NCBI RefSeq assembly: GCF_040564635.1
Contig: NZ_CP159837.1
Coordinates: forward strand, 355,801-419,800
Source of the DNA: Planktothricoides raciborskii GIHE-MW2
Lineage (GTDB): Bacteria > Cyanobacteriota > Cyanobacteriia > Cyanobacteriales > Laspinemataceae
DNA: 64,000 nt
Direction: 5' to 3'
Below are positions 1 to 64,000 of this stretch, piece after piece. Both the position numbers and the translations under genes were made by a program. Below the pieces are notes generated by a model. The model searched no databases. It saw only the letters and a program-made list of their open reading frames with translations, and was not told the DNA's origin. Numbering within the stretch: the stretch's first letter is position 1; every line of letters begins with the position of its first letter.

Positions 1-1
1 C

Positions 2-280
2 CACCTAACGGAACGCACCCTAATTTCCCAATTAATCACGACCCTAGATACCCTCTCAACTTGCAAAAGTGAGATTGTCACCAAGCTTATGGTGAAATTA
101 GCCACTGATTTAAGTCAAGATTTACTTATATTTTATGCTGCCAATCCCATCTGGAGCAAAATTAAAACCGAAAATTTGGCTTTGGCACAAGCCAGATTAG
201 GCTTAATTTTAACCACGCAAATTGTCTTAAAACTCTTACTAGAAAAAGGTTTAGGGATTTTGCCCCCCCAAGAGATGTAA
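2..280 (+). CDS. partial CDS (3' end of a gene starting upstream of the window); unknown function
   Basis: Reading frame is open from base 2 to the TAA at 278-280 with no stop; the ORF track only reports the part from the internal Met at 89. Confidence 0.3.
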   Translation, partial: HLTERTLISQLITTLDTLSTCKSEIVTKLMVKLATDLSQDLLIFYAANPIWSKIKTENLALAQARLGLILTTQIVLKLLLEKGLGILPPQEM

Positions 281-354
281 CCACCGAACCATCAGACAAG
301 CAAAAAATTCCTCCCAAGACTCGAAAAAAACTTGATAATTTTTGCCCAAGGGGG

Positions 355-383
355 TGACAAATCGGGTAACTATTCGCTATACT
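355..383 (+). promoter_or_regulatory. sigma70-like promoter TGACAA-N17-TATACT
   Basis: TGACAA at 355-360, 17-nt spacer, TATACT at 378-383; followed about 7 nt later by a short ORF-free transcript-like segment ending in a terminator hairpin. Confidence 0.35.
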
Positions 384-388
384 GCGAT

Positions 389-472
389 TAGTGTGAGGAG
401 CGAACCAGTTAGAGCACCGAGACGAAACACGGCCAGTCGTCGGTGCTCTTTCTGATCTTTAGGTATTTTTTA
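389..472. ncRNA. candidate small RNA (either a plus-strand sRNA driven by the promoter above, or a Yfr1-like RNA on the minus strand)
   Basis: No ORF; perfect 14-bp GC-rich stem (411-424 / 436-449) followed by a T-rich tail on the plus strand; minus strand carries GCUCCUCACAC (391-400), which matches the conserved Yfr1 single-stranded motif ACUCCUCACAC at 10/11 positions, next to the same stem-loop. Confidence 0.3.
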
Positions 473-606
473 TTAGATATTGGTTGTTAAATATTGGTTG
501 TTAAATATTAGTTGTTAGATATTGGTTATTAGATATTGGTTATTCGAGAGCAACAACCCCTAATAACCAACAGCCCCTAATAACTAATAACTAACAACCA
601 ATAACA
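470..606. repeat. about 14-bp tandem repeat (ATATTGGTTGTTAA-like, about 5 copies) followed by its inverted complement (AATAACCAAC...)
   Basis: Direct reading; the two halves can form a long imperfect hairpin; related TTGGTTGTTGG/AATAACCAA low-complexity blocks recur at 4196-4256, 44892-44950, 46750-46860 and 59100-59210. Confidence 0.6.
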
Positions 607-609
607 AAA

Positions 610-1095
610 TTACTGGTGCAATTCTCGCTCAATTGCCCCAGTCAACTCCGCTGACTCGGGGGTGACGCTACTACGATAGCGCCCTACCACTTCACCTTTT
701 TTATTAACCAGAAATTTCTCAAAATTCCAAGAAACATCTCCCGGTGGTTTGCCCTGACTGGTTAACATAGTATAAAGGGGATGTTGCTGCGACCCTTTGG
801 CATGAACTTTATCAAAGAGATCAAAAGTAACACCATAATTTTTGGTGCAGAATTGGACAATTTCCTGATTAGTTCCTGGTTCTTGGGCACCATAATCATT
901 GCAAGGAAATCCCAAGACCCGTAAGCCAGAATCTTTATATTTCTGGTGCAGTTTTTCCAGACCAGCATATTGAGGAGTATAGCCGCAGTAAGAAGCTAAG
1001 TTAACAATTAGCAATACATTGCCTGCATAGTCTTTGAGGGATTTATCTTCCCCGGCGATGGTCTTAACGGTAAGGTCGTGAATTGTTTCGCTCAT
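610..1095 (-). CDS. gpx: glutathione peroxidase
   Basis: 161 aa; NLASYCGYT / LGFPCNDYGAQEPG / FLVNKKGEVV motifs typical of the GPx family. Confidence 0.9.
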   Translation of the reverse strand: MSETIHDLTVKTIAGEDKSLKDYAGNVLLIVNLASYCGYTPQYAGLEKLHQKYKDSGLRVLGFPCNDYGAQEPGTNQEIVQFCTKNYGVTFDLFDKVHAKGSQQHPLYTMLTSQGKPPGDVSWNFEKFLVNKKGEVVGRYRSSVTPESAELTGAIERELHQ

Positions 1096-1372
1096 TTGGG
1101 TTATGATTTTTTTGTAGGTAAACTCTATTATATGACAATTATGACAATTGGGAACAATTGCTGTTATTTTTATTTAATAGTTTCAATTATTTTTGATTAT
1201 TTAAAAGGCTGGCTGGCGGGCTTTTGTTGGCCAATGAAACTGCTGAAATTGACAATTCAATGGTTATATTCATTGGTTAAAATATCAAGTTAATCAACTT
1301 AATCAAGTTAAAAGGAAATCACCCCTAGTAAATATAGAGGTGATGCGGATGGTGTTTGCTGGTGGGGATTGA

Positions 1373-2089
1373 TTAATCCGCTTTGAAGCATTGAGAAATT
1401 AGCCAAGTCACGCCAGCACCACCGAGAGCGATCGCACTATATGATAACCAAGAGTTTTCTGCTGGCTGACTTTGAATTTGACTAGCCGGTGACTCATAAG
1501 AAGCGGAATAAGTCGTGGCATATTCAGGGTTGATTAACACCTTACCGGCTAACCCACCGCTAATGATTAAAATCATCCAAGTTGCGCCACAAACAGCCCA
1601 GCCATAGCGGGTCATTAGGTTTAAAAATACCCTTAACCTGGGGTAGGATCTGGCGACTCTTCGGGCCGGACGACGAACTCGGATTTTGCGGGGTCTTTCG
1701 ATGACCTGCGGTGAGGCACTGAGCGATCGCCTCACAGAAACCTCAGTGGTAGGAGGCAGCGGGTTCAATTGACGAGAAGCACGAGCCGCTCGCCAATGCT
1801 GAAAAGTAGGAATGGACTGGTTTTCTTCGATCTGGTTTACCGTTAAACGGCGCAACCGCTGTAGCTGATATTCTTGGTTTGGCGTCAGGTGGCCTAACTG
1901 CAAAGGGGGCGGTGACACTGGAGGCACTAAAGCTTGCAAGCGTTTTAGCTGCCGCTGCTGGTAAGAGTCGCGATCGTACCAGTCTAGATCGCTCCAACTT
2001 GATATGGAATTCAAGGGTTCAATGGTGGGCGATCGGGAGAAGAATGATTGCGAGTTTGGGTAATTCATCATTAGTCTGGAGTCTGGCAA
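1373..2089 (-). CDS. hypothetical proline/arginine-rich protein with a C-terminal transmembrane segment
   Basis: 238-aa ORF, low-complexity N-terminal two-thirds, one predicted TM helix near the C-terminus; start uncertain; no recognisable family. Confidence 0.35.
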   Translation of the reverse strand: MPDSRLMMNYPNSQSFFSRSPTIEPLNSISSWSDLDWYDRDSYQQRQLKRLQALVPPVSPPPLQLGHLTPNQEYQLQRLRRLTVNQIEENQSIPTFQHWRAARASRQLNPLPPTTEVSVRRSLSASPQVIERPRKIRVRRPARRVARSYPRLRVFLNLMTRYGWAVCGATWMILIISGGLAGKVLINPEYATTYSASYESPASQIQSQPAENSWLSYSAIALGGAGVTWLISQCFKAD

Positions 2090-2092
2090 TTA

Positions 2093-2205
2093 AGTCTGGC
2101 AATTAATTCTGGCAGTAGTATGGCAATTAATTTCTGGCAATGATCTGGCAATGATCTGGCAATGATCTGGCAATGAATTGAAATAAATGAATTGAAATAA
2201 CCGAT
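2093..2205. repeat. tandem repeats (CTGGCAATGAT x4; GAATTGAAATAA x2); a further CCGGGAAAAATT x3 block at 2366-2402
   Basis: Direct reading of the sequence. Confidence 0.6.
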
Positions 2206-2410
2206 TAACCTTTAAGCCGTTAAACTAAGCGGTTAAAGATCAAATATCCATGCTCAAGCATCAATTATCAACGATCCCAGAGCAGATTCCCGAACAAATT
2301 TCACCCTGAACTATTAATCAGGTTAACAATTCCGGGGGGAATTCCCTTGACTCCCCTCGGAAACAATAGGGGGAAAAATTCCGGGAAAAATTCCGGGAAA
2401 AATTAACTGG

Positions 2411-3478
2411 TTAACTCGCGGGATGTCGTTCTAAAGCCAGTTGAATCAGGCGATTGACTAATTCTGGAAACGGAATGCCCGTGGCCGCCCAAAGCTGGGG
2501 ATACATACTCAAAGAAGTAAAACCGGGCAGGGTGTTCACTTCATTAATCAAGATTTCGCCAGTTGCTTCTACATAAAAGAAGTCCATTCTCGCCAAACCC
2601 GCACAATCAATGGCTAAAAAGGCTTTGACCGCCATTTCTTGAATTTGCGTGGTCACGTCCGGGCTTAATGCTGCCGGAATATGCAGTTGCGCTTTACCGT
2701 CGGTATATTTGGTTTCGTAGTCGTAAAAATCACTTTGATAAGTAATTTCTCCCACCACAGAGGCTTTTGGCTGGTCATTTCCTAATACCGCACATTCTAC
2801 CTCTCTGGCGACAACTCCGGCTTCCACAATCAAACGGCGGTCAAAGGTGGCGGCTTTGTCTAAAGCGGCTTCCAGTTCAGAGCGCGATCGCACCTTGGAA
2901 ATGCCCACGGAAGAACCCAAGTTGGCCGGTTTCACGAAACAAGGATAGCCCAAAGTTTCCTCGATTTTGTCGCAAAGTTTGGGAAAGACACAAGGATTTG
3001 ACCAAACCTCTGAGCGACTAACACTCATATATTTAACTTGGGACAAACCAGCCTGAGCAAAGGCATCTTTCATGGCTAATTTATCCATACCCACCGCCGA
3101 ACCCGTGACCCCACTACCCACAAATGGCGCTTGCATTAAGGTCAATAATCCTTGAATGGTGCCATCTTCGCCGTTTGGCCCGTGGATGATGGGAAACCAA
3201 ACATCCACTTCTGCGGCAGCAGGGGGAAATTGCCATAACTGCGATCGCCGCTCGATAATTTCTGAACAGGCGATCGCCTCTCCGGTTTCTAGCACCTGTT
3301 GCGCCACCGCTGGGCCTTGCCACAAGCCATTTTTCTGCACATAAAACGGCAGCATTTCATATTTATCACCATTGCCGCCCTCTCTCAGTCCACGAGCGAT
3401 CGCCCGCGCTGAGATAATCGAGACTTCATGCTCCCCGGAACGACCGCCAAACAACAGACCCACCCGCAATTTTGTCAT
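2411..3478 (-). CDS. ddl: D-alanine--D-alanine ligase
   Basis: [20 protein letters not shown]... and ATP-grasp motifs; the ORF track extends 38 codons further upstream, but the Ddl-like N-terminus begins at the Met at 3478. Confidence 0.9.
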
Positions 3479-3620
3479 ACTTTCCTTTTCCTCTCTTTGA
3501 CTGAAGTCCGTACACCCCCAACCACACATTATCCGAGATAGCCTAGCATAACAGGCGATCGGCGAGGGTATAACATAATTGATAATTATCAATTATCAAT
3601 TACCTAAGATCCAGCCCGGA

Positions 3621-4046
3621 CTAAACCGTAGCCACCGCTGATTTAGTCGTAGCAGTTCCTTGAGTGCCGAGTTGAATCAACTCAATCTTGTAACCATCGG
3701 GATCTTCCACAAAAGCAATCACCGTGGATCCGTGCTTCATCGGCCCAGGTTCGCGAGTCACTTTTCCTCCTTGGGCTTTAATCTGCTCGCAGGTATCATA
3801 AATATCATCAACGCCTAAAGCAATATGACCATAAGCATTTCCCAGGTCGTACTTCTCAACCCCCCAGTTATAAGTCAACTCAATCACCGTATGGTCTGAC
3901 TCATCCCCATAGCCCACAAACGCCAGGGTAAACTCGCCCCCCGGATAGTCTTTTTGGCGTAAAAGCTTCATCCCCAGCACATTGCAGTAAAAGTCCAGAG
4001 ATTTTTCCAAGTTGCCGACTCGCAACATCGTGTGTAGCATTCGCAT
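3621..4046 (-). CDS. gloA: lactoylglutathione lyase (glyoxalase I)
   Basis: 141 aa; [20 protein letters not shown]...HIALGVDD...[13 protein letters not shown] is typical GloA. Confidence 0.9.
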
Positions 4047-4317
4047 ATCTGAATTATCCCAATTTCTTGACTTTATTTCTTGACTTTGATTTATTTTACG
4101 AGTCTATTCACAAATAGGGAATGTTGGCGGTTGACCGTCCGCAAGTCATAAGGGAACCAATGACCAAGGACTTCCTGGCAAACAACTTTCCAACTTTCCA
4201 ACTTTCCAACAAATAATAAATAATAAATAACAAATAACAAATAACAAATAACATTTTTTCGGGATCGATAGATATTCTTAAATATCGTCAGTTTTGAGAA
4301 AGTTGGCTGTATCTTGA

Positions 4318-5709
<1,392 letters not shown>

Positions 5710-5721
5710 TAGTCAAAAACT

Positions 5722-5810
5722 CCGGTTTTTTTCGGTAAAAACCGGGGTAATTCTACTGCTAAAATATCAGCTTAAATTTTGCCCGCTGATTCAGTATTTG
5801 AATCAGCGGG
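5722..5810 (+). terminator. two consecutive hairpins after eno (CCGGTTTTT..AAAAACCGG and CCCGCTGATTCA..TGAATCAGCGGG)
   Basis: Perfect inverted repeats with T-rich flanks directly downstream of the eno stop. Confidence 0.55.
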
Positions 5811-5879
5811 TTGATTATTCAGATTTTATAAGTTAAAATAATTAATTGATAATAATCATACCATTTTTGGTTACTAATT

Positions 5880-6480
5880 CCTGTAGGGGCAAACCATGAC
5901 CGCAGATATAGCAATTGTCATAGTTATGAAGTACAAAAAAAAACTGTCATTCCCGCGCGGGAATCCAGAAAAACTCTGTACTTCATTCGGACAATAACCG
6001 CTTTATTTGTCGGTTAAAAAATTAATTTTAATCCGGTCATGCTTTGCCCTGATCTGCGGTGTGTGTTCAAATCCAGAATTAACTGCCGGTCAGGGCGGCG
6101 TTGCATTCGGGTAAAGAATTAACTGTTCAAATCCAGAATTAACTGCCAGAATGCTTCGCCCCTACAACCCCCCTACAACTGTAGGGGCAAAGCATGACCG
6201 CAGATATTTCTTGGTTAACCGATTAATTTTAATACGGTCATGCTTTGCCCTTACCAGCCGTGTGAGTTCCAACCCAGAATTAACGGTCAGGGCGAAGGAT
6301 TCGGGTAAAGAATTAACTGTTCAAATCGAGAATTAACTGCTGGTAAGGGCGGCGTTGCATTCGGGTAAAGAATTAACTGTTCAAATCCAGAATTAACTGC
6401 TGGTAAGGGCGGCGTTGCATTCGGGTAAAGAATTAACTGTTCAAATCCAGAATTAACTGCCCGAATGCTTCGCCCCTACA
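5880..6480. repeat. composite tandem repeat: two copies of an about 300-bp unit, the second containing three copies of a 60-bp subunit (6301-6480); unit 1 carries an about 60-bp mini-MITE at 5926-5990
   Basis: CTGTAGGGGCAAAsCATGACCGCAGATAT starts both units (5880, 6178); GGGTAAAGAATTAACTGTTCAAATCCAGAATTAACTGC subunits are repeated; mini-MITE has 10-bp TIRs ATGAAGTACA / TGTACTTCAT around a GTCATTCCCGCGCGGGAATC core. Confidence 0.7.
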
Positions 6481-6558
6481 GAAACCATCACCATCGTCAA
6501 CCCGTGGCACAATAAATAAAAGAACCTGACCCACCAGCCAAACCCAGAGGCAAATATC

Positions 6559-9207
6559 GTGTATTGGCAACCCGGACATAAACTCAAAACCCGCCCCTAT
6601 CAAATTGAAGCGGAGATCGGACAAGGCGGTTTCGGCATCACCTACAAAGCGCGACATCTTGAACTCAAGCATCAAGTAGTGCTGAAAACCCCCAACGCCA
6701 TGCTCCGCAACGACCCCGCCTATCCCAGATTTGAAGAGCGTTTTCGCAAAGAAGGGCAAATGCTGGCCCAACTGAGCCAACAAGCTCATCCTTCCATTGT
6801 GCGGGTCAGCGACTTATTTACCGAAGATAGTATCCCCTGTTTGGTGATGGATTTGGTGCCGGGGGGTAGTTTATTCGACCTGGTACAAGAACGCGGCCCC
6901 CTCCCGGAAACCCAGGCGGTGGAGTGTATTCGCCAAATTGCCGATGCGTTGGTTGTGTCCCATGACATAGGAATTGTGCATCGGGACGCCCACGCCCTCA
7001 ATATTATGGTGGCGAATCAAAACCGGGCAGTATTGATTGATTTTGGCATTGCGGGGGATATTGCCCCGATGGTGAGCAAAACGCGCCTCGCATTTAATCC
7101 CGCATTTGCCCCTTATGAGCAAATTGTTAGGGGCAGTGGTTTACCCACGGTGGATGTTTACACTCTCGGTGCCTCCTTATATTATGCGGTGACAGGAGAG
7201 CTACCCACTCCGGCTTTAGAACGGAAAGATAACCAGGCTTTGATACCGCCAAAACAGCATAATCCCCAGATTAGCGATAAGTTACAGGCAGCGATTATTC
7301 AAGCAATGGCCCTGGAAGCGGCAAACCGACCCCAAACCATGCGGGATTTTTTGGCTTTGCTGCCAACAGGGGCAAACCAGCAGTCCGTGTCCCCGCCACC
7401 AGGGGCAAATCAACAACCCATGTCCCCGTCACCAAGGGCAAACTATTTTATCCTTCCAGAATTGACCGCCCAAGGCATGGTGCTACGACTGGGACGGGGA
7501 GAAATCAAAGAAGTAATTCCCCTGAACCAGGAATTAACCATAGTCATTGCTGGTGGCAGTGCAACCCTATTTAACCTGCGGACAGGGGAAGCCCTCTGGG
7601 AAATTGACTGTCCTGCTTGGGGTGGGGCGGTGACTGCTGACGGGCGGCTGTTGGCTTTAGGTGGATACAAAGATATTTACCTCTGGGATTTAACTACGGG
7701 GCAGTTTTTGCGCCAATTCCAGGGACATACATGGTATGTGAATAGCGTAGCCTTCAGTCCTGATGGTCGAACCCTGGCTTCTGGGAGTAGGGATAAAACC
7801 GTGCGACTATGGGATGTGGCAACGGGACGGGAACTGCGCCAACTCCAGGGACAGACAAGCATTGTGAGAAGCGTAGGCTTCAGTGCCGATGGGAAATACG
7901 TGGCTTCTGGGAGTGAGGACGAAACAGTGCGACTGTGGGATGTGGCTACGGGACGGGAACTGCGCCAACTCACTGGACATACAAACTATGTGAATAGCGT
8001 CAGCTTCAGTCCAGATGGTCAAACCCTGGCTTCTGGGAGTCGGGATAAAACAGTGCGACTGTGGGATGTGGCTACGGGACGGGAACTGCGCCTACTCCAG
8101 GGACATACAAACAGTGTGAGAAGCGTAGTCTTCAGTCGAGATGGTCAAACCCTGGCTTCTGGGGGTGAGGATACCGTGCGACTGTGGGATGTGGCTACGG
8201 GACGGGAACTCCGCCAACTCCAGGGACATACAGAATGGGTGTGGAGCGTCAACTTCAGTCCCAATGGTAAAACCCTGGCTTCTGGGGGTGAGGATACCGT
8301 GCGACTGTGGGATGTGGTGACGGGAGAGGAACTGCAACTGCGCCAACTCACCGGACATACAAGCTATGTGAATAGCGTCAGCTTCAGTCCCGATGGTCAA
8401 ACCCTGGCTTCTGGGAGTTCGGATAATACAGTGCGACTGTGGGATGTGGCTACGGGACGGGAACTGCGCCAACTCATCAGACATACATTCTGGGTGAATA
8501 GCGTCAGCTTCAGTCCCGATGGTAAAACCCTGGCTTCTGGGAGTAGGGATAAAACAGTGCGGCTGTGGGATGTGGCAACGGGACGGGAACTCCGCCAACT
8601 CACTGGACATACAAACGATGTGACTAGCGTCAGCTTCAGTCCCGATGGTCTAACCCTGGCTTCTGGGATTGGGAATAAAACAGTGCGACTGTGGGATGTG
8701 GCTACGGGACAGTTTTTGCGCCAACTCCAGGGACATACAGGCGGTGTGAAAAGCGTCAGCTTCAGCCCTAATGGCCAAATCCTGGCTTCTGGGAGTGGAG
8801 ATGAAACCGTGCGGCTGTGGGATGTGACCACGGGACGAGAACTGCACCAATTCACTGGACATACAAGCTATGTGAGTAGCGTCAGCTTCAGTCCTGATGG
8901 TAAAACCCTGGCTTCTGGGAGTTGGGATAATACCGTGCGACTGTGGGATGTGGCTACGGGACGGGAACTGCGCCAACTCACCGGACATACAAGAAGTGTG
9001 TATAGCGTCAGCTTCAGTCGAGATGGTAAAACTCTGGCTTGTGGGAGTTGGGATAATACAGTGCGACTGTGGGATGTGGCTACGGGACGGGAACTGCGCC
9101 TACTCCAGGGACATACAGACACTGTGTATAGCGTGGCATTCAGCCCCAATGGCCAAATCCTGGCTTCTGGGAGTAAGGATGGTGTGGTGCGGTTGTGGCG
9201 GTTGTAG
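6559..9207 (+). CDS. Ser/Thr protein kinase with about 14 C-terminal WD40 repeats
   Basis: N-terminal Hanks kinase motifs (VLKTP, HRDAHALNIMV, DFGIAG); then a Pro/Gln-rich linker and repeated ...GHTxxVxSVxFSPDGxTLASGSxDxTVRLWDVATGRELRQL... units with near-identical nucleotide sequence. Confidence 0.9.
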   Translation: MYWQPGHKLKTRPYQIEAEIGQGGFGITYKARHLELKHQVVLKTPNAMLRNDPAYPRFEERFRKEGQMLAQLSQQAHPSIVRVSDLFTEDSIPCLVMDLVPGGSLFDLVQERGPLPETQAVECIRQIADALVVSHDIGIVHRDAHALNIMVANQNRAVLIDFGIAGDIAPMVSKTRLAFNPAFAPYEQIVRGSGLPTVDVYTLGASLYYAVTGELPTPALERKDNQALIPPKQHNPQISDKLQAAIIQAMALEAANRPQTMRDFLALLPTGANQQSVSPPPGANQQPMSPSPRANYFILPELTAQGMVLRLGRGEIKEVIPLNQELTIVIAGGSATLFNLRTGEALWEIDCPAWGGAVTADGRLLALGGYKDIYLWDLTTGQFLRQFQGHTWYVNSVAFSPDGRTLASGSRDKTVRLWDVATGRELRQLQGQTSIVRSVGFSADGKYVASGSEDETVRLWDVATGRELRQLTGHTNYVNSVSFSPDGQTLASGSRDKTVRLWDVATGRELRLLQGHTNSVRSVVFSRDGQTLASGGEDTVRLWDVATGRELRQLQGHTEWVWSVNFSPNGKTLASGGEDTVRLWDVVTGEELQLRQLTGHTSYVNSVSFSPDGQTLASGSSDNTVRLWDVATGRELRQLIRHTFWVNSVSFSPDGKTLASGSRDKTVRLWDVATGRELRQLTGHTNDVTSVSFSPDGLTLASGIGNKTVRLWDVATGQFLRQLQGHTGGVKSVSFSPNGQILASGSGDETVRLWDVTTGRELHQFTGHTSYVSSVSFSPDGKTLASGSWDNTVRLWDVATGRELRQLTGHTRSVYSVSFSRDGKTLACGSWDNTVRLWDVATGRELRLLQGHTDTVYSVAFSPNGQILASGSKDGVVRLWRL

Positions 9208-9239
9208 GGGTTCGGTGGGGTTGGGGTGTAGGGTGTGCG

Positions 9240-9700
9240 GGGTGGTTCTGTAGGGGCGAAGCATTCCGGCAAATGATTTTTGACTGAAACGGAGGATATA
9301 TTACCGGAATGCTTCGCCCTCTGCGGGGTTCAACAATACCAGGGCGAAGCATCCCGGTAATAGGTTGCTGGTTAAGAGCGATAACATATCTGCCGGGATG
9401 CTTCGCCCCTACGGGGTTCATGCCATTATGTAGGGGCGAAGCATGATTGGCAAAGAATCTCTGGGACAAAACCAGCAACCTATTACCCGAATGCTTCGCC
9501 CTCATATTATTTTAGAGGAGAGAAACAGATAATTTTTCCAGCGGTAAGGGCGAAGCATTCCGTAGGGGCGAAGCATTCCGGCAGTCAATTTAATATTCCA
9601 AGCAATAGGTTATCTGCCGGAATGCTTCGCCCGTACATTAATATTTTAAGCAATAATTTATCCGCCGGAATGCTTCGCCCCTACAGGTATTTGTGGTTTA
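9240..9700. repeat. array of about 5 hairpin elements built from inverted copies of (T)GTAGGGGCGAAGCATTCCGG
   Basis: About 10 copies in alternating orientation, arms 45-60 bp apart; same family at 6150-6210, 6465-6480, 54486-54675 and 58800-58870. Confidence 0.75.
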
Positions 9701-9725
9701 TTAAATATAAAATTTCTGGCTGAAG

Positions 9726-9977
9726 ATGAATCCAATTAAATTACATGATTTAGTGGCAATTACAGAAAATATTAAAACCCAGCGGTTTATGAGTCCAGAA
9801 GAAATTATCTTACCCAGAGGGCAAGTGGGCACAGTTGTGGAAGAATATAATAATGGCACCGCTTTTGAAGTGGAATTTTCCGATGTGAATGGTCAAACTT
9901 ATGCGTTAGTTTCTTTGACTGCCGAACAAGTTATGTTACTTTATCCAGATTCGTCTAATCTTATTTTGACTTATTAA
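9726..9977 (+). CDS. DUF4926-family small protein
   Basis: 83 aa; hydrophobic beta-rich pattern (LHDLVAITENI...GQVGTVVEEYNNGTAFEVEF...YALVSLTAEQVMLLY) characteristic of DUF4926, a family usually found in two-gene (TA-like) cassettes; no partner gene here. Confidence 0.55.
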   Translation: MNPIKLHDLVAITENIKTQRFMSPEEIILPRGQVGTVVEEYNNGTAFEVEFSDVNGQTYALVSLTAEQVMLLYPDSSNLILTY

Positions 9978-10190
9978 GCAGAAACCCGGTTTCTAGGTTT
10001 TGGTGGGAGCAAAGAAACCGGGTTTCTGTTTGGCATTCCACAGATAATTGTGATATGTGGAAAAGAAACCCGGTTTCTAGGTTTGGGTGGGGGCAAAGAA
10101 ACCGGGTTTCTGTTTGGCATTCCACAGATAATTGTGATATGTGGAAAAGAAACCCGGTTTCTAGGTTTGGGTGGGTGCGATCGTTTCATT
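9978..10190. repeat. about 2.5 tandem copies of an 83-bp unit, each carrying two AGAAACCCGGTTTCT palindromes
   Basis: Unit boundaries at 9980, 10063 and 10146; lies between the convergent DUF4926 and DUF2281 genes. Confidence 0.8.
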
Positions 10191-10413
10191 CCATATATTC
10201 TTTCATGTCTTCAAGGGGTTCATCAAAGTCATCAGGCAGTGGTAAAACAAACATTCCTTGCATAGTTCCGGCAACACGACGCTTTTTTGGCGGCGGTTCT
10301 TGAACCGATGTTTCCGCGTGTTTCTCTATCAAAAACTCAATATAATGAAGCACTTCTGACTGAAGGGAATCAGGGAGTTTGGCTAATTTTTCTAAGAGAA
10401 CTGGCTGGATCAT
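10186..10413 (-). CDS. DUF2281-family small protein (antitoxin-like), solo
   Basis: MIQPVLLEKLAKLPDSLQSEVLHYIEFLIEKH... matches the DUF2281 N-terminal signature; the ORF track extends 43 codons upstream, but the family-like start is the Met at 10413. Confidence 0.55.
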   Translation of the reverse strand: MIQPVLLEKLAKLPDSLQSEVLHYIEFLIEKHAETSVQEPPPKKRRVAGTMQGMFVLPLPDDFDEPLEDMKEYME

Positions 10414-10703
10414 AGTTTCTGCTCGCGATCGCAAACTATCACTTCTATTAAAACAGCGATCGCCCAATTTTGTCAACATTAGCCATGATTTTTTTATGGT
10501 GCCTAGCTTAATTATTCGATAATTGTAAACCTGTAGGGACACGGCATTGCCGTGTCCTCAAACAATGCCGTGTCCTAAATATGAAAAATTAAGAGCGATC
10601 GCATATTTTTATCGAGGATTAATCGGTGCGTTACGACCCGATTAAAGGTTAAATTTATTTAGCATAAATAGTCGCGGGTCTAACGCACCCTACGCATATT
10701 TTA

Positions 10704-12080
10704 CTAGGTTTGGGTGGGAGCGATCGCGATTTCTAAAGTAAAAATGCTGCCTTTGCCTAACTCACTTTCAACTTTAAGATGGGCTTGATGTTTTTGGGCG
10801 ATCGCTTGGGCAATCGCTAACCCTAATCCAGTGCCACCAGTTTTACGAGAGCGATCGCTATCGACACGATAAAACCGCTCAAAAATATGGCTTTGTTGCT
10901 CCATAGAAATGCCAATCCCGGTATCTTTGACCGTAATAATCGCGGTGCGCTCGCGAAGGGTTAAAATCACCATTACCAAGCCCTCAGCGGTAGTGTATTG
11001 AATCGCATTCGCAATCAAATTTGAGACTAAACGATAAAGTTGTGATTCGTTGCCCAGCACATAAATTTCTTCTGCACAAACTTGACTATTTAATTGAATA
11101 TTAGCAGCGGTAGCCAGTTCTAAAAATTCTTCGGCTAAATCATTAACTAAATCATTTAAACAACAGGGTTTAAACGGTTTTGCCGACATATCTTGCTCTA
11201 AACTGGTTAGCAACAGTAAATCAGCGATGAGTTGGCTTAATCTTCTTCCCTGTCGTTCCACGGTTTGCAGCATGATCGGAATATCTTGCTGATTGGATGA
11301 CCCTAAACGCAGAATAGCTTCTACGGTTGCTAAGAGACTGGCAAGGGGCGATCGCAACTCATGGGCAGCATTCGCGGTAAACTGTTGCTGTTGCTGATAA
11401 GACTGATAAATCGGTTGCATTGCTAATGCTGAAAGCCACCAACTAGAGGCAGCAACTAAGCCCAAAGCGATAAAAAATCCTAGGGTTAAAATTTCTTTAA
11501 TTCTTCTGTTTTCGGCATCAAAAGAGGCTAAAGTGCGGCCAATTTGCAGATAACCCCAAGAACCATGATCGTGTCCGGGAATATGACCCTTAGCACTATG
11601 TAAAATAGTGGTGAATTGGCGATAGCGAATGCTATTTTTATCCTGAATAATTTGCCATGAAGTCGAAGTTAAACTCTGGGGAGGAGGAGAGGGTTGATTC
11701 GGGGAAAAAGCCAGTAGTTTTCCGTGACGATCGAATAAGCGAATGTAATAAAGATTGCGATCGCTAATCCCCGTGGTATGTCGCTGAATTAACGTGGGGC
11801 GAACATGACAAGATTGCCCAACTAAACATAAATCTGGAAAAATTTGCTGCAACACCACTGCCGGATCGCCGGAAGCCGGTAACATGGGTTCCAAGCTATC
11901 ATGCAAGGTTCCGGCGATCGACTCAATTTCTCGTTCCAACGCGACCCAGTTAGACTGAACAATCGATCGATACATCCCAAAACCCGATAAGCCCAAAATT
12001 CCCCCCATCACTACGGCATACCAAAGGGCTAACCGGATGCGACTACGGCGAAATAGCAAATGGATATTCATGGTTTTCAT
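10704..12080 (-). CDS. two-component sensor histidine kinase (two TM helices, periplasmic sensor, HisKA + HATPase_c)
   Basis: H-box AAHELRSPLASL, N/G1/G2 boxes (NLIANAIQYT, DTGIGI, GGTGLGLAIA); start overlaps the upstream response-regulator stop (ATGA). Confidence 0.9.
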   Translation of the reverse strand: MKTMNIHLLFRRSRIRLALWYAVVMGGILGLSGFGMYRSIVQSNWVALEREIESIAGTLHDSLEPMLPASGDPAVVLQQIFPDLCLVGQSCHVRPTLIQRHTTGISDRNLYYIRLFDRHGKLLAFSPNQPSPPPQSLTSTSWQIIQDKNSIRYRQFTTILHSAKGHIPGHDHGSWGYLQIGRTLASFDAENRRIKEILTLGFFIALGLVAASSWWLSALAMQPIYQSYQQQQQFTANAAHELRSPLASLLATVEAILRLGSSNQQDIPIMLQTVERQGRRLSQLIADLLLLTSLEQDMSAKPFKPCCLNDLVNDLAEEFLELATAANIQLNSQVCAEEIYVLGNESQLYRLVSNLIANAIQYTTAEGLVMVILTLRERTAIITVKDTGIGISMEQQSHIFERFYRVDSDRSRKTGGTGLGLAIAQAIAQKHQAHLKVESELGKGSIFTLEIAIAPTQT

Positions 12081-12811
12081 GGTTTCAAGGTAAAGCGATA
12101 GCCTTGACCGGGAACGGTTTCAATCGGGCAATCGCATTGGTAGCTGGCGAATTTCCGCCGCAACAGTCGCATTTGGGCGGCGACAACATTACTAATCGGT
12201 TCTTCATCGATATCCCAAAGTTGCTGGCGAATTTTGCTGCCGGAAATAATTCGATTGGGATTTTGCATCAAATAGGCAAGTACCTGAAATTCTTTGATGG
12301 TTAAAGGAATCATCAGGGGCGGGCGTTCGCTTTGTTGAACCGATAGCTGATTATTCCCATGATCCAGGGTAAACTCTCCCACCGTCAAGGTTAGAGGTTG
12401 TAGCTGGGGCGATCGCCGCTGAAGTGCCCGCAATCGTGCCAGCAATTCTTCCATCACAAAGGGTTTGACTAAATAGTCATCGGCTCCCGCATCCAACCCC
12501 GCTACCCGATTTTCCGGCTGTCCCAATGCGGTCAGCATCAGCACAGGTAAAGGATTTTTATGTAATCTGAGTTTTTGACACAACTCCAGACCGGACAATC
12601 CGGGAAGCAACCAATCCACGATCGCCACGGTGTAGTCCGTCCATTGGCTTTCGATGCAGTCCCATGCGCGTGTACCATCGGTCAGCCAATCCACCACATA
12701 TTTCTCACCCATCAGAACTTGCTTAATTGCCAGTCCTAAATCTGTCTCATCTTCCACCAGTAAAATTCGCATCGATTCACGGAAATCAACCACGGGGTTG
12801 ATTTTACCCAA
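12077..12811 (-). CDS. OmpR-family response regulator (receiver + winged-helix DNA-binding)
   Basis: MRILLVEDETDLG...D at the phospho-acceptor position; C-terminal trans_reg_C motifs (LTIKEFQVLAYLMQNPNRIISGSKI). Confidence 0.9.
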   Translation of the reverse strand: MGKINPVVDFRESMRILLVEDETDLGLAIKQVLMGEKYVVDWLTDGTRAWDCIESQWTDYTVAIVDWLLPGLSGLELCQKLRLHKNPLPVLMLTALGQPENRVAGLDAGADDYLVKPFVMEELLARLRALQRRSPQLQPLTLTVGEFTLDHGNNQLSVQQSERPPLMIPLTIKEFQVLAYLMQNPNRIISGSKIRQQLWDIDEEPISNVVAAQMRLLRRKFASYQCDCPIETVPGQGYRFTLKP

Positions 12812-12907
12812 ACATGGGCTATTTCATCTCAATTTCATCTGTGCTTTGGCAGACTATGAAAAATTTGAGTTGATTTTTGTTAAACCCCCTAGTTATTGTC
12901 AGGAGTA

Positions 12908-13573
12908 ATGATGAAAAGCTTTCCGCTAGTCAGTTCCATTCTTGCAGCCACTTTAACCATCAGTTGCCCCACCATTGTGTTTGCTCATGTGGGACATGGG
13001 GATGAATTCCAAGCAACTGGGGGAATTAACCGAGTGCAGGTTAACCCGCAAACCGATCAAATGTTGGGCATTGTGGTGACAGCGATCGACGCTACGACTG
13101 CTGATGGTTCTGGGGTGATGATTCCCTTTACTGCCTTAGTTGATGCGGACGGCAAGCAGCTTGTTTTTGTCCAATACAAAAATTTTTATGAGCCGGTGGA
13201 AGTGACCACGGGTGCAACCCAAGGGGATTTGATTTCGGTGACGCAAGGGTTGTCCGTTGGGGAAAAGCTGGTGACTCAGGGCAGCTTATCCCTGTATGCG
13301 GAATCGCGCAAAACTCAAACCGCCGATGCTGCCACAACTCCAGAGCCGATTTCTGCTCCCGCACCCGTTGCTTCGGCACCAGTTTCCCCGGCAACCGACC
13401 AGACCCATGATACTTCTGGCAATATGGTGCAATCCTCTGGGGAACAGTCTGGTGAAACGACTCAGAAATCCGGTGGTTTCCCAATGGGGATTTTGGCCGC
13501 CCTTGGGGGTGGGGCAGCGTTATTGGTGGGAGCGATCGCCGTTGTGGGCAACCGCAAGAAAGGGGGCGTTTAA
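12908..13573 (+). CDS. secreted/membrane-anchored protein resembling only the C-terminal membrane-proximal beta-barrel domain of RND periplasmic adaptors, with an N-terminal HxxHGDEF site and a C-terminal TM anchor
   Basis: Signal peptide; HVGHGDEF; core ...QMLGIVVTAID...MIPFTALVDADGKQLVFVQYKNFYEPVEVTTGATQGDLISVTQGLSVGEKLVTQGSLSL resembles the C-terminal domain of HlyD/CusB-type adaptors; Ala/Pro-rich linker; C-terminal GILAALGGGAALLVGAIAVVGNRKKGG anchor. Confidence 0.55.
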   Translation: MMKSFPLVSSILAATLTISCPTIVFAHVGHGDEFQATGGINRVQVNPQTDQMLGIVVTAIDATTADGSGVMIPFTALVDADGKQLVFVQYKNFYEPVEVTTGATQGDLISVTQGLSVGEKLVTQGSLSLYAESRKTQTADAATTPEPISAPAPVASAPVSPATDQTHDTSGNMVQSSGEQSGETTQKSGGFPMGILAALGGGAALLVGAIAVVGNRKKGGV

Positions 13574-13704
13574 GTAGGTGGGCAGAAATAAATGCACTAC
13601 AGACCCCACGAGAGAGAAGAAAGGCTGTCATTCCCGCGAAGGCGGGAATCCAAAGCCTATTGGCGGAAAACGAAAAGTGCAATTAATTATGTTCACCTAC
13701 TTAA
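13570..13704. mobile_element. MITE-like element (about 135 bp, TIR TAAGTAGGTG) containing the GTCATTCCCGCGAAGGCGGGAATC palindrome; copy 1
   Basis: Near-identical inverted copy at 52531-52659; the palindromic core gives the spurious IPAFAGMT ORF translation. Confidence 0.75.
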
Positions 13705-13710
13705 TTTAAA

Positions 13711-16700
13711 ATGCTGAATTCACTATTGAATCAAATCCTGAAAAACTCGATCGCCCAACGGTGGCTGATTGTGGTTGGTGCGATTTTTGTCACCGTCTGG
13801 GGCATCTTTACCATCACCCTTATGCCGTTAGATGTGTTTCCCGAATTTGCGCCGCCCCAAGTGGACATTCACACGGAAGCCTCTGGACTGGCCCCAGAGG
13901 AAGTGGAAACTCAAATTACGGTGCCGATCGAAAGTGCTGTCAATGGCTTGCCCGGAGTCACGATGGTGCGATCGTCCTCCAAAGTTGGACTATCAATGGT
14001 TCATGTAGTCTTTGACCAAGAGGCAGATATTTATAAAGCCCGACAAGCGGTGACAGAGCGACTTCAGCAGGTGACAAATCAACTGCCAGAGGGAACGCAT
14101 CCGCCAGAAATTTCGCCCCTGGTTTCGCCTTTGGGGACAATTTTGCAGTACGCCTTCACTGTTAATGGACAAGGGCAAACTTCGTTAATGGATTTGCGCC
14201 GTCTTGTGGAAGTCACCCTGAGTAATCAAATTCTTTCTGTAGCGGGAGTCTCTCAAGTCACGGTTTATGGGGGAGATGAACGGCAGGAACAGGTCTTAGT
14301 CGATCCCGCAAAGCTGCGATCGCTGAATGTTTCCCTTACCGAAGTCACCGATGCCGCCAGAAGTGCCAATGCCAATGCTCCGGGCGGCTTTCTCATTGGT
14401 GGCGGTCAAGAGTTATTGGTGCGGGGTATGGGGCAAATCAAATCGATTGAAGATTTGCAACAGTCTGTTGTCAAAGTCGAAAATAACCAACCGATTCTCT
14501 TAAAAGATGTGGCAGAGGTGAAAACCGGCAATGCCTTAAAACGCGGGGATGCCAGTTTTAATGGCCAGCCTGCGGTGGTGCTGATGATTAATAAACAGCC
14601 CGATGTGGATACGCCGACGGTTACGAAAGCCGTAGAAACGGTGATGGCATCTTTGCAGAGGACATTTCCCCCAGATGTGCAGCTTGTACGGACATTTCGC
14701 CAGTCTAATTTTATTGATACGGCGATTCAAAATGTCAGTGGTTCTCTGTTAGAAGGGACTATTATTGTGTCCGTAATTATGCTGCTGTTTTTGATGAATT
14801 GGCGCACGGCGGCGATTACTCTGAGCGCAATTCCCCTATCTTTATTGATTGGGTTAATGTTGATGAAAGCCTTTGGCTTGGGCATTAATACCATGACATT
14901 AGGCGGTTTAGTGGTGGCGATCGGCTCAGTGGTGGATGATTCGATCGTAGATATGGAAAACTGCTATCGCGGACTGCGAAAAAATCAAGCCCAGGGCAAT
15001 CCAAAACATCCCTTTCAAGTGGTTTATGACACATCGGTAGAAGTGCGTTTAGCCGTAATTTTTTCCACGGTAATTATCGTGGTTGTCTTTGCACCAATTT
15101 TTAGTTTGACCGGGGTGGAAGGACGCATTTTTGCCCCAATGGGTTTGGCTTATTTACTCTCGATTTGTGCGTCTACTTTCGTCGCCATGACCCTTTCTCC
15201 AGCACTTTGTGCTATTTTGTTAGCCAACCAAACCCTGCCACAAGAAGGCACGTTGATTTCACAATGGGCCGAACGCTTATATCGTCCGTTGCTAAATCTA
15301 TCGTTAAAAACTCCTCAAATTATTCTCGGTGTGGCACTCGCGGGATTAGTCGCTACTTGCGCGATCGTGCCATCTTTAGGAAGGGTGTTTTTGCCAGAAT
15401 TTCAAGAAAAATCTTTAGTAAATTCGATGGTATTGTTTCCTGGAGTTTCCCTGGAAATGACCAATCGCGCTGGGATGGCATTGTCTAATTTAATTCAAGA
15501 TAATCCTCTCTATGAATGGGTGCAAGTGCGGGCTGGACGCGCCCCCGGAGATGCTGACGGTGCTGGGGTGAATATGGCTCATGTGGATGTGGAACTGAGC
15601 GATCGCGCCCTGGAAAAGAGAGAAGCTAGTATTAAACAACTGCGGGAAACATTCCTCAAGTTACCGGGAGTTGCGCCTAATATTGGCGGATTTATTTCTC
15701 ACCGGATGGATGAGGTTTTATCCGGGGTGAGAAGTGCGATCGCCATCAAAATATTTGGTTCTGATTTAATCGAATTACGGAAAATTGGCGAACAAGTTAG
15801 AGATGCAATTCAGCCCATTACTGGAGTGGTAGACTTGCAACTTGAACCGCAATTACCCATTCGTCAGGTACAAATTCAGTACAGTCGCGCAGCCGCAGCC
15901 AACTATGGTTTAAGCATGGCGGATATTTCTGATGTAGTCGAAACCGCCCTCAACGGTCGAATCGTCTCCCAAGTACCGGAAAATCAACAATTAATTAATA
16001 TTGTGGTGGGCTTATCAGAATCAGCCCGAAATAATCTTGATGCGATTCGCGCTATTCCCATTAGCACTCCCACGGGACAAATCATTCCCCTGAGTACCGT
16101 TGCCAAAGTGGAATATGGCATGGGAGCCAATGTAGTAAATCGGGAAAATGTGTCTCGCTTAATTGTAGTTTCTGCCAACGTCCAAGGGCGTGACTTAGGC
16201 AGTGTGGTGGGCGATATTCAATCGCAAATTCAACAAAAAATCCAACTACCCAATGGTTATTTTATCCAATACGGTGGACAATTTGAGGCAGAAGAAAATG
16301 CTACTAATAATTTATTATTATATAGCATTTTAGCGGCGATCGTTATTACAGTCTTAATGTTCTTTTCGGTGAAATCACTCTCCGCCACGATCGCCATTAT
16401 GATTAACCTACCTTTGGCTTTAGTTGGTGGGATTGTTTCCATTATTTTGACTGGTGGCGTGATTTCCGTTGCCTCTTTAATCGGATTTATTACCTTGTTT
16501 GGGGTTGCGGTGCGAAATGGTTTGTTATTAGTCGATAACTATAACCAAAAATTCGCCGAAGGAATGCCCCTGAAAGATGTAATTATTAATGGTTCTCTAG
16601 AACGAGTCAATGCCATTCTGATGACCGCTTTAACCTCCGCTTTAGGAATGTTACCATTAGCGATCGCCAGTGGCGCTGGAAATGAAATTTTACAACCCTT

Positions 16701-16866
16701 AGCGATCGTGGTTTTAGGTGGTTTATTTACTTCCACGGCGTTGACATTATTAGTCATTCCGGCTTTATATGCCAAATTTGGCAAACAATTGATGCCAAAA
16801 CCAAAGCCAGCCGTTGTAGAAATCAGTTCTTTTTTCAGACCTGAATCATCAACGGAAGCAAGCTAA
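13711..16866 (+). CDS. RND efflux permease, heavy-metal-efflux (CusA/CzcA-like) family
   Basis: 1051 aa, 12-TM RND architecture; N-terminal pattern ...VNGLPGVTMVRSSSKVGLSMVHVVFDQEADIYKARQAV and TM4 AIGSVVDDSIVDMEN resemble CusA/CzcA. Confidence 0.85.
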   Translation: MLNSLLNQILKNSIAQRWLIVVGAIFVTVWGIFTITLMPLDVFPEFAPPQVDIHTEASGLAPEEVETQITVPIESAVNGLPGVTMVRSSSKVGLSMVHVVFDQEADIYKARQAVTERLQQVTNQLPEGTHPPEISPLVSPLGTILQYAFTVNGQGQTSLMDLRRLVEVTLSNQILSVAGVSQVTVYGGDERQEQVLVDPAKLRSLNVSLTEVTDAARSANANAPGGFLIGGGQELLVRGMGQIKSIEDLQQSVVKVENNQPILLKDVAEVKTGNALKRGDASFNGQPAVVLMINKQPDVDTPTVTKAVETVMASLQRTFPPDVQLVRTFRQSNFIDTAIQNVSGSLLEGTIIVSVIMLLFLMNWRTAAITLSAIPLSLLIGLMLMKAFGLGINTMTLGGLVVAIGSVVDDSIVDMENCYRGLRKNQAQGNPKHPFQVVYDTSVEVRLAVIFSTVIIVVVFAPIFSLTGVEGRIFAPMGLAYLLSICASTFVAMTLSPALCAILLANQTLPQEGTLISQWAERLYRPLLNLSLKTPQIILGVALAGLVATCAIVPSLGRVFLPEFQEKSLVNSMVLFPGVSLEMTNRAGMALSNLIQDNPLYEWVQVRAGRAPGDADGAGVNMAHVDVELSDRALEKREASIKQLRETFLKLPGVAPNIGGFISHRMDEVLSGVRSAIAIKIFGSDLIELRKIGEQVRDAIQPITGVVDLQLEPQLPIRQVQIQYSRAAAANYGLSMADISDVVETALNGRIVSQVPENQQLINIVVGLSESARNNLDAIRAIPISTPTGQIIPLSTVAKVEYGMGANVVNRENVSRLIVVSANVQGRDLGSVVGDIQSQIQQKIQLPNGYFIQYGGQFEAEENATNNLLLYSILAAIVITVLMFFSVKSLSATIAIMINLPLALVGGIVSIILTGGVISVASLIGFITLFGVAVRNGLLLVDNYNQKFAEGMPLKDVIINGSLERVNAILMTALTSALGMLPLAIASGAGNEILQPLAIVVLGGLFTSTALTLLVIPALYAKFGKQLMPKPKPAVVEISSFFRPESSTEAS

Positions 16867-17102
16867 AACCTGTCTGGTTATTCCAGAGTATAAAAGTGCG
16901 AAACATGGCGCGATTGTCTTTACCAAGTTGGTAGGCGATCGCTTTTTTCATAACCACCCGTCAAAAGCTAAAAAAAGGGGGAAAAAGAGGGGCTAATTTG
17001 TGATAAATTATCAATTTCATGTGCTGCTATGGTCAGTAAGTGATTCCCGAATTCGGTCTGAAGGGCGATCGCTGGTTTTGAGATTCGCCTCTCTCTGGTA
17101 AG

Positions 17103-17432
17103 ATGGAAGTTATTCCGCTAAATCATCATTCGGCTGTGAAAAATTTACTTTTACTGGGAACCTTAAGTTTTACTATTGCTTTTAGCTGCGGCTTAGTTGT
17201 CGAGAAAAATGTGACTAAAAGTGCGGCGATCGGTGCGATCGCCACCATTAGCACCCTGAGTAGTGGGTTGGTTTTAAGCAAAGTCTCAGAAAAAGAACGT
17301 CAAAAGCTTCAGGGACAGACCGAAAAAGTAAAAAGCCTGGAAAGTCAAATATCAAGCCTGACAGAGAAAAAGACCAACCTGGTCAAAGTCATTAATAATA
17401 AAACTCGTTCTAAAACAAAAGTTGAACAATAA
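17103..17432 (+). CDS. small membrane-anchored coiled-coil protein, or N-terminal part of an interrupted longer gene
   Basis: 109 aa; two predicted TM helices then heptad-like EKERQKLQGQTEKVKSLESQISSLTEKKTNL; ends at a TAA that is in frame with the downstream ORF. Confidence 0.45.
   Translation: MEVIPLNHHSAVKNLLLLGTLSFTIAFSCGLVVEKNVTKSAAIGAIATISTLSSGLVLSKVSEKERQKLQGQTEKVKSLESQISSLTEKKTNLVKVINNKTRSKTKVEQ
17430..17432 (+). other. in-frame TAA separating two halves of one continuous 460-codon frame (17103-18485)
   Basis: Translation from 17433 continues in the same frame (VNAKLKEIDRLKEEINSLKLQRDTLQDVIF...YNYILEGLEKSLVFYDPQKHKTFENYLESLQPAAEELWSAYRF...) with no stop until 18485, and no ATG/GTG/TTG until the TTG at 17712. 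Confidence 0.6.
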
Positions 17433-17711
17433 GTCAACGCAAAACTAAAAGAGATCGACCGGCTAAAAGAAGAGATTAATTCTCTAAAACTCCAGCGAGA
17501 CACTCTGCAAGATGTAATCTTCAATCTGGAAACTAAAGAGAAAAAAATCCCGGCTAAACGTTGGGTTAAACCTAAAGATAAACCCATTAAGAGTACCGGA
17601 TTATACAATTACATTTTAGAGGGATTAGAGAAATCGCTAGTTTTTTATGACCCCCAAAAACACAAAACATTTGAAAATTATTTAGAATCACTCCAACCAG
17701 CGGCAGAAGAA

Positions 17712-18485
17712 TTGTGGTCTGCTTATAGATTCAATCAGGTTCAAGTCAATTATGGGGAGCCGTCAATTCAAGCCGCTTATTTAATCCGTTATTATCCCCA
17801 CTATGCTTACATGAATTACCAAATATTAGAAATGATTCATCGTCAAAATCTATTTAAATGCTTCACAGATGAAACCCTAGAAGTATGCTTGTTTGGCGCT
17901 GGTCCTTGTCCAGAAATAGTTGGGTTAAGTAAACTATTGTCAGAAAATTATCAATTTATCAAAAAATTAGTGGTAAATGTATATGATCTTGCTGGCGCTC
18001 AGTGGTCTTTAAGCAGAGAGATTACTGAGAAATTTATTGTCCCCGAATACTGGTATGGAGATTTAACAGTAAATAGTAATTACCTGGATTTATGTGAATT
18101 TAATTCGCTTCAGTCAGTTAAGCAGAGCATTAAAAGAAGCCGGTTATTTGTTTTTCAAAATTGCCTAAATGAGATTTATAATGTATACACAGTTCAATTT
18201 AATTTGAATTTTTTGTTAGATGAAATTCCTGTGGGAGGGGCGATGGTGATTATAGACTTATGCAATTACAGTCAAAATGTCACCATCGTTGATGAATTGG
18301 AAAAAAAAGTAAAAAATAGAGGTGACTTTGAAATATATTGCCCACCAATTGATAACCTTAACATTAAAGCTTGCCCAAATCTGCCACAAATTATTAAAAA
18401 ACATCTTTTGACCAGTAAAGGTAGGTTAGTCCCTCGGAGTAAAGATATCCAGTGTCTTTTTATCAGTTTACACAAAATTATTTGA
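17712..18485 (+). CDS. hypothetical protein, possible class-I methyltransferase-like fold; putative partner of the convergent DUF1848 gene
   Basis: TTG start in the ORF track; the real N-terminus may lie upstream (see in-frame stop). Motif-I-like VCLFGAGPCPE followed by an acidic beta-2 end (NVYDL) suggests a Rossmann/SAM-MTase-like fold; AT-rich codon usage. Confidence 0.45.
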   Translation: MWSAYRFNQVQVNYGEPSIQAAYLIRYYPHYAYMNYQILEMIHRQNLFKCFTDETLEVCLFGAGPCPEIVGLSKLLSENYQFIKKLVVNVYDLAGAQWSLSREITEKFIVPEYWYGDLTVNSNYLDLCEFNSLQSVKQSIKRSRLFVFQNCLNEIYNVYTVQFNLNFLLDEIPVGGAMVIIDLCNYSQNVTIVDELEKKVKNRGDFEIYCPPIDNLNIKACPNLPQIIKKHLLTSKGRLVPRSKDIQCLFISLHKII

Positions 18486-18582
18486 GTATAAAATTAATCT
18501 AAATTTATTAGTTCAAATGAATTGCAAATATGTAGAATATTCTGCGATCGCCCAACTTAATTAAAAATTTTCAAATATGCGA

Positions 18583-19473
18583 CTATTCCACTAAAACAGG
18601 TGAGTTAGGATCGTGTTTTCGGTAATTTTCGCGGGCGCGATCAAAACTGGTCGTTGCATAGCAATACTGACAGCCAAACAAGCAAGTATCATACATACCA
18701 ATATCTCGGCTTTGGACACAACCACAAGCTTCTCGTTGACCCGGATCTTTTTGATGATTCACGTCTATGTCAAACACCTCCTTAATATAATCATCATCGA
18801 TACATTTACCATGCTGAATGCCATAGGCGGATAAATCACAAGATTCCGCACAGCTAAAAAGCCTTATCCCATATTTATAGGCAATTTTTGATATTTCTGG
18901 CAAAAACTTGTCCTTGACTTCCGGGATATCTGCAAAATTAATAATTTTAATATTTTGTTCTCGTTCAATTGTTTTCAGACGAGGATTATTTTTAGCGTAC
19001 CGATCCATAAAACTCAAAACGCACCGAGTAGCGGCGGGGAATAATCTATCGGCAATATCGCCGAATTGCTGAAGATGAAACTCGATATCGGTTGCCGAAC
19101 TAAAAACAATCGGATCGTAGCGCCAAATAACTTTGCGGTAGCCGATCGCCTGGACTAATTCGTGAAATGTGGCGATCGCCCGTTCCCAGGGAATGTTATT
19201 CTGGTCTAGAAACCGGGGATTATTCATAATTGTAAACTGAAAATAATATTTATATCCCCGTTCATCTAACTCTCGTAAGGATGACAACAAAGGTTTCGGG
19301 TTGCGCGTCCAGAAAACGATAACTTCTACATTTTCTGGAGTTAAATCAATCCGGGAAACTTGCTGGCGATTAAAGGGATTAGGCACCAGGCAGTAGCCCG
19401 CACGAATGCGATTCATAAACCATTGATGGTAAAAGGCAGGAATATCAGTCCGTCGGCTGGCACTAATAATCAT
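18583..19473 (-). CDS. DUF1848-family protein with C-terminal CxxxCxxC (radical-SAM-type Fe-S cluster motif)
   Basis: MIISASRRTDIPAFY N-terminus typical of DUF1848; C-terminal CGC...CLFGCQYCYAT contains C-x3-C-x2-C. Confidence 0.8.
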   Translation of the reverse strand: MIISASRRTDIPAFYHQWFMNRIRAGYCLVPNPFNRQQVSRIDLTPENVEVIVFWTRNPKPLLSSLRELDERGYKYYFQFTIMNNPRFLDQNNIPWERAIATFHELVQAIGYRKVIWRYDPIVFSSATDIEFHLQQFGDIADRLFPAATRCVLSFMDRYAKNNPRLKTIEREQNIKIINFADIPEVKDKFLPEISKIAYKYGIRLFSCAESCDLSAYGIQHGKCIDDDYIKEVFDIDVNHQKDPGQREACGCVQSRDIGMYDTCLFGCQYCYATTSFDRARENYRKHDPNSPVLVE

Positions 19474-19577
19474 ATTATCTAATCGATCTGTGTAATTATC
19501 GCACTACCATAATAGTATATCCCTACTAAATATTATGTAAGCTTTAAAAAATATTGAATATAATTTAAAATATGAGC

Positions 19578-19610
19578 ATATAAATTATTCTAGGCTAGAA
19601 TAATTTATAT
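19578..19610. promoter_or_regulatory. 33-bp perfect palindrome ATATAAATTATTCTAG-G-CTAGAATAATTTATAT (operator-like)
   Basis: 16-bp perfectly complementary arms around a single central base, in the AT-rich 310-bp divergent intergenic region between the DUF1848 gene and the 19784 gene. Confidence 0.4.
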
Positions 19611-19783
19611 TCACTTATTTAATTTAAATTAAACTAATTTCAAGGCAAAACAAGCCCAAAAAACACCAGGTTTACCCTCTACCTATATTATAGACAGTAT
19701 ATACACAGTGCCTAGACTTTGCATTGAGTTTCCATTTTGTTATAAAATGATGTAAACCCACTGGCAAAAACGCCATTGAATTT

Positions 19784-20608
19784 ATGCAAATTATCAACAT
19801 TATCGTTTCCGGTCTGCTTACCTTGGTTTCCCCAGTTGGGGCTGTTTTCGATCGCGTTGCGGAAAAAGCTGTCCTGGATCAACTTTACGCAGCGGAAGAA
19901 TTAGAAGTCCGAGTAGATAATACTCCCAATTATCAGTTACTCCAAGGCAAAATAGACCGACTGCGGTTTGCCGGTCGTGGGTTATACCTAACTCCAGAAT
20001 TTCGGATTGACACCATAGAATTTGAAACGGATCCCTTGGACGTGGATCTGGAACGTTTGCGGGCAGAAAATCAAGGGTCTGTGCCGCAATTTCTGCGCCA
20101 ACCTTTACAAGGGGCGATCCGGTTAGTGCTTACGGAGGCAGACTTAAATCAAGCCCTGCGATCGCCTGCGGTATTAGAACAACTCCGTCAGGGTCAAGGG
20201 ACATTTAGCGAGGGCACGGAAGCAGAATCACTGTTACAACGGTATCAACTGGTAAATCCTGAGATTGATTTTTTAGGAGAAAATCGATTAAGCTTGCAAG
20301 CAGAAATTCAAGATCAAAGAGACAACGATCGCTTAACAGTGAGGATAGAATCAGAGGTAAGGGTAGTCGAGGGATCTAAAATAAATTTGGTTAACCCAAA
20401 GCTGTGGTTGAATGATGAGGAAGCCCCAGCTAATATAAGTCGGGTGCTCGCTAAATTCGTGAATCAAAAGCTGGATTTAACCTCTTTTGACTCCCAAGGA
20501 CTCCAAGCGCGAGTGATCCAGTTAAATATGAATGGCGAACAAATAGAGATTGTCAGTTTTCTGCGGATCGATAATGCCAAAGTAGCAGCCACTCTGAATC
20601 AGCGATGA
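19784..20608 (+). CDS. conserved hypothetical protein with N-terminal TM anchor (possibly DUF2993/LmeA-like)
   Basis: 274 aa; N-terminal hydrophobic helix then acidic/Gln-rich repetitive soluble region; family assignment is from memory and weak. Confidence 0.45.
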   Translation: MQIINIIVSGLLTLVSPVGAVFDRVAEKAVLDQLYAAEELEVRVDNTPNYQLLQGKIDRLRFAGRGLYLTPEFRIDTIEFETDPLDVDLERLRAENQGSVPQFLRQPLQGAIRLVLTEADLNQALRSPAVLEQLRQGQGTFSEGTEAESLLQRYQLVNPEIDFLGENRLSLQAEIQDQRDNDRLTVRIESEVRVVEGSKINLVNPKLWLNDEEAPANISRVLAKFVNQKLDLTSFDSQGLQARVIQLNMNGEQIEIVSFLRIDNAKVAATLNQR

Positions 20609-20832
20609 AATTTTCAGGATGCGGATCGAAAAGCTTTGTATTATTTACCAGTTCTCTCAGCATATTGCTATAATGTAACGTGATATTTGAAACGTGAGAT
20701 TTGAAATTAGCGATCGCTGCCATAATTCTCACAGCTTGATATTTATACTGGGAATGCAAGGCGCTTTGACTGAATACTAATTTAAATTCCCACCCTAGAT
20801 TCTGTGCCATCCCAAAGGAGAAAAAACCAGAA

Positions 20833-21513
20833 ATGGAAGAGCAACAAAAAATTAATAAAACACCTGCCGACTTCAAATTTCTTGCGGGTATTTCTGCCCT
20901 CGTATTAATCGCTGGTGGCGCCACCGCTGGATGGCTCTGGACTTCTCAGAAATCCGAGTCTCCCGTCACCAAACCAAACCCGGTGGAAACATCGCAACCA
21001 TCAGTGACACCGAACAATCAAGCAACAACGGTGCCCCCAGAAGTGATCGCCCCCAACACCAATGCCAGCGCCCCCAACGCCAGCAAATCGGTAGACATCT
21101 ATCTGTTGAAAGATAACGGTCTCAAATCTGAACTGGTGCCGGTGCCCATCAAGATGCAGGGGAAATCTGAACCCGCAGAAATATTAACCGGGGCATTTCA
21201 GCAGTTACTTAGCAACCAGGAGAATCAGTCTGACGCTTTCAGCAATATTCCTCAAGGGACTCAACTGCGTAGCCTGACCGTTAAACCTGATGGGATTCAT
21301 GTTGATTTGTCCCAAGAATTTAAAGATGGCGGTGGCAGTAACTCCATGATTGGTAGACTCCAGCAGGTGCTTTACACCGCTACCAGTTTAGATCCGAATG
21401 CTCCCGTGTGGATTTCCGTAGCCGGTGAACCCCTAACAGTTTTAGGGGGTGAAGGATTGGAAGTCCCTCAACCGCTGACTCGGCAGATATTTGAATCTGA
21501 GTTTCAACCGTAA
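20833..21513 (+). CDS. GerMN-domain protein with N-terminal TM anchor
   Basis: TM helix, Pro/Thr-rich linker, then VDIYLLKDNGLKSELVPVP...IGRLQQVLYTATSLD...VWISVAGEPLTVLGGEGLEV typical of the GerMN domain. Confidence 0.7.
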   Translation: MEEQQKINKTPADFKFLAGISALVLIAGGATAGWLWTSQKSESPVTKPNPVETSQPSVTPNNQATTVPPEVIAPNTNASAPNASKSVDIYLLKDNGLKSELVPVPIKMQGKSEPAEILTGAFQQLLSNQENQSDAFSNIPQGTQLRSLTVKPDGIHVDLSQEFKDGGGSNSMIGRLQQVLYTATSLDPNAPVWISVAGEPLTVLGGEGLEVPQPLTRQIFESEFQP

Positions 21514-21579
21514 ACAATTTTCGGTAATGGCGATCAAAAATCGCGAGGGAATTAAGGGCGCTTGAAGAAAGCGCCCTGA

Positions 21580-21930
21580 TTATTTTCCATTGAGGCTGAT
21601 GTTGCGAAAATGGCGAGCCTGCTGTTCAATCCTCAAAGCGAGGCGATCGCAAACTAACTTACATAATTCAAAAATTAGGGGATCCTCTACTCGATAATAA
21701 GCAGAAGTTCCTTCGCTACGACGGGTCAAAATTCCCGCTTGTAGCATCACTTTCAAATGCTTGGAAACATTCGCTTGACTGGTCTCAGTGGCGGCGACTA
21801 ACTCTTGCACGCATTTTTCCTCATCGCGCAGCAAATTTAAGAGCTTTAGACGCATTGGCTCGCTCAAAATGCTGAAATATTCAGCCACGTGTTGAATCAC
21901 TTCTGGGGGAACAGGCGGCGTTCCTTTCAT
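21580..21930 (-). CDS. ArsR/SmtB-family transcriptional regulator
   Basis: 116 aa; ...FSILSEPMRLKLLNLLRDEEKCVQELVAATETSQANVSKHLKVMLQAGIL... winged HTH of ArsR type. Confidence 0.85.
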   Translation of the reverse strand: MKGTPPVPPEVIQHVAEYFSILSEPMRLKLLNLLRDEEKCVQELVAATETSQANVSKHLKVMLQAGILTRRSEGTSAYYRVEDPLIFELCKLVCDRLALRIEQQARHFRNISLNGK

Positions 21931-22117
21931 GCAAGTTTATCTCAAAGTACCCACGGGCAAATTATAGCATCGATCGTTTTTATAACAATCAAGTAATAAA
22001 TATTCGTCAGAATTCAGCATATTGATAGACTCTGGCCAAAAATCAGCCCTAAAAAAATCAATCCACCCCGGCAGATCGAATCAATACCGAGGTGATTTCT
22101 TAAATAGTCAATTGATA

Positions 22118-22687
22118 TTAATCCGGTTGAATCCGCATTAAAACTTGCTCATATTCCACCGGCTGGGCATTATCAACCACAATTTCCATCACTTGACCAG
22201 ACACTTCGGCCTCGATCTCATTCATCAGCTTCATTGCTTCAATAATGCAGACCGTTTGACCAATGCTGACGCGATCGCCAACCTTGACAAAAGGAGGCTC
22301 GTCTGGGGCTGGGGCGCGATAGAAAGTACCCACCATCGGGGCAGTCACCACTACCCACTTATTGTCTAGGGATGGGGGTGCGGCGGGGGTGCCTGGAGAT
22401 GAGGCACCTGCTTTCAGGCTCGGTTCGCCAGCCGCCGCCGAAGGCATGGGCGAAATGGGTGTTGCGGGAACCGTTGCCCCAGAAACAGAAGAGATATCTT
22501 CTGGAACACCCATCACTTTATCTGTAATTTGTAACTTGGGAGCCACCGGAGGAAAGACTCGTTCCCCATCAGCAATCCCTTTACGCACCGTGAGTTCCAA
22601 ATCGCCGCTTTTTAAGATCATCTCGGAAATATCAGTTTGATCTAAAGCGGCGATTAGCTCTCGGAGTTGGTTTAAGTCCAATTCCAC
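22118..22687 (-). CDS. accB: acetyl-CoA carboxylase biotin carboxyl carrier protein
   Basis: Ala/Pro-rich linker and C-terminal biotinyl domain with the CIIEAMKLMNEIEAE motif. Confidence 0.9.
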   Translation of the reverse strand: MELDLNQLRELIAALDQTDISEMILKSGDLELTVRKGIADGERVFPPVAPKLQITDKVMGVPEDISSVSGATVPATPISPMPSAAAGEPSLKAGASSPGTPAAPPSLDNKWVVVTAPMVGTFYRAPAPDEPPFVKVGDRVSIGQTVCIIEAMKLMNEIEAEVSGQVMEIVVDNAQPVEYEQVLMRIQPD

Positions 22688-22906
22688 AGTTGATTTGACC
22701 CCTTCATATGGCGCGATCGATCGGTGAGCGGGAAAAGTTCTGGCTTTCGGAGATCAAACAATTCTGTGGCTTTCGCCCTGATGAGCAAACATCAGCGTCG
22801 ATGCTTAAACTCAACTGATTCCGAGTGCCAGCCTCGCGGCCTGCCGATCGCCTTACTCTAAACATTTACTGAATCACAAGCAATGAATCACAAGCCAAGC
22901 GGCTGA

Positions 22907-23464
22907 TTATTCACGACCCAAGTAGCTATCATTGCGCGTATCAATTTTGATCCGCTCGCCAATAGAAATAAACAAAGGAACCATTACTTGAGCGCCTGTG
23001 GAAACAATCGCGGGCTTGGTGCCACCTGTTGCCGTGTCACCTTTAACTCCTGGATCGGTTTGGGTCACTTCTAAAACTACAGAATTGGGTAGTTCCACTT
23101 CTAGGACTTGGCCGTTCCAGGTAATCACATTCACTTCCATACTTTCTGTGAGATACTTAACGCGATCTCCAATCTGGTCTGGATTCAAGCGGGCTTCTTC
23201 GTAAGTTTCCATATCCATAAAGACGAACTGTTCGCCCTCTTTATAGGTATGCTGCATGGTACGTTTTTCTAAGGTGGCTTGAGGGACAGTTTCCCCAGCG
23301 CGGAACGTCCGCTCAACAACGCTCCCACTCTGCACGTTTTTTAGCTTGGTTCGCACAAAGGCAGAACCTTTACCGGGCTTCACGTGGAGAAATTCTACCA
23401 CCCGCCAAACCGCCCCATCTAATTCAATCGTGACGCCTGGTCGAAAATCGTTACTGGAAATCAT
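22907..23464 (-). CDS. efp: elongation factor P
   Basis: [43 protein letters not shown]...; accB directly downstream, as in the common cyanobacterial efp-accB arrangement. Confidence 0.95.
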
Positions 23465-23771
23465 TAATTTTATCTAGGGGAGAACAATCGGCATTTTATT
23501 GTACCGCGAGCGTACACGATTACTCATTTAACCTACTTAATGTTTTTTGGCTATTATTACCGATTAATTATTAAAAATTTGTTATAAAATCGAAAAACGG
23601 GAGTCATTCAGCCCCCAAGAATCACCAAGAATCACCAAGAATCACCAATAATGGTGACTAATGGTGGCGATCGCCAAGATTTTGCCAGAATAATCCACCG
23701 AATTCCATGAATCGACCGGCGCGGTGTGGGAAGATTTCATAGACGCCTTTGTTGATCTCAAAAACCAATCC

Positions 23772-24923
23772 ATGCCTTTTTCGAGCAAAAAAATCACAAA
23801 TTTATTAAAAAGTTGGCTGAAAACTAGCCTATTGCTCCTGCTGCTAGTCAACTTATCCATCGGTCTTAGTGCTGCCGCTTGGTGGGACTCTGGCAGTAGC
23901 CAAACCCCTCAGAAGCGTGAAAGCATTTTGCCACCGGGAAATGCGATTACCAATCCCAAAGCTCTGTTACGCTACGCTTTACCCATTGACAATCAACCCA
24001 TCCGCAAAATCCAAAGCTTGTTGGAAAGTATCTCCGACGAACTGCGGGCTAAACGCTGGAAACCCATCGAGGGCTATATCTCAAAGGTAGAAGTCATCCT
24101 GAAAACTCAGGACGATCAAATTCTCCAAGATATTCCCGAAGCGAAACAAGCTGAAGCCCAGGCTCTGATTGCTCAAATCCAAGCAGACCTCAACTCGTTA
24201 CGCACAGCGGTTGTGGCTGAAAATAAACCCAGCACTCAGCAAGCGCGAAATCAACTTTTAGACTTGGTGGGTGAAATTGAGTCATTAATGGTGAAAGAAT
24301 TTCCCTTTGAAGTTCCTTCAGAATATAGTCATCTACCCCAGTTAAAAGGTCGCGCTACGGTGCAGATGGAAACTGAGTTCGGTTACCTAACAATGGTTGT
24401 AGATGGTTACAGTGCCCCGGTTACAGCGGGTAATTTTGTGGATCTGGTGCAACGCGGTTTCTATGACGGTTTAGAATTTACTCGCGCCGAGGGTTCTTAT
24501 GTCCTCCAAACCGGAGATCCACCGGGAAAAGAAGAAGGGTTTATCGATCCAAAAACTGGCGAATATCGCAATATTCCTTTGGAAATTTTACTCCGAGGCT
24601 ACGATAAGCCGATTTATGGCATTACCTTAGAAGATGCCGGTCTATATCGGGAAAAGCCGGTTCTTCCTTTCTCGGCTTATGGGGCTTTAGCAATGGCTAG
24701 ACCGGAAGAAGAACCAGATGGTGGTTCTTCACAGTTTTTCTTTTTCTTGTTTGAACCAGAATTGACTCCCGCTGGTTTGAATTTACTCGATGGACGCTAT
24801 AGCGTTTTTGGCTTTGTCACCGAAGGTAAAGAGGTTTTGGAGAAACTGAAACGGGGAGATAAAATTCTCTCGGCCAAAGTCATTGAAGGGGCAGAAAATT
24901 TACAGTCTCCTCAAAGTATCTAA
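23772..24923 (+). CDS. cyclophilin-type peptidyl-prolyl cis-trans isomerase with N-terminal signal/helical domain (TLP40/CYP38-like lumenal PPIase)
   Basis: C-terminal cyclophilin motifs (GYSAPVTAGNFVDLVQRGFYDGLEFTR..., SQFFFFLF, GRYSVFGFVTEG); likely start at the Met preceding a signal-peptide-like KTSLLLLLLVNLSIGLSAAAW; the ORF track begins 16 codons earlier. Confidence 0.85.
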   Translation: MPFSSKKITNLLKSWLKTSLLLLLLVNLSIGLSAAAWWDSGSSQTPQKRESILPPGNAITNPKALLRYALPIDNQPIRKIQSLLESISDELRAKRWKPIEGYISKVEVILKTQDDQILQDIPEAKQAEAQALIAQIQADLNSLRTAVVAENKPSTQQARNQLLDLVGEIESLMVKEFPFEVPSEYSHLPQLKGRATVQMETEFGYLTMVVDGYSAPVTAGNFVDLVQRGFYDGLEFTRAEGSYVLQTGDPPGKEEGFIDPKTGEYRNIPLEILLRGYDKPIYGITLEDAGLYREKPVLPFSAYGALAMARPEEEPDGGSSQFFFFLFEPELTPAGLNLLDGRYSVFGFVTEGKEVLEKLKRGDKILSAKVIEGAENLQSPQSI

Positions 24924-24937
24924 GCAGGATATGTCAG

Positions 24938-24997
24938 ATATTGCCTCAGACATTGTCTCAGACATTGCCTCAGACATTGCCTCAGATATCATTGACG
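24938..24997. repeat. 12-bp tandem repeat CCTCAGACATTG (about 5 copies)
   Basis: Direct reading of the sequence. Confidence 0.7.
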
Positions 24998-25054
24998 ATT
25001 TCGCCCTGGAAAACTTCTGATTTTCCCTAAAGGGAGATTCCCGGCGATTAGTCA

Positions 25055-25091
25055 CAAAAAAACCCGTTTGTTAAAAAAAACGGGTTTTTTT
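25055..25091. terminator. bidirectional rho-independent terminator AAAAAAACCCGTTTG..AAAAACGGGTTTTTTT
   Basis: Perfect stem with A-run and T-run flanks, downstream of the PPIase gene. Confidence 0.7.
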
Positions 25092-25153
25092 GTGGAAATC
25101 CTGAAGCCTGATGATACCAAATACGGTTGTCAAAACCAGTTTATCAAGCCATA

Positions 25154-25342
25154 TGTCATTCCCGCCTTCGCGGGAATCAAGAAGCGTTTTAGGTGATTCC
25201 CTCGCATAGCTCATGCGAGGGAATCGTATGGGCGAGAAAGCGAATCGCCCGTACAGGAGAACCGGATTTGGTATGAGATATAGCGCTTCTTATTGGATGA
25301 ATTACAGAGGTTTTCTGGATTCCCGCCTGCGCGGGAATGACA
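25154..25342. mobile_element. composite palindromic MITE-like element (TIRs TGTCATTCCCGCCTTCGCGGGAATC / GATTCCCGCCTGCGCGGGAATGACA enclosing further palindromes)
   Basis: Terminal inverted copies of the GTCATTCCCGC..GCGGGAATGAC core; internal palindrome GATTCCCTCGCATAGCTCATGCGAGGGAATC; gives the spurious ...SRLRGNDK... ORFs. Confidence 0.65.
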
Positions 25343-25485
25343 AATTTTTTTGGTACTTCATAACTCCGAGAAGTGCTATAATGAACCAAAGGAGCGATCG
25401 CTTTATTATATAATGATTATTGTCTCAATGGTTTCAATTGCTTAAAATATTGAATTTAATCTATTACTACCAAGAGAGAAATACT

Positions 25486-25785
25486 ATGCCAATTTTAGAA
25501 TTTTTAGTAGCGTTCGGAATAGGAGTATTATCATTTCTATTCCTATCGAATACCATCAGTAAAAAAAATATTATGCAAAGACTTGATGAGGCATTTTATC
25601 AGCTTTTAGAATCAGAAAATGGTCACATTACGCTGATTCAATTGGCCACCACTGCTAGAGTGGACGCGGAAGTAACTCGCGCCTACTTAGAACATCAAGC
25701 CAAAGCGTTTGATGCTACTTTAGAAGTCGATGCTGATGGCGATTTTTTTTATCGTTTTCCTAAACTTCATCAAGGAAATCAATAA
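25486..25785 (+). CDS. small hypothetical protein with one N-terminal TM helix
   Basis: Likely start MPILEFLVAFGIGVLSFLFL; 100 aa; no recognisable family. Confidence 0.4.
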   Translation: MPILEFLVAFGIGVLSFLFLSNTISKKNIMQRLDEAFYQLLESENGHITLIQLATTARVDAEVTRAYLEHQAKAFDATLEVDADGDFFYRFPKLHQGNQ

Positions 25786-25925
25786 TTGATATATCAATTA
25801 TTGATGATAAAAATTGATTGGTTAATTTTTGGTAATTTTATTTTTATTTATGCTAAAATAAATCAAACATTTTTATGTTAATTACATCAAAATAAGAAAA
25901 ATTTAATTAAATAAATTCGGCGGAA

Positions 25926-26966
25926 TTGGTAATGGTTAACAATAATGTAGATTCCCTGAAAGTTGCCGAGATTGGCGAACAGGGACTTTTGCAACGATTA
26001 CACCAGTTTTGTCCCTCAGAGATTATTGGGGATGATGGAGCGGCGATCGCCTGGAAATCCGATCGCGGCGAAAACCTGGTCGTGACCACCGATGTGTTAG
26101 TGGATCGAGTCCATTTTAGCGATCGCACCACTTCGGCCCAAGATGCCGGTTGGCGAGCCGCTGCTGCGAACTTATCGGATTTGGCAGCAATGGGCGCCGC
26201 ACCCATTGGCATTACCGTGGGCTTGGGACTGCCAGGGCAAACCCCTGTCCGCTGGGTGGAAGAACTTTATCAGGGAATGGTCAGTTGCCTGAATCGTTAT
26301 CACACGCCGATTCTGGGTGGGGATGTGGTGCGGTCATCGGTGATTACCATTTCGATTACAGCGTTGGGGCAAGGGTCGCCAAAACAGGTGATTCGGCGGT
26401 CAACGGCTCAACCGGGAGATGCGATAGTGGTGACTGGGGCACATGGAGGGTCGCGGGCTGGTTTAGAACTGCTGCTCAACCCAGAGTTAAAAGGTCAACT
26501 CACCCCGGAAAACTATCAAGTTTTGGTGCGATCGCATCAACGCCCCATCCCCAGACTGGACATTTTGCCAATTTTGTTATCCTTAACTCAGAGCGATGGA
26601 GCGTCGATCCGGGTCAGTGGCATGGACAGCAGCGATGGTCTAGCGGATGCAGTCTACCAAATTTCCACCACCAGTGGCACAGGAGCAATAATTGAGGCGG
26701 AGAAAATACCAATACTCCCGGCCTTGTTAGACTGGGTGCCACCGGCAAAAGCTCTAGAGTGGGCTTTATACGGAGGTGAAGACTTTGAACTCGTCCTCTG
26801 TTTACCCCCAGCCACTGCCCGGGCATTGGTGGAAACATTGGGTCCGATGAGTGCCATTATCGGCACCATCACAAAAGAAACCGGCGTCTGTTTAGTCCAC
26901 AGCGCCGGTGTTAATCATATAGAATCTTTAACTGGTCAAAAAGGATTTGAGCATTTCAAATTCTAG
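25926..26966 (+). CDS. thiL: thiamine-monophosphate kinase
   Basis: AIR-synthase-related fold motifs (EIGEQGLLQRL..., LVVTTDVLVDRVHF, GMDSSDGLADA). Confidence 0.85.
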   Translation: MVMVNNNVDSLKVAEIGEQGLLQRLHQFCPSEIIGDDGAAIAWKSDRGENLVVTTDVLVDRVHFSDRTTSAQDAGWRAAAANLSDLAAMGAAPIGITVGLGLPGQTPVRWVEELYQGMVSCLNRYHTPILGGDVVRSSVITISITALGQGSPKQVIRRSTAQPGDAIVVTGAHGGSRAGLELLLNPELKGQLTPENYQVLVRSHQRPIPRLDILPILLSLTQSDGASIRVSGMDSSDGLADAVYQISTTSGTGAIIEAEKIPILPALLDWVPPAKALEWALYGGEDFELVLCLPPATARALVETLGPMSAIIGTITKETGVCLVHSAGVNHIESLTGQKGFEHFKF

Positions 26967-27020
26967 AGAGGTCACTGGTCAGCAAATCTCTAGAAAGCTC
27001 AAATCTTTTTTAAGCAATTT

Positions 27021-28037
27021 TTAAGCGACCCACTTTTGGGCCACCAGTTCAGCCAGGTCAACCACCCGCTGACTATAACCCCATTCGTTGTCGTACCAGC
27101 CGACCACTTTCACCATATCTCCACCCATGACCAAAGTGAGGCTGGAGTCTACGATAGAAGACTCATCAGTTCCTTTGTAATCACTGGAAACTAAAGGTTC
27201 ATCGGTATATCCGAGAATTCCTTTCAGGGAACCGTGGGCGGCATCATGCAGGGCTTGATTGACTTCTTCCACAAAGGTTTTCTTCTCAACTTGGGCTACG
27301 AAGTCTACCACAGACACATTGGGAGTAGGAACCCGCAAGGCAATCCCATTGAGTTTTCCGGCCACCGCTGGGTAAACCAAAGCCACGGCTTGAGCCGCCC
27401 CAGTGCTGGTGGGAACAATGTTCATCGCGGCAGCCCGGGCCCGACGCACATCCCGGTGGCTGGCATCTAAGAGACGCTGGTCGCCGGTATAGCTGTGAGT
27501 GGTGGTCATGGTGCCTTTGATGATGCCGAAATGCTCGTGGAGGACTTTGACGATTGGCGCCAAGCAGTTGGTAGTACAACTGGCGTTGCTCAGAACGGCG
27601 TACTCTTCGTGGGTGTACTCGTGATGGTTGACCCCCATCACATAAGTGCCGACGCCACTCCCTTTTCCAGGAGCAGTAATCAGGACTTTCTTGGCTCCCG
27701 CTTCAATATGCTTGGAGGCGCCCTCTTTGCTGACAAACACCCCAGTAGATTCGATAATTAAGTCAATATCCCAGTCTTTCCAGGGCAAGTTTAAGGGGTT
27801 GCGATCGGAGACGCATTTGATCGTCTTGCCGTTGACCGTAATGGAGTTCTCATCCGCACTGATATCAGCGTTCAACTTACCCAACATGGTGTCGTATTTG
27901 AGCAGATGGGAGTTGATTTTTGGGTCTGAAGTGTCATTGATTCCAACCACTTCGAGTTGACTATCAGTGCGGGTGAGCCAGCAGCGCAGAAAATTACGTC
28001 CAATCCGTCCAAAACCGTTAATCGCGACTCTAACCAC
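27021..28037 (-). CDS. gap: glyceraldehyde-3-phosphate dehydrogenase (type I)
   Basis: [18 protein letters not shown]..., [21 protein letters not shown] motifs. Confidence 0.95.
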
Positions 28038-29228
28038 TAGATACCTCCTAAATTTTTATACTTCCCTATCCACAACTAGCCAGAAGCTACTGTTGTGTTT
28101 GATTAATTGTGAGCGATATGATCTGGCTTGCTTCTGAAATTTAGGGCTGATGTCCCCTATCCCTGGATTTCTTCTGCCGATTCCTTTGGTGTTTTGCGCC
28201 ACGTTTCTCTACTTCCTGCTGAAATTTAACAGGTGGTAGGGAGTCCTTTTGACGAGATCCACACAAGTCACCTCAAACAATCAGAGATTAAATAATCAGA
28301 CAGTTAAATCCGCACCTGATTCAGGATTTTATCCTGAATGGGTTAATTCCCATAGTTATATGCACAATTCTCCCGTCTAAGTCGGGTGAGCTTGTTTAGC
28401 ATCAGCCTCGGATAATTCCAGAAAAGTCAAGATTCAGTAATGACCCAGATCATACCGCAAAGGCTGACCAACTCAACCAACCACGTCGATCGCATGCATA
28501 TTCATTTGGTAGTTTTGACTCTCGTATTTTTCAGTTTTTACTTTGGAGACTGCCGCACTAGGGGGATCGCCTTTGCATATGATGCTTGATTTCACGACAG
28601 GCGATCGCCGGAACGCCGGAATGTTTCTCTCTCGATGGAGCATAATTCAGAAACATTGAGTCTCAGTTGCAGTCTGTCGGAGATAGCCGATCGAACTTTG
28701 ATCCGTCAAACCGTAGATAAACTAATGAAAAAACTTAAAAAATATAGGTTTTGTATATATGTTAGGTCAAGCAAGAATGCTCCCATCTGTTCTCTGGTGA
28801 CAGTGAATTGGTGAGCCAATCGGTATCCTGTAGACTCAAATGCATATTTATCTGGCGTTTTCATCCCTCGTTGCACAACAAATTCCCCGACTTTGACCCC
28901 AAGGAAAGTGGTTTGTTGCCGAGCGATCGAAGTGGATTAGAATAAGCAGATAGCTGGCTAAGGGATTGGGCTTTTTGCGATCGTAAAAACTCCCATTCAG
29001 GACAGGGTTGGATAAAAGCTGTTTTTAAAGTTACTGTAGAACCAGAAATTTAAAAATGTTCAGGAAATGGCAGCACAGTCCTCGTATAAACGTTTAAGAT
29101 ATTGCTCAAGCTGATGGAGGCTGGATCTTCCTACGGTGATGACTGAACTATGATGGCGGAGTTGAACCGAGAAAAACAATTATTGGTATGATATCGCGTG
29201 TTATTGGTGTGGCGTGCAAGGAGCTAAA

Positions 29229-30761
29229 ATGTCAAATTCAATCGATTTGAACGGTAGACCTTTTCATTTTCTCGGCATCGGCGGAATTGGAATGTCAGCC
29301 CTGGCTTATATTCTAGCTAAACGGAATTTGCCAGTGTATGGTTCGGATATTCGTCCGAGCCATATTACTGAAAGACTCCAGGAAATTGGCGCTCATATAT
29401 TTTGGCGTCAAGATGCCAGTAATTTAGAATTTTTCGTTTCTAGACTCCAGGGATTAGGAGACAACGGATCTCCAGTCGCGGTAAATGCTGACGGCAGAAA
29501 CGGACATTCCCAGACCCGATCGAAGGAAGCGAAACCCGCGAATAGTGCCTTGCCCCAGGTGATTTGTTCTACAGCGATCGCCTCTGATAATCCTGAGTAC
29601 CAAGCTGCGGTCAATTTAGGCTGCCCGATTTTTCACCGATCGGATTTGTTGGCAGCCCTGATTCAGGAGTCTCAAAGTATTGCTGTAGCCGGAACTCATG
29701 GGAAAACCACTACCAGTAGCGCTATTAGCCATGTCCTGTTTAAGGCGGGTCTGGATCCGACCATTGTCGTGGGTGGGGAGGTCAATACTTGGGGCGGCAA
29801 TGCCTATGCCGGAACCGGGCGATTTTTAGTCGCGGAAGCGGATGAGTCTGATGGATCTTTGGTCAAGTTTGGCGCCAAAATTGGCGTGATTACTAATATT
29901 GAACTGGATCATCCAGATCATTATCAAAGCCTCGAAGAAGTGATCCAGATTTTTCAGGTGTTTCGCGATCGCTGTACTGATTTGGTGGGATGCATTGACT
30001 GTTCCACGGTGCGAGAACAAATTAAACCGAAGATTTCTTACGGTCTGAACCCAGATTTTAACCCCGACTACACCGTGTCTTCGGTAGTTTATGGTGCCGA
30101 TGGCACCACCGCCGAGGTTTGGGAACGCGGTAAAATATTAGGTGAATTGTTTGTGCCTTTGCTGGGTGAACATAATTTGAGTAATGCCCTGGCCGTGGTC
30201 GCGGTCAGTCGTCACCTAGGCTTGGATTTTGCCGTAATTAGTGAGGCGATCGCTTCTTTTCAGGGTGCCCGTCGTCGCTTTGAGCATCGCGGTGAATACC
30301 ACAATATTCTGTTTGTTGATGATTATGCCCACCACCCCAGTGAAATTCGCGCCACTCTGAAGGCAGCACAACTGCACGTCAGCAGTCCATTATCTCGGCA
30401 AAAGCGGATTGTGGCCATTTTTCAACCCCACCGTTACAGCCGAACTGAAGCATTTCTGCCAGAATTTGCTGCATCTTTACAAGCGGCAGATGTGGTCGTG
30501 GTCAGCGATATTTATGCCGCTGGGGAAAAAAATGTCCACAACATGAGCGGTGCTAATGTTGCTGATATCATTAAAACAGTTCATCAGAACGTACATTATC
30601 AACCTTCTTTGCCGTTGGTGTCTCAGTTGCTCCAAAAAATACTTGTTCCAGGGGATTTAGCATTATTTCTGGGTGCTGGTAATTTAAATCAGATCATTCC
30701 TGAGTTGATGGCGTATTATCAGGAAATGGAGCTTTGTCACCCTGCTGGTTCTTGCTCCTAA
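29229..30761 (+). CDS. murC: UDP-N-acetylmuramate--L-alanine ligase
   Basis: FHFLGIGGIGMSALA P-loop region, GTHGKTTTS, Mur ligase middle and C-terminal domains; has a low-complexity insertion of about 40 aa before the conserved ...ICSTAIASDNPE motif. Confidence 0.9.
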   Translation: MSNSIDLNGRPFHFLGIGGIGMSALAYILAKRNLPVYGSDIRPSHITERLQEIGAHIFWRQDASNLEFFVSRLQGLGDNGSPVAVNADGRNGHSQTRSKEAKPANSALPQVICSTAIASDNPEYQAAVNLGCPIFHRSDLLAALIQESQSIAVAGTHGKTTTSSAISHVLFKAGLDPTIVVGGEVNTWGGNAYAGTGRFLVAEADESDGSLVKFGAKIGVITNIELDHPDHYQSLEEVIQIFQVFRDRCTDLVGCIDCSTVREQIKPKISYGLNPDFNPDYTVSSVVYGADGTTAEVWERGKILGELFVPLLGEHNLSNALAVVAVSRHLGLDFAVISEAIASFQGARRRFEHRGEYHNILFVDDYAHHPSEIRATLKAAQLHVSSPLSRQKRIVAIFQPHRYSRTEAFLPEFAASLQAADVVVVSDIYAAGEKNVHNMSGANVADIIKTVHQNVHYQPSLPLVSQLLQKILVPGDLALFLGAGNLNQIIPELMAYYQEMELCHPAGSCS

Positions 30762-30883
30762 TCATCCCCTGAATCCGATCGCAAAAGCTGCCTAAAACAA
30801 ACTGTTAGAGATGCGATCGCTCGCATCTGCACTAAAAATGAAGTAGCTGTTAGTTCAGCTGTTAATTGAAATACTTGGATATT

Positions 30884-31861
30884 ATGACTGTTTCTTATCA
30901 GACGAGGCGGGTGGTAAATCCCACGATCGGTGTTCCCACCAACACACAACCAGAATCGATGTACTTGCCTGGAACTAAATGTCCCTTGAAATCGCAAGTG
31001 AAACTAGCCCCTTTAACCTCCTTCCGAGTAGGTGGACCTGCCCAATGGTATGTTTCACCCAAAAACCTCGAAGAACTTAAACAAAGTTTCGCTTGGGCTA
31101 CGGAACAACAATTGCCGATTACTTTGCTCGGTGCTGGATCGAATTTACTCGTAAGCGATCGCGGTTTACCGGGTTTGGTGATTGGCACTAAAGGTCTGCG
31201 TCACACTCATTTTGATCTAGAAACAGGTCAAGTCCGAGTGGCCGCAGGTCAGTCGGTCGCCCGTCTAGCTTGGAAAGCGGCTGAGTTGGGGTGGGAAGGT
31301 TTGGAATGGGCTGTGGGAATTCCCGGCACTGTCGGCGGTGCGGTGGTGATGAATGCTGGCGCTCATGGGAGTTGTGCGGCGGATATTCTGGTGGATACTC
31401 AAGTCCTATCCCCAGACGGAGCCGTTGAATTGTTGTCACTCAAAGACTTGGGTTATCGCTATCGGACTTCGGTGTTGCAAGGGGGCGATCGCTTGGTGAC
31501 AGAAGCGACCTTCCAACTCAAACCTGGAGCCGATCCCGCGAAAGTGACTGCCACTACAGCAGAACAGTTGGAACAGCGACGGCTGACTCAGCCTTATCAT
31601 TTGCCCAGTTGTGGTAGTGTGTTTCGCAACCCTGGAGGTCAACATGGGGCTGGATGGTTAATTGAGCAAATGGGTTTGAAAGGTTATCAAATTGGTTCTG
31701 CCCAGGTTGCCGAGCGTCATGCTAATTTTATTCTCAACTGTGGCGGTGCCAAGGCGATGGATATCTATCGGTTAATTCTTTACGTCCAAGAACAAGTGGA
31801 AAACCATTGGTCTGTAAAGTTAGAACCGGAAGTCAGAATCTTGGGTCAGTTTACGGCTTGA
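30884..31861 (+). CDS. murB: UDP-N-acetylenolpyruvoylglucosamine reductase
   Basis: [17 protein letters not shown]..., FAD-binding and C-terminal MurB motifs; start ambiguous (Met at 30884 or 30959). Confidence 0.9.
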
Positions 31862-32144
31862 TTCTCAAGCTTGTAGCTATTACCCACAATTCAGTCAGCA
31901 TTAGCCTCCAGAAATCGGGTGAGTCGTTTAACGACTCACCCGATTTTGGCGATCGCCCTTGGGGAGATCCACCCTTGCCGTCGGGATGCCTCAGATTTAG
32001 AGCAGTATTCCGATCGGCGTCTCTAGAATCAGCCCGATCTGACCGCCCTATAGCTGGTTTTATATGCATGAAAAGAAGCTTGTGATCTTTAGTAAGTTAA
32101 AATAACTGGATGTAACCTTAAACTCCGAAGAGAAAAAACTCATT

Positions 32145-32495
32145 ATGTCAAAAGGACAAGGACAGGGATTTGGTTTCGGTCTGGGAAAAATGAAAGAACT
32201 GACCGAAGCATTCAAAAAAGCCCAACAAGTACAAGAAGGAGCAAAAAAACTTCAGGAAGATTTGGATGAACTCGAAGTCACCGGAGAAGCGGGCGGTGGT
32301 TTGGTGAAAGTCATCGTCAGTGGCAACCAGGAACCCCGCCGGGTGGAAATCTCCCCAGATGTCATGGGAGAAGGTGCTGATGTCGTCTCTGAACTGGTGA
32401 CTCAAGCAGCGAAAGACGCTTATATCAAGTCTACGACGACGATGCGTGAGAAAATGGAAGAACTGACAGGTGGGCTGAGTCTCCCAGGCTTGTAA
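32145..32495 (+). CDS. ybaB: YbaB/EbfC-family nucleoid-associated protein
   Basis: 116 aa; [16 protein letters not shown]...[30 protein letters not shown]... typical YbaB. Confidence 0.9.
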
Positions 32496-32629
32496 TCCCA
32501 ATCGCAGTGAGTTCCGGCAAAATGCTTTTGAGGCAATGTCTTGGCTTCAAATCCCTTTTCAGGATATGGGATCGATCTTTTGATGGGATGATCTCGAAAT
32601 ACATCTGATTTATTTTGACCGAACTCACT

Positions 32630-32722
32630 CCGTTGAAGCATTGTTGAAGCATTGTTGAAGCATTGTTGAAGCATTGTTGAAGCATTGTTGAAGCATTGTT
32701 GAAGCATTGTTGAAGCATTTTT
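32630..32722. repeat. 11-bp tandem repeat GTTGAAGCATT (about 8 copies)
   Basis: Direct reading; gives the spurious minus-strand MLQQCFNNAST repeat ORFs. Confidence 0.8.
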
Positions 32723-32871
32723 GATGATTTCCGATGCTCTGCACAATTATCAGTCATCAGTCATCAAAAATGCTGGCTTTACCCAGTTATTTGGGGATAA
32801 TTAAATTAAAATTATTTGAGAATTGGCTCAAATTTAGTTGCTAAAATAAATCAGGTTGATTACTGGAAATT

Positions 32872-33345
32872 ATGCCGTATAAGTTACTATTTGTTTGTCT
32901 AGGAAATATTTGCCGATCGCCCGCCGCCGAAAATATTATGAATCATAAGATTCAAGAGAGAAATTTGGGCGATCGCATTGTCTGTGATTCCGCCGGTACT
33001 TCCAGTTATCATATTGGTTCTCCTCCCGACAAAAGAATGGTGTCAACGGCAAAAAAACGCGGGATGGAATTCACAGGTCAAGCCAGACAATTTAAAGGAT
33101 CAGATTTTGAAAAGTTTGACTTTATTTTAGCAATGGATCGCGATAATTATTGGGACATTTTATCTTTAGATACCCATAGTAAATATCGGGATAAAGTTAA
33201 AATGATGTGTGATTTTTGCCGTAACCATAATGTGAAAGAAGTCCCGGATCCTTACTATGGTGGCCCCGAAGGATTTAATCACGTCATTGATTTATTAATG
33301 GATGCTTGTGACGGATTGCTGGAATCCCTAGATTTGAAGGATTAA
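32872..33345 (+). CDS. low-molecular-weight protein tyrosine phosphatase
   Basis: LFVCLGNICRSPAAE P-loop (CX5R) and DPYY motif. Confidence 0.85.
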   Translation: MPYKLLFVCLGNICRSPAAENIMNHKIQERNLGDRIVCDSAGTSSYHIGSPPDKRMVSTAKKRGMEFTGQARQFKGSDFEKFDFILAMDRDNYWDILSLDTHSKYRDKVKMMCDFCRNHNVKEVPDPYYGGPEGFNHVIDLLMDACDGLLESLDLKD

Positions 33346-33608
33346 GGATTTCGGTAAATTTGGGACATTTTTCTGGGAAATTTTTCTGGGTTCTGAGCGG
33401 GCGATATTTTCTGAGAGTTTATACCATTTACAAAAAATCATGGTAGGGGCGCTACGTCCAAGCGCCCCCGCACATTGCGATCGCTTGGGGTGCTTTGCAT
33501 TGCGCCCCTAGATCAGCCCAAATAAATCTCGTATAAGTAATTTAAGTCATTTAAATAATTTAATTAATTATTTAAACTAAGAATTAGTTTAAATAATTAT
33601 CACTTTCA

Positions 33609-34016
33609 ATGGTGGCCATAATGAGCGAAAAATCACAAAACACTCTCACCATTGCTCACCAAGCATTTAACCATTTTACCCAAGGGTTAGCCACGGGAGA
33701 ATGGGAACCTTTTTTAGCCATGCTAACCGATGATTTTAGTTTTTGGTTTCCTGTGGGTCAATTCCACGGATTAAATCAAGGAAAAGAACGAGCCCGAGAG
33801 TTTTTTCAATATGCTTCCGAGGCTTACAGTGAGGGATTGACAGTCACCTTAGATCGCGTGACCAGCAATGAAAATACGGTTGTTTTTGAGTTTCGGGATG
33901 AAGGGCCGATGTGGGGACAGCCTTATAAAAATCGCGTCGCTGTTTCTTTTGATGTTCGCGAAGATAAAATTTGTTTTTATCGGGAATATTTTGGCAGTGA
34001 TGGCAAATCCAATTAA
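33609..34016 (+). CDS. NTF2-like / SnoaL-like small protein
   Basis: 135 aa; alpha+beta cone-like pattern with conserved aromatic/acidic positions; family assignment approximate. Confidence 0.5.
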   Translation: MVAIMSEKSQNTLTIAHQAFNHFTQGLATGEWEPFLAMLTDDFSFWFPVGQFHGLNQGKERAREFFQYASEAYSEGLTVTLDRVTSNENTVVFEFRDEGPMWGQPYKNRVAVSFDVREDKICFYREYFGSDGKSN

Positions 34017-34172
34017 ATCCATTTAAATCCATGATGATGCCTGCTGTGCTGATTCGGTCTGATTCGGTATCCCCTGAATCCGTAAGACTATTTTTTGATG
34101 GGTTGCCATTTCCGGTGAGAATCTGGGAAGATCGGATGCAGTAAGATGACCAATTCCTAGCGTTAAATACAA

Positions 34173-34625
34173 TTGCCCGTGAATACATCTCCTAAATTTT
34201 CTAGTGTTTCGGTGACTGATGCTACAGCGGCTGATGCCATTGATGTCATTGAGTCCGATCGCCCTTCCTCCGCGATCGCCCAGTCAAATCTACCGGAACC
34301 GCAAACGGATCCGGAACCCAGCGAACCCTTTACCCCAACCATTGACCCTGGTGCGGTGGCGGTTTTGGGTTCAACCTTTGTAACGATATTTTTTGCCGAG
34401 GTTGGGGATAAAACTCAACTGGCGGTTTTGTTAATGAGTGCTGAATCTGAAAAACCTTGGGTTGTGTTTGCGGGTGCAGCTTGTGCCTTGATTGCGACGA
34501 GTTTGTTAGGGGTGATGCTAGGAAAGTGGCTCTCCACTCGTGTGTCCCCAAAAACTTTAGAACGTTCGGCGGCAGTGGTGTTGCTGTTTATTTCCGCCAC
34601 CTTGCTTTGGGATGTGTTGCATTAA
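34173..34625 (+). CDS. UPF0016 (GDT1/TMEM165/Mnx-like) half-size membrane protein with acidic N-terminal extension
   Basis: E-x-G-D-K-T motif (AEVGDKTQLAVLLMSAE) and 3 TM helices; N-terminal 60 aa is acidic/Pro-rich. Confidence 0.8.
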   Translation: MPVNTSPKFSSVSVTDATAADAIDVIESDRPSSAIAQSNLPEPQTDPEPSEPFTPTIDPGAVAVLGSTFVTIFFAEVGDKTQLAVLLMSAESEKPWVVFAGAACALIATSLLGVMLGKWLSTRVSPKTLERSAAVVLLFISATLLWDVLH

Positions 34626-34641
34626 TTATTACAACTAAACT

Positions 34642-34929
34642 ATGGATTGGCAACTTTTGGGACTGAGTTTTATTACGGTATTTTTGGCGGAGTTAGGCGA
34701 CAAAAGTCAATTAGCCGCGATCGCCCTCGGAGGCAGTTCTAAACATCCGAATGCGGTGTTTTTGGGCACCGCTGGGGCTTTGGTATTGGCGACTTTAATC
34801 GGTGTTTTACTTGGAGAAGGAACCGCTTTGCTGTTGCCAACTCGTGTAGTGAAGGCGATCGCCGCCATTGGTTTTGCTATCATGGCTGTCAAGTTACTCT
34901 GGCCAGAAAACGAGGAATCAGAAAGTTAA
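34642..34929 (+). CDS. UPF0016 half-size membrane protein (second half of a split cation/Mn2+ transporter pair)
   Basis: AELGDKSQLAAIALG motif, 3 TM helices; begins 16 bp after its partner. Confidence 0.8.
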   Translation: MDWQLLGLSFITVFLAELGDKSQLAAIALGGSSKHPNAVFLGTAGALVLATLIGVLLGEGTALLLPTRVVKAIAAIGFAIMAVKLLWPENEESES

Positions 34930-34946
34930 GTTTCCGCACCAAAATC

Positions 34947-34979
34947 AAAACCCCGGCTTGATAAAAAGCCGGGGTTTTT
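34947..34979 (+). terminator. rho-independent terminator AAAACCCCGGCTT..AAGCCGGGGTTTTT
   Basis: Perfect GC stem plus T-run directly after the UPF0016 pair. Confidence 0.75.
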
Positions 34980-35023
34980 GTTGATTATTGTTTAATATTT
35001 CACAGATTTACTGAATCATTTAC

Positions 35024-35539
35024 CTATTCAGAAATCAAATGTTCATGGTGGTGGATAAACCAGCCCAAGACAATGGTTCCAGCGCCTAATTTCAGCATTT
35101 CTAAAACCCAATAACCGGCGTGCATTTGATTCATTACTACGGGGGCTGGGGCGGCGGGGTCAAACAGATTAAGCTGCATTCCCAAAGCACTCATTTGAGG
35201 AGTTAAGCCATAGGTATCAAATAACGCAACAGCCATGAGCATCAGGGAGCAAATAATGGCGATTAAATTTTTATTTTCTCCTTCTTTTTGCAATGCTAAA
35301 GTGGTAAAAAGTCCAGTTAAAACTAGGGCGGCACAAACTAATTCAATCCGATTAAAAACTGAAAACATTGTATAACCCGCTGAGGCAAAATCCGATTGAG
35401 TCATCATGCCGGAGGCATACATACTGGGCATAATTACCGCATCTAATAGGAGCAAAGCACTGAGCCAGAAGCCTAAAGTTAAGATGGCGACGGTTTGCCA
35501 TAAGGGTTGTTTATTTTCAAATGTAGGAATCGTTGACAT
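35024..35539 (-). CDS. conserved hypothetical integral membrane protein (4-5 TM)
   Basis: Likely start MSTIPTFENKQPLWQTVAILTLGFWLSALLLL...; multiple hydrophobic helices; C-terminal HHHEH. Confidence 0.5.
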   Translation of the reverse strand: MSTIPTFENKQPLWQTVAILTLGFWLSALLLLDAVIMPSMYASGMMTQSDFASAGYTMFSVFNRIELVCAALVLTGLFTTLALQKEGENKNLIAIICSLMLMAVALFDTYGLTPQMSALGMQLNLFDPAAPAPVVMNQMHAGYWVLEMLKLGAGTIVLGWFIHHHEHLISE

Positions 35540-35832
35540 AATAATTACCTTTGATTTCTTTGATTTTTTATCGATGTTTCTACTATAGCGAAGTTTTCCC
35601 AAAAAAGATATGAAGTAATTTTGCAAAAAGATACAAATTGCATCAAATTAGAGGGTATTTACGGTTATTATTGTGAATAAATATTAAGCAAAGGGACTAA
35701 TGGGCTGGTTGATGAGTATTTATGCTGATTTTTTCCGCAGCGCCCAAGGCATCAGGTGGTTGTGATTAATCAGTAATTGGTAATATATCCCAAAGATTCC
35801 GATCTATTTGTAATGTATTAACAGGAAAATCC

Positions 35833-36507
35833 GTGAAAGCAGTCATTTTATTGTCGGGAGGACTTGATTCCTCGACGGTGCTGTATCAAGCGAAGGCCGA
35901 TGGTTGTGAATGTTATGCAATTTCGTTTGATTACCAACAACGGCATCGCCGCGAGTTGGATTCGGCAGCAGCGATCGCGAGGGTCGCAGGAGTGGTGGCC
36001 CATCAGGTGATTACCTTTGATTTGCGGCAGTGGGGGGGGTCAGCGTTAACCGATGATGGGATTGATTTGCCGGAAGGGCGATCGCTCTCGGAAATGGCAA
36101 GTCAAATTCCGGTGACTTATGTCCCAGCCCGAAATACGATATTTCTCAGTTTTGCTTTGGCTTATGCGGAGGCGATCGCTGCCGAACGAGTCTATATTGG
36201 GGTCAATGCTTTGGACTATTCGGGATATCCCGATTGTCGCCCAGATTACATTCAAGCGATGCAGGAAGTGTTTCGTCTGGGGACAAAACAAGGTCGCGAA
36301 GGACAGGCGATCGCTATTATCAGCCCCTTACTGGAGTTGCACAAAACCGAAATTATTCAATTAGGCAATAAATTGGGCGTCCCTTGGCAACATACTTGGT
36401 CTTGTTATGCCGGAGAGGAAAAAGCTTGTGGGGTCTGTGACTCCTGCCAATTGCGGTTAGCGGCTTTTGCTGAATTGGGCTTATCGGATCCGTTGCCTTA
36501 TCGGTAA
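35833..36507 (+). CDS. queC: 7-cyano-7-deazaguanine synthase
   Basis: MKAVILLSGGLDSST PP-loop and C-terminal Zn-binding CYAGEEKACGVCDSCQLR. Confidence 0.95.
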   Translation: MKAVILLSGGLDSSTVLYQAKADGCECYAISFDYQQRHRRELDSAAAIARVAGVVAHQVITFDLRQWGGSALTDDGIDLPEGRSLSEMASQIPVTYVPARNTIFLSFALAYAEAIAAERVYIGVNALDYSGYPDCRPDYIQAMQEVFRLGTKQGREGQAIAIISPLLELHKTEIIQLGNKLGVPWQHTWSCYAGEEKACGVCDSCQLRLAAFAELGLSDPLPYR

Positions 36508-36790
36508 TGGGGAGCGGGGTGTAGGGTGTAGGGTGTAGGGTGTAGGGAGAAGCCGCCGTCGTGTAGGGTGTAGGGTGTAGGGAGAAGCCGCCGTCGTGTA
36601 GGGTGTAGGGTGTAGGGTGTAGGGAGAAGCCGCCGTCGTGTAGGGTGTGGGGGGAAGAGAGAAAAGAGAATAGAGAAAAGAGAATAGAGAATTTTCCTAT
36701 GCATCCTATGCATCCTATGCATCCTATGCATCCTATGCATCCTCTTCCCCTACACCCTACACCCCCCGCCCCTACCCACCCATAGATTAA
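36508..36790. repeat. complex repeat element: (GGGTGTA)n G-tract heptamers, 3 copies of GAGAAGCCGCCGTCGTGTAGGGTGTAGG, (AGAGAAAAGAGAATAG)x2, (ATGCATCCT)x5, closing with complementary CCCTACACC heptamers
   Basis: Direct reading; the GGGTGTAGGGTGTAGGGTGTAGGG run fits the G3N4G3N4G3N4G3 G-quadruplex consensus; the two ends are inverted complements forming a long hairpin. Confidence 0.75.
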
Positions 36791-39700
36791 TTAATCCGGT
36801 AAACGCAGGGGGAGAATAATGACAAATTCTGTTCCTTTGCCCGGTTCAGAATGACAGAAAAGGTTGCCTTGATGTTTTTCCACTACAATTTGATAACTCA
36901 CAGAGAGTCCGAGTCCGGTGCCACTGCCCACAGGTTTGGTGGTAAAAAAGGGATCGAAAATCCGGTTTTGGATGTTTTCGGGAATTCCCAAGCCATTATC
37001 GGCAATGCTAATTCTCACAGATTCATGGATCTGTTCGGTTTCGATGATAATCTGAGGGAAATTCTCATCGGATGATAGATTTTGCGCTGGTTTTTCTTTG
37101 GAGTTGAGATATTTTTGTTGAAGGGCATCAATCGCATTGGCGAGAATATTCATAAAGACTTGATTGATTTGGGCGGAGTAACATTCAACGGGGGGTAATT
37201 CGCCAAAGTTTTTAACTAGCTGAATTTCTTTGAGTTGGTTTTGCAGAATTAATAAGGTGCTTTCCAGTCCTTCGTGGATATCCACCCGTTTTTTGGCCGC
37301 TTCGTCGAGGCGAGAAAAATTCCGTAAAGACAGGACAATTTTTCTAATGCGATCGGCGCCACTTTTCATGGACTCTAAAAGTTTCGGGATATCTTCGACT
37401 AAGAAATCTAACTCAACGGCGGCGATTCCTTCTTCAATAATCGGGTTTATTTGGGGATATTCTTGCCGGTAAAGATTCAATAAGTGCAATAAGTCATTAA
37501 TGTAATGGTTCAGGGGATCGAGATTGCTATAGATAAAACTTACGGGGTTATTAATTTCATGGGCAATTCCCGCTACAAGCTGTCCGAGACTGGCCATTTT
37601 TTCATTTTGTACCAGTTGAATTTGGGTGCGTTGGAGTTGATCTAAGGCGTTTTGCAGTTCTTGGGTTTGGTCTTTTAAGCGAGATCGGGAATAGCGCAGG
37701 GCTTCTTCGGTGGTTCTACGGAAGATAATTTCATCTTGGAGTTGCTTGTTGGCATTTTGCAAGGAGGCGATCGCCTCTTGTAGTTCCGCCGTCCGTGCTT
37801 CTACCCGGATTTCCAACTCTTCGTTGGCTTGCTTCAGGGCGGCTTCGGCTTCTACGCGATAGGTGATATCGTGAACTACGGCATAAATTAATTCCCGTTC
37901 CAGATCCGGTGTGGCGTTCCAAAATAGCCACCGATAAGAACCATCGGCACAGCGATAACGATTTTCAAAGGTAATGATTTCTTGTTGAGAAACCAGTTTT
38001 TCTGTCGCTGTCTGGGTGCTGGGTCGGTCTTCGGGATGGACAAATTCCAGAAATGATTTGCCTAACATTTGTTCGGTGGAGATAGCGAGGGTTCTTTCCC
38101 AGGCGGGGTTGAGTTGGGTAAATTGTCCCTGAAAATCGATGACGCAGAGTAAGTCTTGGGAGAGACTAAAGAAGCGATCGCGTTCTTGTTCCGCTTTCGC
38201 CCGATAAGACCGTTCAATGGCCAAGGCCAATAAATCCGCTAACGAGGCGGCAAAGTTTTCTTCTTCAATCGCCCAATGCCGGGGCGCACCGATATGTTCG
38301 TGGCATAAAACTCCCACCATTTGCCCTCCTACGCGAATCGGGGCTTCCAGCATGGAGGTGATACCGAGGGGAATTAAATATTGGTCGCGAAATTCCGCCG
38401 TTCTCATGTCGGTGCGACCATCGTAGGCGGCGATAATTCGTTCCGTGGATAAAACCCGAAAATACGTCGGATAGTCGGAAACTGACAGATCCATGCCAGA
38501 GGTATGACGGTTGGGAGTCTGTTCGTAAAGGTCGAAGCATTTTATCTGAGTGCGTTGGTCATTGTAGATCCAGACGCTGACTCGTTCAATTTCCAAGGTT
38601 CTAGCACTGGCTTCTAGGATTTCTTTGACGGATAACAGCAGATCGTCGGAGCGATCGCTGCTATGAGTTTTGCCAGGGGTGAAATCCTGGGACAGACTGG
38701 TTAGCTTCTGCTGAAAATTGCGGTTGACTAAGGCAAAAATATCTTGAGTTGGCGCATAAGCTTTTCTAAACTCCAGAGAATTTTGTTGTCGATTTCGCTG
38801 CGAGAGTTTTAGTAAGGTGCTGCTTTGAGAACGCAGCCGTTTTTCCCGGAGGGAAATACTGTTGTAAAGCTGGGCATTTTCCCAGCAAATCGCTGCTTGG
38901 GAAGAGAGGAGTTTTAAAATGGTCAGGTTTTGGGAGCTAAACGCGGAACTGGTGAGATGATTTTCCAAATACAGCAAACCCATCATTTTATTCTGATGCA
39001 GAATTGATGTACAAATCATTGATTTTGGTTGCTTGGTCTGGATATAAGCATCTTGGCTAAAGCGTTCGTCCAGGGTGGCATCATCTAGGACCAAATCTTC
39101 GCCGGTTTTCTCCACATAATTAATCACCGACAAGGGGACATACTCACGGGTTTCTACCGGGGAACGTTCGCGACAGCGGTGCGGAGCACTTTCACCCATG
39201 ATGGTTTGGGCTTCATTTAAGACTGCCCTGGCTTTGATCTCCCAGGTGCCTTCTAATTCCCAAAGCAGGCAGCCCGTAGTTGCCCCGGCATTTTCCACCA
39301 GCATTGTCATAATTTGATCGAGTAAATTTTCCAGTATTATTTCACTGCTTAGAGATTGCAAGGCTTTGATGACTGTATTGAAATCCACGGACGGGGGTTG
39401 AGTGGGGGTGATGGGACGGGATGTCCGATCTATCCGATATATCGGATCTATTTGATCTGTTGTGGCGGCAGAATCCAGCTTGATTGGTTGAGTGATGCTG
39501 GAGGAAAATAGTTGTGGATATTTGGTTTCTAGTTGTTTAACGATCGCGATCGCTCCCCAATTTAAATAACCATCATAAGCATCCCGCAGATAAATTTCGG
39601 CAATTTTCTGGTTGCCCCGTTCTTGATAGAATTCTCCTGCCCTTTGGTTGGCGATCGCCGCTTCATGGATATAGCCTTGTTGCGTTGCTCCGGTAATGGC

Positions 39701-42700
39701 GCGATCGTAAGCGGCGATCGCCTGATTTGCATCCCCAAGTAATCGCGCCGTTTCTGCTGCCACCAAGTCAACTTTATGCTGAAAATTCATCGGCGCAGAC
39801 AAAGCCCACTTTTTCAGTTTTCCTTGATACTTGGTGACAATTTTTAACAGTCGGCGCTGTTCTTTTTTTGGCAAGGTTCGCCCCTGCATTAATAACAGTA
39901 AAGAAATATAAAATTTAAATTGAATTTGCGTTATTAAATCCGCATCCTGGTGAATCTTTTGATATCTCTCGATCGTCTCAATTGCTGATTCTGGTTGATT
40001 CCGTAAATAAGCTACTATGATTTTTGCCAGGGCGTTGGCATGGTTGACCGCTAGAGGGCTAGATGCTTCCTGGTTCGGGAAAATTTGCTCGGTTTGGCGA
40101 TCGCATTCACGGCGACTTAAACTAAAAGCCAATTGTTTCCAGAGATTTAACTGGGCGATCGCTAAATTTTGATTCAAGGGTGCTAATAATTCCAGATATT
40201 GCGTAGCCTTATGCCACACAAATAGCAAATTTTCGCCCAAGAAAAAACGGTGCAGACACTCATCAACTGCTGCATATCCTGCATATTCAAAGTCTCCGTT
40301 TTCTAACCCTGATTGAACCGTTTCTCTTAACGGTATAATACTTTCTTTTAAGTGGCATTTGGCTACATTAATCTGACCATAAAACGTTCGATAGACTCTG
40401 GGTTTTAATTCCGTAGCCTCAAATTTATCCAATAAATTTAAAGACAGTTGACCTAACTCATATCCCAGGGCGATCGCCAGCCCCCGCCGACAGAGAAGCG
40501 CCCCATAAATTCCGTACCCATAAGCCGCAAAAGGAGAATTGCCATAAGTCCGGGATAATTGCACCATTTTTAACACCACTAAACTGAATAATCTCGGATT
40601 AATCTGGGCGGTGGGTGGGGCTAAATTCAGCAATATTCGCATGGCAGCTAATTGATAGGTATCGGTCATCAATGGTAATTTTTTTATAGATGTAATCTGA
40701 TTTTCTTCTATAAATAAATTAGCCAGCAATTTTTCCCAAAACTCTGAAAATTGACTGGGAAATTGAGGTAGGATAATTTTTAGTTCTTTTAAGGCAATCA
40801 ACCCATTCATCACCGCTGGCTGAATTTGATTGCTACCGATATAAAACTGAATTTTTAGCTCATATACTTTAACTCGTTCTAAGGTAGTTTTGGCATTTTG
40901 CAGAATCACCTCAGCCCAGGGTTCAATTTGGGCAAATTCCATATTCAGATAAGCCGCTTGTAGGGCTTCGATATGCAGCACCAGGGTCAGGTCATAATGG
41001 GTTTGCCAACTTTCTGGTGTCAGCAGTTTTAACCCCATCGTTAAATACTGATAAGCCGCTTCATAAGCCGTCGCTATTTTTGCTTTTTGTCCGGCCATTA
41101 AATTTAATCTAGCTAATTCATATTTTTGAGATAAATCGGTGATGCTGCTGCTGCCCAAATTCATTTGATTCACAATGGCAAAAATTTCCTCATACCGTCG
41201 ATCCGGTGGCGTATGTTGCAAAAGCGACTGACCAATTTTTAAATGAAGTTTGCTAGATTCATTGGCAGAAATTAAGCCATAAACTGCTTGCTGTACTCGG
41301 TCATGGAAAAATTGATAAACTAATTGAGGAAACTTAATAATTTCAATGTCTGACTGTAGAGACTTTGCGGTCTCTAAATCCTGGGAAATTACCGTCATTT
41401 TCCCCTGATTTAGGCAGGGATTTAGGTAGGGATTTAGGCAGGCGATCGCATAAGGATCGTGTCCTTGGAGGACAATCAAATCACCTTGGATTGCCGGTTG
41501 CATTTGTTCCAGGGTAATTACCAAAGAAGTTTGGGCAGCGATCGCCAGAAACTCTAAATTAAATCGGTTGCCTAGGCAAGCTGCTAATTTTAAAATCTCC
41601 AAAGTGCCTGATGGCAAATTGATCAATTTTTTCTGAATTAATTCCCCGACGTTTTCGGTAATTTCTACGGATTGAATCTGCTCGATATCCCATTGCCAGC
41701 GGCGGGTTTCCCGGTTATATATTAATAGCTTTTGCTGATACAAAGATTGTAAAAGTTGCTTTAAGAAAAAAGGATTGCCGCTGGTTTTATGAAATAACAG
41801 TTCTGCCAAGGGTTGAGTCCATTCTGGAGGACATTGCAGGGTATCACTGATCAGTTCATCGATCGCATTAATCGTTAAGGGACGGAGTTTAATCTCGGTG
41901 ACTCGCTGAGGGTTAGGCTGAGGGTTAGATTGAATTTGATCTAACGTCAATTGCCAAGCTTCAGTTGCCGATAGATCGCGATCGCGATACGTCCCCACGA
42001 TCACCAGACGACTGGGGCGATCGCTCTCAGGATCCCTGTCAGGATCGCTGTCAGGAACCGATAATGGGTCAACCGGGGCGATCGCTTCTGGATCCTCCCC
42101 TGAACTGTTGCTGACTAAGGGGCGATTCCGCGAAGCGGATCCGGAAAGGGAATCGCGATCGCGAACCGTTGCGGATGCAATATCGAAAATCAAGCACTCT
42201 AGTAACTTAAGGGAAGCAGAATCTGCCCACTGGAGATCGTCCAAAAATATCACCAATGGAGAGTTCTGACTAAACACCGAGATCAACTCTAAAAACAGTA
42301 AATTAAACTGATTTTCTGATTCCGTCACCCCAAGTTTTTTGACTGGCGGTTGTTTACCCAGAATCAATTCCAACTCAGGAATGACCTCAACCATGACCTG
42401 AGCATTTTGGCCTAACTTATGCATAATTTTTTCCTGCCAAGCTTGCACTTTGGCTTCGCTTTCCGTTAAAACTTGGCAAATTAATTCCTGCATTGCATTC
42501 AGCCACGCGGAATAAGGAACATTCCGCTGATACTGATCGAATTTTCCCCCAATAAAATAACCCCGATTCGCCACAATCGGCTGATGAATTTCCCGGACTA
42601 AGGCAGATTTGCCAATCCCAGAATACCCAGAAATTAAAACGACTTGTGGGTGGCGGGGACATTTTTTTTTCATGGCATCATGGCCAGACTTACTCGCCGA

Positions 42701-43675
42701 ATTAACCGCTTGAAAAATTTTAATTAAAGTCGCCAGTTCTTTTTCTCGACCGTAGAGCTTCTGGGGAATTTGAAATTGCTCCGCCATATCCTGTTGTCCC
42801 AGGATAAAATTTTCTATAGTTCCGGTAAAAATCAACTGATCTAAACAAGTTTGTAAATCGGCTTGAAGTCCCCGAATGCTTTGATATCTGTCTTCAGCAT
42901 TTTTCGCCAATAATTTGAAAACAATGTTAGCCAATGACTGGGGTATTGCCAATTTTGGATTTAGTGACGGGGCAATCGGCTGGGGAGTTTTGGCAATATG
43001 ACAATAAATCCATTCTAAAGGTTCACTGGCTTCAAAGGGTAGATTTCCCGTTAACATTTGATAAAATGTCACACCCAAAGAATAGAAATCTGTGCGATAA
43101 TCAATGCCCCGATTCATTCTGCCGGTTTGTTCAGGAGAAGTATAAGCGCTGATACCAGGGATATGGCGAAAATCTCTCAAATTATTTCCTTGCCCAGGGA
43201 GGTGTTCTACCGGGCTGGCCATGCTAAAATCAATCAGTTTAATGATTTTACTAATCGGGTTAATTAAAATATTTCCGGGATGAATATTTTGATGAATTAT
43301 TTGTGCTTTTTGTAAGACATCTAAACTCTGGGTTAGCTGAAGCGCCAGAGTCAAAAAATCCAGACAAGATAAGGGATGATTGACTAAAAATTTTGTCAAA
43401 GATTCCCCGCCAAAGTCTTCTAATATTAAAGCCGGGATTCCTTGATTAGTTTGGCAGAGTTCATAGATTTTGATTAATCCCGGATCGTTGAAATTTTTGC
43501 CGATCGCATACTCATGGGTAATCCGCGAAATATTTAACCAATGATTTGGCGATTCTGCCCTAGGAATTTTAATTATTACTGGCTGGCGATCGCGTTGTCG
43601 TTCTCCTCGGTAGACTAATGTGCGATCGCTCTGATGGATCGTTTCATTCATGTTGTATCCAGGGATAAAAATCAT
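36791..43675 (-). CDS. HstK-like giant hybrid signalling protein: Ser/Thr kinase - P-loop (STAND/AAA-like) NTPase - TPR-like helical region - GAF - GAF - PAS - histidine kinase (HisKA + HATPase_c)
   Basis: 2294 aa; N-terminal Hanks motifs (HQNIHPGNILIN, DFSMA); Walker A VLISGYSGIGKSAL; C-terminal H-box HEINNPVSFIYSNL and G-boxes (DNGLGI, GSGTGLGLSVS). Confidence 0.9.
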   Translation of the reverse strand: MIFIPGYNMNETIHQSDRTLVYRGERQRDRQPVIIKIPRAESPNHWLNISRITHEYAIGKNFNDPGLIKIYELCQTNQGIPALILEDFGGESLTKFLVNHPLSCLDFLTLALQLTQSLDVLQKAQIIHQNIHPGNILINPISKIIKLIDFSMASPVEHLPGQGNNLRDFRHIPGISAYTSPEQTGRMNRGIDYRTDFYSLGVTFYQMLTGNLPFEASEPLEWIYCHIAKTPQPIAPSLNPKLAIPQSLANIVFKLLAKNAEDRYQSIRGLQADLQTCLDQLIFTGTIENFILGQQDMAEQFQIPQKLYGREKELATLIKIFQAVNSASKSGHDAMKKKCPRHPQVVLISGYSGIGKSALVREIHQPIVANRGYFIGGKFDQYQRNVPYSAWLNAMQELICQVLTESEAKVQAWQEKIMHKLGQNAQVMVEVIPELELILGKQPPVKKLGVTESENQFNLLFLELISVFSQNSPLVIFLDDLQWADSASLKLLECLIFDIASATVRDRDSLSGSASRNRPLVSNSSGEDPEAIAPVDPLSVPDSDPDRDPESDRPSRLVIVGTYRDRDLSATEAWQLTLDQIQSNPQPNPQRVTEIKLRPLTINAIDELISDTLQCPPEWTQPLAELLFHKTSGNPFFLKQLLQSLYQQKLLIYNRETRRWQWDIEQIQSVEITENVGELIQKKLINLPSGTLEILKLAACLGNRFNLEFLAIAAQTSLVITLEQMQPAIQGDLIVLQGHDPYAIACLNPYLNPCLNQGKMTVISQDLETAKSLQSDIEIIKFPQLVYQFFHDRVQQAVYGLISANESSKLHLKIGQSLLQHTPPDRRYEEIFAIVNQMNLGSSSITDLSQKYELARLNLMAGQKAKIATAYEAAYQYLTMGLKLLTPESWQTHYDLTLVLHIEALQAAYLNMEFAQIEPWAEVILQNAKTTLERVKVYELKIQFYIGSNQIQPAVMNGLIALKELKIILPQFPSQFSEFWEKLLANLFIEENQITSIKKLPLMTDTYQLAAMRILLNLAPPTAQINPRLFSLVVLKMVQLSRTYGNSPFAAYGYGIYGALLCRRGLAIALGYELGQLSLNLLDKFEATELKPRVYRTFYGQINVAKCHLKESIIPLRETVQSGLENGDFEYAGYAAVDECLHRFFLGENLLFVWHKATQYLELLAPLNQNLAIAQLNLWKQLAFSLSRRECDRQTEQIFPNQEASSPLAVNHANALAKIIVAYLRNQPESAIETIERYQKIHQDADLITQIQFKFYISLLLLMQGRTLPKKEQRRLLKIVTKYQGKLKKWALSAPMNFQHKVDLVAAETARLLGDANQAIAAYDRAITGATQQGYIHEAAIANQRAGEFYQERGNQKIAEIYLRDAYDGYLNWGAIAIVKQLETKYPQLFSSSITQPIKLDSAATTDQIDPIYRIDRTSRPITPTQPPSVDFNTVIKALQSLSSEIILENLLDQIMTMLVENAGATTGCLLWELEGTWEIKARAVLNEAQTIMGESAPHRCRERSPVETREYVPLSVINYVEKTGEDLVLDDATLDERFSQDAYIQTKQPKSMICTSILHQNKMMGLLYLENHLTSSAFSSQNLTILKLLSSQAAICWENAQLYNSISLREKRLRSQSSTLLKLSQRNRQQNSLEFRKAYAPTQDIFALVNRNFQQKLTSLSQDFTPGKTHSSDRSDDLLLSVKEILEASARTLEIERVSVWIYNDQRTQIKCFDLYEQTPNRHTSGMDLSVSDYPTYFRVLSTERIIAAYDGRTDMRTAEFRDQYLIPLGITSMLEAPIRVGGQMVGVLCHEHIGAPRHWAIEEENFAASLADLLALAIERSYRAKAEQERDRFFSLSQDLLCVIDFQGQFTQLNPAWERTLAISTEQMLGKSFLEFVHPEDRPSTQTATEKLVSQQEIITFENRYRCADGSYRWLFWNATPDLERELIYAVVHDITYRVEAEAALKQANEELEIRVEARTAELQEAIASLQNANKQLQDEIIFRRTTEEALRYSRSRLKDQTQELQNALDQLQRTQIQLVQNEKMASLGQLVAGIAHEINNPVSFIYSNLDPLNHYINDLLHLLNLYRQEYPQINPIIEEGIAAVELDFLVEDIPKLLESMKSGADRIRKIVLSLRNFSRLDEAAKKRVDIHEGLESTLLILQNQLKEIQLVKNFGELPPVECYSAQINQVFMNILANAIDALQQKYLNSKEKPAQNLSSDENFPQIIIETEQIHESVRISIADNGLGIPENIQNRIFDPFFTTKPVGSGTGLGLSVSYQIVVEKHQGNLFCHSEPGKGTEFVIILPLRLPD

Positions 43676-44324
43676 AGGAATTCCTAAATGGTAGATTCTG
43701 ATCTTTTTTTGGTTTTAATCAAGACTTGACTAGGCTTTTATGTCGCGGCTGCTTGCTGATTTCCCATAATAGTCTGAGTCCATCTTCCCTTGTCCATAAA
43801 AGAGCTAACAGTAGCTGCTGTAACAGAGATGATGTCAATTGTAGCAAAATTTTGCCCCCTGACTTACCCAGCTTTTTGCCGGGGCTGACTGCCCAAGGAT
43901 TTGATGCCCATCCTTTTGACGATTGCCAACTAATATTTTTTGCACATTGAGGGATTTGCATCAGACCCAATTCTTCAGAATTTTAAGCCAGGTTTATCCC
44001 GGAGTTACAGCCTTAATTAAACCCAGGCATAATCCAGCCCCAGGCTTAGGTAAAAAAACTGGTGTTCCCTATGCGATCGCCGAAAAAAGCTAAAAAATCG
44101 CTTTAATCCCTGGGCAATCCTGAAAACCACGTGCTATAATAGTATGTAAGATAAACGGGATTTGATGCCCTAGTAAATTGTTGATTTTGTCGAAGATATT
44201 TCTATTTATTTTTCACCTTTGTTCCCATAAATATGCATCGATCATATCTTATGCCCAAATACGCCCAAATATCCCATTAGCTATTCCGCTTTCAGGATTT
44301 TTTTGATTCAATAGGTAAAAACTT

Positions 44325-44891
44325 ATGTTGCATAATTTTTTAAGCAAAATCGAATTACAGCAAGTTATTGAGAAAATCAATCAACGACAGCAAGGAGATG
44401 CGTTTTCCTCTGTGATGGTGGAAAAAGTCTTAGGGGTGGGAAAACCCTGGAAACAATTAAATAAGTCAGAACTTTGTCAAATCCTAGAAGCTTGGGAACA
44501 CCTGTTAGCCAAATGTCCCCAAACTTCTGATTGGAAAACTATTAAAGTCAGCGATCGCCTCTTGTCAGCGACAGGGGATGGTCAACGCTGGGTAGACTAT
44601 TTTGGCTTTCCCTCATTCACCCCAGCGGCAGAGTTTGTTAGGCAAATTTTGCCTGATTGCCAATGGGTGCTGATTCGCAAAAGTGGCAAACGCTTAAATG
44701 CCAGTATCGAGTGCAAAGTCTGGGGCTTATCAGAGGCAAAATACCAAGAACTTGTTGATCAAGAAACAACCAAAAATATTCCATCCATGATTATGGTTTA
44801 TGACGCGGTAAACGGAGGTGAATACCAAACTTATATCAGAACCAATAATCCTGAAGTGGTGGAAAATTTTAAGGATTTAATCCTGAAATAG
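44325..44891 (+). CDS. hypothetical protein
   Basis: 188-aa ORF with plausible codon usage; no recognisable family; immediately followed by complex repeat element A. Confidence 0.5.
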   Translation: MLHNFLSKIELQQVIEKINQRQQGDAFSSVMVEKVLGVGKPWKQLNKSELCQILEAWEHLLAKCPQTSDWKTIKVSDRLLSATGDGQRWVDYFGFPSFTPAAEFVRQILPDCQWVLIRKSGKRLNASIECKVWGLSEAKYQELVDQETTKNIPSMIMVYDAVNGGEYQTYIRTNNPEVVENFKDLILK

Positions 44892-45135
44892 TTATTGGTT
44901 GTTGTTGGTTGGTTGTTGTTGGTTGGTTGTTGTTGGTTGGTTTTTGTTGGTTGGGGAAAGTGAAAAGTCGTAGGGGCGAATGGCCATTCGCCCGTACAAG
45001 TGAAAAGTGATGCATTTCCATGAAATATCACTATTCACTATTCACTATTCACTATTCACTTGTCACTTTTCACTCTCTCCTCTGCTCCTCTGCTCCCTAC
45101 ACCCTACACCCCACACCCCACACCCTATTGGTTGT
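44892..45135. repeat. complex repeat element A: (TTGGTTGTTG)n + 28-bp palindrome GTAGGGGCGAATGGCCATTCGCCCgTAC + (CACTATT)4 + (CTCTGCTC)2 + (CCCTACACC/CCCCACA)n
   Basis: Homologous copy B at 46747-47037 in the same orientation; C-rich heptamers are the complement of a G-quadruplex-capable GGGTGTA array. Confidence 0.8.
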
Positions 45136-45216
45136 TGGTTGTTTGGCTAAACTAATAACTAATAACCAATGCTGAGGGTAATTTTGCTAGAAGCAAAATT
45201 ACCCCAGGTATTATTT

Positions 45217-45687
45217 TTACTTAATTTGTCGAGTATTTGGGGATGCTGCCGACCCATAATTAATTCGACAACCAATATTAAAGATACTCGAACCACACTC
45301 CAGGGGAACCACCTGGTCTTTGAGCATGGCACTACAGCTTACATATTGATCGTTATTGGTATCTTTAATCATACATTCAATCGGTTCAGCCCCCGCACGG
45401 GCTGACCAAGCTTTCATTCCCCAAACTGCCACAAAATGCTGCCAAAAGAAGATGATGAAAAATCCAGCCAATAATACAGAAAGGGCAATGCCAACTTTAA
45501 ACTGCCAACTTTTCAGAATTTCTGTTAACTTCCCCATCAGATTAGCCGATAAGGAAGTGACTGGATTAGTATTTTCTGGATTGGTTGCTTCTGGAGTTTT
45601 ATTTTCCTGATTTTCAGACATTAAGTAGACTCCTTGCCGATAAATTTCGATGACTGGTTTTCCAGGAATAGCCTGAATTTTAGCCAA
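45217..45687 (-). CDS. hypothetical membrane protein with Cys-rich C-terminal tail
   Basis: One strong TM helix (VGIALSVLLAGFFIIFFW); C-terminal region has 4 Cys; start uncertain (Met at 45687 or 45621). Confidence 0.45.
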   Translation of the reverse strand: MAKIQAIPGKPVIEIYRQGVYLMSENQENKTPEATNPENTNPVTSLSANLMGKLTEILKSWQFKVGIALSVLLAGFFIIFFWQHFVAVWGMKAWSARAGAEPIECMIKDTNNDQYVSCSAMLKDQVVPLECGSSIFNIGCRINYGSAASPNTRQIK

Positions 45688-45943
45688 TTACTTAGTCAGT
45701 TTAGCAAAATAGTCCCGCTCTTGGCTGAGGATTTCACAAATTATTAATATGTGATTTAGAATTTTTGCTTTAGATTTGCTTTCGGAAGTCTCTGACAAAA
45801 AAACCCGGTTTGTTCAAAAAAACCGGGGGTTTGGGGATTTCGCTTATGCTAAAAGGCTATAAATCAATTTTTAATCCGGTTTTTGGGGGTTAATCAAGCG
45901 ATCGCGGAAAAAAGACTGAGTTAATCAAAAAATAGGTTCTAGG

Positions 45944-46255
45944 CTAAACCGTGCAAGCAATTTTGCTATGCAGTTCGTTAATAAAGTGTTGAAATTCTCT
46001 TTGTTTTCTGGCATCCGCTTCTTCTTCTAGCCAAGTTTTCACGGAGGAAACTGTATTTTGTATCCGCTCTTTTTCAACTCGAAATTCATCGAGAACTTGG
46101 CTTAAAGTTTCATCGGATAAATGTTCTATCATCACGTTGATATATTCAGCCACCAGTTCTTCTGCTTCATTGTCTTTAACTGGGCCTTCCGCACCTACCG
46201 CATCATGGAATCGGCGGGCTAGACGATTAAATGCTTCGTATGCTTGATGAGACAT
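45944..46255 (-). CDS. hypothetical acidic helical protein
   Basis: 103-aa ORF, predicted all-alpha, no recognisable family. Confidence 0.45.
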   Translation of the reverse strand: MSHQAYEAFNRLARRFHDAVGAEGPVKDNEAEELVAEYINVMIEHLSDETLSQVLDEFRVEKERIQNTVSSVKTWLEEEADARKQREFQHFINELHSKIACTV

Positions 46256-46479
46256 TTGTGATTCTCCTTTAATATATATGCTTTGCCTATACTGTTACTA
46301 TAGCTACAATTTTTTTGTTTGTCAAGATATGATGACATTACTTCATAATCAATCCCCAGGGGATGAAATCGCAGTAAAATAAACGTTGTTGGTGATTGGT
46401 GATTTGTGATTTGCAGTTCAGCCAAATTCTTAATCACCAGTCATCAATCACTAAACACCAATAAAAAACGGAGGAAACG

Positions 46480-46746
46480 ATGCCAAGTCCAATTATGTAT
46501 GAAGCGGAAGAAACTTTTGTGGTTCTAGACCCGAACCTGTTGGAAGAAGAATTTATGACTGGGGAGGAACTTTTGATTAAGTTAAAACAAATTTTATCCC
46601 AGACTCCTGTGGATGAATTAACCCCAGATATCAGAAAATATAGCTCCCTTGATGAGCAAGCGAAATATTTACTTACCACCGGCTGTGAGTTGCAAATGGC
46701 ACCAGGAAAAACTCTGCAATGGTATGTAGTGCGATTGGAAAAATAG
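46480..46746 (+). CDS. hypothetical small protein
   Basis: 88-aa ORF preceded by GTGATTGGTGATTTGTGATTTG / ATCACCAGTCATCAATCAC inverted repeats and directly followed by repeat element B. Confidence 0.45.
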   Translation: MPSPIMYEAEETFVVLDPNLLEEEFMTGEELLIKLKQILSQTPVDELTPDIRKYSSLDEQAKYLLTTGCELQMAPGKTLQWYVVRLEK

Positions 46747-47037
46747 CTTAATTTTTGTTGTTGGTTGGTTGTTGTTTGTTGGGTAGGGATTCTTTGGTTG
46801 TTGTTGGTTGTTGGTTGGTTGTTGGGTAGGGATTCTTTGGTTGTTGGTTGTTGGTTGGTTGTTGGGGAAAGAGGAAAGTTGTAGGGGCGAATGGCCATTC
46901 GCCCCTACAAGTGAAAATAAGTATCACTATTCACTATTCACTATTCACTTTCCCCTCTGCCCCTCTGCCCCCCTGCACCCCTACACCCTACACCCCACAC
47001 CCTACACCCTACACCCTACACCCTCTCTTCCCTGGTT
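46747..47037. repeat. complex repeat element B (second copy of element A, with expanded TTGGTTGTTGG block)
   Basis: Shares the GTAGGGGCGAATGGCCATTCGCCCCTAC palindrome, CACTATT triplet, CTCTGCCC pair and CCCTACACC heptamer array with element A. Confidence 0.8.
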
Positions 47038-47587
47038 AATTTTTGGGCTGGGTAATCAGGGCTACATCTATTCTATCTTTTTTCGGTTGGGTAATTTCAG
47101 CCCGGATTCCTGGCCCAAAAAACTTTTCGATTTTTTCCCGTTTTTCTTGCCAGGTTTCTAGGGTAAATTTGGGTGAGTCAAATTCTAAAATTAACCCATA
47201 GTTGTCATCAATTTCTATTTCCCGTAATGCCGCCAGTACCGGACGTTCTTTGTCGTTAGGATTTAAGCCAAATCGCTGTAATGAATCATCCAAGTGAGCA
47301 TCTTGACCGTAACGATACCGGGTCACGTCTTTGCGGATTTGATTTTGAATTTCCGTGGCCATTTTTTGACGCAATGCCAGGACTTTCTCGGAGGTTGGTT
47401 GACTAAATGGGACGGGTTTGAGTTCGGCAGATTTGAGGGCTAAACCTCCGAGTAATAAGGGAATGCCATAAAAAAATCCGGCTAGGTTTAAGGTGGCATA
47501 GTCGGCAAAGTAAGCCGCAAATCCCACTACGGTGAGGATACCGCCAATGACTAAACCGACAGAACTGAGAGAGATTTTACCAAACAT
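47036..47587 (-). CDS. conserved cyanobacterial membrane protein (two N-terminal TM helices + soluble C-terminal domain; possibly DUF2854)
   Basis: MFGKISLSSVGLVIGGILTVVGFAAYFADYATLNLAGFFYGIPLLLGGLAL... then a charged soluble domain; family name from memory. Confidence 0.5.
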   Translation of the reverse strand: MFGKISLSSVGLVIGGILTVVGFAAYFADYATLNLAGFFYGIPLLLGGLALKSAELKPVPFSQPTSEKVLALRQKMATEIQNQIRKDVTRYRYGQDAHLDDSLQRFGLNPNDKERPVLAALREIEIDDNYGLILEFDSPKFTLETWQEKREKIEKFFGPGIRAEITQPKKDRIDVALITQPKN

Positions 47588-47757
47588 AAGATAACGTTGA
47601 ACGAATCAATAATGTTCAAATTTTACAAAAAACAAGCGATCGCCTTTTTATTGTACCCCAAAGCGAGCGCTTTGATGATTTTATTTGGCTAATCGGTGGA
47701 TCTGCGTCCCCGAAATCCTGACACAAAGGTCAATTATTTAAGGATTATTTGACTAAT

Positions 47758-48945
47758 TTAAGGACTAACAATGTAAGAATTGTTCAACGGTTCGACTGCC
47801 CCAGCGATCGCCAAAGCTTGATGAATCATCACCGCTACTTCAGCCCGCGTTGCCGGTTGATTGGGATTCAGTAATGTGTGATCGGGATAATTAACTACCA
47901 GACGGTTTTGCGTCGCTGCCGCTACTTTCTGGATGGCATATTTGGGGATATCTTTGGCATCTTTATATTGTTTAATCATCCCCGCTGATTGGGACGGCAA
48001 ATTTAGATTTAAGCCGCTGGCAAGGGCGACTAAAACTTGCACGCGAGGAACTTTTTGTTCTGGTTGGAAAACTTCTCCGGGATATCCCCGTAAAAAGCCG
48101 CTTTCAGAAACTTGATTAATCGCCTGTGCTGCCCAATATTCTTGGGTAATATCTTTATATTTAACTCTTGTTTGCTTGGCTTTATGTTCAAAAACTTTTT
48201 GCAACTGAGCGGCTAATTCGGCACGGGTTATAGGCTCATTTGGTCGAAAAGAACCATCGGGAAAACCCGAAAGTACGTTAATCGTAAGTAGCGATTGAAT
48301 TTGGGGTTTTGCCCAATAATCATCGGGGACATCAGAAAATTTTTCTGCTGGCGTATTTGTTGGCGTATTTGTTGGGGTTGTCACCGCTGGTTTGCTGTCA
48401 GTTTTTTGGGCATTTTCTCCGGGAGTAGCGGTTTCAGCATTTGGGATTTTTGGGATAGCCCCTGAACCATTTTTTTTGCTGGTTTCTGGGGTTTCAACCT
48501 GGGGGGTTATTGGGGTGGAAAATGATGCAGTTTCAGGTAATTTTTGCGGCGTTGAGGCGGTTGAATTCACCCCAATTATTGCGTTTGAACCCAAGTCTGA
48601 TTTTGATGAGTTTTGATTCGTGGCACTCGGTGCAATTTTTCCCGGTAAGGAGGCATCTTTTTCTAAGGTTGGGGAATCATTAACAGATAATTTGGGCTGA
48701 TTTTCCCTAGTTGGCTGAATAGCGGCAACTTTTGAGGGTTCTGATGATTGACTTGATGGTGGAGAACTGACAAAAATTTGGGGAGATTTTAAGGTTAATG
48801 CTGAGTTATCCCGCAGCATAATCCAAAAGAATATGCTACCGATACCTAATAAAGCCACAATCACCGCAATGAATTCGTCCCATTGCCGGTTGTCTTTTGG
48901 TGATGCTTGGTCGTTTGAATTCGGTGAATTAGATGAGTTAGTCAT
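47758..48945 (-). CDS. S-layer-homology (SLH) domain cell-envelope protein with Pro/Thr/Ser-rich linker
   Basis: Three C-terminal SLH repeats (FSDVPDDYWAKPQIQSLL..., YKDITQEYWAAQAINQV..., YKDAKDIPKYAIQKVAAA...); N-terminal TM/signal; low-complexity middle. Confidence 0.8.
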   Translation of the reverse strand: MTNSSNSPNSNDQASPKDNRQWDEFIAVIVALLGIGSIFFWIMLRDNSALTLKSPQIFVSSPPSSQSSEPSKVAAIQPTRENQPKLSVNDSPTLEKDASLPGKIAPSATNQNSSKSDLGSNAIIGVNSTASTPQKLPETASFSTPITPQVETPETSKKNGSGAIPKIPNAETATPGENAQKTDSKPAVTTPTNTPTNTPAEKFSDVPDDYWAKPQIQSLLTINVLSGFPDGSFRPNEPITRAELAAQLQKVFEHKAKQTRVKYKDITQEYWAAQAINQVSESGFLRGYPGEVFQPEQKVPRVQVLVALASGLNLNLPSQSAGMIKQYKDAKDIPKYAIQKVAAATQNRLVVNYPDHTLLNPNQPATRAEVAVMIHQALAIAGAVEPLNNSYIVSP

Positions 48946-49285
48946 AGCGATCGCTCACAATGCAATAAGTGCAGCACCTACGCAGGGAGAGGATCGGGGC
49001 AACCATCGCCATCGGATTGCCCCTACAAAATCCCCCGCAAAATATTTACAGATAAATATTCTGCGTAAGTCCTAAAATTTATTTTGACACTGATTCTGGC
49101 TTTTGGGGCTGCGATCGCCCCTTCGCCCCCAAGCAAATCGCTGCCAAAGAAACCGGGTTTCTCCGATAATTTGTGTCGGAACGCCGATATTCCCTAAAAA
49201 AACCCGGTTTCTCAGAAAATATTTATCCCCTGAGAAACTCAGCGGTAGGATGAAATTATTGACGTTTTGTAACCGATCTAAATCT

Positions 49286-50599
49286 ATGACTTTGACTGCA
49301 ACCGGATCGCCCAGTTTAGAAGATATTGCCCGCAAAACCCGTGACGCTGCCCGTCAGTTGGGGATTCTGTCCACCGAGGAGAGAAATCAAGGAATTGAAG
49401 CGATCGCCGCTGCCTTGGAAGCTGCCACCCCGGACATTCTCGCTGCTAATGCGATCGACTGTGAAAACGCTGTGGCTGACGGCATTGCCAAACCTTTGTA
49501 TCATCGACTGAAACTCACCGCAAGCAAACTCCAAGCCACTATTGCCGGAGTACGAGATGTGGGGAAATTGCCGGATCCCGTTGGCGCAGTGCAAATTCAC
49601 CGAGAACTAGATGAAGGATTGATTCTCAAGCGAGTGACTTGTCCCCTGGGAGTTTTGGGGATTATTTTTGAAGCGCGACCGGATGCGGCGATTCAAATTT
49701 CGGCTTTAGGGATTAAATCCGGTAATGGGGTAATTCTCAAAGGCGGAAAAGAGGCGATTCATTCTTGTACCGCGATTGTGAAAGCCATTCGCCAAGGTCT
49801 TGGGACAACGAAAATCGCTCCAGAGGTGGTGCAATTGCTGACCACTAGAGAGGAAATTCAAGAGTTACTGAAACTGGATAAATATGTTGACTTGATTATT
49901 CCCAGAGGTTCTAATTCTTTTGTCCAGTTCGTGATGAATCACACGAATATTCCCGTGTTGGGTCATGCGGATGGCGTTTGTCATCTCTATATAGATGCGG
50001 CGGCGGATATGGAAAAAGCGGTTAACATTACGGTGGATTCTAAAACTCAGTATCCCGCTGCTTGTAATGCTACGGAAACTTTGTTAGTTCACCGGAATAT
50101 TGCTGCTAATTTTTTGCCTTTGGTGGCGAAAGGTTTGCAAGTTCATCAAGTAGAATTACGGGGCGATCGCATTACCCGTGATTTTCTCCGGGATTTGGCG
50201 ATCGCGGAAGCTACGGACGAAGATTGGGCTACAGAATATACGGATTTAATCCTATCAATTAAAATTGTGGATTCCCTGGAAGCGGCGATCGCTCATATTA
50301 ATCAATATGGATCGGGACATACTGATGCGATCGTCACCGAAGATAGCGCTGCTGCCAGTAAATTTTTAGCCCAAGTAGATGCGGCTGGAGTGTTTCATAA
50401 TTGTTCCACCCGCTTTGCCGATGGTTTCCGCTATGGTTTTGGTGCGGAAGTGGGCATTAGTACCAGCCAAATGCCGCCCCGTGGCCCCGTGGGACTCGAA
50501 GGATTAATTACTTATAAATATCAAGTCACGGGCAACGGTCACATTGTGGCCACATACGCTGGCGACCATCCTAAATCTTTTACCCACCGGGATTTATAA
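49286..50599 (+). CDS. proA: gamma-glutamyl phosphate reductase
   Basis: ALDH-fold ProA motifs; conserved N-terminus starts at the Met at 49286 ([25 protein letters not shown]), so the 61 upstream codons in the ORF track are probably untranslated. Confidence 0.9.
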
Positions 50600-50603
50600 T
50601 CAG

Positions 50604-50654
50604 AAAAAAAACCGGGTTTTTGTGGCTAATTCCGCATAAAAACCCGGTTTTTCA
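50604..50654. terminator. paired AAAAACCGGGTTTTT / AAAAACCCGGTTTTT palindromes after proA
   Basis: Member of the AAACCCGGTTT palindrome-pair family. Confidence 0.6.
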
Positions 50655-50912
50655 TACCAAGTTTTAAAATTTTTGCTACAATTTCAGTGTTACAGCAATT
50701 TTCTCCACGAGTAAATTGCTGTAGTGGCTGGTGCTTAAATTTTGTTGTTAGTTTGAACCAATAAAAGTGATCGCATTTAGGACTGAACCAGCGATCACTT
50801 AATTTATTGCAACAAATCGCAATAAATATTCAACTATTTAATACAAAAATTTACACACATTGGAAAATATATAGTGTAACATAGATCGCTAACTTCAGTA
50901 AAATAGTGCAAA

Positions 50913-51215
50913 TTGGATGTGTTTGACCCAATCACAATGGAAGTGGAGTCAGAGTCAGGAAACAACGTTCCCGCGTGGTTTCTTGACACAAACTATGACG
51001 GCCTATGTTTCCATGTCAATCAGGCTTTCTTCCCCGGTACAAGTGCTTGGGACGGCATCAAGAAGGCACTAAAGAGAACCTATGATAATGAAGTTTGGGA
51101 GCATTTAGCGGGGACAATTAGCGCACCATTTGAGGCAGGGAAGCATCAGGAAATTGCGGTTAAAGTTATTGATGACCGGGGTAATGAATTGTTATTTACT
51201 AAGCGTTTATCGTAG
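50913..51215 (+). pseudogene. C-terminal remnant of a beta-class N6-adenine/N4-cytosine DNA methyltransferase (Type III Mod / Type II MTase tail)
   Basis: ...WFLDTNYDGLCFHVNQAFF...ALKRTYDNEVWEHLAGTISAPFEAGKHQEIAVKVIDDRGNELL matches, from memory, the conserved C-terminal tail (W.iDtdYDg..F...Ff......L...l.......w..l....S.PFe.G....IAVKVID..GnE) of these MTases; no catalytic N-terminal region exists upstream (300 bp of AT-rich non-coding DNA). Confidence 0.45.
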
Positions 51216-51236
51216 TTATTGGAGCTACTGTAGAAA

Positions 51237-52406
51237 ATGAATTACCGAGAAAATGAAATTCAAGAACCTTTTTTTGATATCGATATTTCTGAAGGAATCG
51301 ATTACTCCTCAATAGATTGTAATAATCGCCACTTTCAACAAGCCCAGCGATTCCATCAAAAACTGAGATCAGTAAATCGGTTTATTCAGTATTGTTTTAT
51401 GTATGACCCGTTAGTCAATTTAGAAACAGGAAATTCAATATCAATTTATCTAAATCCTAGGCTACTTATTGTACACAATATTTTGGAAGAAAGCAATAAA
51501 ACGTACAGTCAAATTTTTATTTTAAATAATCTCATCAAAATACCTAGTCTTAAAAAGCTAGAACAACAATATTTAGAAACCACAAAACGTGATAGCGAGG
51601 ACTATTTGCAAAAAGCTCAAATGCAAATTAACTGTTATAGCTGTATTGCACCATTCCGAATTATAAATCCAGAACAAATAACTGAAGAATACTTAAATAA
51701 ATACTCGGGTAAAAACAATCAGTCAAAGGTCACGGATAAAAAAATTGATTTGATTAATAAAAAAAGAAACGCTAAAAAATTTGAAACTAGCGAAGTATTG
51801 TATTACAAGCAATATATTTGTTGTGAACATGAAGGTGAAAAAGGATGGATTATTCTTTATAGAAGCCCACTTTTAAGTATCGATGATTTTAAATCAGAAA
51901 TAATAGGTATAGGTGAAACTCTCTTAGAGGCAGATTTAGACTTTCAAAGGAAAAAAGCCGGGTTATTTTTAGAAACTATGGAGTTAAAGCAAAATGTTTT
52001 AAATTCAAACACACCAGTTAACATAAATCAGATGAGAACTTTTTGCCAACAATACGACAAGAATATAAAATATGATAGTTTTACTCACGAATACACTGGT
52101 TGTTTCAAAAGAAAAACATTTGGGTTTAAGCTAACTTGTCGGTCTGAATTATATAAATTTACAGTTTCCGTTTCGTCTCATTCTACTAAATGGACTGTGG
52201 AAACCCACATAAATGCAAGATACAAAATACCAATAGAAGCAACAGGTAAATCCTTGGAAGAAGCTTTTAACAAAGCTAAAGAAAAGCATGACCGTATTTT
52301 ATCAAATCCGGAACTTATTCAGAAGGAAATTGCATTTATAGAGCAAGACTACCAACCAAACTATGATGAATATATAAACCTAGACCTAAGTTCCGAGTTT
52401 GAATGA
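51237..52406 (+). CDS. hypothetical protein, AT-rich (Lys/Asn/Ile-rich), no recognisable family; candidate restriction-endonuclease-like partner of the MTase remnant
   Basis: 389-aa intact ORF starting 22 bp after the MTase remnant; GC content clearly below the window average. Confidence 0.55.
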   Translation: MNYRENEIQEPFFDIDISEGIDYSSIDCNNRHFQQAQRFHQKLRSVNRFIQYCFMYDPLVNLETGNSISIYLNPRLLIVHNILEESNKTYSQIFILNNLIKIPSLKKLEQQYLETTKRDSEDYLQKAQMQINCYSCIAPFRIINPEQITEEYLNKYSGKNNQSKVTDKKIDLINKKRNAKKFETSEVLYYKQYICCEHEGEKGWIILYRSPLLSIDDFKSEIIGIGETLLEADLDFQRKKAGLFLETMELKQNVLNSNTPVNINQMRTFCQQYDKNIKYDSFTHEYTGCFKRKTFGFKLTCRSELYKFTVSVSSHSTKWTVETHINARYKIPIEATGKSLEEAFNKAKEKHDRILSNPELIQKEIAFIEQDYQPNYDEYINLDLSSEFE

Positions 52407-52530
52407 TGTATTTCACCCAGTTAAAGACATCAAAAAATTAGATTTTTTAAAAATGACCTACGAAGTCAACGAACCCATCCTCAATTCCCCTTTTGATGAA
52501 CCATCCCGGTATTGGTTTATTCGAGAGGGC

Positions 52531-52659
52531 TAAGTAGGTGAAGATAATTAATTGCACTTTTCGTTCTCCGCCGATAGGCTTTGGATTCCCGCCTTCGCGG
52601 GAATGACAGTTTTTCTTCTGATATGGTCTGTGGTGCATTTATTTCTGCCCACCTACTTA
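52531..52659. mobile_element. MITE-like element, copy 2 (inverted relative to copy 1 at 13570-13704)
   Basis: TAAGTAGGTGAAGATAATTAATTGCACTTTTCGTT...GATTCCCGCCTTCGCGGGAATGACAG...CACCTACTTA is the reverse complement of copy 1 at about 90% identity. Confidence 0.75.
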
Positions 52660-52761
52660 TCTTATTCTTTCTATGAGTTTGCCCCGACCGTCAGCCTTGG
52701 CAAGTCACGATCTAATAAATCAGTTAAAATAAACTAACTGCGATCGACTATTGTATAACTA

Positions 52762-53481
52762 ATGATTCAAGCCCCTTTTTCTGCTCAACTACTTTACCCT
52801 GATTCTGACGGGAAACCGATGGCCGATAATACAGAACAATATGAATGGATTGTGCGTTTGGTGACAAATCTGAAGCATTTATTAAAAGATGAAGTAGCGT
52901 TTGTAGCCGGAGATTTGCTGTGGTATCCCGTGGAAGTAGAGGAACCACCGGCACCCCGCCAAGCGCCAGATGCAATGGTGGCTTTGGGTCGTCCTGCGGG
53001 ATATCGCGGCAGCTATAAGCAATGGGAAGAAGACAACATTGCCCCGCAAGTAGTATTTGAGATTCTCTCACCAAGCAACACCCGTCGGGAAATGGCGGAA
53101 AAGCAAAAATTTTATGAAGACTACGGGGTTTTAGAGAGTTATTACTATGACCTCGAACGCAAAGATTTCTGGGGATTTGTGCGATCGCAGCCTGATGATA
53201 TTTGCACCTTGATTACCGCGTTGTATTTGCCTTGGACATCGCCGTTATTGCAGATTAGATTTGAACTAATGGAGGATGGGTTAGCGGTGTTTCATCCCAA
53301 TGGCGAACCTTTTGCTGAACCGGAAACCATGTTTCTGGAAAGAGATGCCGCCCGACTCGCAGAACAAGAGGCACAAGCTGAACGCGATCGGGCACTGTTG
53401 CGGGAAGAACAAACTCAAGCCAAACTCAATCAAGCCTTAGCAAAACTTCAGGAGTTGGGCATCGATCCCGATACCCTCTAG
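52762..53481 (+). CDS. Uma2-family (DUF820) putative restriction-endonuclease-like protein
   Basis: YPDSDGKPMADNTEQYEWIVRL... and PQVVFEILSPSNTRRE...FYEDYGVLESYYYDLE hallmark motifs. Confidence 0.85.
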   Translation: MIQAPFSAQLLYPDSDGKPMADNTEQYEWIVRLVTNLKHLLKDEVAFVAGDLLWYPVEVEEPPAPRQAPDAMVALGRPAGYRGSYKQWEEDNIAPQVVFEILSPSNTRREMAEKQKFYEDYGVLESYYYDLERKDFWGFVRSQPDDICTLITALYLPWTSPLLQIRFELMEDGLAVFHPNGEPFAEPETMFLERDAARLAEQEAQAERDRALLREEQTQAKLNQALAKLQELGIDPDTL

Positions 53482-53726
53482 GGAGAGGCATAATAGACAA
53501 GAGCGCAAAATAAATATTTCGATCCCCCCAACCCCCCTAAAAAAGAGGGGCTTTTTATAATGAAAGCTTTCTTGTCTAATGAGAAAAGAAACCGGGTTTC
53601 TTGGGTTGAGGATCGAGAATGACCAGTTGTAACCCATGAGAAACCCGGTTTCTGGGCTGATAAATTATAAATATTTTCCTGATATACCATCTCGAAATAC
53701 AATAAAATCAGATTCGGCCTCAACCC

Positions 53727-54470
53727 ATGCCCATGATTAACTCCCTAGAAACACAACTTTATCACCTGCAACAACTGGCAAACAACCTGGTCACGAACCA
53801 AATCACCCATTTAACTTTTGTCAGTGTTGGGGTCATTTTTCTGGCGGGTTTACTCACCAGTTTAACCCCTTGTATGCTTTCCATGTTGCCAATTACCATT
53901 GGCTATATTGGCGGTTATGAAACTAAAAATCGCCTGGAAGCAGCGGCCCAGTCTGCCTGGTTTTCCCTGGGACTCGCCACCACCCTAGCGGCTTTAGGAA
54001 TTGCCGCCGCGACGTTGGGCAAAGTCTATGGACAAGTTGGCATTGGTTTGCCAATTCTGGTTAGCGCGATCGCCATTTTAATGGGTTTAAACTTACTCGA
54101 AGCCTTACCCATTCAACTGCCATCATTTGACGGAATGCAGTGGATTTCCCAAGACTTACCGAAAGGCATTCGTTCTTACTTACTCGGTCTAACCTTTGGC
54201 TTAGTGGCTTCTCCTTGTAGTACCCCGGTTTTAGCCACATTATTAGCTTGGGTTTCCACCAGCCAAGACCTCATCTTAGGCGGGGTATTGCTATTAGCTT
54301 ATGCCGCTGGTTATGTTTCCCCATTAATTTTAGCAGGAACTTTTACCGCCAGCATCAAAAAACTCTTAGAATTAAGAAAATGGTCTAGTTGGATTACTCC
54401 AGTCAGCGGCGCATTATTAGTCGGATTTGGGGTGTTTACCCTGTTATTTAGACTCTTGCCCGTAGCTTAA
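53727..54470 (+). CDS. ccdA: cytochrome c-type biogenesis protein CcdA (DsbD-family thiol-disulfide transporter)
   Basis: 6-TM protein with LTSLTPCMLSMLPITIGYIGG and ...SPCSTPVLATLL Cys motifs. Confidence 0.9.
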   Translation: MPMINSLETQLYHLQQLANNLVTNQITHLTFVSVGVIFLAGLLTSLTPCMLSMLPITIGYIGGYETKNRLEAAAQSAWFSLGLATTLAALGIAAATLGKVYGQVGIGLPILVSAIAILMGLNLLEALPIQLPSFDGMQWISQDLPKGIRSYLLGLTFGLVASPCSTPVLATLLAWVSTSQDLILGGVLLLAYAAGYVSPLILAGTFTASIKKLLELRKWSSWITPVSGALLVGFGVFTLLFRLLPVA

Positions 54471-54485
54471 TTTGCGCCGCGCCGC

Positions 54486-54675
54486 ATCTCCAGTAGGGGC
54501 GAAGCATTCGCGGATATATCTCCCGGATAAACAGAAAAATTATCTATATACGCGAATGCTTCGCCCAATATATTTCTGCTTTTATATAATTCTGTAAGGG
54601 CGAAGCATGACCGGATAAAATTTCGGCTTTTAACCAATAATTTACCTGCGGTCATGCTTCGCCCTTACCCAAGTG
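54486..54675. repeat. three hairpin elements of the GTAGGGGCGAAGCAT(T/G)(C/A)C(G)G family
   Basis: Inverted pairs GTAGGGGCGAAGCATTCGCGG...CGCGAATGCTTCGCCC and GTAAGGGCGAAGCATGACCGG...GGTCATGCTTCGCCCTTAC. Confidence 0.75.
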
Positions 54676-54739
54676 GGATGATCCTATGTTCGCTTTTCAG
54701 TTGATTTAAGTAACACAATAAATCTGGAACACATAAACC

Positions 54740-56161
54740 ATGAACTTAAACGAATCTAAAGACTCTGTACCCTCAGAAAATCCGCCGGAAAATTCAGCAC
54801 CCAAAAATTGGACAGCTAAACAATTGCTCCGCAAAGTATTACTGATTATTGGCGATTTACGATTAGCGATTATCTTACTATTAGCGATCGCCTTTTTTAG
54901 CATCTCTGGCACCGTCATAGAACAAGGAGAATCCCTACAGTTTTATCAAGCCAACTATCCCGAAAACCCAGCCTTATTTGGCTTCCTCACCTGGAAAGTA
55001 GTTAAAACTGTTGGCCTGGATCATGTTTATAAAACCTGGTGGTTTCTCTCTATTTTAATCTTATTTGGTTCCAGCTTAACCGCTTGTACCTTTACCCATC
55101 AATTCCCTGCCCTCAAAGCAGCCCAAACCTGGAAATTTTATGAAAAACCCAGACAATATGAAAAATTAGCCCTCAGTACCCAACTCAGTGGCGGCCATCT
55201 CAACGAACTGGAACAAGTATTACAAAATCGGCGCTATCGCGTATTTCGAGAAGGCAATAAAATTTATGCCCGCAAAGGCATAATCGGCAAAATTGGCCCA
55301 ATTATTGTCCATGCCAGTATGTTGATTATTTTGGCGGGGGCAATTTGGGGCACCCTCACGGGAATTATGGCCCAACAATTAATCCCCAGTGGGGATAGTT
55401 TCAGCATTAATAATATTATCGATGCGGGGCCATTGGCGCAATTAAATGTATTTAAAGATTGGTCAGTCAAAGTCAATCGATTCTGGATTGAATACCAAGA
55501 AGATGGCAAGATTGACCAGTTTTATTCTGACTTATCTGTATTGGATAATCAACAACAAGAAGTCGATCGCCAAACTATTTATGTAAACAAGCCCTTACGC
55601 TATCGGGGCGTAACCCTTTACCAAACCGATTGGGGCATTGCCGGGATTAAAGTCCGGCTGAATAATAGCCCAGTTTTGCAATTACCAATGGGTGAATTAA
55701 AAACCGGAAGTAAGACCAGAGTTTGGGGGACTTGGATTCCCACCAAAACCGATTTAAGTGATGGAGTTTCCGTGATTGCCATTGACTTACAAGGCACGGT
55801 TTTACTCTATGGCAACGATGGCAAATTGATCGGCACTGCCCGCACCGGCAGCGCGATCGAAGTCAATGGTATCAGCCTCACCATTGTCGATTTAGTAGGC
55901 AGTACCGGCTTACAAATTAAAAGCGATCCGGGCATTCCCATTGTTTACACCGGCTTTGGTTTACTGATGCTAGGAGTAATGATGAGTTACGTCTCTCACT
56001 CCCAAATTTGGGCCTTACAAAAAGACGGCAAATGTTATATTGGCGGTCGGACAAACCGGGCTTTAGTCACCTTTGAGCGGGAAGTTTTACAAATTTTAGA
56101 ACAACTCAACCAACCCCCGTCCGAAGGCAGTTCCCTAGAAACGAGTTCCGTGGGCATTTAA
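54740..56161 (+). CDS. ccs1: cytochrome c biogenesis protein Ccs1/ResB
   Basis: 473 aa; N-terminal TM ([25 protein letters not shown]), large lumenal domain, C-terminal TM helices; follows ccdA as in other cyanobacteria. Confidence 0.9.
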
Positions 56162-56182
56162 TGCCAATTTCCTGCAACTGTA

Positions 56183-56214
56183 GGGTGGGTCAAATTTTGC
56201 CCACCTTACTAACT
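56183..56214 (+). terminator. hairpin GGTGGGTCAAATTTTGCCCACC after ccs1
   Basis: Imperfect 10-bp stem directly after the stop codon. Confidence 0.5.
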
Positions 56215-56218
56215 AATA

Positions 56219-56595
56219 CCATTTACAAAAATTCATCCAACAGTAGGGGCGCTACGGAAAAGCGCCCAAATAAACCTGGGAATTGTATAGTTTCTAAAAT
56301 TAGTAAAATAGTCGATTTCAACCGCCTGTAGGGGTCAACGGCCGTTGACCCCTACAGGCGGGGATTTTAATCCCCGCCGGATTTTAATCCCCGCAATCGT
56401 CGGTTAATTGCGGGGGTACATAAACCGCCGGGGGTTAAAACCCCCGGCTAATAGCGCAAGTCGGTTAAAACCGACTTTGGATTATTTTGAAATTGGTAAT
56501 TTTATTTACAAAAATTCATACAACAGTAGGGGAGCAATGCTTGCGCCCAAATAAACCAGGGAATTGTAGCAGTAGTTTCTAAAATTGGTATAACC
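56219..56595. repeat. two about 90-bp direct repeats (56219-56312, 56497-56595) bracketing a 185-bp array of six hairpins with TTAA/TTTAA/TTAAAA loops (includes a perfect 38-bp palindrome at 56322-56359)
   Basis: Direct repeats about 85% identical (ATTTACAAAAATTCATmCAACAGTAGGGG...GCGCCCAAATAAACC.GGGAATTGTA...AGTTTCTAAAATT); hairpins CGCCTGTAGGGGTCAACGGCCGTTGACCCCTACAGGCG, GGGGATTTTAATCCCC (x2), CCCCGCAAT..ATTGCGGGG, CCGGGGGTTAAAACCCCCGG, AAGTCGGTTAAAACCGACTT. Confidence 0.75.
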
Positions 56596-56640
56596 ACTCC
56601 CCGCAACCATGCCCCGAATGAAATAACCAAAATTGTCAAA

Positions 56641-58710
56641 CTAAAGCCATCCTCTAATCTCACTTTCGGTCAGGGTGCGCTCAATTTTTATATATTCACT
56701 TTTCGTCGCTTCTAAAATATGTTTCATCATCACAGGTTCCCCGGCTTCAGCGGCTAAAAATGCCGCATTTATGGCAATATTGCGGATATTTCCTCCGGCT
56801 ACATTCAGTTTGGCTAACTTCTTAAACGCTAATCCTTCCGTTGGGGTTTTTTCGGGGAAAATGCGCTGCCAAATTTCTCCCCGTTGATTGATATCTGGGA
56901 AAGGAAATTGCACCACAAATCTAATCCGGCGCAAAAATGCTTGGTCAATGGAATTTTTTAAGTTAGTGGTGAGAATGGCTAAACCCCGATAGGCTTCCAT
57001 GCGCTGCAAGAGATAGCCCACTTCAATATTGGCATAGCGATCGTGACTATCTTTAACATCAGACCTTTTGCCAAATAAAGCATCAGCTTCATCAAATAAT
57101 AATATCGCGCCGCCCCCTTCAGCAGCATCAAAAACCCGCCGCAAGTTTTTCTCGGTTTCGCCAATATATTTACTGACAATTGAACTTAAATCAATTCGAT
57201 AAAGGTCGAGTTGTAATTGTTTGGCTAAAATTTCCGCTGCCATTGTTTTTCCCGTGCCACTAGACCCGGCAAATAAGGCACTAATGCCTAAGCCTCGGCC
57301 ACTTTTGTCCCCAAAACCCCATTGTTCATAAACTTTTACTCGTTGTTTGACTTGGGCGTAGCATTCTTGCAAAACTTGTTTCTCTTTTTCCGGCAAAATT
57401 AAGTCATCCCAAGTGGCGTTTGTGTCGATGCGTTGGGCTAATTCATCCATTTTTAATCGGGCTTGAAGGCGACAAGTTTGCCACAGTTGATGATGAATTT
57501 TTTCCTGAAGTTCTGTAGTTTCTGTAGGTTCAGTTTGGGCAAAATTTTCGGGTTGACTTGTTTGATATATGTTTTGATTGATTTGATGATTTTCTAGTTT
57601 TTGATTGATGATTCCTTTGGCTTGCAAACAAGCAGAATTAATCGCCGAAGGACTGAGGTTAAAATGGGCGACTAAAGATTCAATATGGCCATTGAGTTGA
57701 GTGGCCATATCACCCAAGGCATTTTGCCAAACTATGCGTTGTTCGCGGGCTGTGGGATGAGTGACTTCTAGGGTAATTAGGGGGCGTTGCCGTTGGGTGC
57801 GCCGATCGCGACTACTGACTATTAAAGGACATTTAATCGTATCAATAAAACGGGCTACGGTTGCCTCTCTCCATGCTTCATTACTTTCTAAGTGGTCGCA
57901 GTCGAGAAATATGGCACTTTTATTTAAAATATATTCGCGATCGCACAAACTTTTCAGTAAATTTTGTTGGGTTTGATCCGCTGGTAAAGCATCTGCTGAC
58001 ATCACCAATAAATTTAGGCCAAGGTCTGCACAAGCTTTAGCCGCGATCGCCTGTTTACTAGCCGGTTCCATCCCACATAATTGTAACACTGGAAAGCGGC
58101 CAAATTCGGCATAACTTTGCCCCCAACTAGCGACAATTTCTTGCGCCAACTCTTGATGAGACGAAACCAACAGTAGGGGCGAAATGCCGTTCTCCCCTAC
58201 CTCAACATAAAACTCTGGACTTAAAGGTTCAACAATGCCATGCAAGCGTTCATCTAAATAATTAACCCCCACCAAATAATGTAAAATTCGCTCATCAATT
58301 CGCAGGGGACTCGTGGCCAAAGTTCTGGCCACACCCACTTCAATTAATCGCCATTTTCGCAGGGGATTTATCGGACTCAGAGCATCCCAATGTCCCCCCG
58401 GAAATATGGCCAAAGCTAAACTAAAAGTCGGATAAATTTTTTGCTCATTATGTTGGGCTTGGGCACAAAGTCCGGCAAATTGAGCATCAAATTCTACCGC
58501 CGCACATAATACTAATAAATCCCTTTCAAAAGGGGAAAGTTGGAAAGATTTACAGACCGTTTCTAACGCCGTCGGTTGGCTGAACTGGCTAGGAGGCAAA
58601 GTCGGCAATTTAACTTGACCAGGATTCTGGTTAATCATTAGTTCTAATGCCTCTTGCACCCGCGCGATCGCACCCATCAAATACTTTTGATTTTCTTCTT
58701 GCCAGTTCAT
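56641..58710 (-). CDS. AAA+ ATPase of contractile-injection-system type (Afp15/Pvc15-like)
   Basis: C-terminal AAA module (GLGISALFAGSSGTGKTMAAEILA...ILLFDEADALFGKR...LLQRMEAYRGLAILTTN) preceded by a 450-aa N-terminal region; last gene of the tail-like cluster. Confidence 0.75.
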   Translation of the reverse strand: MNWQEENQKYLMGAIARVQEALELMINQNPGQVKLPTLPPSQFSQPTALETVCKSFQLSPFERDLLVLCAAVEFDAQFAGLCAQAQHNEQKIYPTFSLALAIFPGGHWDALSPINPLRKWRLIEVGVARTLATSPLRIDERILHYLVGVNYLDERLHGIVEPLSPEFYVEVGENGISPLLLVSSHQELAQEIVASWGQSYAEFGRFPVLQLCGMEPASKQAIAAKACADLGLNLLVMSADALPADQTQQNLLKSLCDREYILNKSAIFLDCDHLESNEAWREATVARFIDTIKCPLIVSSRDRRTQRQRPLITLEVTHPTAREQRIVWQNALGDMATQLNGHIESLVAHFNLSPSAINSACLQAKGIINQKLENHQINQNIYQTSQPENFAQTEPTETTELQEKIHHQLWQTCRLQARLKMDELAQRIDTNATWDDLILPEKEKQVLQECYAQVKQRVKVYEQWGFGDKSGRGLGISALFAGSSGTGKTMAAEILAKQLQLDLYRIDLSSIVSKYIGETEKNLRRVFDAAEGGGAILLFDEADALFGKRSDVKDSHDRYANIEVGYLLQRMEAYRGLAILTTNLKNSIDQAFLRRIRFVVQFPFPDINQRGEIWQRIFPEKTPTEGLAFKKLAKLNVAGGNIRNIAINAAFLAAEAGEPVMMKHILEATKSEYIKIERTLTESEIRGWL

Positions 58711-58871
58711 AATAATTCCCGATTATTCCCGATTATTCCCGGTACTATCTTACAGCGGTTTTAAGATTAATTAACCATAAATTTTCTTAGGGGCAATCCG
58801 ATGGCGGTGGTTGCCCCTACACTACCGGAATGCTTCGCCCCTACAATGCCGGAATGCTTCGCCCCTAAAGT

Positions 58872-59090
58872 CTAAGTTGATTTCAGCAAATCCTCTAAAT
58901 ACTTTTCCGCCTCTTCTGGAGTCAGCAGCAGTTCTTGATCTTTTCTCAGAATTTCATACTTTCCGCCCCGATAACCATGCCCAATAATCAGCTTCGCTTT
59001 AACTGCCTCATTCCCCAACTTATGCAACCGATTATAACTCAGGGTTTCCATCTCTCTTTCTAATTGTTGTCTCAATTCTTCTTCATTCAT
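58872..59090 (-). CDS. small hypothetical protein (72 aa) between the cap and ATPase genes
   Basis: ORF with a charged N-terminal helix and GHGYRGGKYEILRK segment; no recognisable family. Confidence 0.35.
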   Translation of the reverse strand: MNEEELRQQLEREMETLSYNRLHKLGNEAVKAKLIIGHGYRGGKYEILRKDQELLLTPEEAEKYLEDLLKST

Positions 59091-59201
59091 CGCTTTAATT
59101 CCTTACTTTTGTTATTGGTTATTTGTTGTTAGTTATTAGTTATTTGTTAGGCAAATTTAAGTCAACTAACCACTAACAAATAACCAATAACATATAACAA
59201 T

Positions 59202-60542
59202 TTAGCGGACTAAAATCCTCGGCTCTTTATACCATTGAAATGTCTTACTATTCGGGTCTGTATCCACAGTCAGAAGACTTTCCGCCCCATCAATTTGCAA
59301 CCGCACCAAATATTCCCCTGGTTTAACATTTTCCACCGGAATTGCGATCGTATTTTGATTGGTGCGCCGGACTGGGGCATCAAACAAATAAGCATTGGGA
59401 TTTTCGATGGATTTCTCATTTAAAATTAGCACCACCCGCTGCTTTTTGCCCACAGTCAAATTCACCCGCACTTTGATTTGGGCCGATCGCGTTGGTTCTT
59501 CCCGACCCTGCAAATTAGAAACCGTAGCTTTCAGAACTGTGGGACGCAAAACAAACGGCGCGGCATTCGACTCCAAAGACTGATACGATTTATTGTCTGG
59601 GGAATGATACAAATTTGTCGCCGCTTGTTCACCCTCGGTCGCTGCCGCACCATAGACCGGAATTACATTTAGACGTTGTGTAATCCGATGAATCACCTGT
59701 AAACTTTGCACCCCAGGCATCAAGACATCATCGGGTACTGAACTCAAGGGTAAAATAATCTGATTTTCCGTCACCTCCTGGGGGGTGAGTTCCAATTCCC
59801 CAATGCGGACTAGGGTAGTGGAAGCTTTCAGATTTCTCCCTTGAATTAATAAGGTACTATCTTTAAGAATGGGTTCCCCCGGCCCGACTCGAGAAATCAC
59901 CCGATCCACTATCGGGGAATAACCAAACGGCACCGCTGCCAGCCCGCGAAGACGCACCGGCAAAGCTTTTTTGCTGACTTGTTCCCCTTCCAAAATCACC
60001 ACGCTGGCTTTATAAGCTAAGGATAAAGCGTAGGGAGTTTGGAAAAATACCGACCAAATTTTTGATAAATCTTCCAAAGATAAATTCAGCGGCGTGAAGA
60101 TAATTTGCTCCACCTGTTGATCTAAGTCAGAACTGGCTAAATAAGGAAAAGTTTCATCGGCAATGGTTTCTAGGATAGAGTCTTTATCCAAAATCGCGCG
60201 ATCGTTCAACGCCCGAATCACACTCCCCATGATCCGTTGCGGTTCCAGATCCATATCATTGCCGTAGAAACTAATCAGATAATTCAAATCCCAAGCGGTG
60301 CGGTTTTGCTTACTATCTCTGCTGGTCTGCGATCGCGATCGCGCATCTGCATTCTTTTGCCAAATTGGATTTGGCGTCGTTTGATACAAATACAGATTCA
60401 CACCGCGTTCGGGGGTCGCACTGCCTGCATTCGCTGGTCGAGCCATTGTCACCCTGGTGCCATCGATGTCAATTTGAATCGCCTCCTGCAAAACTCGCTG
60501 CAAAGCGGCGGTGACAGTCGGAATGGCTAAATAATTACTCAT
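59202..60542 (-). CDS. DUF4255-family protein (Afp16/Pvc16-like tail terminator/cap of contractile injection systems)
   Basis: N-terminus MSNYLAIPTVTAALQRVLQEAI... and overall beta-rich 446-aa pattern match the DUF4255 family found in eCIS loci. Confidence 0.7.
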   Translation of the reverse strand: MSNYLAIPTVTAALQRVLQEAIQIDIDGTRVTMARPANAGSATPERGVNLYLYQTTPNPIWQKNADARSRSQTSRDSKQNRTAWDLNYLISFYGNDMDLEPQRIMGSVIRALNDRAILDKDSILETIADETFPYLASSDLDQQVEQIIFTPLNLSLEDLSKIWSVFFQTPYALSLAYKASVVILEGEQVSKKALPVRLRGLAAVPFGYSPIVDRVISRVGPGEPILKDSTLLIQGRNLKASTTLVRIGELELTPQEVTENQIILPLSSVPDDVLMPGVQSLQVIHRITQRLNVIPVYGAAATEGEQAATNLYHSPDNKSYQSLESNAAPFVLRPTVLKATVSNLQGREEPTRSAQIKVRVNLTVGKKQRVVLILNEKSIENPNAYLFDAPVRRTNQNTIAIPVENVKPGEYLVRLQIDGAESLLTVDTDPNSKTFQWYKEPRILVR

Positions 60543-60595
60543 AATTATCTACGGATATCGGCGGATACTTTTCATCTAATTCTAAGGGTAAATTA

Positions 60596-61051
60596 TCATT
60601 TATGCAGTTGGGAAATCAACTGCACCCAGCGCGATCGCTCGGAATGTTCCAAACTTAAAATATCATCTAAAGACCAATGAAAATAAAAAGCAATCAAAGC
60701 TACCTCTTGGTATAATTGCTCCAAGGGGTAGCCGAAAACTTTCCCACCCGACACCACATCCAAAGGCTGGTGAATCTGAGCAAAAAAGTCCCGCAAATAG
60801 AGGAGATCGATTAAAAAAAGCTGTTCCAACATTTCGGGAGTCACCACCGATAAATGCCCGAAATCATCAATTAACCGGGACAACATCACCAACATCGCAT
60901 AAGCTGGATTTTGCCTAACTTGGGGATGCTTTTGCACATAAATTTCATCCTCACCCGTAGCGAGTCGCATCATCCCGACTTGATGAATACTTCCCTCTGC
61001 ATCCAAAAATCCCTTGGGCAGGGTAAACTCAAATATTGTCGAATTCCTCAT
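60596..61051 (-). CDS. hypothetical protein, paralog A of a tandem pair (151 aa)
   Basis: Shares FEFTLPKG(F/Y)LD.EG..H..G.MRLA...EI......P.V..NPAYA..(L/V).(M/I)LSR.I...G.L..V.P.M.E.LF..DL.YL..F..QI with the neighbouring gene. Confidence 0.55.
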   Translation of the reverse strand: MRNSTIFEFTLPKGFLDAEGSIHQVGMMRLATGEDEIYVQKHPQVRQNPAYAMLVMLSRLIDDFGHLSVVTPEMLEQLFLIDLLYLRDFFAQIHQPLDVVSGGKVFGYPLEQLYQEVALIAFYFHWSLDDILSLEHSERSRWVQLISQLHK

Positions 61052-61120
61052 ACCAAAACATATATAATACTTAACTATAATACTTAACTATAATACTTGA
61101 CTATAATGCTTAACTGAATC

Positions 61121-61495
61121 TTACTGAAATTCCGTCATCATCCTGCCCATTTCTGGATTTTCTTCAGGGGGGGAAGCGGGGGAAATAAACTCTGGGTCTG
61201 GGGGTTCCAACTCATTAATCTGGCGATAAAACTTTTGTAAATAATTCAAATCAACCGCAAACAGATTTTCCATCATCATCGGACTGACTGACTCCAATGC
61301 CCCCAGACGGGTAATCACCCGCGATAAAATCAGAATCGTCGCATAAGCGGGATTAGATTTCACTCGCGGATCCCGCAAAGGAACAATCTCATCGATCGCC
61401 CTTGCCAAACGCATCACCCCTTTGCGGTGGAGGTTGCCCTCTTCATCCAAATATCCCTTGGGCAAAGTAAACTCAAACTCCGTTTGAATCATCAT
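61121..61495 (-). CDS. hypothetical protein, paralog B of a tandem pair (124 aa)
   Basis: About 45% identical to paralog A; no recognisable family. Confidence 0.55.
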   Translation of the reverse strand: MMIQTEFEFTLPKGYLDEEGNLHRKGVMRLARAIDEIVPLRDPRVKSNPAYATILILSRVITRLGALESVSPMMMENLFAVDLNYLQKFYRQINELEPPDPEFISPASPPEENPEMGRMMTEFQ

Positions 61496-61516
61496 AAGAT
61501 CGCCAATATATATTTT

Positions 61517-61999
61517 TTATAATTTTACTCTTTTTAGCTCTTCCACTGCCACTTCCATTTCTTCAATTTCAAACTCTCCAGAAGTGACAGCCAGGTCAGA
61601 AATCGTATAACTGACTGGCCAAGCATTTTTAAATTCTAATCTAAACTGCGCTTGAGCCCCTTGGTCATAAATCACTAAAGACCCATCCTTTCTTTTCTCC
61701 CCCCACTTCCCTTCTTGTACGGCTTGTAACCAATTCCATAGGGTCATCGAACAAGTCAGCCCTCGACGCAATATTAGATTATTATATTTCACATTGCCAG
61801 GGATTTTTGTAGTCACCACTAAGCCTTTTTTAGATTTGCCCCACTTTTGCGGCGTCACCTCAGTGGCTTCGATAATATCCTGAGTCACTTTAAAGCCGCT
61901 ACATTCCATAAAATAGCCATCCACTGACTCATCGCTGCCATCAAGTTTCAGTTCTAAAAAAAAGCGACATTTGGCTAAAACTTCGGGAAATTTGCCCAC
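61517..61999 (-). CDS. phage T4 gp19-family tail tube protein (CIS tube paralog 3)
   Basis: ...VDGYFMECSGFKVTQDIIE...KIPGNVKYNNLILRRG...LWNWLQ...KDGSLVIYDQ...NAWPVSYTISDLAVTSGEFEIEEMEVAVEEL follows the PF06841-type tube pattern. Confidence 0.8.
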   Translation of the reverse strand: MGKFPEVLAKCRFFLELKLDGSDESVDGYFMECSGFKVTQDIIEATEVTPQKWGKSKKGLVVTTKIPGNVKYNNLILRRGLTCSMTLWNWLQAVQEGKWGEKRKDGSLVIYDQGAQAQFRLEFKNAWPVSYTISDLAVTSGEFEIEEMEVAVEELKRVKL

Positions 62000-62171
62000 G
62001 GTTATATCCTTATTTTGCTCTAATTTAATTTGCTTAAATTTGCTTAAATTTCCTTTAATTTTCTTTAATTTTTTTTAATTTTATTAAATCTTCTTAAATA
62101 TCGATCTCCCGTAGGGACACGGCAATGCCGTGTCCCTAAAAATAAAAGGTAATTTATATCAGAAACAATCA

Positions 62172-62657
62172 CTATTTCTTACGCATCAAATATTCATAAG
62201 CAAAGGTGACGGTTTCTGTCAGGGATTGGTTGCCTGCTGCATCAAAGTCTGACATGGCATAAGTCATAGGCATCACCCCTTTAAATTCCCACTGGGCTGA
62301 CTCGGTGCCATCTTGTTTAAAAACTGTAATGGTTGCAACTTGATTTTTTCCTTTGGTTTTGGTTGCCCCACCCACATCAGGGGTCGAATGGGAATCATAA
62401 AACCAATCAGAAACGGCTTTGGGGTTTTTACTAGAGGTAATAAATTTGATCGTGATATCGTGGGATTCTACGGCGGAAGGAGCGGCTTGTCGGTTAACTT
62501 TACTCCCCTTAGTCACCCCCAATGGCCCATCAGATTGAGTCACCGGAATGGTCAATTTCAAGCCAGAAACAGATTCGACTAAGAGACCCTCATCGAGATT
62601 ATCTGCTTTAAATTGAAACCTAGCCTGGGATAGCGGTTCGCCTACGGTATCTGGCAT
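62172..62657 (-). CDS. tail tube protein (CIS tube paralog 2, Afp1/Afp5-like)
   Basis: 161 aa with the tube-family pattern (F.FK.D......ESVSGL.L.I......ITIKFITSSKN...SDWFYDS....NQVATITVFKQDGTESAQWEFKGVMPMTYAMSDFDA...ETVTFAYEYL). Confidence 0.75.
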   Translation of the reverse strand: MPDTVGEPLSQARFQFKADNLDEGLLVESVSGLKLTIPVTQSDGPLGVTKGSKVNRQAAPSAVESHDITIKFITSSKNPKAVSDWFYDSHSTPDVGGATKTKGKNQVATITVFKQDGTESAQWEFKGVMPMTYAMSDFDAAGNQSLTETVTFAYEYLMRKK

Positions 62658-62736
62658 TGTATTTCTCCTAATATTGAGTGTATGCGGCGTTATTGAATCA
62701 TGTTACTGAGCGCCAATTCCGATCTATCTTGTTTTT

Positions 62737-63210
62737 TTAACTTTGTTTGCGCTCAACGCTTTCTACATTCAGGGTGAATGTTTCCGTTAAAAAGTCTTGA
62801 CCGCCAACATTAAATTCAGAAACTTCATAACCTACCATCTGACATTGTTTCAGGTTGTAGGTGATGACTAATTTAGCGTCGGCATCAAAGATTTCTATGG
62901 AACCATCGGTAAAACATTGACTCCATTTGCCATCGCCGCCATAAGTGGCTGGCATCCCTTTTTTGAAGAGGTCAAATAGTTTTTTATTCTTATCTTCAAT
63001 AACGGCGGTAATGGTGACATCTTGGTTGTTGTAGTACCCAGTTGAAGTGGTGTTTCTGGTCATCTGGGCTTTGGCTGTAGAGGCGATCGGCTTACCGTGA
63101 CCAGCGGTTTTGGCTTGAATATTAATGCCGCTAACTTTCAAGAGTGGATACTCGGTGCCACCATATTTAAATGAAAACCTGTTAGAAGAAATAGTAAGCA
63201 GGTCTGCCAT
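62737..63210 (-). CDS. tail tube protein (CIS tube paralog 1)
   Basis: 157 aa; ...YPLLKVSGINIQAK...VTITAVIEDKN..LFDLFKK...GSIEIFDADAKLVITYNLKQCQMVGYEVSEFNVGGQDFLTETFTLNVESVE tube-family pattern. Confidence 0.75.
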   Translation of the reverse strand: MADLLTISSNRFSFKYGGTEYPLLKVSGINIQAKTAGHGKPIASTAKAQMTRNTTSTGYYNNQDVTITAVIEDKNKKLFDLFKKGMPATYGGDGKWSQCFTDGSIEIFDADAKLVITYNLKQCQMVGYEVSEFNVGGQDFLTETFTLNVESVERKQS

Positions 63211-63305
63211 TTTTTTCCTCCTTGTAAGTCAAGGTGTATTGTTGATAGGTGTCGTGTAGCCGCTTTGGCTACTTAACTTGGTCTGCTTAAAAAGATTAGC
63301 GTAGG

Positions 63306-63456
63306 TTGGGTTGAACCAAAGTGAAACCCAACATTTGTCAGGTGGCAATTTTCAGTAATGCCTAACATCTGTTATTTCGGTTGGGTTTCGTGCCTCAACC
63401 CAACCTACTACCTTTCCTCTTTAAAAGTTGGGTTTCGTGCCTCAACCCAACCTACA
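63306..63456. repeat. three hairpins sharing the stem GTTGGGTT/AACCCAAC in the sheath-tube intergenic region
   Basis: GTTGGGTTGAACCAAAGTGAAACCCAAC (63306-63333) and two direct copies of GTTGGGTTTCGTGCCTCAACCCAACCTAC (63379-63408, 63427-63456). Confidence 0.7.
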
Positions 63457-63517
63457 ATTTTCCATGTGTCATTCCAGCAAACAAACGATGCGGGGATGAC
63501 ATTTACCAGATCATCAA

Positions 63518-64000
63518 TTATTGGCCATATTGGCCAGGAGCCCACTGACTGATGCGGAAGATGACAAATTCCGCTGGACGCACAGGGGCGACACCCACTT
63601 CGATATAGAGGCGTCCTTTCATCATGGTGTCTGGGGTATTGAGATCCCCGTCGCACTTGACATAGAAGGATTCACTGACGTTGCTGCCCACTAAAGCCCC
63701 TTCACGCCATAGCCCAGTTAAGAAGCTGGAAACGGTCTGACTGACTCGACCCCAGAGGGCTTCGTCGTTGGGTTCAAAGACTACCCATTGAGTGCCAATT
63801 TCAATGGATTTTTCGATGTAGCTCATTAAGCGGCGAACGGGAATATAGCGCCATTGGATGTTGTCCGGTTCAACGAGGGTGCGAGCGCCCCAAATTTTAA
63901 TGCCCCGGTTGAAGTTGGCAAAGTTGCGGATGCAGTTGATGCCGAGGGGGTTGAGGAGTTCTTGTTCCCGGAAGTTGGTTTCGTAGGCTAGACCAATGAC
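63518..64000 (-). CDS. contractile tail sheath protein, C-terminal part (gene continues beyond the window end)
   Basis: Frame stays open upstream of the listed Met to position 64000 (...GINCIRNFANFNRGIKIWGARTLVEPDNIQWRYIPVRRLMSYIEKSIEIGTQWVVFEPNDEALWGRVSQTVSSFLTGLWREGALVGSNVSESFYVKCD...GRLYIEVGVAPVRPAEFVIFRISQW), the canonical sheath C-terminal domain. Confidence 0.85.
   Translation of the reverse strand, partial: VIGLAYETNFREQELLNPLGINCIRNFANFNRGIKIWGARTLVEPDNIQWRYIPVRRLMSYIEKSIEIGTQWVVFEPNDEALWGRVSQTVSSFLTGLWREGALVGSNVSESFYVKCDGDLNTPDTMMKGRLYIEVGVAPVRPAEFVIFRISQWAPGQYGQ

Follow-up and report, generated by a model that had tools for sequence, protein, structure and literature searches.

The window analyzed here, a 64-kb stretch of the Planktothricoides raciborskii GIHE-MW2 genome, contains an AT-rich islet that we interpret, with a probability of roughly 0.4, as a copy, now degraded, of a mobile module coupling a methyl writer to an eraser or processor of the mark, with a DUF1848 protein as the O2-independent counterpart of AlkB. 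This interpretation is built from folds, family memberships, gene linkage, the pattern of gene presence and absence, a nonsense codon, a plasmid copy and defense-island contexts. The core of the proposed module would be a class I SAM-methyltransferase-fold domain with lineage-specific accessory parts, encoded downstream of a repair-type AlkB. We speculate that the methyltransferase-like protein may mark DNA or RNA by methylation in the role of a conflict or defense effector, that the O2-dependent AlkB may erase or further process this mark, and that DUF1848 may do so by O2-independent 5'-deoxyadenosyl-radical chemistry at a putative [4Fe-4S]/SAM site supplied from its C terminus. Eraser action of this kind would protect or reset the cell's own nucleic acids. 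The window would represent a state of the module with an intact DUF1848 gene, no AlkB and a writer gene broken by a nonsense codon.

A first-pass annotation of the sequence had described an AT-rich islet and suggested horizontal acquisition; the first point is confirmed and the second is supported. The GC content of 17080-19735 is 0.362, compared with a window mean of 0.441 (standard deviation 0.032 among windows of the same size); only 0.3% of windows of this size are as GC-poor, with the minimum at 17101. The low value derives mainly from the methyltransferase-like partner gene (0.351) and intergenic DNA (0.271), the DUF1848 gene having a GC content of 0.416. Mobility is indicated by a copy on a Planktothrix plasmid and by a synteny break that coincides exactly with the islet edge. 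The neighbors of the DUF1848 gene in the window are an RND pump gene, the partner gene and an LmeA-like gene.

The DUF1848 gene (18583-19473, minus strand) is an intact 296-aa open reading frame that encodes a radical-SAM-fold protein, starts MIISASRRTDIPAFY and carries CLFGCQYCYAT. Its proposed family membership is confirmed by a Pfam search, in which PF08902 matched over its full length (profile positions 1-262 of 262; E=3.9e-99; 332.2 bits against a cut-off of 30.5). The Cys motif noted in the first-pass annotation is likewise real: the codons for C264-x3-C268-x2-C271 (CLFGCQYC; 18661-18684, minus strand) specify putative [4Fe-4S] ligands that are invariant in an alignment of 37 DUF1848 homologs (55-92% identity). 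Five more Cys (C28, C208, C224, C250 and C252) are invariant in the same sequences, which keep a C-terminal cluster of the form CGC...CX3CX2C; an aromatic residue precedes the last Cys, and CX3CXYC is invariant. Every invariant residue of the alignment is retained by the window protein. The protein has the radical SAM core fold (a partial or full TIM barrel) and differs from canonical radical SAM enzymes (HemN, PFL-AE, spore photoproduct lyase, RlmN/Cfr) in its C-terminal Cys motif, its five further invariant Cys and the lack of a PF04055 match, Pfam returning PF08902 alone. Whereas HemN/PFL-AE-type enzymes carry the motif in the loop after strand 1, this loop in DUF1848 reads SRRTDIP, also invariant, and the CX3CX2C motif lies at residues 264-271 of 296. 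A PDB sequence search with DUF1848 returned no significant match. DUF1848 forms a large family (>8000 clusters at 90% identity) and is rare on phages (8 records) and plasmids (6 records). The model is of low confidence around the Cys motif and in the loop that follows strand 1 (residues 8-12), so binding of a cluster and of SAM is putative.

The partner gene (17136-18485, plus strand) comprises 449 codons in a single frame, interrupted by one nonsense codon. The stretch from 17103 to 18485 forms one plus-strand reading frame of 461 codons whose sole in-frame stop is a TAA at 17430-17432; the true start is probably the GTG at 17136, since MKNLLLLGT is the N terminus of the homologs and ATC replaces the window's ATG 17103 in the closest relative. 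The TAA, which the first-pass annotation missed, falls at partner codon 99, where the window reads CAATAAGTC and the 95%-identical relative L005 reads CAAGAAGTC, so that a single G-to-T change separates TAA from GAA. Beyond the TAA, the reading frame offers no start before TTG 17712, which lies within the conserved domain. Partner homologs are 443-458 aa long, and one of them (P0001) is 94% identical and uninterrupted. Relative to L005, dN/dS is 0.21 for the partner and 0.21-0.29 for the two islet genes, the same as for neighboring genes; the stop is thus recent or a sequencing error.

In the partner, a coiled coil of ~100 aa and a class I methyltransferase-fold domain resembling Rsm22/METTL17 (17583-18482, plus strand) accompany a pair of hydrophobic helices at the N terminus. 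The methyltransferase-fold domain contains motif I (FGAGPCPE), the acidic residue of YDL and a conserved FQNCLNE. That the partner has a methyltransferase fold, as first proposed, is supported by a seven-stranded Rossmann-like fold, a glycine-rich motif I and an acidic residue that closes strand 2. Among 52 family members, F104, E111 and D135 of the FGAGPxPE and YD(I/L) motifs show no variation, and conservation is at least 90% for G105, A106, G107 and P110. Its best structural matches are the rRNA-binding Rsm22 and METTL17, mitoribosomal small-subunit assembly methyltransferase-like proteins, and this similarity exceeds that to generic methyltransferases. However, sequence identity to them is 12-14%, the accessory domains differ, and the motifs QAAYLIRYYP and FQNCLNE are conserved in the partner family alone; no Pfam Rsm22 match places the partner in that sequence family. 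A PDB sequence search with the partner-family profile likewise gave nothing significant. Methyltransf_34 (PF11312) scores the window partner at 12.9-13.2 bits, below its gathering threshold of 26, and weakly matches 12 of the 52 relatives (best E=5e-5); a DUF1848 neighbor in locus L050 passes it (31.7 bits). Yeast Bmt6, an m3U methyltransferase, may belong to Methyltransf_34, a point that the literature consulted did not confirm and that we do not use as evidence. The partner's unnamed family thus has a class I methyltransferase fold like that of Rsm22/METTL17, and the partner is a putative methyltransferase. No family members were found in viral contigs. Writer-type genes are disrupted in the window, L038 and L084, which fits a costly effector.

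The name TcmP (three-Cys-motif partner protein), which does exist in NCBIfam and had been suggested for the partner, does not apply. The two have a single idea in common, that of a partner gene beside a three-Cys-motif protein. The NCBIfam library gives no match to the window partner at E≤1, the model matches none of 10 representative DUF1848 neighbors, and TcmP is absent from the 25 families listed, those matched by most of the 103 DUF1848 neighbors. PGAP labels the Planktothrix partner ortholog "hypothetical protein."

The dominant conserved neighbor of the partner family is AlkB, not DUF1848. Of 33 assessable cyanobacterial partner loci, 29 have an AlkB gene directly upstream in the same orientation (median gap 20 nt). 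The linked AlkB is ALKBH3-like (E=5.5e-45) and of the repair type (ALKBH2/3-like, bacterial group 1B). Enzymes of this type oxidatively strip methyl groups from base-pairing nitrogens, as in m1A and m3C. All six Bacteroidota loci share an operon that runs from AlkB through a partner domain fused to an Hsp70-like ATPase and a UvrD-like helicase to an uncharacterized gene; at least one of them, L128, adds DUF1848. An identity of the 820-900-aa partner-domain proteins as UG25 methylase-reverse transcriptases was ruled out, these being the Hsp70-like fusions, and the PADLOC candidate PDC-M61 corresponds to this Hsp70 form of the AlkB-linked module. Depending on lineage, the partner domain is attached to a membrane anchor and coiled coil, to TPR/pentapeptide repeats, to an Hsp70-like ATPase or to a RecQ/DpdF-like helicase. 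The Bacteroidota modules sit in defense islands, among CBASS, AbiH, GmrSD and type I RM genes and integrases, and a further copy resides on the Planktothrix plasmid. Within the 64-kb window we detected no AlkB, nor a remnant upstream of the partner. The best tblastn candidate (47105-47509, E=0.48) was rejected; this open reading frame reads like a small membrane protein rather than a dioxygenase.

In one cyanobacterial clade, DUF1848 joins or replaces AlkB. Six full copies and one remnant of DUF1848 lie beside the partner among 35 cyanobacterial genome loci, in addition to the plasmid copy. Loci without AlkB (the window, L005, L008, L013 and L014, the last with a 30-aa AlkB remnant) all have DUF1848, L023 keeps AlkB with an 82-aa DUF1848 remnant, and L015, L016, L084 and the Planktothrix plasmid locus L120 have partner, AlkB and DUF1848 together. 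No assessable locus has neither gene, a pattern that depends on few independent loss events, and in several lineages, including that of the window, DUF1848 is the last neighbor of the AlkB/DUF1848 kind. The cyanobacterial pair persists through divergence of the partner to 45% identity and through changes in the flanking genes. Among 69 unrelated metagenomic loci, DUF1848 adjoins a member of the partner superfamily in 21 (~30%; assigned by hhalign at 98%, 95% and 90%), mostly at gaps of -10 to +43 nt. At least four gene clusters of distinct sequence show this adjacency, in both orientations and with stop and start codons that often overlap. The proposal that the two genes form a recurrent pair therefore stands, whereas DUF1848 as the partner's main neighbor gives way to AlkB.

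Two bodies of published work bear on these patterns. AlkB requires O2, and typical obligate anaerobes lack it; the group 1B AlkBs of cyanobacteria function in repair (PMC2790896). DUF1848 occurs in the anaerobes Parabacteroides, Roseburia, Subdoligranulum and Methanosphaera, typically without AlkB. Together with the alternation of AlkB and DUF1848 and with the radical SAM fold, this occurrence counts in favor of the writer/eraser reading. Methylase-reverse transcriptase fusions of the UG25 group associate with DUF1848 (PMC9226505), so that UG25 also links DUF1848 to a methyltransferase domain. PADLOC lists RTasDUF1848 as an accessory gene of these defense-associated reverse transcriptases, and the window protein matches the same family over its full length with a high score and has the same C-terminal Cys cluster. 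The window locus differs from UG25 in that no methylase-reverse transcriptase fusion adjoins DUF1848, no reverse transcriptase is nearby, and the partner is separate, membrane-anchored and on the opposite strand. Of the earlier suggestion of a nucleic-acid or small-molecule modification module, the nucleic-acid link gains support from AlkB, the helicase fusions and the reverse-transcriptase association.

The general logic, with a nucleic-acid-modifying enzyme beside its remover on mobile or defense-island DNA, would be shared with AlkB/ALKBH2-3 direct-reversal repair and with modules that pair a writer with an enzymatic antidote, such as DarT/DarG. The proposed module would use methylation and demethylation instead of the ADP-ribosylation of DarT/DarG, with a putative toxicity, and the window differs from AlkB/ALKBH2-3 repair in having no AlkB, only the putative analog DUF1848. 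Literature searches found no description of an AlkB/methyltransferase-like (+Hsp70)/UvrD-like operon, and to our knowledge reversible base methylation has not been demonstrated as an anti-phage logic. This defense-island operon is a candidate anti-phage system, and the exchange of AlkB for DUF1848 beside one methyltransferase-like gene yields a testable hypothesis for m1A/m3C reversal in anaerobes. The broadest version of the reading, with DUF1848 as an O2-independent radical-SAM demethylase (an anaerobic AlkB counterpart) and the partner family as the methylating effector of an undescribed conflict or defense class spanning Cyanobacteria, Bacteroidota and many anaerobes, is one we consider rather unlikely. 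Weighing against the writer/eraser reading, similarity to Rsm22/METTL17 leaves the substrate undefined, and a membrane anchor is odd for a nucleic-acid enzyme; the convergent layout in the window and the many DUF1848 loci that have no methyltransferase-like neighbor (both described below) also count against it.

In another reading, the methyltransferase-like protein would act at the membrane on a protein, lipid or small molecule, with AlkB and DUF1848 only clearing collateral alkylation damage or being unrelated. We regard this as very improbable, given operon-style coupling to the nucleic-acid-specific AlkB in two phyla, RecQ/DpdF-like fusions, UvrD-like helicases in the same operons and Rsm22/METTL17 as best structural matches. 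Where AlkB and DUF1848 co-occur, sequential roles may fit as well as redundant ones, and the module could instead install a methyl or carboxymethyl group that AlkB or DUF1848 then oxidizes or rearranges to a stable base, for self-marking or RNA tuning. ALKBH8, which combines methyltransferase and AlkB domains, and operons of a 5mC methylase with TET/JBP work by such sequential modification; the three genes occur together at L015, L016, L084, L120 and L128, and the helicase and RM-rich surroundings recall epigenetic self-marking systems. Yet most loci have AlkB alone or DUF1848 alone, which is unexpected for successive steps, and the linked AlkB belongs with the ALKBH2/3 repair enzymes rather than with ALKBH8 or TET, making this an unlikely account.

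We judge equally unlikely that DUF1848 is an autonomous DNA/RNA repair or housekeeping enzyme that hitchhikes on the mobile islet, its biochemistry uncoupled from the partner's. The tail-to-tail layout seen at first inspection is correct (the plus-strand gene with VCLFGAGPCPE and NVYDL ends 97 nt from DUF1848, across a spacer at 18486-18582) and recurs in seven cyanobacterial loci with spacers of 46-188 nt; being convergent, the two window genes are not co-transcribed. Around 70% of DUF1848 loci have no methyltransferase-like neighbor, and housekeeping-like contexts exist, such as LigA and RimI synteny in six loci. In Parabacteroides, an endonuclease and a flavodoxin adjoin the gene. DUF1848 is also very highly conserved (55-60% identity across phyla). 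Set against such autonomy are the superfamily adjacency in distinct clusters with overlapping stop and start codons, the association with UG25 fusions and with Bacteroidota operon L128, and a cyanobacterial pair that outlasts partner divergence. A separate matter is whether the window copy still functions. We see about an even chance that it is dead, the partner being a pseudogene and DUF1848 a leftover with no current role in decaying acquired DNA: the nonsense codon leaves no usable restart, AlkB is missing from the window, and synteny breaks at the islet edge. The dN/dS values, which match those of neighboring genes, imply that any inactivation is very recent; moreover, the DUF1848 invariant residues are all kept, and the TAA may be a single-base sequencing error.

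The divergent intergenic region between DUF1848 and the LmeA-like gene (19474-19783; GC 0.27) shares only its two ends with the closest relative. Promoter-like sites and terminators around it show no excess over shuffles, and Rfam gave nothing at threshold, its two sub-threshold matches both lying within coding sequence. The region contains the perfect 33-bp palindrome (16+G+16; 19578-19610) reported in the first-pass annotation, and arms of at least 14 bp arose in 0 of 5000 shuffles of the region. Its reading as a conserved operator was rejected: neither L005 nor any of 119 related loci has the palindrome, and five further perfect ones (arms of 14-20 bp) bring the total in the window to six. 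The palindrome is probably not part of the module.

The minus-strand ORF at 18583-19473 (296 amino acids) matches the Pfam DUF1848 family (PF08902) end to end (E=3.9e-99), as the first-pass annotation had proposed. Its C-terminal three-Cys motif is likewise secure: among the window protein and 36 homologues (55-92% identity; 67 invariant columns), C264-x3-C268-x2-C271 is invariant, as are the preceding C250-G-C252 and C28, C208 and C224. Two segments of the predicted structure have low confidence: the tail rich in Cys and the loop that follows strand 1 and bears an invariant SRRTDIP. Canonical radical SAM enzymes carry their cluster motif in this loop, whereas DUF1848 has SRRTDIP there; from these features, the modeled family looks like a radical SAM barrel with its CX3CXΦC supplied from the C terminus. 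DUF1848 is found in typical anaerobes (Parabacteroides, Roseburia, Subdoligranulum and Methanosphaera), and in Parabacteroides it adjoins flavodoxin and DNA/RNA endonuclease genes. Its sole functional context in the literature is that it associates with the UG25 group of reverse transcriptases, which have a methylase at the N terminus (PMC9226505); the window protein matches the PADLOC model RTasDUF1848 at 1e-49.

Tail to tail with DUF1848, as initially described, a plus-strand gene (17136-18485) ends 97 nt away. It encodes a member of an unnamed family whose fold is Rsm22/METTL17-like, hereafter the partner family. An earlier guess that it is TcmP, named as a "three-Cys-motif partner protein," found no backing in NCBIfam, the source of that name, which returned no match at E<=1. 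Pfam yields only a sub-threshold Methyltransf_34 match, and a weak match of this kind is seen in 12 of 52 family members. A profile search of 1.84 billion representatives recovered 883 relatives at E<=1e-3 (266 at E<=1e-30). The window gene's layout comprises a pair of hydrophobic helices at the N terminus, ~100 residues of coiled coil and a conserved domain of ~300 residues; variants elsewhere have a C-terminal coiled coil plus membrane helix, have TPR repeats or are short and soluble. In motif I (FGAGPxPE), F104 and E111 are invariant, and the glycines G105 and G107 show conservation of 90% or more, as does N196; D135, which is acidic, and the FQNCL-E residues (F191-L195, E197) do not vary either. 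Conservation of these residues suggests that the family is an active enzyme.

Scanning one genome per species gave 35 cyanobacterial partner loci. Of the 33 for which upstream DNA was available, 29 encode a 2OG-Fe(II) oxygenase directly upstream in the same orientation, at a median gap of 20 nt. This oxygenase is ALKBH3/ALKBH2-like (E=5.5e-45 to PDB 8jnr); the type is bacterial group 1B, which the literature presents as true alkylation-repair enzymes and the usual cyanobacterial type (PMC2790896). AlkB is the real partner of the methyltransferase-like gene. DUF1848 is convergent with and downstream of the partner gene in L005 (MAG "Oscillatoriales cyanobacterium S07.Bin090," the window's nearest relative, ~95% identical across the islet), L008, L013, L014, L015 and L016, survives in L023 as a remnant truncated to 82 amino acids, and adjoins the partner gene on metagenomic contigs L040 and L084. 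All three genes occur on Planktothrix agardhii plasmid p1, with AlkB and the partner (annotated hypothetical) co-directional and DUF1848 convergent. AlkB is absent solely where DUF1848 is present (the window, L005, L008, L013 and L014, the last keeping a 30-amino-acid AlkB fragment), and no assessable locus in the partner tree lacks both. In that neighbor-joining tree, DUF1848 is restricted to one clade, within which triple, AlkB-only and DUF1848-only loci are intermixed. The simplest history starts with all three genes in the ancestor, after which one or the other flanking gene was lost repeatedly. Such a pattern would be expected if AlkB and DUF1848 were functionally interchangeable, for which we consider the evidence no more than moderate because independent loss events are few.

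We also clustered the neighbors of DUF1848 at 80 diverse metagenomic loci (43-60% identity). Homologues of the partner family make up four of the adjacent-gene clusters, which are distinct from one another in sequence; three of these have profile-profile probabilities of 98%, 95% and 90%, and the similarity covers the helix before motif I (Y-L/I-I-R-Y-Y-P) and therefore exceeds a common Rossmann core. Among the 69 loci whose flank is 1 kb or longer, 21 have a partner homologue beside DUF1848, mostly co-directional (gaps of -10 to +43 nt), and Pfam and NCBIfam annotations of 103 neighbors are most often methyltransferase domains. Directly after DUF1848, L041 (1504-6429) and L056 (1437-6365) encode fusion proteins of more than 1640 residues, in which a partner-type methyltransferase-like domain at the N terminus (residues 20-299) is joined to a RecQ/DpdF/PsyrT-like helicase (about residues 770-1200); part of an IS66 transposase is found upstream in L041. 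On the flanks of other DUF1848-partner pairs are GmrSD, HEPN-AbiU2 and AbiEii-like genes and an IS66 transposase. One uncultured lineage (L058, L060, L062, L063, L070, L071) has no methyltransferase-like neighbor of DUF1848, which there converges on ligA, the gene for NAD-dependent DNA ligase (3' ends overlapping by ~22 nt), and is preceded by RimI-like GNAT and TPR genes.

In Bacteroidota, a large partner-family subgroup (820-900 amino acids) carries a C-terminal Hsp70-like ATPase. All six contexts examined (L125 5370-11275, L126 5375-11308, L128 5379-13010, L129 6319-12137, L130 6371-12281 and L131 6378-12553) encode AlkB, the partner-Hsp70 fusion, a UvrD-like helicase (about 388 amino acids) and an unknown protein (486-674 amino acids), in that order. 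The operons lie in defense islands, with CBASS, AbiH, GmrSD, type I or IIG restriction genes, integrases and relaxases nearby, and in L128 DUF1848 follows directly. The window partner domain is 30% identical to a Chryseobacterium fusion (E=2e-26), and the two AlkB proteins share 54% identity. The Hsp70 part weakly matches the PADLOC candidate PDC-M61B, and a ~2100-amino-acid DEAD/Helicase_C/MZB protein is encoded 3' of the operon in L128 and L131.

The family assignments themselves are ordinary. What the searchable literature does not describe is the neighborhood logic, in which a methyltransferase-like family is linked to AlkB in different phyla and DUF1848 is the alternative neighbor; it supplies a large DUF with a precise candidate function that can be tested. 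Our preferred reading, with a probability of roughly 0.4, is that the methyltransferase-like protein would be a methyl "writer" on nucleic acid, which conflict systems combine with sensor or scaffold domains that vary, and that AlkB, or alternatively DUF1848, would be an "eraser or processor" keeping the cell's own nucleic acids clean. The folds, linkage, alternation, mobility and defense-island setting are observed features of these loci; we infer the substrate, the direction of chemistry, the oxygen independence and the defense role. DUF1848 would act by oxygen-independent radical chemistry; AlkB, because it needs O2, does not occur in typical obligate anaerobes (PMC2790896). A sequential hypermodification pathway, to be weighed against the same alternation of AlkB and DUF1848, seems unlikely to us, and to a similar degree so does the idea that DUF1848 is an autonomous repair gene that only hitch-hikes, to be set beside its recurrent partner-homologue neighbors. 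A methyltransferase substrate other than nucleic acid appears less probable still.

Independent of these alternatives, there are even odds that the window's module copy is simply dead. Positions 17103-18485 form one 461-codon frame with a lone in-frame TAA at 17430-17432, which is GAA in L005 (a single G-to-T change); homologues are unbroken proteins of 443-458 amino acids, the close homologue P0001 being 94% identical. Translation probably starts at GTG 17136, because MKNLLLLGT opens every long homologue and the window's ATG 17103 is ATC in L005. Since the earliest in-frame start 3' of the TAA, TTG 17712, falls within the conserved domain, the allele should be non-functional unless the TAA is a sequencing error. 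The dN/dS values against L005 (partner 0.21, DUF1848 0.29, flanking genes 0.22-0.24) point to purifying selection on both genes until very recently. Partner-type genes are also broken elsewhere, cut down to 181 amino acids in Microcystis ichthyoblabe (L038 5932-6477) and split in two ORFs in L084 (838-1850); such repeated inactivation may mean that the gene is costly. Antisense within the window gene (17639-17698, minus strand), a sub-threshold Rfam Na+ riboswitch aptamer match (29.4 bits versus 40.5) is probably due to chance.

The 33-bp palindrome at 19578-19610 is perfect, exactly as first described, and it lies well outside what chance would give in that intergenic region, as an arm of 14 was reached in none of 5000 shuffles. 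It has no second copy in the window and none in 119 loci, and in L005 the middle of the DUF1848/LmeA-like intergenic region, palindrome included, is replaced by dispersed-repeat copies. We rejected it as a conserved operator: it is absent from L005 and the 119 loci, and the window holds five similar ones. Though a real feature, it probably stands outside the module, to which nothing in the sequences compared ties it. The sequence observation of the first-pass annotation was borne out, and its interpretation in part only, failing for TcmP and for the palindrome as an operator. The five further perfect palindromes (56322-56361, 31912-31946, 46879-46910, 33565-33599 and 25778-25805; arms 14-20 bp), three G+C-rich (one of 40 bp) and two AT-rich, together resemble a class of intergenic palindromes that occurs genome-wide. 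At L005 8190-8460, a dispersed repeat of 65 nt (GGGTTTCGTGG...AACCCAACCTACGAAT), in roughly three tandem copies, stands where the palindrome would be; copies also occur in the window at 56518-56591 and 63380-63473. Repeats of GCGATCGC are common in this cyanobacterial window.

The AT-richness reported for the segment is genuine: GC at 17080-19735 is 0.362, at or near the minimum for segments of that size across the 64 kb (mean 0.442, sd 0.032), owing mainly to the partner gene (0.351) and intergenic DNA (0.271), with DUF1848 at 0.416. Homology to L005 begins at 17083 (L005 5651), 53 nt 5' of the partner GTG; synteny with this 95%-identical locus breaks exactly at the partner gene's left edge. 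The left flank is an RND efflux pump (13711-16866) in the window versus different genes in L005, and on the right the two are collinear from 19729 for >4 kb. A second islet at 50913-52406 is even richer in AT (GC about 0.31) and contains a 389-amino-acid ORF (51237-52406), without obvious relatives on reading, with a 100-amino-acid ORF before it.

Follow-up and report, generated by a model that had tools for sequence, protein, structure and literature searches.

Strain-specific nonsense alleles are a known class of lesion in which one derived base interrupts a gene that conspecifics keep whole, and annotation splits the disrupted gene into two hypothetical proteins. Three further described systems bear on the gene considered here. 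Enzymes of the ALKBH8 type bring together an AlkB-like dioxygenase and a SAM methyltransferase, which act in the modification of the tRNA wobble uridine. Rsm22 and METTL17 are methyltransferase-like proteins that act in the assembly of the mitochondrial small subunit. DUF1848 has been tied to UG25, a group of methyltransferase-reverse transcriptase (RT) fusions that belong to the defence-associated reverse transcriptases (PMC9226505).

The locus described here lies in a 64-kb stretch of the genome of Planktothricoides raciborskii GIHE-MW2, which was analyzed over its whole length and is called the window below; all coordinates refer to it. We find that the region 17136–18485 is, very probably, a recent private nonsense allele of one gene, that is, a null mutation and an incipient pseudogene, and that the intact form of this gene in other strains encodes a predicted membrane-anchored methyltransferase. 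A literature search on strain GIHE-MW2 returned nothing.

Reading frame and gene limits

Two open reading frames (ORFs), 17103–17432 and 17712–18485, lie in a common frame, at an offset of 609 nt (3 × 203). The TAA at 17430–17432 is the sole in-frame stop between 17103 and 18485; the 93 codons that follow it are open, and the first in-frame ATG, GTG, or TTG is the TTG at 17712. These features, the offset aside, had been pointed out in the original prediction and were confirmed on the sequence. Inter-stop runs of such length are scarce in the window: among 6393 runs in six frames, those of at least 93 codons account for 1.7% and those of at least 350 codons for 0.25%, and the layout of two open frames around one TAA is therefore not due to chance. 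Homology to orthologs also continues unbroken across the stop position. We screened the whole window for other split genes, taken as pairs in one frame that a single stop separates and that are open for 90 codons or more on either side, and 17136–18485 is the sole real gene among these pairs in which the first restart codon is so distant (93 codons). The remaining pairs were rejected as split genes; they are either ordinary neighbors, with a start few codons past the stop, or non-coding frames in repeat DNA.

The real gene spans 17136–18485 on the plus strand, begins with GTG, and comprises 449 codons, the 99th of which is now a stop. A 460-codon frame with one TAA had been proposed originally; the open frame and its single TAA stand, and the length does not, because the conserved start is the GTG at 17136. 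In the ortholog alignment, the proteins begin with MKNLLL, which corresponds to codon 17136 of the window, a GTG here and an ATG in other strains. The leader that holds the ATG at 17103 is not conserved, and L001, one of the more distant relatives, lacks this ATG. A conspecific locus (L035) shows eight differences from the window within 17102–17120 and, inside the gene, differs only at 17430. The 5′ extension given by the ORF finder (17103–17135, plus strand) is probably an untranslated leader, as orthologs start at 17136 and its ATG is not conserved.

Three segments of the gene can be distinguished, all on the plus strand. First, the truncated translatable frame (17136–17432) runs from the GTG through 98 sense codons to the premature TAA and covers the two transmembrane helices and, of the coiled coil, the N-terminal half (both are described below). 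Second, the premature stop itself (17430–17432) has T at base 17430, where every other sequence examined, one SRA run aside, has G (GAA, Glu99). Third, the remainder of the gene past the stop (17433–18485) holds 350 sense codons and the original TGA, and comparison with intact alleles reveals no further lesion in it. The NCBI annotation lists two hypothetical proteins, XCM37525.1 (109 aa) and XCM37526.1 (217 aa, from the ATG at 17832), and gene callers give the downstream ORF a length of 257 or 217 aa. The annotation would be corrected by treating XCM37525.1 and XCM37526.1 as pieces of one disrupted gene, an ortholog of WP_054465135.1.

Origin of the stop codon

Using the fused translation as a query, we matched 54 protein clusters, at least 18 of which are single proteins of 443–458 aa that cover 97% of the query. 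These one-protein orthologs occur in Tychonema, Microcoleus, Planktothrix, Floridaenema, and others, and they have Glu at the stop position. Intact 449-aa proteins from other Planktothricoides strains fall in the same 90% cluster. One of them, P0060, equals the conceptual translation of the window at the 448 other residues, with E99 as the one difference; further intact conspecific proteins are P0059 and P0057, the latter being WP_054465135.1. At the nucleotide level, the agreement is equally close. Conspecific loci from four different samples (L035, SRR7764488; L036, ERZ23496469; L037, SRR7253983; L038, ERR4603500) agree with the window in 1349 of the 1350 nt of 17136–18485, and the one exception is 17430, G there and T here. 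Six more conspecific loci (L039–L044) show five nucleotide differences from the window, 17430 with its G among them, and the more distant relatives L001, L003, L005, and L034 have GAA at the stop codon. The stop allele is known only from the GIHE-MW2 genome and one SRA run, SRR29644585.

Because the conspecifics and relatives examined have G at 17430, the stop is, on these alignments, a derived and strain-private single G>T transversion that converts GAA (Glu99) to TAA. When the orthologous loci are aligned as the original prediction had proposed, relatives encode one protein of ~450 aa with Glu at the site; the orthologs are one protein with GAA at this codon and do not take the form of two genes separated by a conserved stop. 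A recent nonsense mutation in a single gene, the first of the three explanations offered at the outset, is thus borne out by one-protein orthologs that carry Glu and by conspecifics that differ by this base. A multi-nucleotide or quasi-palindrome template-switch event was also considered, as the site seemed to hold three clustered substitutions (GAATAC to TAAGTC) when compared with L001 and L003. It was ruled out by L005 and the conspecifics, which read GAAGTC: the Y100V change predates the stop, and one G>T accounts for the latter.

Over the 350 codons past the stop, we counted zero further changes relative to the intact alleles of other samples. The mutation appears very recent, because no second lesion has gathered downstream of it. 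An estimate that pointed to relaxed selection on the window branch (~8 non-synonymous versus 7 synonymous substitutions, omega ~0.3) was superseded, since those substitutions are common to all P. raciborskii strains with intact genes. dN/dS is powerless on this allele, as its strain-specific branch has only the stop.

The expected consequence for the protein is simple. In GIHE-MW2, the G-to-T change at 17430 has turned codon 99 from GAA to TAA, and translation should stop once 98 residues have been joined. What is left of the protein would then comprise the membrane hairpin and one half of the coiled coil; no methyltransferase domain would be produced, and the allele would represent a very young null mutation. 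We infer loss of function of the GIHE-MW2 allele.

Architecture of the intact protein

The intact protein can be divided into three regions. First: the N-terminus contains two hydrophobic segments, residues 3–22 (mean KD 2.2) and 29–48 (mean KD 1.63), which are predicted from hydrophobicity to be transmembrane helices (17142–17201 and 17220–17279, plus strand). Second: residues 52–139 show a hydrophobic occupancy of 0.68 at heptad positions a and d, compared with 0.28 overall, and contain no Pro and one Gly. This stretch (residues ~52–139; 17289–17552, plus strand) probably forms a coiled-coil stalk, which the stop cuts in two; in a PDB profile search and in PADLOC, it matches coiled-coil proteins only. 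Hydrophobicity, heptad periodicity, and PDB matches agree with the two transmembrane helices and the coiled coil first read from the letters. Third: residues 156–449 (17601–18482, plus strand) form, in the structure model, a class I SAM-methyltransferase domain whose fold is Rsm22/METTL17-like. Its N-terminal part consists of five helices, and a Rossmann-like sheet comes after them (model pLDDT 93.6); the model displays the alternating β/α fold with a seven-stranded sheet by which class I enzymes are recognized. The domain starts at LYNYILEGLE (17601), the same point at which natural stand-alone homologs of ~300 aa begin (M-x-LYxYI). The original prediction of a membrane anchor, a coiled coil, and a folded domain that starts before 17712 was right, and this architecture is intact in many cyanobacteria.

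In FGAGPCPE, the Gly-rich motif I that follows β1, the F, G, and E are invariant, as is, across 40 homologs, the Asp of VYDIA, the acidic residue that closes β2. Together with LDLC and FQNCLNE, these invariant motifs fit a working SAM-binding site at the level of sequence. The protein is best described as a predicted class I SAM-dependent methyltransferase, and its methyl transfer as putative. For the C-terminal 300 residues, no Pfam or NCBIfam family passes its threshold. Methyltransf_34 (PF11312) gives the window protein 12.3–13.2 bits (E 0.05–0.095), short of the gathering threshold of 26 bits, and matches 9 of the 40 homologs (best E 5.1e-05). PF09243 (Rsm22) does not match the window protein, nor does it rank with the families that the 40 homologs hit most. 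A family assignment at the sequence level was tried and given up, the Pfam and NCBIfam hits being sub-threshold and the PDB profile, PADLOC, and PHROGs matches falling on the coiled coil only.

A profile search of 1.84 billion representatives placed the methyltransferase in a family of 917 clusters at 50% identity. Most members are stand-alone proteins of ~300 aa, and some are fused to an Hsp70-like ATPase, TPR, or S1. The form with transmembrane helices and a coiled coil is one more accessory-domain variant, intact in many Oscillatoriales.

Alternative explanations for the stop

The alternative that survives best, although we judge it quite improbable, is that the strain really has GAA and that the T at 17430 arose as an error in the deposited assembly. 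The difference is a single base, all other samples have G at 17430, and apart from the GIHE-MW2 genome, the T is seen in a single SRA run, probably from the same project. The Logan assembly of that run (SRR29644585, L002), however, yields an 11.6-kb contig that is 100% identical over 8753 nt, TAA included, and because it carries the same T, an assembler or polishing artefact is unlikely. SRR29644585 may be the genome's own read set, in which case it is independent of the assembler and not of the library. Nor is the consensus around the stop noisy. When 17095–24485 (7.4 kb) is compared with five conspecifics, the window has two private differences, the stop and a synonymous GGA>GGT at 24272, and no private indel. 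Consensus-level substitution errors are rare on any current platform. We infer that the T at 17430 is present in the DNA, and the sequencing or assembly error listed as the second explanation in the original prediction is unlikely, given that the T was rebuilt in the Logan assembly and that the surrounding 7.4 kb are clean. Strictly speaking, a mixed G/T population in a polyploid cyanobacterial culture could also exist.

A second alternative, for which we see only a slight chance, is a functional split, in which the membrane and coiled-coil fragment of 98 residues would function alongside a soluble methyltransferase with a start of its own, in imitation of the stand-alone homologs. Stand-alone homologs without the transmembrane helices and coiled coil do exist at ~300 aa (for instance P0021 and P0030), and gene callers also place an ORF past the stop. 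These homologs, however, begin at LYxYI, which corresponds to 17601, and no in-frame ATG, GTG, or TTG is present in 17433–17711. The first canonical restart, the TTG at 17712–17714 (plus strand), corresponds to residue 45 of the domain model, and its product would be without helices H7-18 and H31-37 and the larger part of H39-48. The ATG at 17832, the start in the NCBI call of 217 aa, corresponds to residue 85, with all five N-terminal helices missing. Counted from where the conserved domain begins, 37 residues are lost with TTG 17712 and 77 with ATG 17832; these include invariant ones, and they take with them three of the N-terminal helices in the first case and all five in the second. The in-frame near-cognate codons have no Shine-Dalgarno-like sequence, and the split arrangement is private to one strain. 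Judged on the structure model, no downstream start restores a complete functional domain.

Programmed read-through or recoding of the stop, by which the full-length membrane-anchored methyltransferase would still be made and possibly regulated, is the weakest alternative and hardly credible for a stop that is private to GIHE-MW2, where conspecifics and orthologs have GAA: since relatives do not share the stop, a programmed mechanism cannot have arisen to make use of it. The frame past the stop is perfectly intact, and read-through would need no start codon, but the frame is intact because the mutation is so young, with zero changes besides it. TAA is also the main stop codon of the window and the commonest genuine one, ending 17 of the 29 long ORFs, including the adjacent RND pump gene. 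In bacteria, termination is efficient at a UAA with G as the next base, as established in E. coli. No stable RNA structure was found past the stop, the 121 nt around it folding no better than shuffled sequences (z = −0.32); an Rfam scan for a recoding element returned no family at gathering score, and no tRNA gene was found in the 64-kb window. Read-through or recoding, the third explanation in the original prediction, thus loses to a strain-private stop of the commonest type with no structure or known element nearby. As far as sequence alone can tell, low-level read-through, or reinitiation at near-cognate codons, might still occur. The preferred reading is a private nonsense mutation that is present in the DNA and ends the protein at residue 98.

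Gene neighborhood

Two genes are found next to the methyltransferase. The first encodes an AlkB-type 2OG-Fe(II) oxygenase (PF13532, E 1e-35 to 1e-40), which lies directly upstream on the same strand, at a distance of 0–90 nt, in 23–24 of 30 loci; the 24th is L016, where only the C-terminal end of the oxygenase is present at the contig edge. A 30-aa remnant of the oxygenase is seen in L014. Neither an AlkB-like oxygenase gene nor a remnant was found in the 64-kb window or in L001, L003, L005, L034, L009, and L013.

The second neighbor is a convergent DUF1848 gene, which is intact in the window (18583–19473, minus strand; 296 aa; PF08902, 3.9e-99; PADLOC RTasDUF1848, 6.7e-49). The protein has invariant C263, C267, and C270, which form a radical-SAM-like CX3CX2C near the C-terminus. 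Its structure model is of medium confidence (pLDDT 77.8) and gives weak PDB matches to a partial β/α barrel as in SPL and Elp3 (TMq 0.34–0.42), so that a predicted radical-SAM-like fold is suggestive only. The gene is convergent downstream of the methyltransferase in 8 of 30 loci, which belong to the Planktothricoides clade, Floridaenema, Roseofilum, one MAG, and two Nostocales loci, and a remnant is present in L022. The original prediction had named the methyltransferase as the partner of the DUF1848 protein. Their adjacency here is real; a general partnership is not supported, as DUF1848 adjoins the methyltransferase in 8–10 of the 30 loci, fewer than the oxygenase does, and belongs to a far larger family, with at least 8000 clusters, those listed being at least 54% identical. 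A family of that size has therefore no general dependence on this methyltransferase.

All three genes, methyltransferase, oxygenase, and DUF1848, are present together in L015 and L016. It is possible, though we hold it only tentatively and think it less probable than its converse, that an AlkB-type oxygenase, an Rsm22/METTL17-like methyltransferase, and a convergent radical-SAM-like DUF1848 protein make up a three-gene cyanobacterial module, as yet undescribed, that acts on a nucleic acid or macromolecule.

Recurrent decay and significance

Relatives at 80–82% amino-acid identity carry lesions of their own in the same gene. Two NCBI assemblies, L003 and L004, share a 1-bp deletion at ~18245, outside any homopolymer. 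In the JGI metagenome contig L034, an A4 run has gained 1 bp after ~18273, which could be a sequencing error. In L001 and L005, the gene is intact. Because relatives carry independent lesions, these few loci suggest that the gene is dispensable in the oxygenase-less Planktothricoides clade.

The stop itself carries little weight, as it is the null allele of one strain. Its value is modest and lies in offering a cultured natural knock-out within an uncharacterized methyltransferase family that has conserved neighbors; the gene neighborhood and the Rsm22/METTL17-like fold are the parts that may interest specialists. If the three-gene module were real, GIHE-MW2 would be a natural methyltransferase knock-out for which the intact allele, identical at all other bases of the gene, exists elsewhere, and the repeated inactivation in the Planktothricoides clade would reflect decay after loss of the oxygenase partner.

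Comparison with known systems

The pairing of the methyltransferase with the oxygenase resembles the ALKBH8 type in that the two genes are adjacent and on the same strand, which by analogy suggests joint action. It differs in three respects. First, the oxygenase and methyltransferase are separate genes here, with no fusion. Second, the methyltransferase is not Trm9-like. Third, the window and its closest relatives are without the oxygenase.

The likeness to UG25 is that a methyltransferase domain is genetically associated with DUF1848, and the DUF1848 protein of the window matches PADLOC RTasDUF1848. In contrast to UG25, no RT is present at the locus or in the long homologs, and the methyltransferase has no PADLOC match. 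A direct link to UG25 was considered and rejected: the homologs of 800–900 aa are Hsp70-like ATPase fusions, others are fused to TPR or S1, and none to an RT.

The likeness to Rsm22/METTL17 is structural only, with a sequence identity of just 12–13% and no PF09243 match. Unlike these mitochondrial proteins, the methyltransferase described here is cyanobacterial and tethered by a transmembrane hairpin and a coiled coil.

Finally, as a strain-specific nonsense allele, the GIHE-MW2 gene shows the single derived base, the intact conspecific gene, and the split annotation of its class, and frameshifts of independent origin occur in this gene in related lineages. Nothing sets it apart as unusual, except that it is very young and free of secondary lesions, with intact alleles on record that differ from it, within the gene, at just this one base.

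Independent lesions in the proposed module

Separate frameshifts hit the methyltransferase gene (window 17136-18485, + strand) in related lineages at 80-82% amino-acid identity. In two NCBI assemblies (L003:8001-9361 and L004:1126-2486), a 1-bp deletion at a position equivalent to about 18245 in the window splits the gene into ORFs of 371 aa and 82 aa. In a metagenome contig (L034:5001-6360), the lesion is instead a 1-bp insertion within a stretch of A residues, at the equivalent of about window position 18273, and yields a 385-aa product. Beside the frameshifted gene, the neighbouring DUF1848 gene is intact in L003/L004 and in L034. At L022:6998-7243, DUF1848 is reduced to its C-terminal 82 residues, adjoining the methyltransferase gene, and at L033:6001-6475 the methyltransferase match is split over two frames and limited to residues 222-379. 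These last two pieces look like additional cases in which part of the module has decayed.

Upstream polymorphism and overlapping features

A segment of ~6.4 kb (about 10701-17094 in the window) shows presence/absence polymorphism within the species: it is present in the window and in four conspecific loci (L035-L038) and missing from six others (L039-L044). Besides an RND pump gene of the CusA/AcrB type (13711-16866), it contains three other ORFs, and its junction, at 17095, lies 41 nt upstream of the methyltransferase start codon at 17136. This codon is ATG, not GTG, in the strains that lack the segment.

Two features lie antisense to the methyltransferase gene. The first, within the coding region, is an Rfam hit for RF03071, the Na+ riboswitch aptamer (17639-17698, - strand); at 29.4 bits (E 0.0012), it falls below the gathering score of 40.5 and is most likely due to chance. 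The second is an 87-aa ORF (17345-17608, - strand) that runs across the premature stop and at whose site the Logan gene caller places an 80-aa gene (L002:3666-3908, in the assembly of SRR29644585). This ORF is probably an artefact; the AAG/GAA-rich sequence encoding the coiled coil stays open on the opposite strand.

Same-frame ORFs also occur elsewhere in the window. Right behind the TAA of a 2307-codon ORF, 145 codons are open in frame (36353-36793, - strand); this frame starts ...GCIGCIGCIGC, which points to simple-repeat, non-coding DNA. The stretches 7443-9444 (- frames) and L039:3505-5354, highly repetitive and part of a large repeat-protein gene, hold many internal repeats at 80-85% identity; several same-frame ORF pairs with a TAG between the two members arise spuriously from this repetition.

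Partners of the methyltransferase

The DUF1848 protein (18583-19473, - strand) has an invariant C263-x3-C267-x2-C270 near its C-terminus, a putative radical-SAM cluster motif, and four additional invariant cysteines. The family comprises at least 8000 clusters, with identity of at least 54% among the clusters listed; the protein has no close solved structure.

The association of the methyltransferase gene with an AlkB-family 2OG-Fe(II) oxygenase gene (PF13532) is much stronger than that with DUF1848. The oxygenase gene lies immediately 5' on the same strand, at a spacing of 0-90 nt, in 23-24 of 30 loci (L006-L008, L010-L012, L015 and L017-L032; for instance, L006:5242-5958 and L015:5317-5967), and the pairing is spread over many cyanobacterial orders. 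No AlkB-family oxygenase gene was found in the window (1-64000). A 30-aa oxygenase remnant is seen in another compared locus (L014:5903-5992).

Within the family, the methyltransferase domain is also fused to a C-terminal Hsp70-like ATPase, S1 RNA-binding domains, or TPR repeats (P0226, P0232, P0245, P0246 and P0251, of 800-900 aa; P0296; P0212, P0191 and P0321). The methyltransferase domain combines with many alternative accessory modules.

Follow-up and report, generated by a model that had tools for sequence, protein, structure and literature searches.

Genes and repeat elements at the locus

The 64-kb window, that is, the whole stretch of DNA that was analysed, belongs to a Planktothricoides genome and contains two composite repeat elements, A and B, which lie between convergent genes (Table 1). 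The 188-aa protein encoded upstream of element A has twenty homologues, all unannotated and restricted to a narrow Oscillatoriales group, and it is encoded identically in Planktothricoides sp. SR001 (LIUQ01; PMC5460452). No Pfam, NCBIfam or PADLOC match was found for this protein and its AlphaFold model (pLDDT 83.9) gave no significant Foldseek match in the PDB. Most assemblies call the small membrane protein gene as 134 aa (from 45621) and some as 156 aa; the product has no Pfam or PADLOC match, and the gene was observed in the related lineages L129, L134 and L135 and is missing from L131. For the 103-aa protein only 4 cluster representatives were found at E <= 1e-3 among 1.84 billion proteins, with no family or fold match, and its gene adjoins the 188-aa gene even in L131, a 66% relative. 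The 88-aa protein is CRR7, which is a conserved family of cyanobacteria and plastids. A preliminary description had treated the three enclosed small ORFs as having no known function and the genes as candidates for a lineage-specific role. The former applies to the 134/156-aa and 103-aa proteins and the latter to two or three of the genes (the 188-aa and 103-aa proteins have few, narrowly distributed homologues), but neither applies to the 88-aa ORF, which Pfam identifies as the widely conserved CRR7.

Table 1. Coordinates of genes, repeat modules and predicted structures in the 64-kb window.
Feature	Position	Strand	Description
188-aa hypothetical protein gene	44325..44891	+	TAG stop abuts element A
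Element A	44892-45172		between 188-aa gene (+) and 134/156-aa gene (-), convergent
Left T/G-rich array of A	44892..44952		14-nt unit TTGGTTGTTGTTGG made of two heptamers, 4.3 copies
Core block of A	44953..45127		missing in L129, L134 and L135
A core module GGGGAAAGTGAAAAGTC	44953-44969		
A palindrome GTAGGGGCGAATGGCCATTCGCCCGTAC	44970..44997		28 bp, GTAC variant, one stem mismatch
A core GTGAAAA/ATGCATTTCCATGAAATA spacer	44998-45027		
A core (TCACTAT)6.7	45028-45074		
A core (CTCTGCTC)3	45073-45096		
A core (CCCTACA)4.7	45095-45127		
Right remnant of the TTGGTTG array of A, then CTAATAA units	45126..45172		
Hairpin GGGTAATTTTGC-loop-GCAAAATTACCC, then ATTATTTTTA	45176..45204	+	conserved
Small membrane, Cys-containing hypothetical protein gene (134/156 aa)	45217..45687	-	
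103-aa acidic helical hypothetical protein gene	45944..46255	-	
CRR7 gene (88 aa)	46480..46746	+	PF12095, E = 1.8e-28, full-length match
Element B	46747-47035		between CRR7 gene (+) and DUF2854 gene (-), convergent
T/G-rich array of B	46755..46866		TTGTTGG/TTGGTTG heptamers in a 43-nt higher-order unit, 2.7 copies, with GGGTAGGGATTC
Core of B	46864..46957		GGGGAAAGAGGAAAGTT, palindrome, AAGTGAAAATAAGTA, (TCACTAT)3.7, then CACTTTCCCC
B palindrome GTAGGGGCGAATGGCCATTCGCCCCTAC	46881..46908		28 bp, perfect
(CCCCTCTG)3 and (CCCTACA)6.6 arrays of B	46950..47024	-	
DUF2854 gene (183 aa)	47036..47587	-	PF11016, E = 5.6e-67; convergent with CRR7
Period-7/14 arrays of A and B	44891-44954, 45028-45074, 45095-45127, 46755-46857, 46924-46949, 46979-47024		
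Third repeat-filled convergent spacer	36508..36790		between queC (+) and 2294-aa kinase gene (-); (GGGTGTA)n in 35/42/77-nt higher-order units, GAATAGA, (TCCTATGCA)5.4, then CCCTACACCC
Intergenic regions with heptamer arrays	459-605, 4208-4253, 36517-36692, elements A and B, 46385-46460, 59108-59200		
Predicted G4 motifs	46952-47032, 45095-45125, 36747-36781	-	
Predicted G4 motifs	36509-36547, 36601-36624	+	

That A and B are homologous composite repeats in direct orientation, as first described, was confirmed by a 78-nt segment, a gapped alignment and an array scan. The 78-nt segment is the top ungapped match (88% identity, copies 1911 bp apart) and includes an exact stretch of 24 nt, while the gapped alignment showed 78% mean column identity and an identical order of modules. 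Both elements are built of tandem heptamer and octamer arrays of TTGGTTG-type, GTGAAAA, TCACTAT, CTCTGCyC and CCCTACA units, and a 28-bp palindrome, GTAGGGGCGAATGGCCATTCGCCC(C/G)TAC, sits within the arrays of each. The copy numbers of the 14-nt, TCACTAT, octamer (about 3 copies each) and CCCTACA arrays in Table 1 were obtained with Tandem Repeats Finder. The boundaries needed some revision. Element A does start at a stop codon (TAG, 44889-44891) but the array of B begins 9 nt past its TAG (46744-46746), and A does not end at 45135 but reaches about 45172 through a second TTGGTTG block. Each element lies 3' of a plus-strand gene, as reported, but fills the gap between two convergent genes and is not merely downstream of one. 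In eight same-species assemblies both elements were present and nearly unchanged; these assemblies are independent and the elements are therefore not assembly artefacts. The differences observed among them, one TCACTAT unit (L126) and one extra CCCCTCTG unit (L122), are steps of 7 and 8 nt, which fits slippage in unit number and rules out coding.

In the core of B two heptamer arrays form an imperfect inverted pair, whose outer arms are GGGGAAAG.G and CACTTTCCCC. The palindrome of B is predicted to form a hairpin of -24.7 kcal/mol on the plus strand and -23.6 kcal/mol on the minus strand (z = -6.3); on the minus strand CTTTCCTCTT comes next and the hairpin scores as terminator-like. The corresponding RNA hairpin of A has -17.9 kcal/mol (z = -3.3). 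On the minus strand the octamer and CCCTACA arrays of B form an 81-nt run of G3+ tracts located 4 nt past the DUF2854 stop; these arrays are missing in L134 and L135. Downstream of A, the hairpin at 45176..45204 (-23.8 kcal/mol, z = -5.7) is followed on the plus strand by a good U-rich tail and is kept in L129, L134 and L135, with a longer and changed stem in L129. This hairpin probably serves the 188-aa gene as an intrinsic terminator. Among strains its 5-nt loop is inverted, being TAGAA in some assemblies and TTCTA in others.

Heptamer arrays were found in at least seven intergenic regions of the window. One of these, the spacer after queC, had been regarded as a third related element. It shares the CCCTACA/GGGTGTA heptamer, mostly in the opposite orientation, but the rest of the resemblance was not recovered, as palindrome, TTGGTTG array and TCACTAT array are all missing from positions 36508-36790. 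The spacer is G-rich on the sense strand of both flanking genes, and its repeats are missing in the sister lineage L129, where the spacer has 71 bp.

Comparison with related lineages

Three colinear relatives, L129, L134 and L135, encode 188-aa proteins with 85%, 87% and 91% identity respectively. The order 188-aa, 134/156-aa, 103-aa and CRR7 is maintained in all three, and DUF2854 follows in L134 and probably in L135, which is cut off at a contig end. The palindrome, the CCCTACA arrays and the entire A core are missing in these lineages. Their A spacer holds only TTGGTTG-type arrays and the conserved hairpin. An array equivalent to the left array of A stands directly after the stop codon in all three and overlaps the stop in Phormidium (L132); judged from this distribution, the left array is ancestral. 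The right TTGGTTG remnant of A joins the left array without a break in the relatives, and global alignment with L129 placed a single long gap at the A core with TTGGTTG repeats on both sides.

The B spacer of the relatives contains the T/G-rich array, again in L129, L134 and L135, together with a core of the form GGGGAAAG(TGAAAAG)n...(CACTATT)n without the palindrome, and the B core, palindrome excepted, is likewise ancestral. The empty palindrome site in element B of L134 reads GGGGAAAGTGAAAAGT joined directly to GAAAAGTGATGCATTTCCATGAAATA, and window A carries the same flanks with CGTAGGGGCGAATGGCCATTCGCCCGTACAAGT in between. The ancestral segment GTGATGCATTTCCATGAAATA is kept in window A and lost from window B, which suggests that A is a copy of an older B. 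As the same gene order is found in relatives without the palindrome, the CCCTACA arrays and the A core, the genes were evidently in place before the repeats became similar.

The 28-bp palindrome

The 22-nt core of the palindrome occurs exactly twice in the window (44973 and 46884) whereas 100 dinucleotide-preserving shuffles gave an expectation of none. The 28-mer was observed in at least 120 loci with unrelated flanks, at least a dozen of them in the Okeania SIO2C9 assembly. Its hosts belong to many cyanobacterial genera (Oscillatoriales, Pleurocapsales and Leptolyngbya-like taxa) and to some Chloroflexota and Planctomycetota. The palindrome starts with GTA in 118 of 128 sites, followed by G, and ends with CTAC in 73, GTAC in 26 and TTAC in 15 of them. 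The G of the tag is paired in CTAC copies and unpaired or wobble-paired in the GTAC/TTAC variants (41/128), and GTAG is base-paired in 57% of the copies. RRAGTC heptamers flank the GTAC subfamily across genera, as they do in window A. A heptamer array adjoins 11% of palindrome sites as against 2.8% of control positions, and both window palindromes interrupt a GTGAAAA/AAAAGTT array. Most of the 128 sampled copies and both window copies are singletons, the exception being a 6-copy head-to-tail array in Tychonema (L033).

The palindrome has also been inserted elsewhere. Orthologous empty sites were found in L129, L134 and L135 and five paralogous filled/empty pairs in other genera; paralogous repeats with versus without the palindrome are L038 versus L078 and L115, L110 versus L098 and L058 versus L085, and further L112 versus L078 and L094 versus L029. 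Only 19% of palindrome sites lie inside an ORF of at least 200 aa, compared with 66% of control positions, and 26 intergenic sites lie between convergent and 10 between divergent genes (control gaps, 90 versus 85). In other genomes the in-frame 28-mer encodes VGANGHSPL or RGEWPFAPT within IleRS-, AlaRS-, ValRS-, PFOR- and TnpB-like ORFs, whose identity was judged by flanking sequence. A tblastn search of the window and 132 loci (about 1.1 Mb) with E. coli RayT gave a best E of 1.5, for a sequence resembling hemC, and when 150 ORFs lying no more than 1.2 kb from a palindrome were scanned with Pfam, no Y1_Tnp turned up among the families matched by at least two members. Overall, the palindrome behaves like a tiny mobile element, of the REP or small-dispersed-repeat type.

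Origin of the elements

We think it probable that A and B share a history and were built by slippage arrays, insertion of the palindrome and secondary copying. In the order of events that we infer, replication slippage would first have produced tandem heptamer and octamer arrays of the STRR type, and the old part of B, common to the relatives, would have consisted of a TTGKTTG array followed by an inverted pair in which (GTGAAAA)n faces (TCACTAT)n. The GTAG-tagged palindrome would then have been inserted once into the GTGAAAA array of this ancestral B, with the addition of about 33 nt and possibly a duplication of AAGT, and the CCCTACA array would have grown in the lineage bearing the palindrome. 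Among enzymes that could move the palindrome, the leading candidate is a RAYT-like HUH transposase that works in trans, although none was found in the window or the sampled loci. Finally, about 180-250 bp of B, from the array through CCCTACA, would have been copied over a distance of 1.9 kb into the TTGGTTG array that follows the 188-aa gene, and B would have lost about 15 nt afterwards. The copying probably proceeded by ectopic gene conversion or by template switching, with the TTGGTTG arrays common to both sites as the primer, but at the right junction of the A core no homology was found that would explain simple gene conversion. A dispersed family of composites may also exist, or a third copy may have been the source; metagenome scans and two spurious-ORF protein searches for composite copies elsewhere gave no match. 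The T/G-rich and G-rich arrays are strictly oriented relative to stop codons, which pure slippage leaves unexplained and which hints at selection or a transcription-linked process.

The preliminary description had also raised the alternative that recombination between the direct repeats mobilises or duplicates the 1.9-kb gene set which they enclose; deletion of this set was considered here as well. With direct copies 1911 bp apart and 24 nt of exact identity, a rare RecA-mediated deletion is physically possible, but the arrangement is intact in 8/8 same-species assemblies, without deletion or duplication variants between A and B, and the genes at 45.2-46.7 kb are kept in identical order in the three related lineages, which lack the repeat similarity. 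The enclosed set includes the conserved CRR7, and no integrase, transposase or att-like feature was observed at the locus. This proposal is thus very hard to sustain, and A and B are non-coding spacers between convergent genes rather than the ends of a mobile cassette. It is somewhat easier, but still unlikely, that A and B are two insertions of a MITE-like non-autonomous transposon, corresponding either to the whole composite or to a core GGGGAAAGTG...CACTTTCCCC bounded by imperfect terminal inverted repeats, in which case further genomic copies are expected. The core with its outer inverted arms folds as a long imperfect hairpin (A plus strand, z = -4.3), and the A core is a discrete block that interrupts the TTGGTTG array and is missing in relatives. 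Furthermore, MITE-like repeats of Okeania and Dapis hold internal heptamer arrays and copies of the same palindrome, and in L135 a further insert, which has terminal inverted repeats and is about 85 bp long, lies inside the CACTATT array. However, the block copied into A exceeds the inverted arms and takes in the CTCTGC and CCCTACA arrays, and no evident target-site duplication was seen at its ends. The B core occupies one and the same orthologous site in four lineages and is therefore old and immobile there, while TCACTAT arrays were found nowhere else in the window or in about 130 retrieved loci beyond the A and B sites.

A different question is whether the elements act at the 3' ends of transcripts. 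As A lies upstream of the conserved terminator-like hairpin it is probably transcribed, and both elements are likely to be transcribed as 3' UTRs. Their U/G-rich tracts, strong hairpin and G-quadruplex-prone tracts follow the stop codons on the sense strand and so may influence termination or mRNA 3'-end stability; such a role is plausible, given a consistent strand bias with respect to stop codons. A stronger proposal is that the elements are selected modules that end or stabilise convergent transcripts and prevent read-through collisions by means of the U/G-rich arrays, the strong hairpin and G-quadruplex-forming (GGGUGUA)n on the sense strand. Cyanobacteria are not known to possess Rho. All T/G-rich GTTATTGGTTGTT-type arrays in the window are on the sense strand and no more than about 10 nt from a stop codon (188-aa, CRR7, GSHPx at 610 and Pvc16-like at 59202). 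Eight predicted G4 motifs, defined by at least 4 G3+ tracts with loops of 1-7 nt, were found in the window against 0.54 expected, and 6/8 are on the sense strand of a gene, in its 3' flank (WD40 at 9207, queC, the kinase, DUF2854 and the 134-aa gene). Even in Phormidium, where the protein is 47% identical, the 188-aa family retains its post-stop array, and the palindrome hairpin is stable and terminator-like on the B minus strand. G-rich heptamers near stops on the sense strand have been reported in Nostoc and Xanthomonas (PMC4692102), and heptamer repeats altered reporter expression in Nostoc (bioRxiv 10.1101/2022.06.06.494920). Against this, close relatives keep the genes without the palindrome, the CCCTACA arrays, the A core and the entire queC array. 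The region has 4 terminator-like sites versus 4.1 in shuffles, and only one of the four palindrome strand/copy combinations passes the scan (B minus strand, tail CTTTCCTCTT), the plus-strand hairpins being followed by AAGUGAAAA, which is A-rich and not U-rich. The whole-B plus-strand fold is no more stable than shuffles (z = -0.33), and another heptamer array of the window is in a divergent promoter region (4183-4253). The elements thus do not appear to be necessary for termination or 3'-end stability, and selection as modules of this kind is possible but rather doubtful, so that slippage, palindrome insertion and copying are still preferred as the account of their origin.

Comparison with known repeat systems

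Short tandemly repeated repetitive (STRR) heptamers were reportedly described in filamentous cyanobacteria by Mazel et al. in 1990. The arrays of A and B resemble them in their head-to-tail 7-nt units, the placement of different heptamers side by side, the many dispersed and mainly intergenic loci in the 64-kb window and the strain-variable number of units. However, no array of at least 2 units of STRR1 (CCCCAGT), STRR2 (TTGGTCA) or STRR3 (CAACAGT) was found in any rotation on either strand, and the TTGGTTG unit of A and B differs from STRR2 at two positions. The term STRR is used in PMC4748335 and PMC2670836. The present host also differs in being a non-heterocystous member of the Oscillatoriales, and its arrays occur in inverted pairs and in higher-order units of 14, 43 and 77 nt.

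The small dispersed repeats SDR1-8 of Nostocaceae (21-27 nt) are said by Elhai et al. in 2008 (Genome Res 18:1484) to occur in tandem heptamer arrays and mini-transposons, with insertion polymorphisms that reportedly point to recent mobility. Compared by description, the palindrome is likewise a short unit in the range of about 21-28 nt, occurs within heptamer arrays and mini-transposons and shows filled and empty sites. The description of SDRs is partly from PMC5861425. The palindrome differs in its 28-nt length and in its spread far outside Nostocaceae, and this much wider range argues against simple SDR membership.

GTAG-tagged REPs and RAYT transposases are reported to have been described by Nunvar in 2010. 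The palindrome resembles these REPs, being a GC-rich palindrome within the 20-40-bp range that starts with GTAG, is multi-copy (2 copies in the window) and lies mostly outside genes, with an excess between convergent ones and occasional copies inside genes. Its phylum range also matches, as GTAG-tagged REPs were found in Cyanobacteria, Chloroflexi and the PVC group, mostly where the ORFs on either side are convergent or unidirectional (Di Nocera 2013; PMC3733652). In contrast to canonical REPs, whose tag is unpaired, the palindrome is symmetric with GTAG mostly paired with CTAC, and the identical 28-mer is found across orders and phyla whereas REPs are usually species-specific. Its copies are singletons and not inverted doublets like REPINs, which are mobilised by RAYT transposases (Bertels and Rainey 2011; PMC3116915), and no RAYT was found near any sampled copy.

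Two further systems share single features with the elements. Rickettsia palindromic elements (RPE), reportedly described by Ogata et al. in 2000, are small palindromic repeats able to sit in frame within protein genes, as the 28-mer does in other genomes, but RPEs have about 100-150 bp, the palindrome is much shorter and neither window copy is intragenic. RPEs are mentioned in PMC3733652. G-quadruplex-forming heptamers, GGGGA(C/T)T and GGGAATC, were described in Nostoc and Xanthomonas by Rehm et al. 2015 (PMC4692102). The unit found here, GGGTGTA, differs from them in sequence, is predicted to form a quadruplex and belongs to a larger composite with a palindrome, but both consist of G3-4 heptamers in intergenic arrays of at least 4 units that lie on the sense strand near stop codons and vary in length among relatives.

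Structure of the two composite repeats

The preliminary description of two direct composite repeats, elements A and B, was confirmed by the sequence, by a repeat finder and by alignment. The repeat finder paired 44929-45006 with 46840-46917 (family D8) as direct copies of 78 nt with 88% identity located 1911 bp apart, and a gapped alignment of 44885-45165 with 46740-47045 gave a mean column identity of 78% with the order of the modules being identical. The palindrome core was found exactly twice in the window, where shuffled sequences give an expectation of 0 copies, and the junctions within the composite read GAAAGTNGTAGGGG and CCCNTACAAGTGAAAA. In the composite core two heptamer arrays face each other as an imperfect inverted pair; (AAAAGTG)n and (CACTATT)n can pair at 6 of 7 positions, and the outer arms are GGGGAAAGTG and CACTTTCCCC. 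Inverted array pairs were also observed in the window spacers 459-605, 59108-59200 and 46385-46460. The last of these, in the 5' region of the CRR7 gene, holds inverted TGGTGAT and ATCACCA heptamer-like arrays and a leader hairpin is possible there.

For the palindrome, folding energies of -24.7 (B) and -17.9 kcal/mol (A) were obtained. As whole elements, the plus strand of A (z = -4.3) and the minus strand of B (z = -2.75) were more stable than shuffles, while the plus strand of B showed no extra stability over them (z = -0.33). Rfam at gathering thresholds gave no match across the whole window, and protein searches for more copies with spurious ORFs translated from the elements gave no useful match. 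Two scans of a metagenome collection for the palindrome-array junctions also gave no match, and these contigs are evidently absent from that collection. The elements were also considered as CRISPR arrays, a reading rejected on account of the short units and identical intervening sequences.

Coordinates of arrays, hairpins, motifs and palindrome copies (window positions, or positions in fetched loci where an L-number is given)
Feature	Position (strand)	Detail
Element A arrays (Tandem Repeats Finder)		14-nt TTGGTTGTTGTTGG x4.3; TCACTAT x6.7; CTCTGCTC x3.1; CCCTACA x4.7
Element B arrays (Tandem Repeats Finder)		43-nt higher-order T/G-rich unit x2.7; TCACTAT x3.7; CCCCTCTG x3.1; CCCTACA x6.6
Larger hairpins with palindrome termini	6155-6480; 9253-9690; 54496-54670; 58813-58867	Often clustered or tandem
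T/G-rich GTTATTGGTTGTT-type array	551-609 (-)	GSHPx gene
T/G-rich array, same type	44892-44952 (+)	188-aa gene
T/G-rich array, same type	46755-46866 (+)	CRR7 gene
T/G-rich array, same type	59163-59200 (-)	Pvc16_N gene
Sense-strand G-quadruplex motif	9207-9242 (+)	
Sense-strand G-quadruplex motif	36509-36624 (+)	
Sense-strand G-quadruplex motif	36747-36781 (-)	
Sense-strand G-quadruplex motif	46952-47032 (-)	
Sense-strand G-quadruplex motif	45095-45125 (-)	
In-frame 28-mer	L018:3885-3912	
In-frame 28-mer	L035:899-926	
In-frame 28-mer	L113:2094-2121	
In-frame 28-mer	L089:3300-3327	
In-frame 28-mer	L003:1646-1673	
In-frame 28-mer	L012; L059; L053	
Palindrome in TnpB (IS605 OrfB) gene	L039:6046-6073	Zinc-ribbon region
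Palindrome in TnpB (IS605 OrfB) gene	L023:1531-1558	Zinc-ribbon region
Palindrome in TnpB (IS605 OrfB) gene	L037; L069; L078	Zinc-ribbon region

Genes at the locus

Both elements fill gaps between convergent genes, A with the 188-aa (+) and 134/156-aa (-) genes at its sides and B with the 88-aa (+) and 183-aa (-) genes. The 183-aa protein is DUF2854 (E = 5.6e-67, Pfam). Three small ORFs of unknown function had been placed between the repeats. One of them, of 88 aa, matches CRR7 over its full length (PF12095, E = 1.8e-28). No family in Pfam, NCBIfam or PADLOC takes in the 188-, 134- or 103-aa protein, and sequence searches of the PDB gave no match for the 188- or the 103-aa protein. Detectable relatives number 20 for the 188-aa family, and a search of 1.84 billion proteins yielded four cluster representatives for the 103-aa family. 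The confident AlphaFold model of the 188-aa protein (44325-44891; pLDDT 83.9) places a helical part at the N-terminus ahead of an alpha/beta domain, and its fold may be undescribed since Foldseek found no match to this model in the PDB at E <= 0.001.

Convergent genes, queC and that of a 2294-aa kinase, likewise enclose the array at 36508-36790. This array had been described as a third, related element; the relation is limited to the GGGTGTA/CCCTACA heptamer, which is all that it has in common with A and B.

Conservation and origin of the elements

Relatives of the locus were found via homologues of the 188-aa protein (L135, 91% identity; L134, 87%; L129/L130, 85%). The order of the 188-aa, 134/156-aa, 103-aa and CRR7 genes is kept in all three related lineages, and L134 further shows the DUF2854, SLH protein and aldehyde dehydrogenase genes. 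The repeats had been suspected of mobilising or duplicating the genes between them by recombination. Because synteny holds in the relatives this reading is refuted, and no lineage-specific or mobile gene cassette is present here. Synteny is lost in the more distant relatives: in L131 (66%) neither a 134-aa gene nor CRR7 is found nearby, and in L132 (Phormidium nigroviride, 47%) a GTTGTTA/GTTGTTG array still overlaps the stop codon. The queC array is missing in L129, where the spacer is 71 bp.

In spacer A of the relatives, TTGGTTG/TTGTTTG-type arrays are all that precedes a conserved hairpin, and in a global alignment with L129 positions 44953-45127 form a single long gap that breaks the TTGGTTG-type array. 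To judge from this alignment, the core of element A is an insertion. Spacer B of the relatives holds a T/G-rich array, GGGGAAAG(TGAAAAG)n, then (CACTATT)3-4, which is preceded by GTGATGCATTTCCATGAAATA in L134 and L135, and CACTCTCTCCCC; the 28-bp palindrome and the CCCTACA array are absent. The empty site in spacer B of L134 reads GGGGAAAGTGAAAAGT joined directly to GAAAAGTGATGCATTTCCATGAAATACCACTATT, while the filled site in element A reads GGGGAAAGTGAAAAGT, the inserted CGTAGGGGCGAATGGCCATTCGCCCGTACAAGT, then GAAAAGTGATGCATTTCCATGAAATATCACTATT. The difference of 33 nt comprises the 28-mer, C and AAGT, the last possibly a target duplication.

The palindromes in A and B occupy an equivalent position in the array, and the simplest reading would be that the palindrome was inserted once and copied afterwards. 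In addition, GTGATGCATTTCCATGAAATA is retained in A and in spacer B of the relatives and is missing from B of the window, from which it appears that the A core is a copy of an older B-type sequence set into the TTGGTTG array of spacer A. Spacer build-up would have proceeded from old heptamer arrays through insertion of the 28-bp palindrome and array expansion to ectopic copying of the composite. The locus offers a clean natural series over four related lineages for the build-up of cyanobacterial spacers.

Both elements are present in eight independent assemblies or metagenome contigs encoding an identical 188-aa protein, and this agreement excludes an assembly artefact. One of the eight, LIUQ01, is the accession of Planktothricoides sp. 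SR001 (PMC5460452), which places the window in that species group. Within the species the elements differ only by one TCACTAT unit (L126), by one CCCCTCTG unit with scattered substitutions (L122, a low-coverage contig) and by one base substitution that several assemblies share in the last CCCTACA unit. The changes in unit number are slippage steps, and since steps of 7 and 8 nt break any reading frame, a coding reading of the elements was rejected.

Two further differences were observed between loci. In the hairpin GGGTAATTTTGC-loop-GCAAAATTACCC the 5-nt loop (45188-45192) is TAGAA in the window, L121, L122, L125 and L127 and its reverse complement, TTCTA, in L123, L124, L126 and L128; this is a small within-species inversion polymorphism mediated by the hairpin arms. 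In L135 (5497-5570) the CACTATT array of element B is split by a different insert of ~70-85 bp, MITE-like in appearance, with terminal inverted repeats AAGCTGTTA...TAACAGCTT.

Possible role at 3' ends

The elements as 3'-UTR modules form a reasonable secondary hypothesis. A scan for terminators passed the B palindrome on its minus strand only, and sites of this kind were as numerous as shuffles predict. A likelier terminator of the 188-aa gene is the hairpin at 45176-45204, which is conserved in 4/4 lineages and followed by a T-run on the plus strand, and element A would then belong to the 3' UTR of this gene. The relatives manage without the palindrome, without CCCTACA arrays and without the A core, so that all three are dispensable.

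In four unrelated genes a T/G-rich array follows the stop codon at a distance of at most ~10 nt, each time on the sense strand (4/4). Furthermore, eight predicted G-quadruplex motifs (at least four tracts of three or more G, loops of 1-7 nt) were found in the window against 0.54 expected from shuffles. Six of the eight are sense-strand motifs in a gene's 3' flank, and five start 0-10 nt past the stop, as seen in four genes, the WD40 gene, queC, the kinase gene and DUF2854. Similar strand and stop-codon findings were made for GGGGA(C/T)T repeats in Nostoc (PMC4692102). This strand bias argues for a role in the 3' UTR or for an origin linked to transcription. Such strictly sense-strand T/G-rich and G-quadruplex-prone arrays after stops would bear on how cyanobacterial transcripts end; cyanobacteria are not known to possess Rho.

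Related palindromes in the window

Many larger hairpins share the termini of the palindrome, with GTAGGGGCGAAGCATTCCGG, a loop of ~30 nt and CCGGAATGCTTCGCCCCTAC. A degenerate 28-nt palindrome, GTAGGGGCGAAATGCCGTTCTCCCCTAC, was observed at 58176-58203 inside a 689-aa AAA-ATPase ORF (56641-58710, minus strand) and is a possible in-frame intragenic copy. This ORF lies in a minus-strand gene run (56641-63210). Among the products of the run are a Pvc16_N-domain protein and a winged-helix AAA ATPase, which point to a cluster for a contractile injection system (PVC/eCIS-like). A second short palindrome, AGAAACCCGGTTTCT, occurs at 9980-10175 in an 84-nt tandem repeat of 2.3 copies, at 45804-45827 as a terminator-like hairpin after the 103-aa gene, and next to heptamer arrays in other Oscillatoriales (L050, L132).

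Spread and insertion behaviour of the palindrome

A scan for the 21-nt palindrome core in one genome per species gave at least 120 loci, all of them in genomes other than Planktothricoides. Among the matches listed, the cyanobacterial hosts include Okeania, Dapis, Tychonema, Symploca, Caldora, Thainema, Dolichospermum, Anabaena, Xenococcus, Hydrococcus, Myxosarcina, Waterburya and others. Non-cyanobacterial contigs with a GC of 0.58-0.64 and without HIP1 sites represent Chloroflexota, Caldilineaceae, Dehalococcoidia, Anaerolineae and a ValRS-like-bearing bacterium; contigs labelled Planctomycetota and Scalindua have lower GC and likewise no HIP1 sites.

Among the matches listed, the site flanks are mutually unrelated, the unit boundaries are sharp, 118 of 128 sites start with GTA and the 128 3' ends include CTAC (73), GTAC (26) and TTAC (15). 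A tandem heptamer array adjoins 11% of the listed sites compared with 2.8% of control positions in a strict test. The palindrome prefers RRAGTC/AAAAGT-type heptamer arrays, and in the GTAC subfamily, to which the copy in A belongs, a left flank of RRAGTC(A) and a right flank of ARRAGT are typical across genera. Five pairs of paralogous repeats are distinguished only by whether a heptamer array carries the palindrome.

The copies among the matches listed are mostly extragenic and were found in 26 convergent and 10 divergent gaps, compared with 90 and 85 for all gaps. About one sixth of the listed copies lie in frame within long ORFs and encode VGANGHSPL(Q/H/P) or RGEWPFAPT. By flanking protein sequence the hosts are IleRS-, AlaRS-, ValRS-, PFOR-, NRPS/PKS- and histidine kinase-like, the ValRS-like host being on a non-cyanobacterial contig (GC 0.61), and one is a PDDEXK_2 nuclease (Pfam). 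The palindrome can be retained in frame within essential genes, those for aminoacyl-tRNA synthetases and PFOR. Pfam also confirmed PDDEXK_2 nuclease and TnpB (OrfB_IS605) among neighbouring ORFs. TnpB homologues were found in 14 of the 120 palindrome loci listed, with no TnpA next to TnpB in those loci, and the TnpB genes that host the palindrome are of diverged lineages. IS605-family elements could carry the palindrome between genomes.

In Tychonema bourrellyi (L033:3722-3977) six head-to-tail palindromes are separated by an identical 19-nt spacer with a period of 47 nt; this run is a tandem amplification and not a CRISPR array. L050 and L115, each with two palindromes ~1.87 kb apart, were considered as orthologues or REPtrons and rejected as unrelated loci; they hold apparent toxin-antitoxin genes and a RecQ-like gene.

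We put forward, as a doubtful proposal, that the 28-nt GTAGGGGCGAATGGCCATTCGCCCCTAC is an undescribed mobile element of exceptionally small size whose host range is unusually broad. If so, the composites in the window would record the arrival of the palindrome in Planktothricoides followed by a segmental copy. The occurrence of an identical palindrome across cyanobacterial orders and other phyla, with no visible transposase, bears on how the smallest mobile DNAs move. For the locus, a false lead is removed.

Comparison with known repeat systems

A tblastn search with E. coli RayT gave no credible match, the weak match in L014 being hemC-like. Pfam found no Y1 transposase in window ORFs beside large hairpins, nor in families with at least two members among 150 ORFs near palindromes, and a crude motif scan found no TnpA-like candidate in ORFs beside TnpB genes. 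No RAYT was found in the window or in the ~1.1 Mb around sampled copies, which is a weak test because RAYT usually occurs once per genome. A full-text literature search for the palindrome and related strings returned no paper.

The behaviour of the palindrome matches that of the small dispersed repeats (SDR) of Nostoc, which Elhai et al. in 2008 reportedly observed to lie frequently inside tandem heptamers or mini-transposons. According to PMC5861425, no SDRs were found beyond the Nostocaceae. The behaviour also matches that of GTAG-tagged REPs, which are reported from Cyanobacteria, Chloroflexi and the PVC group; most of them lie between ORFs that are convergent or unidirectional, and some within genes (PMC3733652). 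Elements A and B are composed of known kinds of repeat, STRR-like heptamer arrays joined with a REP/SDR-like mini-palindrome.

What the first reader, a model, noticed from the sequence alone, without database searches (positions are those of the whole stretch)
50913..52406. Degraded restriction-modification-like islet: C-terminal DNA methyltransferase remnant followed by an intact AT-rich 389-aa orphan ORF
What the sequence shows directly:
- The 100-aa ORF at 50913 reproduces only the conserved C-terminal tail of beta-class N6A/N4C MTases (...LAGTISAPFEAGKHQEIAVKVIDDRGNELL).
- It has no catalytic region upstream, only 300 bp of AT-rich non-coding DNA and the proA terminator.
- 22 bp downstream is a complete 389-aa ORF that is strongly AT-rich and Lys/Asn-rich, with no recognisable family.
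- A MITE copy lies immediately after it (52531-52659), followed by a Uma2 nuclease gene.

Inference: this looks like a horizontally acquired RM (or other defence) cassette whose methyltransferase has been truncated while the partner gene stayed intact. The partner could be a cognate restriction endonuclease that is tolerated because it is inactive or because another MTase protects the host. It could also be a novel defence or toxin gene that piggy-backed on the RM islet.
Basis: partly seen in the sequence, partly recalled or inferred. Interest (0 to 1): 0.6.

Follow-up and report, generated by a model that had tools for sequence, protein, structure and literature searches.

The report
Restriction-system relic keeping an orphan passenger gene
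This is the wreck of a three-gene restriction-modification operon in the cyanobacterium Planktothricoides raciborskii: the methylase and the restriction enzyme are reduced to short stubs, while an uncharacterised passenger gene that sat between them is intact, still under selection, and has survived the same way at several other loci in related cyanobacteria.

Summary
50913-51215 is the last 100 codons of a Type III-like DNA methyltransferase (Mod). 51237-52406 is an intact, AT-rich 389-aa ORF with no known family, followed by a MITE and a Uma2 gene.

52453-52530 is the first 26 codons of the restriction subunit (Res, BPTD_3080 family), cut at the TA where the MITE sits. So the 389-aa ORF ("X") is not the cognate endonuclease.

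In intact relatives the order is mod-X-res. That gap elsewhere holds AbiL, toxin-antitoxin pairs, an unrelated unknown gene, or nothing.

- X belongs to a tiny cyanobacterial family: 14 proteins among 5.8 billion, 19 among 1.84 billion cluster representatives.
- X is intact at seven or more independent loci where Mod and Res are stubs. dN/dS is 0.25-0.35.
- At two decayed loci the X allele was replaced by recombination near the conserved stubs.

Most likely X is an autonomous accessory, probably defence-related, that outlives its host RM system. Its function was not determined.

The parts
50607..50652 (+). Hairpin after proA (18-nt arms, 94% complementary). It is the probable proA terminator and marks the left edge of the islet.
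   Evidence: inverted repeat I4; proA is 49286-50599
50653..50912 (.). AT-rich spacer of unknown origin. It carries no Mod homology and no repeat. It holds a weak sigma-70-like site (50876-50904) just before the Mod tail.
   Evidence: The promoter match is not above the shuffle expectation (10 found against 8.0 expected).
50913..51215 (+). Remnant of the mod gene: codons 793-892 of a roughly 890-aa Type III-like N6/N4 DNA methyltransferase. There is no catalytic region.
   Evidence: dN/dS against intact Mod tails is 0.07-0.14, the same as intact against intact.
51216..51236 (+). 21-nt mod-X intergenic spacer with a GGAG. It is conserved in the two closest relatives (L021, L022).
51237..52406 (+). 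Gene X: an intact 389-aa orphan accessory gene (WP_354635537.1). GC is 30.7%. The family is uncharacterised and no fold match was found.
52402..52419 (+). Out-of-frame remnant (NDVFHP, +1 frame) of the family's conserved C-terminal motif SEFGxDxFPD. A frameshift in the Gly codon truncates X at ...SSEFE in this clade.
   Evidence: the same truncation occurs in L021 and L022
52453..52530 (+). Remnant of the res gene: codons 1-26 of a BPTD_3080-family restriction endonuclease. It ends at the TA of codon 27.
52531..52659 (.). MITE with 27-nt terminal inverted repeats and TA on both sides. Its internal GC-rich hairpin plus T-run (52585-52604) is the only terminator-like site after X.

Best explanation
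The islet is the relic of a three-gene operon, mod-X-res, of the widespread BPTD_3080 Type III-like restriction-modification family. It once sat downstream of proA in Planktothricoides raciborskii.

Deletions removed mod codons 1-792. They also removed res beyond codon 26. The res breakpoint lies at the TA that is now occupied by a TA-flanked MITE. The embedded gene X stayed intact.

X is not part of the restriction enzyme. It is a passenger in the gap between mod and res. That gap is empty in some relatives, with mod and res overlapping. In others it holds AbiL, toxin-antitoxin pairs or another unknown gene.

Shown here:
- X is a real gene, under purifying selection and fixed in the species.
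- X repeatedly outlives the RM genes.
- Its alleles are replaced by homologous recombination whose crossovers fall in or next to the conserved Mod-tail and Res-head stubs.

Inferred, not shown:
- X acts on its own as a defence-type accessory, either abortive-infection-like or a sensor/adaptor.
- It is probably non-enzymatic. It may work through its folded core together with conserved acidic-aromatic peptides at its N terminus (QEPxF) and C terminus (SEFGxDxFPD).
- It is transcribed from signals in or just upstream of the retained Mod tail and terminated in the MITE hairpin.
For: RM relic:
- The Mod tail is confirmed.
- The Res head is 100% identical over 26 residues to an intact Res and matches the start of NF046055.
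- The intact Arthrospira Res scores 1119.9 bits against an 800-bit cut-off for NF046055.

Operon order:
- Arthrospira has Mod-X-AbiLi-AbiLii-Res.
- Metagenome contigs have Mod-X-Res, with gaps of about 20-30 nt.
- Other contigs have X2-X1-Res and Mod-X-Res.

Cargo slot:
- Mod-AbiLi-Res without X.
- Mod-PIN/DUF2281-Res.
- Res-UPF0175/DUF3368-Mod in PCC 7002 pAQ5.
- An unrelated 354-aa ORF in the slot on a Planktothrix agardhii plasmid.
- An empty slot with a 4-nt mod/res overlap in a Mycobacterium avium plasmid.

X outlives the RM genes:
- X is an intact ORF flanked by Mod stubs of 100 codons or fewer and Res stubs of 139 codons or fewer at seven or more independent loci.
- One relic keeps Mod codons 1-19 fused to 853-892, which is an independent internal deletion.

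Selection:
- dN/dS is 0.245 (window against L021) and 0.35 (L001 against L011), both relic against relic.
- The cassette is present in every contig that carries the identical ProA, and in three named strains.

Not a nuclease:
- The model has pLDDT 81.3 and pTM 0.71.
- There is no hit in BFVD, the PDB by sequence or Pfam for any of 26 members.
- The invariant columns are G, A, P and W only.

Allele exchange:
- At an orthologous Laspinema locus the flanking genes have dS 0.23-0.30 and X has dS 1.07.
- Nucleotide identity there is about 0.9 in the stubs and 0.5-0.7 inside X.
- In Planktothrix contigs the same flanks carry X1 in one and X2 in the other. The Res stub is mosaic: 7/27 against 2/54 differences, Fisher p = 0.005.

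Defence context:
- AbiL and toxin-antitoxin modules occupy the same slot.
- The PCC 7002 homologue lies beside an Abi_2 gene, upstream of the BPTD_3080 system; a reverse-transcriptase/ATPase cluster lies about 3-7 kb further upstream on the same plasmid.
Against: No function was demonstrated. There is no domain, no fold match, no catalytic motif and no expression data.

The defence role rests on position and neighbours only.

The promoter and terminator assignments are consensus matches at chance level.

In this clade the family's most conserved C-terminal motif has been lost by a frameshift. The Planktothricoides copy may therefore be functionally altered.

One homologue inside an apparently intact RM context is itself frameshifted (L019).

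Most comparison loci are short metagenomic contigs, so 'intact' RM context is sometimes inferred from partial genes.

Whether the Planktothricoides genome has an intact system of this clade elsewhere was tested only indirectly.
Confidence: 0.6

Rival explanations
1. X is the cognate restriction endonuclease, or another nuclease toxin, of the truncated methyltransferase. It is tolerated because it is inactive or because another methylase protects the host.
For: X lies immediately next to an MTase remnant on the same strand, 21 nt away. Its composition looks foreign.
Against: The cognate endonuclease is identified: a BPTD_3080-family Res whose first 26 codons lie at 52453-52530, and which is full length downstream of X in intact relatives.

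The confident X model has no nuclease fold. No Asp, Glu, His, Lys or Arg is invariant. No nuclease family is hit in Pfam, NCBIfam or PADLOC.
Confidence: 0.03
2. X is a dedicated subunit, specificity factor or regulator of the Mod-Res enzyme, for example one that delays Res activity during establishment. On this view the solitary copies are simply the last part of the operon to decay.
For: X is tightly packed in the operon between mod and res. It diverges fast, as specificity determinants do: 45% identity where the flanking Mod tails are 83% identical. It has conserved terminal peptide motifs that could dock on a partner.
Against: Close relatives of the same RM family work without X.

X stays intact with dN/dS 0.25-0.35 at seven or more loci where Mod and Res are gone. 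It is fixed in the species.

Conversely, X is frameshifted in one RM-intact context.
Confidence: 0.1
3. The Mod-tail/X/Res-head units are silent donor cassettes. The conserved stubs serve as homology arms. Through them, alternative X alleles are moved into an expressed mod-X-res locus or between relic loci. This would be a variation system comparable to pilS/pilE or hsdS shuffling.
For: Several divergent cassettes occur per genome: two in P. raciborskii and three contig-level cassettes in one Planktothrix MAG.

The stubs are much better conserved than X.

There are two documented allele replacements with crossovers in or next to the stubs.
Against: The left stub boundaries differ from locus to locus, and no recombinase or repeat flanks the cassettes.

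None of the 120 best Res homologues comes from the 7.2-Mb P. raciborskii chromosome, so no expression locus of this clade was found there (this is indirect).

Relic copies are themselves under purifying selection. That is simpler to explain if they are expressed.
Confidence: 0.15
4. X is an inhibitor of, or immunity factor against, the Res enzyme. It is kept after RM loss because it protects the host from re-invasion or post-segregational killing by related RM systems.
For: X is retained after RM loss and is mildly acidic (pI 4.6-6.3 in most members). It appears non-enzymatic. It is linked to one RM family, including in PCC 7002 where it lies outside the slot.
Against: X has no similarity to known anti-restriction proteins and none in phages. 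An inhibitor encoded inside the operon it inhibits needs extra assumptions. There is no direct evidence.
Confidence: 0.08
5. X is itself a selfish mobile gene, for example a free-standing homing-type gene that targets the mod-res junction and drags flanking sequence with it.
For: X has a patchy distribution within a very large RM family. Its GC is lower than that of its neighbours everywhere. It always carries adjacent Mod-tail and Res-head sequence.
Against: X has no nuclease, transposase or recombinase signature and no conserved catalytic residues. There are no target-site duplications or terminal repeats around the cassette. The stub lengths vary.
Confidence: 0.04

Closest known systems
PrrC (and RloC) 'restriction-linked' genes embedded in Type I RM loci, such as prrC inside EcoprrI
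   Same: An accessory gene is encoded inside an RM operon and is not needed for restriction or modification. For PrrC this acts as a second line of defence (review PMC12707154). X likewise sits between the RM genes, and that slot also hosts AbiL and toxin-antitoxin modules.
   Different: X has no ABC-ATPase or anticodon-nuclease domain and no sequence or fold similarity to these proteins. The host system is Type III-like, not Type I. X persists alone after RM loss. Its function is unknown.
AbiL (AbiLi/AbiLii; PADLOC PDC-M38) abortive-infection pair
   Same: It occupies the same mod-res gap of the same RM family, next to X in Arthrospira and alone in another cyanobacterial contig.
   Different: It is an unrelated pair of proteins (AAA_15/21 ATPase plus DUF3226). 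X matches no PADLOC model.
BPTD_3080-family Type III-like restriction-modification systems (NCBIfam NF046055 Res plus PF01555 Mod)
   Same: The window's stubs are clear fragments of this family. The Mod tail is 83% identical and the Res head 92-100% identical to intact cyanobacterial members.
   Different: Only 100 of about 890 Mod codons and 26 of about 1040 Res codons remain, so there is no functional RM system here.
Silent-cassette and allele-shuffling systems (Neisseria pilS/pilE; hsdS or mod DNA-recognition-domain exchange, e.g. PMC3311624)
   Same: A variable central segment lies between conserved flanks, several copies occur per genome, and replacement by homologous recombination is documented.
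   Different: No expression locus, recombinase or inverted repeats were found. The variable unit is a whole accessory gene, not a domain of the RM enzyme. The copies appear to be selected in place.
TA-flanked MITEs with terminal inverted repeats
   Same: A 129-bp element with 27-nt terminal inverted repeats, several copies, and TA on both sides of each of three copies.
   Different: No parent transposase was identified here. Its role in truncating res is inferred from position only.

Membership tests
Functional Type III-like RM system (BPTD_3080 family) | Mod with an N6/N4 methyltransferase catalytic domain (PF01555) | tested here: not met
   Only residues 793-892 remain. There is no Pfam MTase hit and no upstream Mod homology.
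Functional Type III-like RM system (BPTD_3080 family) | Full-length Res (about 1040 aa, NF046055 at or above 800 bits) | tested here: not met
   Only codons 1-26 are present. The intact relative scores 1119.9 bits.
Relic of a BPTD_3080-family RM operon | Significant, collinear homology to the Mod C-terminus and the Res N-terminus on one strand | tested here: met
   The order and spacing match those of intact operons.
Restriction endonuclease or nuclease toxin (PD-(D/E)xK, HNH, PLD, etc.), tested for X | Nuclease fold | tested here: not met
Restriction endonuclease or nuclease toxin, tested for X | Invariant catalytic acidic, His or Lys residues | tested here: not met
   The 26-sequence alignment has invariant G226, A232, P260 and W319 only.
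PrrC/RloC-type RM-embedded anticodon nucleases | Gene located inside an RM operon | tested here: met
   Homologues lie between mod and res in L003, L008/L009, L018 and L019.
PrrC/RloC-type RM-embedded anticodon nucleases | N-terminal ABC-type ATPase plus C-terminal anticodon nuclease domain | tested here: not met
   There is no Pfam, NCBIfam or PADLOC hit.
PrrC/RloC-type RM-embedded anticodon nucleases | Kept latent by the RM enzyme and activated when a phage inhibits it | not testable with these tools
   This needs genetics or biochemistry. The persistence of X without any RM partner argues against obligate silencing by the RM enzyme.
Known anti-phage defence systems (PADLOC-DB v2.0.0) | Match to any defence protein model | tested here: not met
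   There is no hit for X, the X2 paralogue or the PCC 7002 homologue.
Silent-cassette variation system | Multiple divergent cassettes with conserved flanks, plus evidence of exchange | tested here: met
   Searches show the copies. Searches show the exchange.
Silent-cassette variation system | An intact expression locus in the same genome | tested here: inconclusive
   None of the 120 best Res relatives comes from the 7.2-Mb P. raciborskii contig. The genome itself could not be scanned.
Silent-cassette variation system | A dedicated recombinase or repeats at the cassette borders | tested here: not met
   No repeats flank the cassette and the left borders vary.
TA-flanked MITE | Terminal inverted repeats, several copies, TA on both sides, no coding capacity | tested here: met

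The most novel reading that the evidence does not exclude
The short Mod-tail and Res-head stubs are not just debris. They would work as portable homology arms. Through them a hypervariable, structurally novel anti-phage sensor/effector family (X1/X2) would be swapped between relic loci and live mod-res operons in filamentous cyanobacteria. On this reading the gap inside a restriction operon is a recombination-driven cassette exchange site for defence genes, and the relics are a standing reservoir of alleles.
Probability: 0.2. Interest if true: 0.75.

Novelty: new variant of a known kind. Interest (0 to 1): 0.5.

Why it matters
Decayed RM systems are ordinary, especially in bloom-forming cyanobacteria, which carry unusually many RM systems (PMC8262939, abstract seen). 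Three things here are not ordinary.

- A protein family with no detectable relatives or fold lives in the mod-res gap of a very widespread RM family.
- That family repeatedly survives the loss of both RM genes.
- Its alleles are replaced through the conserved stubs.

If X proves to be a defence gene, it adds a new family. It would also show that Type III-like operons, like Type I loci with PrrC, serve as carriers and recombination scaffolds for other immunity genes. A homologue on plasmid pAQ5 of the genetically tractable Picosynechococcus sp. PCC 7002 makes this directly testable.

Tried and rejected
- **Domain searches on X.** Pfam, NCBIfam, PADLOC and PHROGs gave nothing. Scanning all 26 family members against Pfam also gave nothing consistent.
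- **Profile against PDB sequences.** The best E-value was 0.077, to a de novo designed protein.
- **Other fold libraries.** Foldseek against viral structures gave no hit at E of 0.001 or below. The afdb50 library was unavailable.
- **Phage or viral origin.** There were no viral contigs and no phage records.
- **Rfam scan of 50000-53600.** Nothing was found.
- **Search for an empty proA-Uma2 site.** Every contig with the identical ProA carries the cassette.
- **Cassette as a transposable unit.** There are no flanking direct or inverted repeats.
- **Are Mod-tail mini-ORFs a general phenomenon?** The search returned only short proteins, probably a candidate-selection bias. The two long-contig cases examined were ordinary frameshift or internal-deletion decay.
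- **Promoter and terminator scan.** The counts were at chance level.
- **Literature.** There are no papers on BPTD_3080 or on the PCC 7002 homologue's accession.
- **Profile comparison of the 354-aa slot gene of the P. agardhii plasmid with X.** They are unrelated.
Full report
**1. What is in the window**

- A 100-codon ORF lies at 50913-51215.
- After a 21-nt gap comes a 389-codon ORF at 51237-52406.
- A 129-bp element follows at 52531-52659, then a Uma2-family gene at 52762-53481 (PF05685, E 1.3e-12).
- GC falls to 28-33% across the 389-aa ORF, against about 44% around it.
- Upstream are proA (49286-50599), a strong hairpin at 50607-50652 and about 260 bp of AT-rich DNA with no homology to anything fetched.
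- Exact-sequence look-up identifies the window as the chromosome of Planktothricoides raciborskii GIHE-MW2. The 389-aa protein is WP_354635537.1.

**2. The methyltransferase remnant is real, and there is also a restriction-subunit remnant**

The 100-aa ORF matches only the extreme C-terminus of long Type III methyltransferases.
- It hits PADLOC MTase_III at positions 884-978 of 983 (E 1e-14) and phrog_67 at positions 643-737 of 743.
- It is 83% identical to residues 793-892 of an intact 892-aa Mod from Arthrospira.

- It is 100% identical to residues 1-26 of an intact 1036-aa Res and 92% identical to another.
- It matches the first 21 positions of NCBIfam NF046055, the BPTD_3080 family restriction endonuclease (E 2e-4).
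- The intact Arthrospira protein scores 1119.9 bits against that model's 800-bit cut-off.

The Res stub ends at the TA of codon 27, exactly where the next element begins. That element is a MITE.
- It has 27-nt terminal inverted repeats.
- There is a second copy at 13571-13703 and a third in another locus of the same species.
- TA lies on both sides of all three copies.

Res sequence does not resume after the MITE. A deletion therefore accompanied or followed the insertion. Recombination between two MITE copies is a plausible cause but was not shown.

**3. The 389-aa gene ("X") is a passenger between mod and res, not the endonuclease**

X belongs to a very small family.
- It has 14 proteins among 5.8 billion, all from Oscillatoriales.
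- It has 19 hits among 1.84 billion cluster representatives, including a distant clade ("X2", about 350 aa, about 24% identity).
- One more homologue lies on plasmid pAQ5 of Picosynechococcus sp. PCC 7002.

Where the context is intact, X lies between the RM genes.
- Arthrospira has Mod(892)-X-AbiLi-AbiLii-Res(1044).
- One set of metagenome contigs has Mod-X-Res, with gaps of about 20-30 nt.
- Others have X2-X1-Res and Mod-X-Res.

The same gap varies in its content.
- It holds AbiLi alone in a contig whose Res is 80% identical.
- It holds a PIN/DUF2281 toxin-antitoxin pair in a locus with no detectable X homologue.
- It holds a UPF0175/DUF3368 pair in PCC 7002.
- It holds an unrelated 354-aa unknown gene on a Planktothrix agardhii plasmid.
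- It holds nothing in a Mycobacterium avium plasmid, where mod and res overlap by 4 nt.

The Res family itself is huge and crosses phyla: at least 7945 hits at E < 1e-50. X is therefore rare cargo in a common vehicle. X is AT-rich (29-34% GC) wherever it occurs, including inside intact operons whose Mod and Res are 40-47% GC.

**4. X repeatedly outlives the RM system**

I ran tblastn with intact Mod and Res against all fetched loci and inspected the junctions. X is an intact ORF flanked by a short Mod-tail stub upstream, and usually a short Res-head stub downstream, at seven or more independent loci.

| Locus | Mod codons kept | Res codons kept |
|---|---|---|
| Window (P. raciborskii, proA locus) | 793-892 | 1-26 |
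| L002 (same species, second locus; X 49% identical) | 842-891 | 1-82 |
| L001/L011/L013 (one syntenic Laspinema/Oscillatoria locus) | 19 to about 55 | degenerate head |
| L004, cassette 1 (Planktothrix MAG) | 842-881 | 1-139 |
| L004, cassette 2 (carries X2) | 823-891 | 5-27 |
| L021 | 1-19 fused to 853-892 | 1-27 |
| L012/L017 (X2-X1) | faint tail | none |
| L022 | at least 23 | 1-82 |

L012/L017 are the exception to the downstream stub: there res is deleted exactly from its start codon. The differing left borders, and the internal deletion in L021, show that these are independent decay events and not one transposed unit. No repeats flank the cassette.

X is under purifying selection between relic copies.
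- dN/dS is 0.245 for the window against L021, at dS 0.27.
- dN/dS is 0.35 for L001 against L011.
- The cassette is present in every contig that carries the identical ProA and in three named strains.

The window's Mod tail shows dN/dS 0.07 against an intact Mod, the same as intact against intact. Most of its divergence therefore predates the truncation. Other relics have frameshifted or shorter tails, so the tail is unlikely to be a functional protein in general.

**5. Allele replacement through the stubs**

Two cases were found.

Case a, Laspinema sp. D1 against D2d at an orthologous locus:
- Six flanking genes have dS 0.23-0.30 and dN 0.013-0.028.
- X has dS 1.07 and dN 0.37.
- A sliding window gives about 0.9 identity in the Mod stub and X leader, 0.5-0.7 inside X, 0.82-0.88 in the X 3' end and Res stub, and 0.94-0.97 beyond.
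- L011 shares its Mod stub with L013 but its X allele with L001.

Case b, two contigs of one Planktothrix MAG:
- They share the left flank, Mod tail, Res stub and right flank at 81-86% nucleotide identity. One carries X1 and the other X2.
- The Res stub of L021 is mosaic. Nucleotides 1-27 match the window type (1/27 differences). Nucleotides 28-81 and the breakpoint match the X2 cassette (2/54 differences, against 7/27 in the first part). Fisher p = 0.005.

An alternative for case b is differential loss from an ancestral X2-X1 tandem. This is not excluded. The mosaic stub favours recombination.

**6. What X might do**

A 26-sequence alignment gave a confident model (pLDDT 81.3, pTM 0.71).
- There are no viral structural relatives.
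- Across both clades the invariant residues are G226, A232, P260 and W319. The near-invariant ones include C136 and C270. C53 and C301 are also at 90% or more in the 23-sequence alignment. There is no catalytic-looking constellation.
- The most conserved linear element is the C-terminal peptide [LI][LI]SE[FY]GxDxFPD(RD). The X1 clade also has an N-terminal NKIQEPxF.

In the window's clade a frameshift in the Gly codon truncates the protein at ...SSEFE and leaves NDVFHP in the +1 frame. Selection on the rest of the protein has continued since.

I infer a non-enzymatic protein, acting as a sensor, adaptor or inhibitor. The defence assignment rests on its slot-mates (AbiL, toxin-antitoxin pairs) and on the PCC 7002 neighbourhood, where the homologue lies beside an Abi_2 gene and upstream of the BPTD_3080 RM system, with a reverse-transcriptase/ATPase cluster about 3-7 kb further upstream on the same plasmid. 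This is guilt by association and was not shown.

**7. Comparison with known systems**

The closest concept is the restriction-linked accessory gene, of which PrrC inside the Type IC EcoprrI locus is the textbook case (PMC12707154). X shares the position but none of the domains. It differs in surviving without the RM enzyme. The exchange through conserved flanks resembles silent-cassette or domain-shuffling systems. However, no expression locus, recombinase or fixed borders were found. None of the 120 best Res relatives comes from the 7.2-Mb P. raciborskii chromosome (indirect). No paper mentions the family.

**8. Verdict**

- The RM-relic reading is right.
- The 'cognate endonuclease' reading is wrong.
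- The 'piggy-backed novel gene' reading is supported and extended.

The RM relic is ordinary. The passenger family, its repeated survival and its allele exchange are a new variant of a known theme, and its function is still unknown.

Noticed in passing
window 52531-52659; 13571-13703 (reverse strand); partial cores at 25316-25351, 5936-5967 and 25158-25177: A 129-bp MITE family with 27-nt terminal inverted repeats, TA on both sides, and a GC-rich internal hairpin followed by a T-run. A 91.5%-identical copy lies just downstream of the second X cassette of the same species (L002 11552-11681).
   Followed up: partly
L003 6779-6845 (Arthrospira sp. SH-MAG29): A 21-nt duplicate of the res start (ATGACCGACGAAGTAAACGAA) sits between the X stop codon and the AbiLi start codon. 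The AbiL pair therefore entered the slot by a join inside the first codons of res.
   Followed up: no
L034 5940-7004 (Planktothrix agardhii No.66 plasmid p3, WP_227398480.1): A different 354-aa protein of unknown function occupies the same mod-res slot and overlaps the res start by 4 nt. It is unrelated to X (hhalign probability 0.2%) and has no Pfam or PADLOC hit.
   Followed up: partly
L029 (Picosynechococcus sp. PCC 7002 plasmid pAQ5, 18379-35284): A distant X homologue (WP_012308539.1) lies beside an Abi_2 gene and upstream of a Res-toxin/antitoxin-Mod system of the same RM family. A reverse transcriptase, an ATP-binding protein, a SAM methyltransferase and AlkB lie upstream of it on the plasmid. 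This host is genetically tractable.
   Followed up: partly
L035 368-3001 and L003 210-2552: A large protein sits immediately upstream of mod in two distant members of the RM family. It is 877 aa in M. avium (PLD-like domain, weak ZacB-like match) and 780 aa in Arthrospira (no hits). The family may be a three-component system.
   Followed up: no
L004 4721-6451: A 576-aa pentapeptide-repeat ORF lies between two X cassettes. Its 3' end runs into a Mod-tail remnant.
   Followed up: no
L001 against L013, X region: At an orthologous Laspinema locus, X has four times the synonymous divergence of its neighbours (dS 1.07 against 0.23-0.30). The identity profile drops only inside X and recovers in the stubs.
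   Followed up: yes
window 52399-52533: A 44-codon frame joins the out-of-frame remnant of X's C-terminal motif (NDVFHP) to the 26-codon Res head without a stop codon. This is probably coincidental read-through of the intergenic spacer.
   Followed up: partly
(database search, not a locus): Searching with the 100-aa Mod tail listed only proteins of 94-173 aa and omitted known full-length Mods with 83% identity. The candidate selection seems to favour short sequences, so the list cannot be used to count orphan tails.
   Followed up: partly
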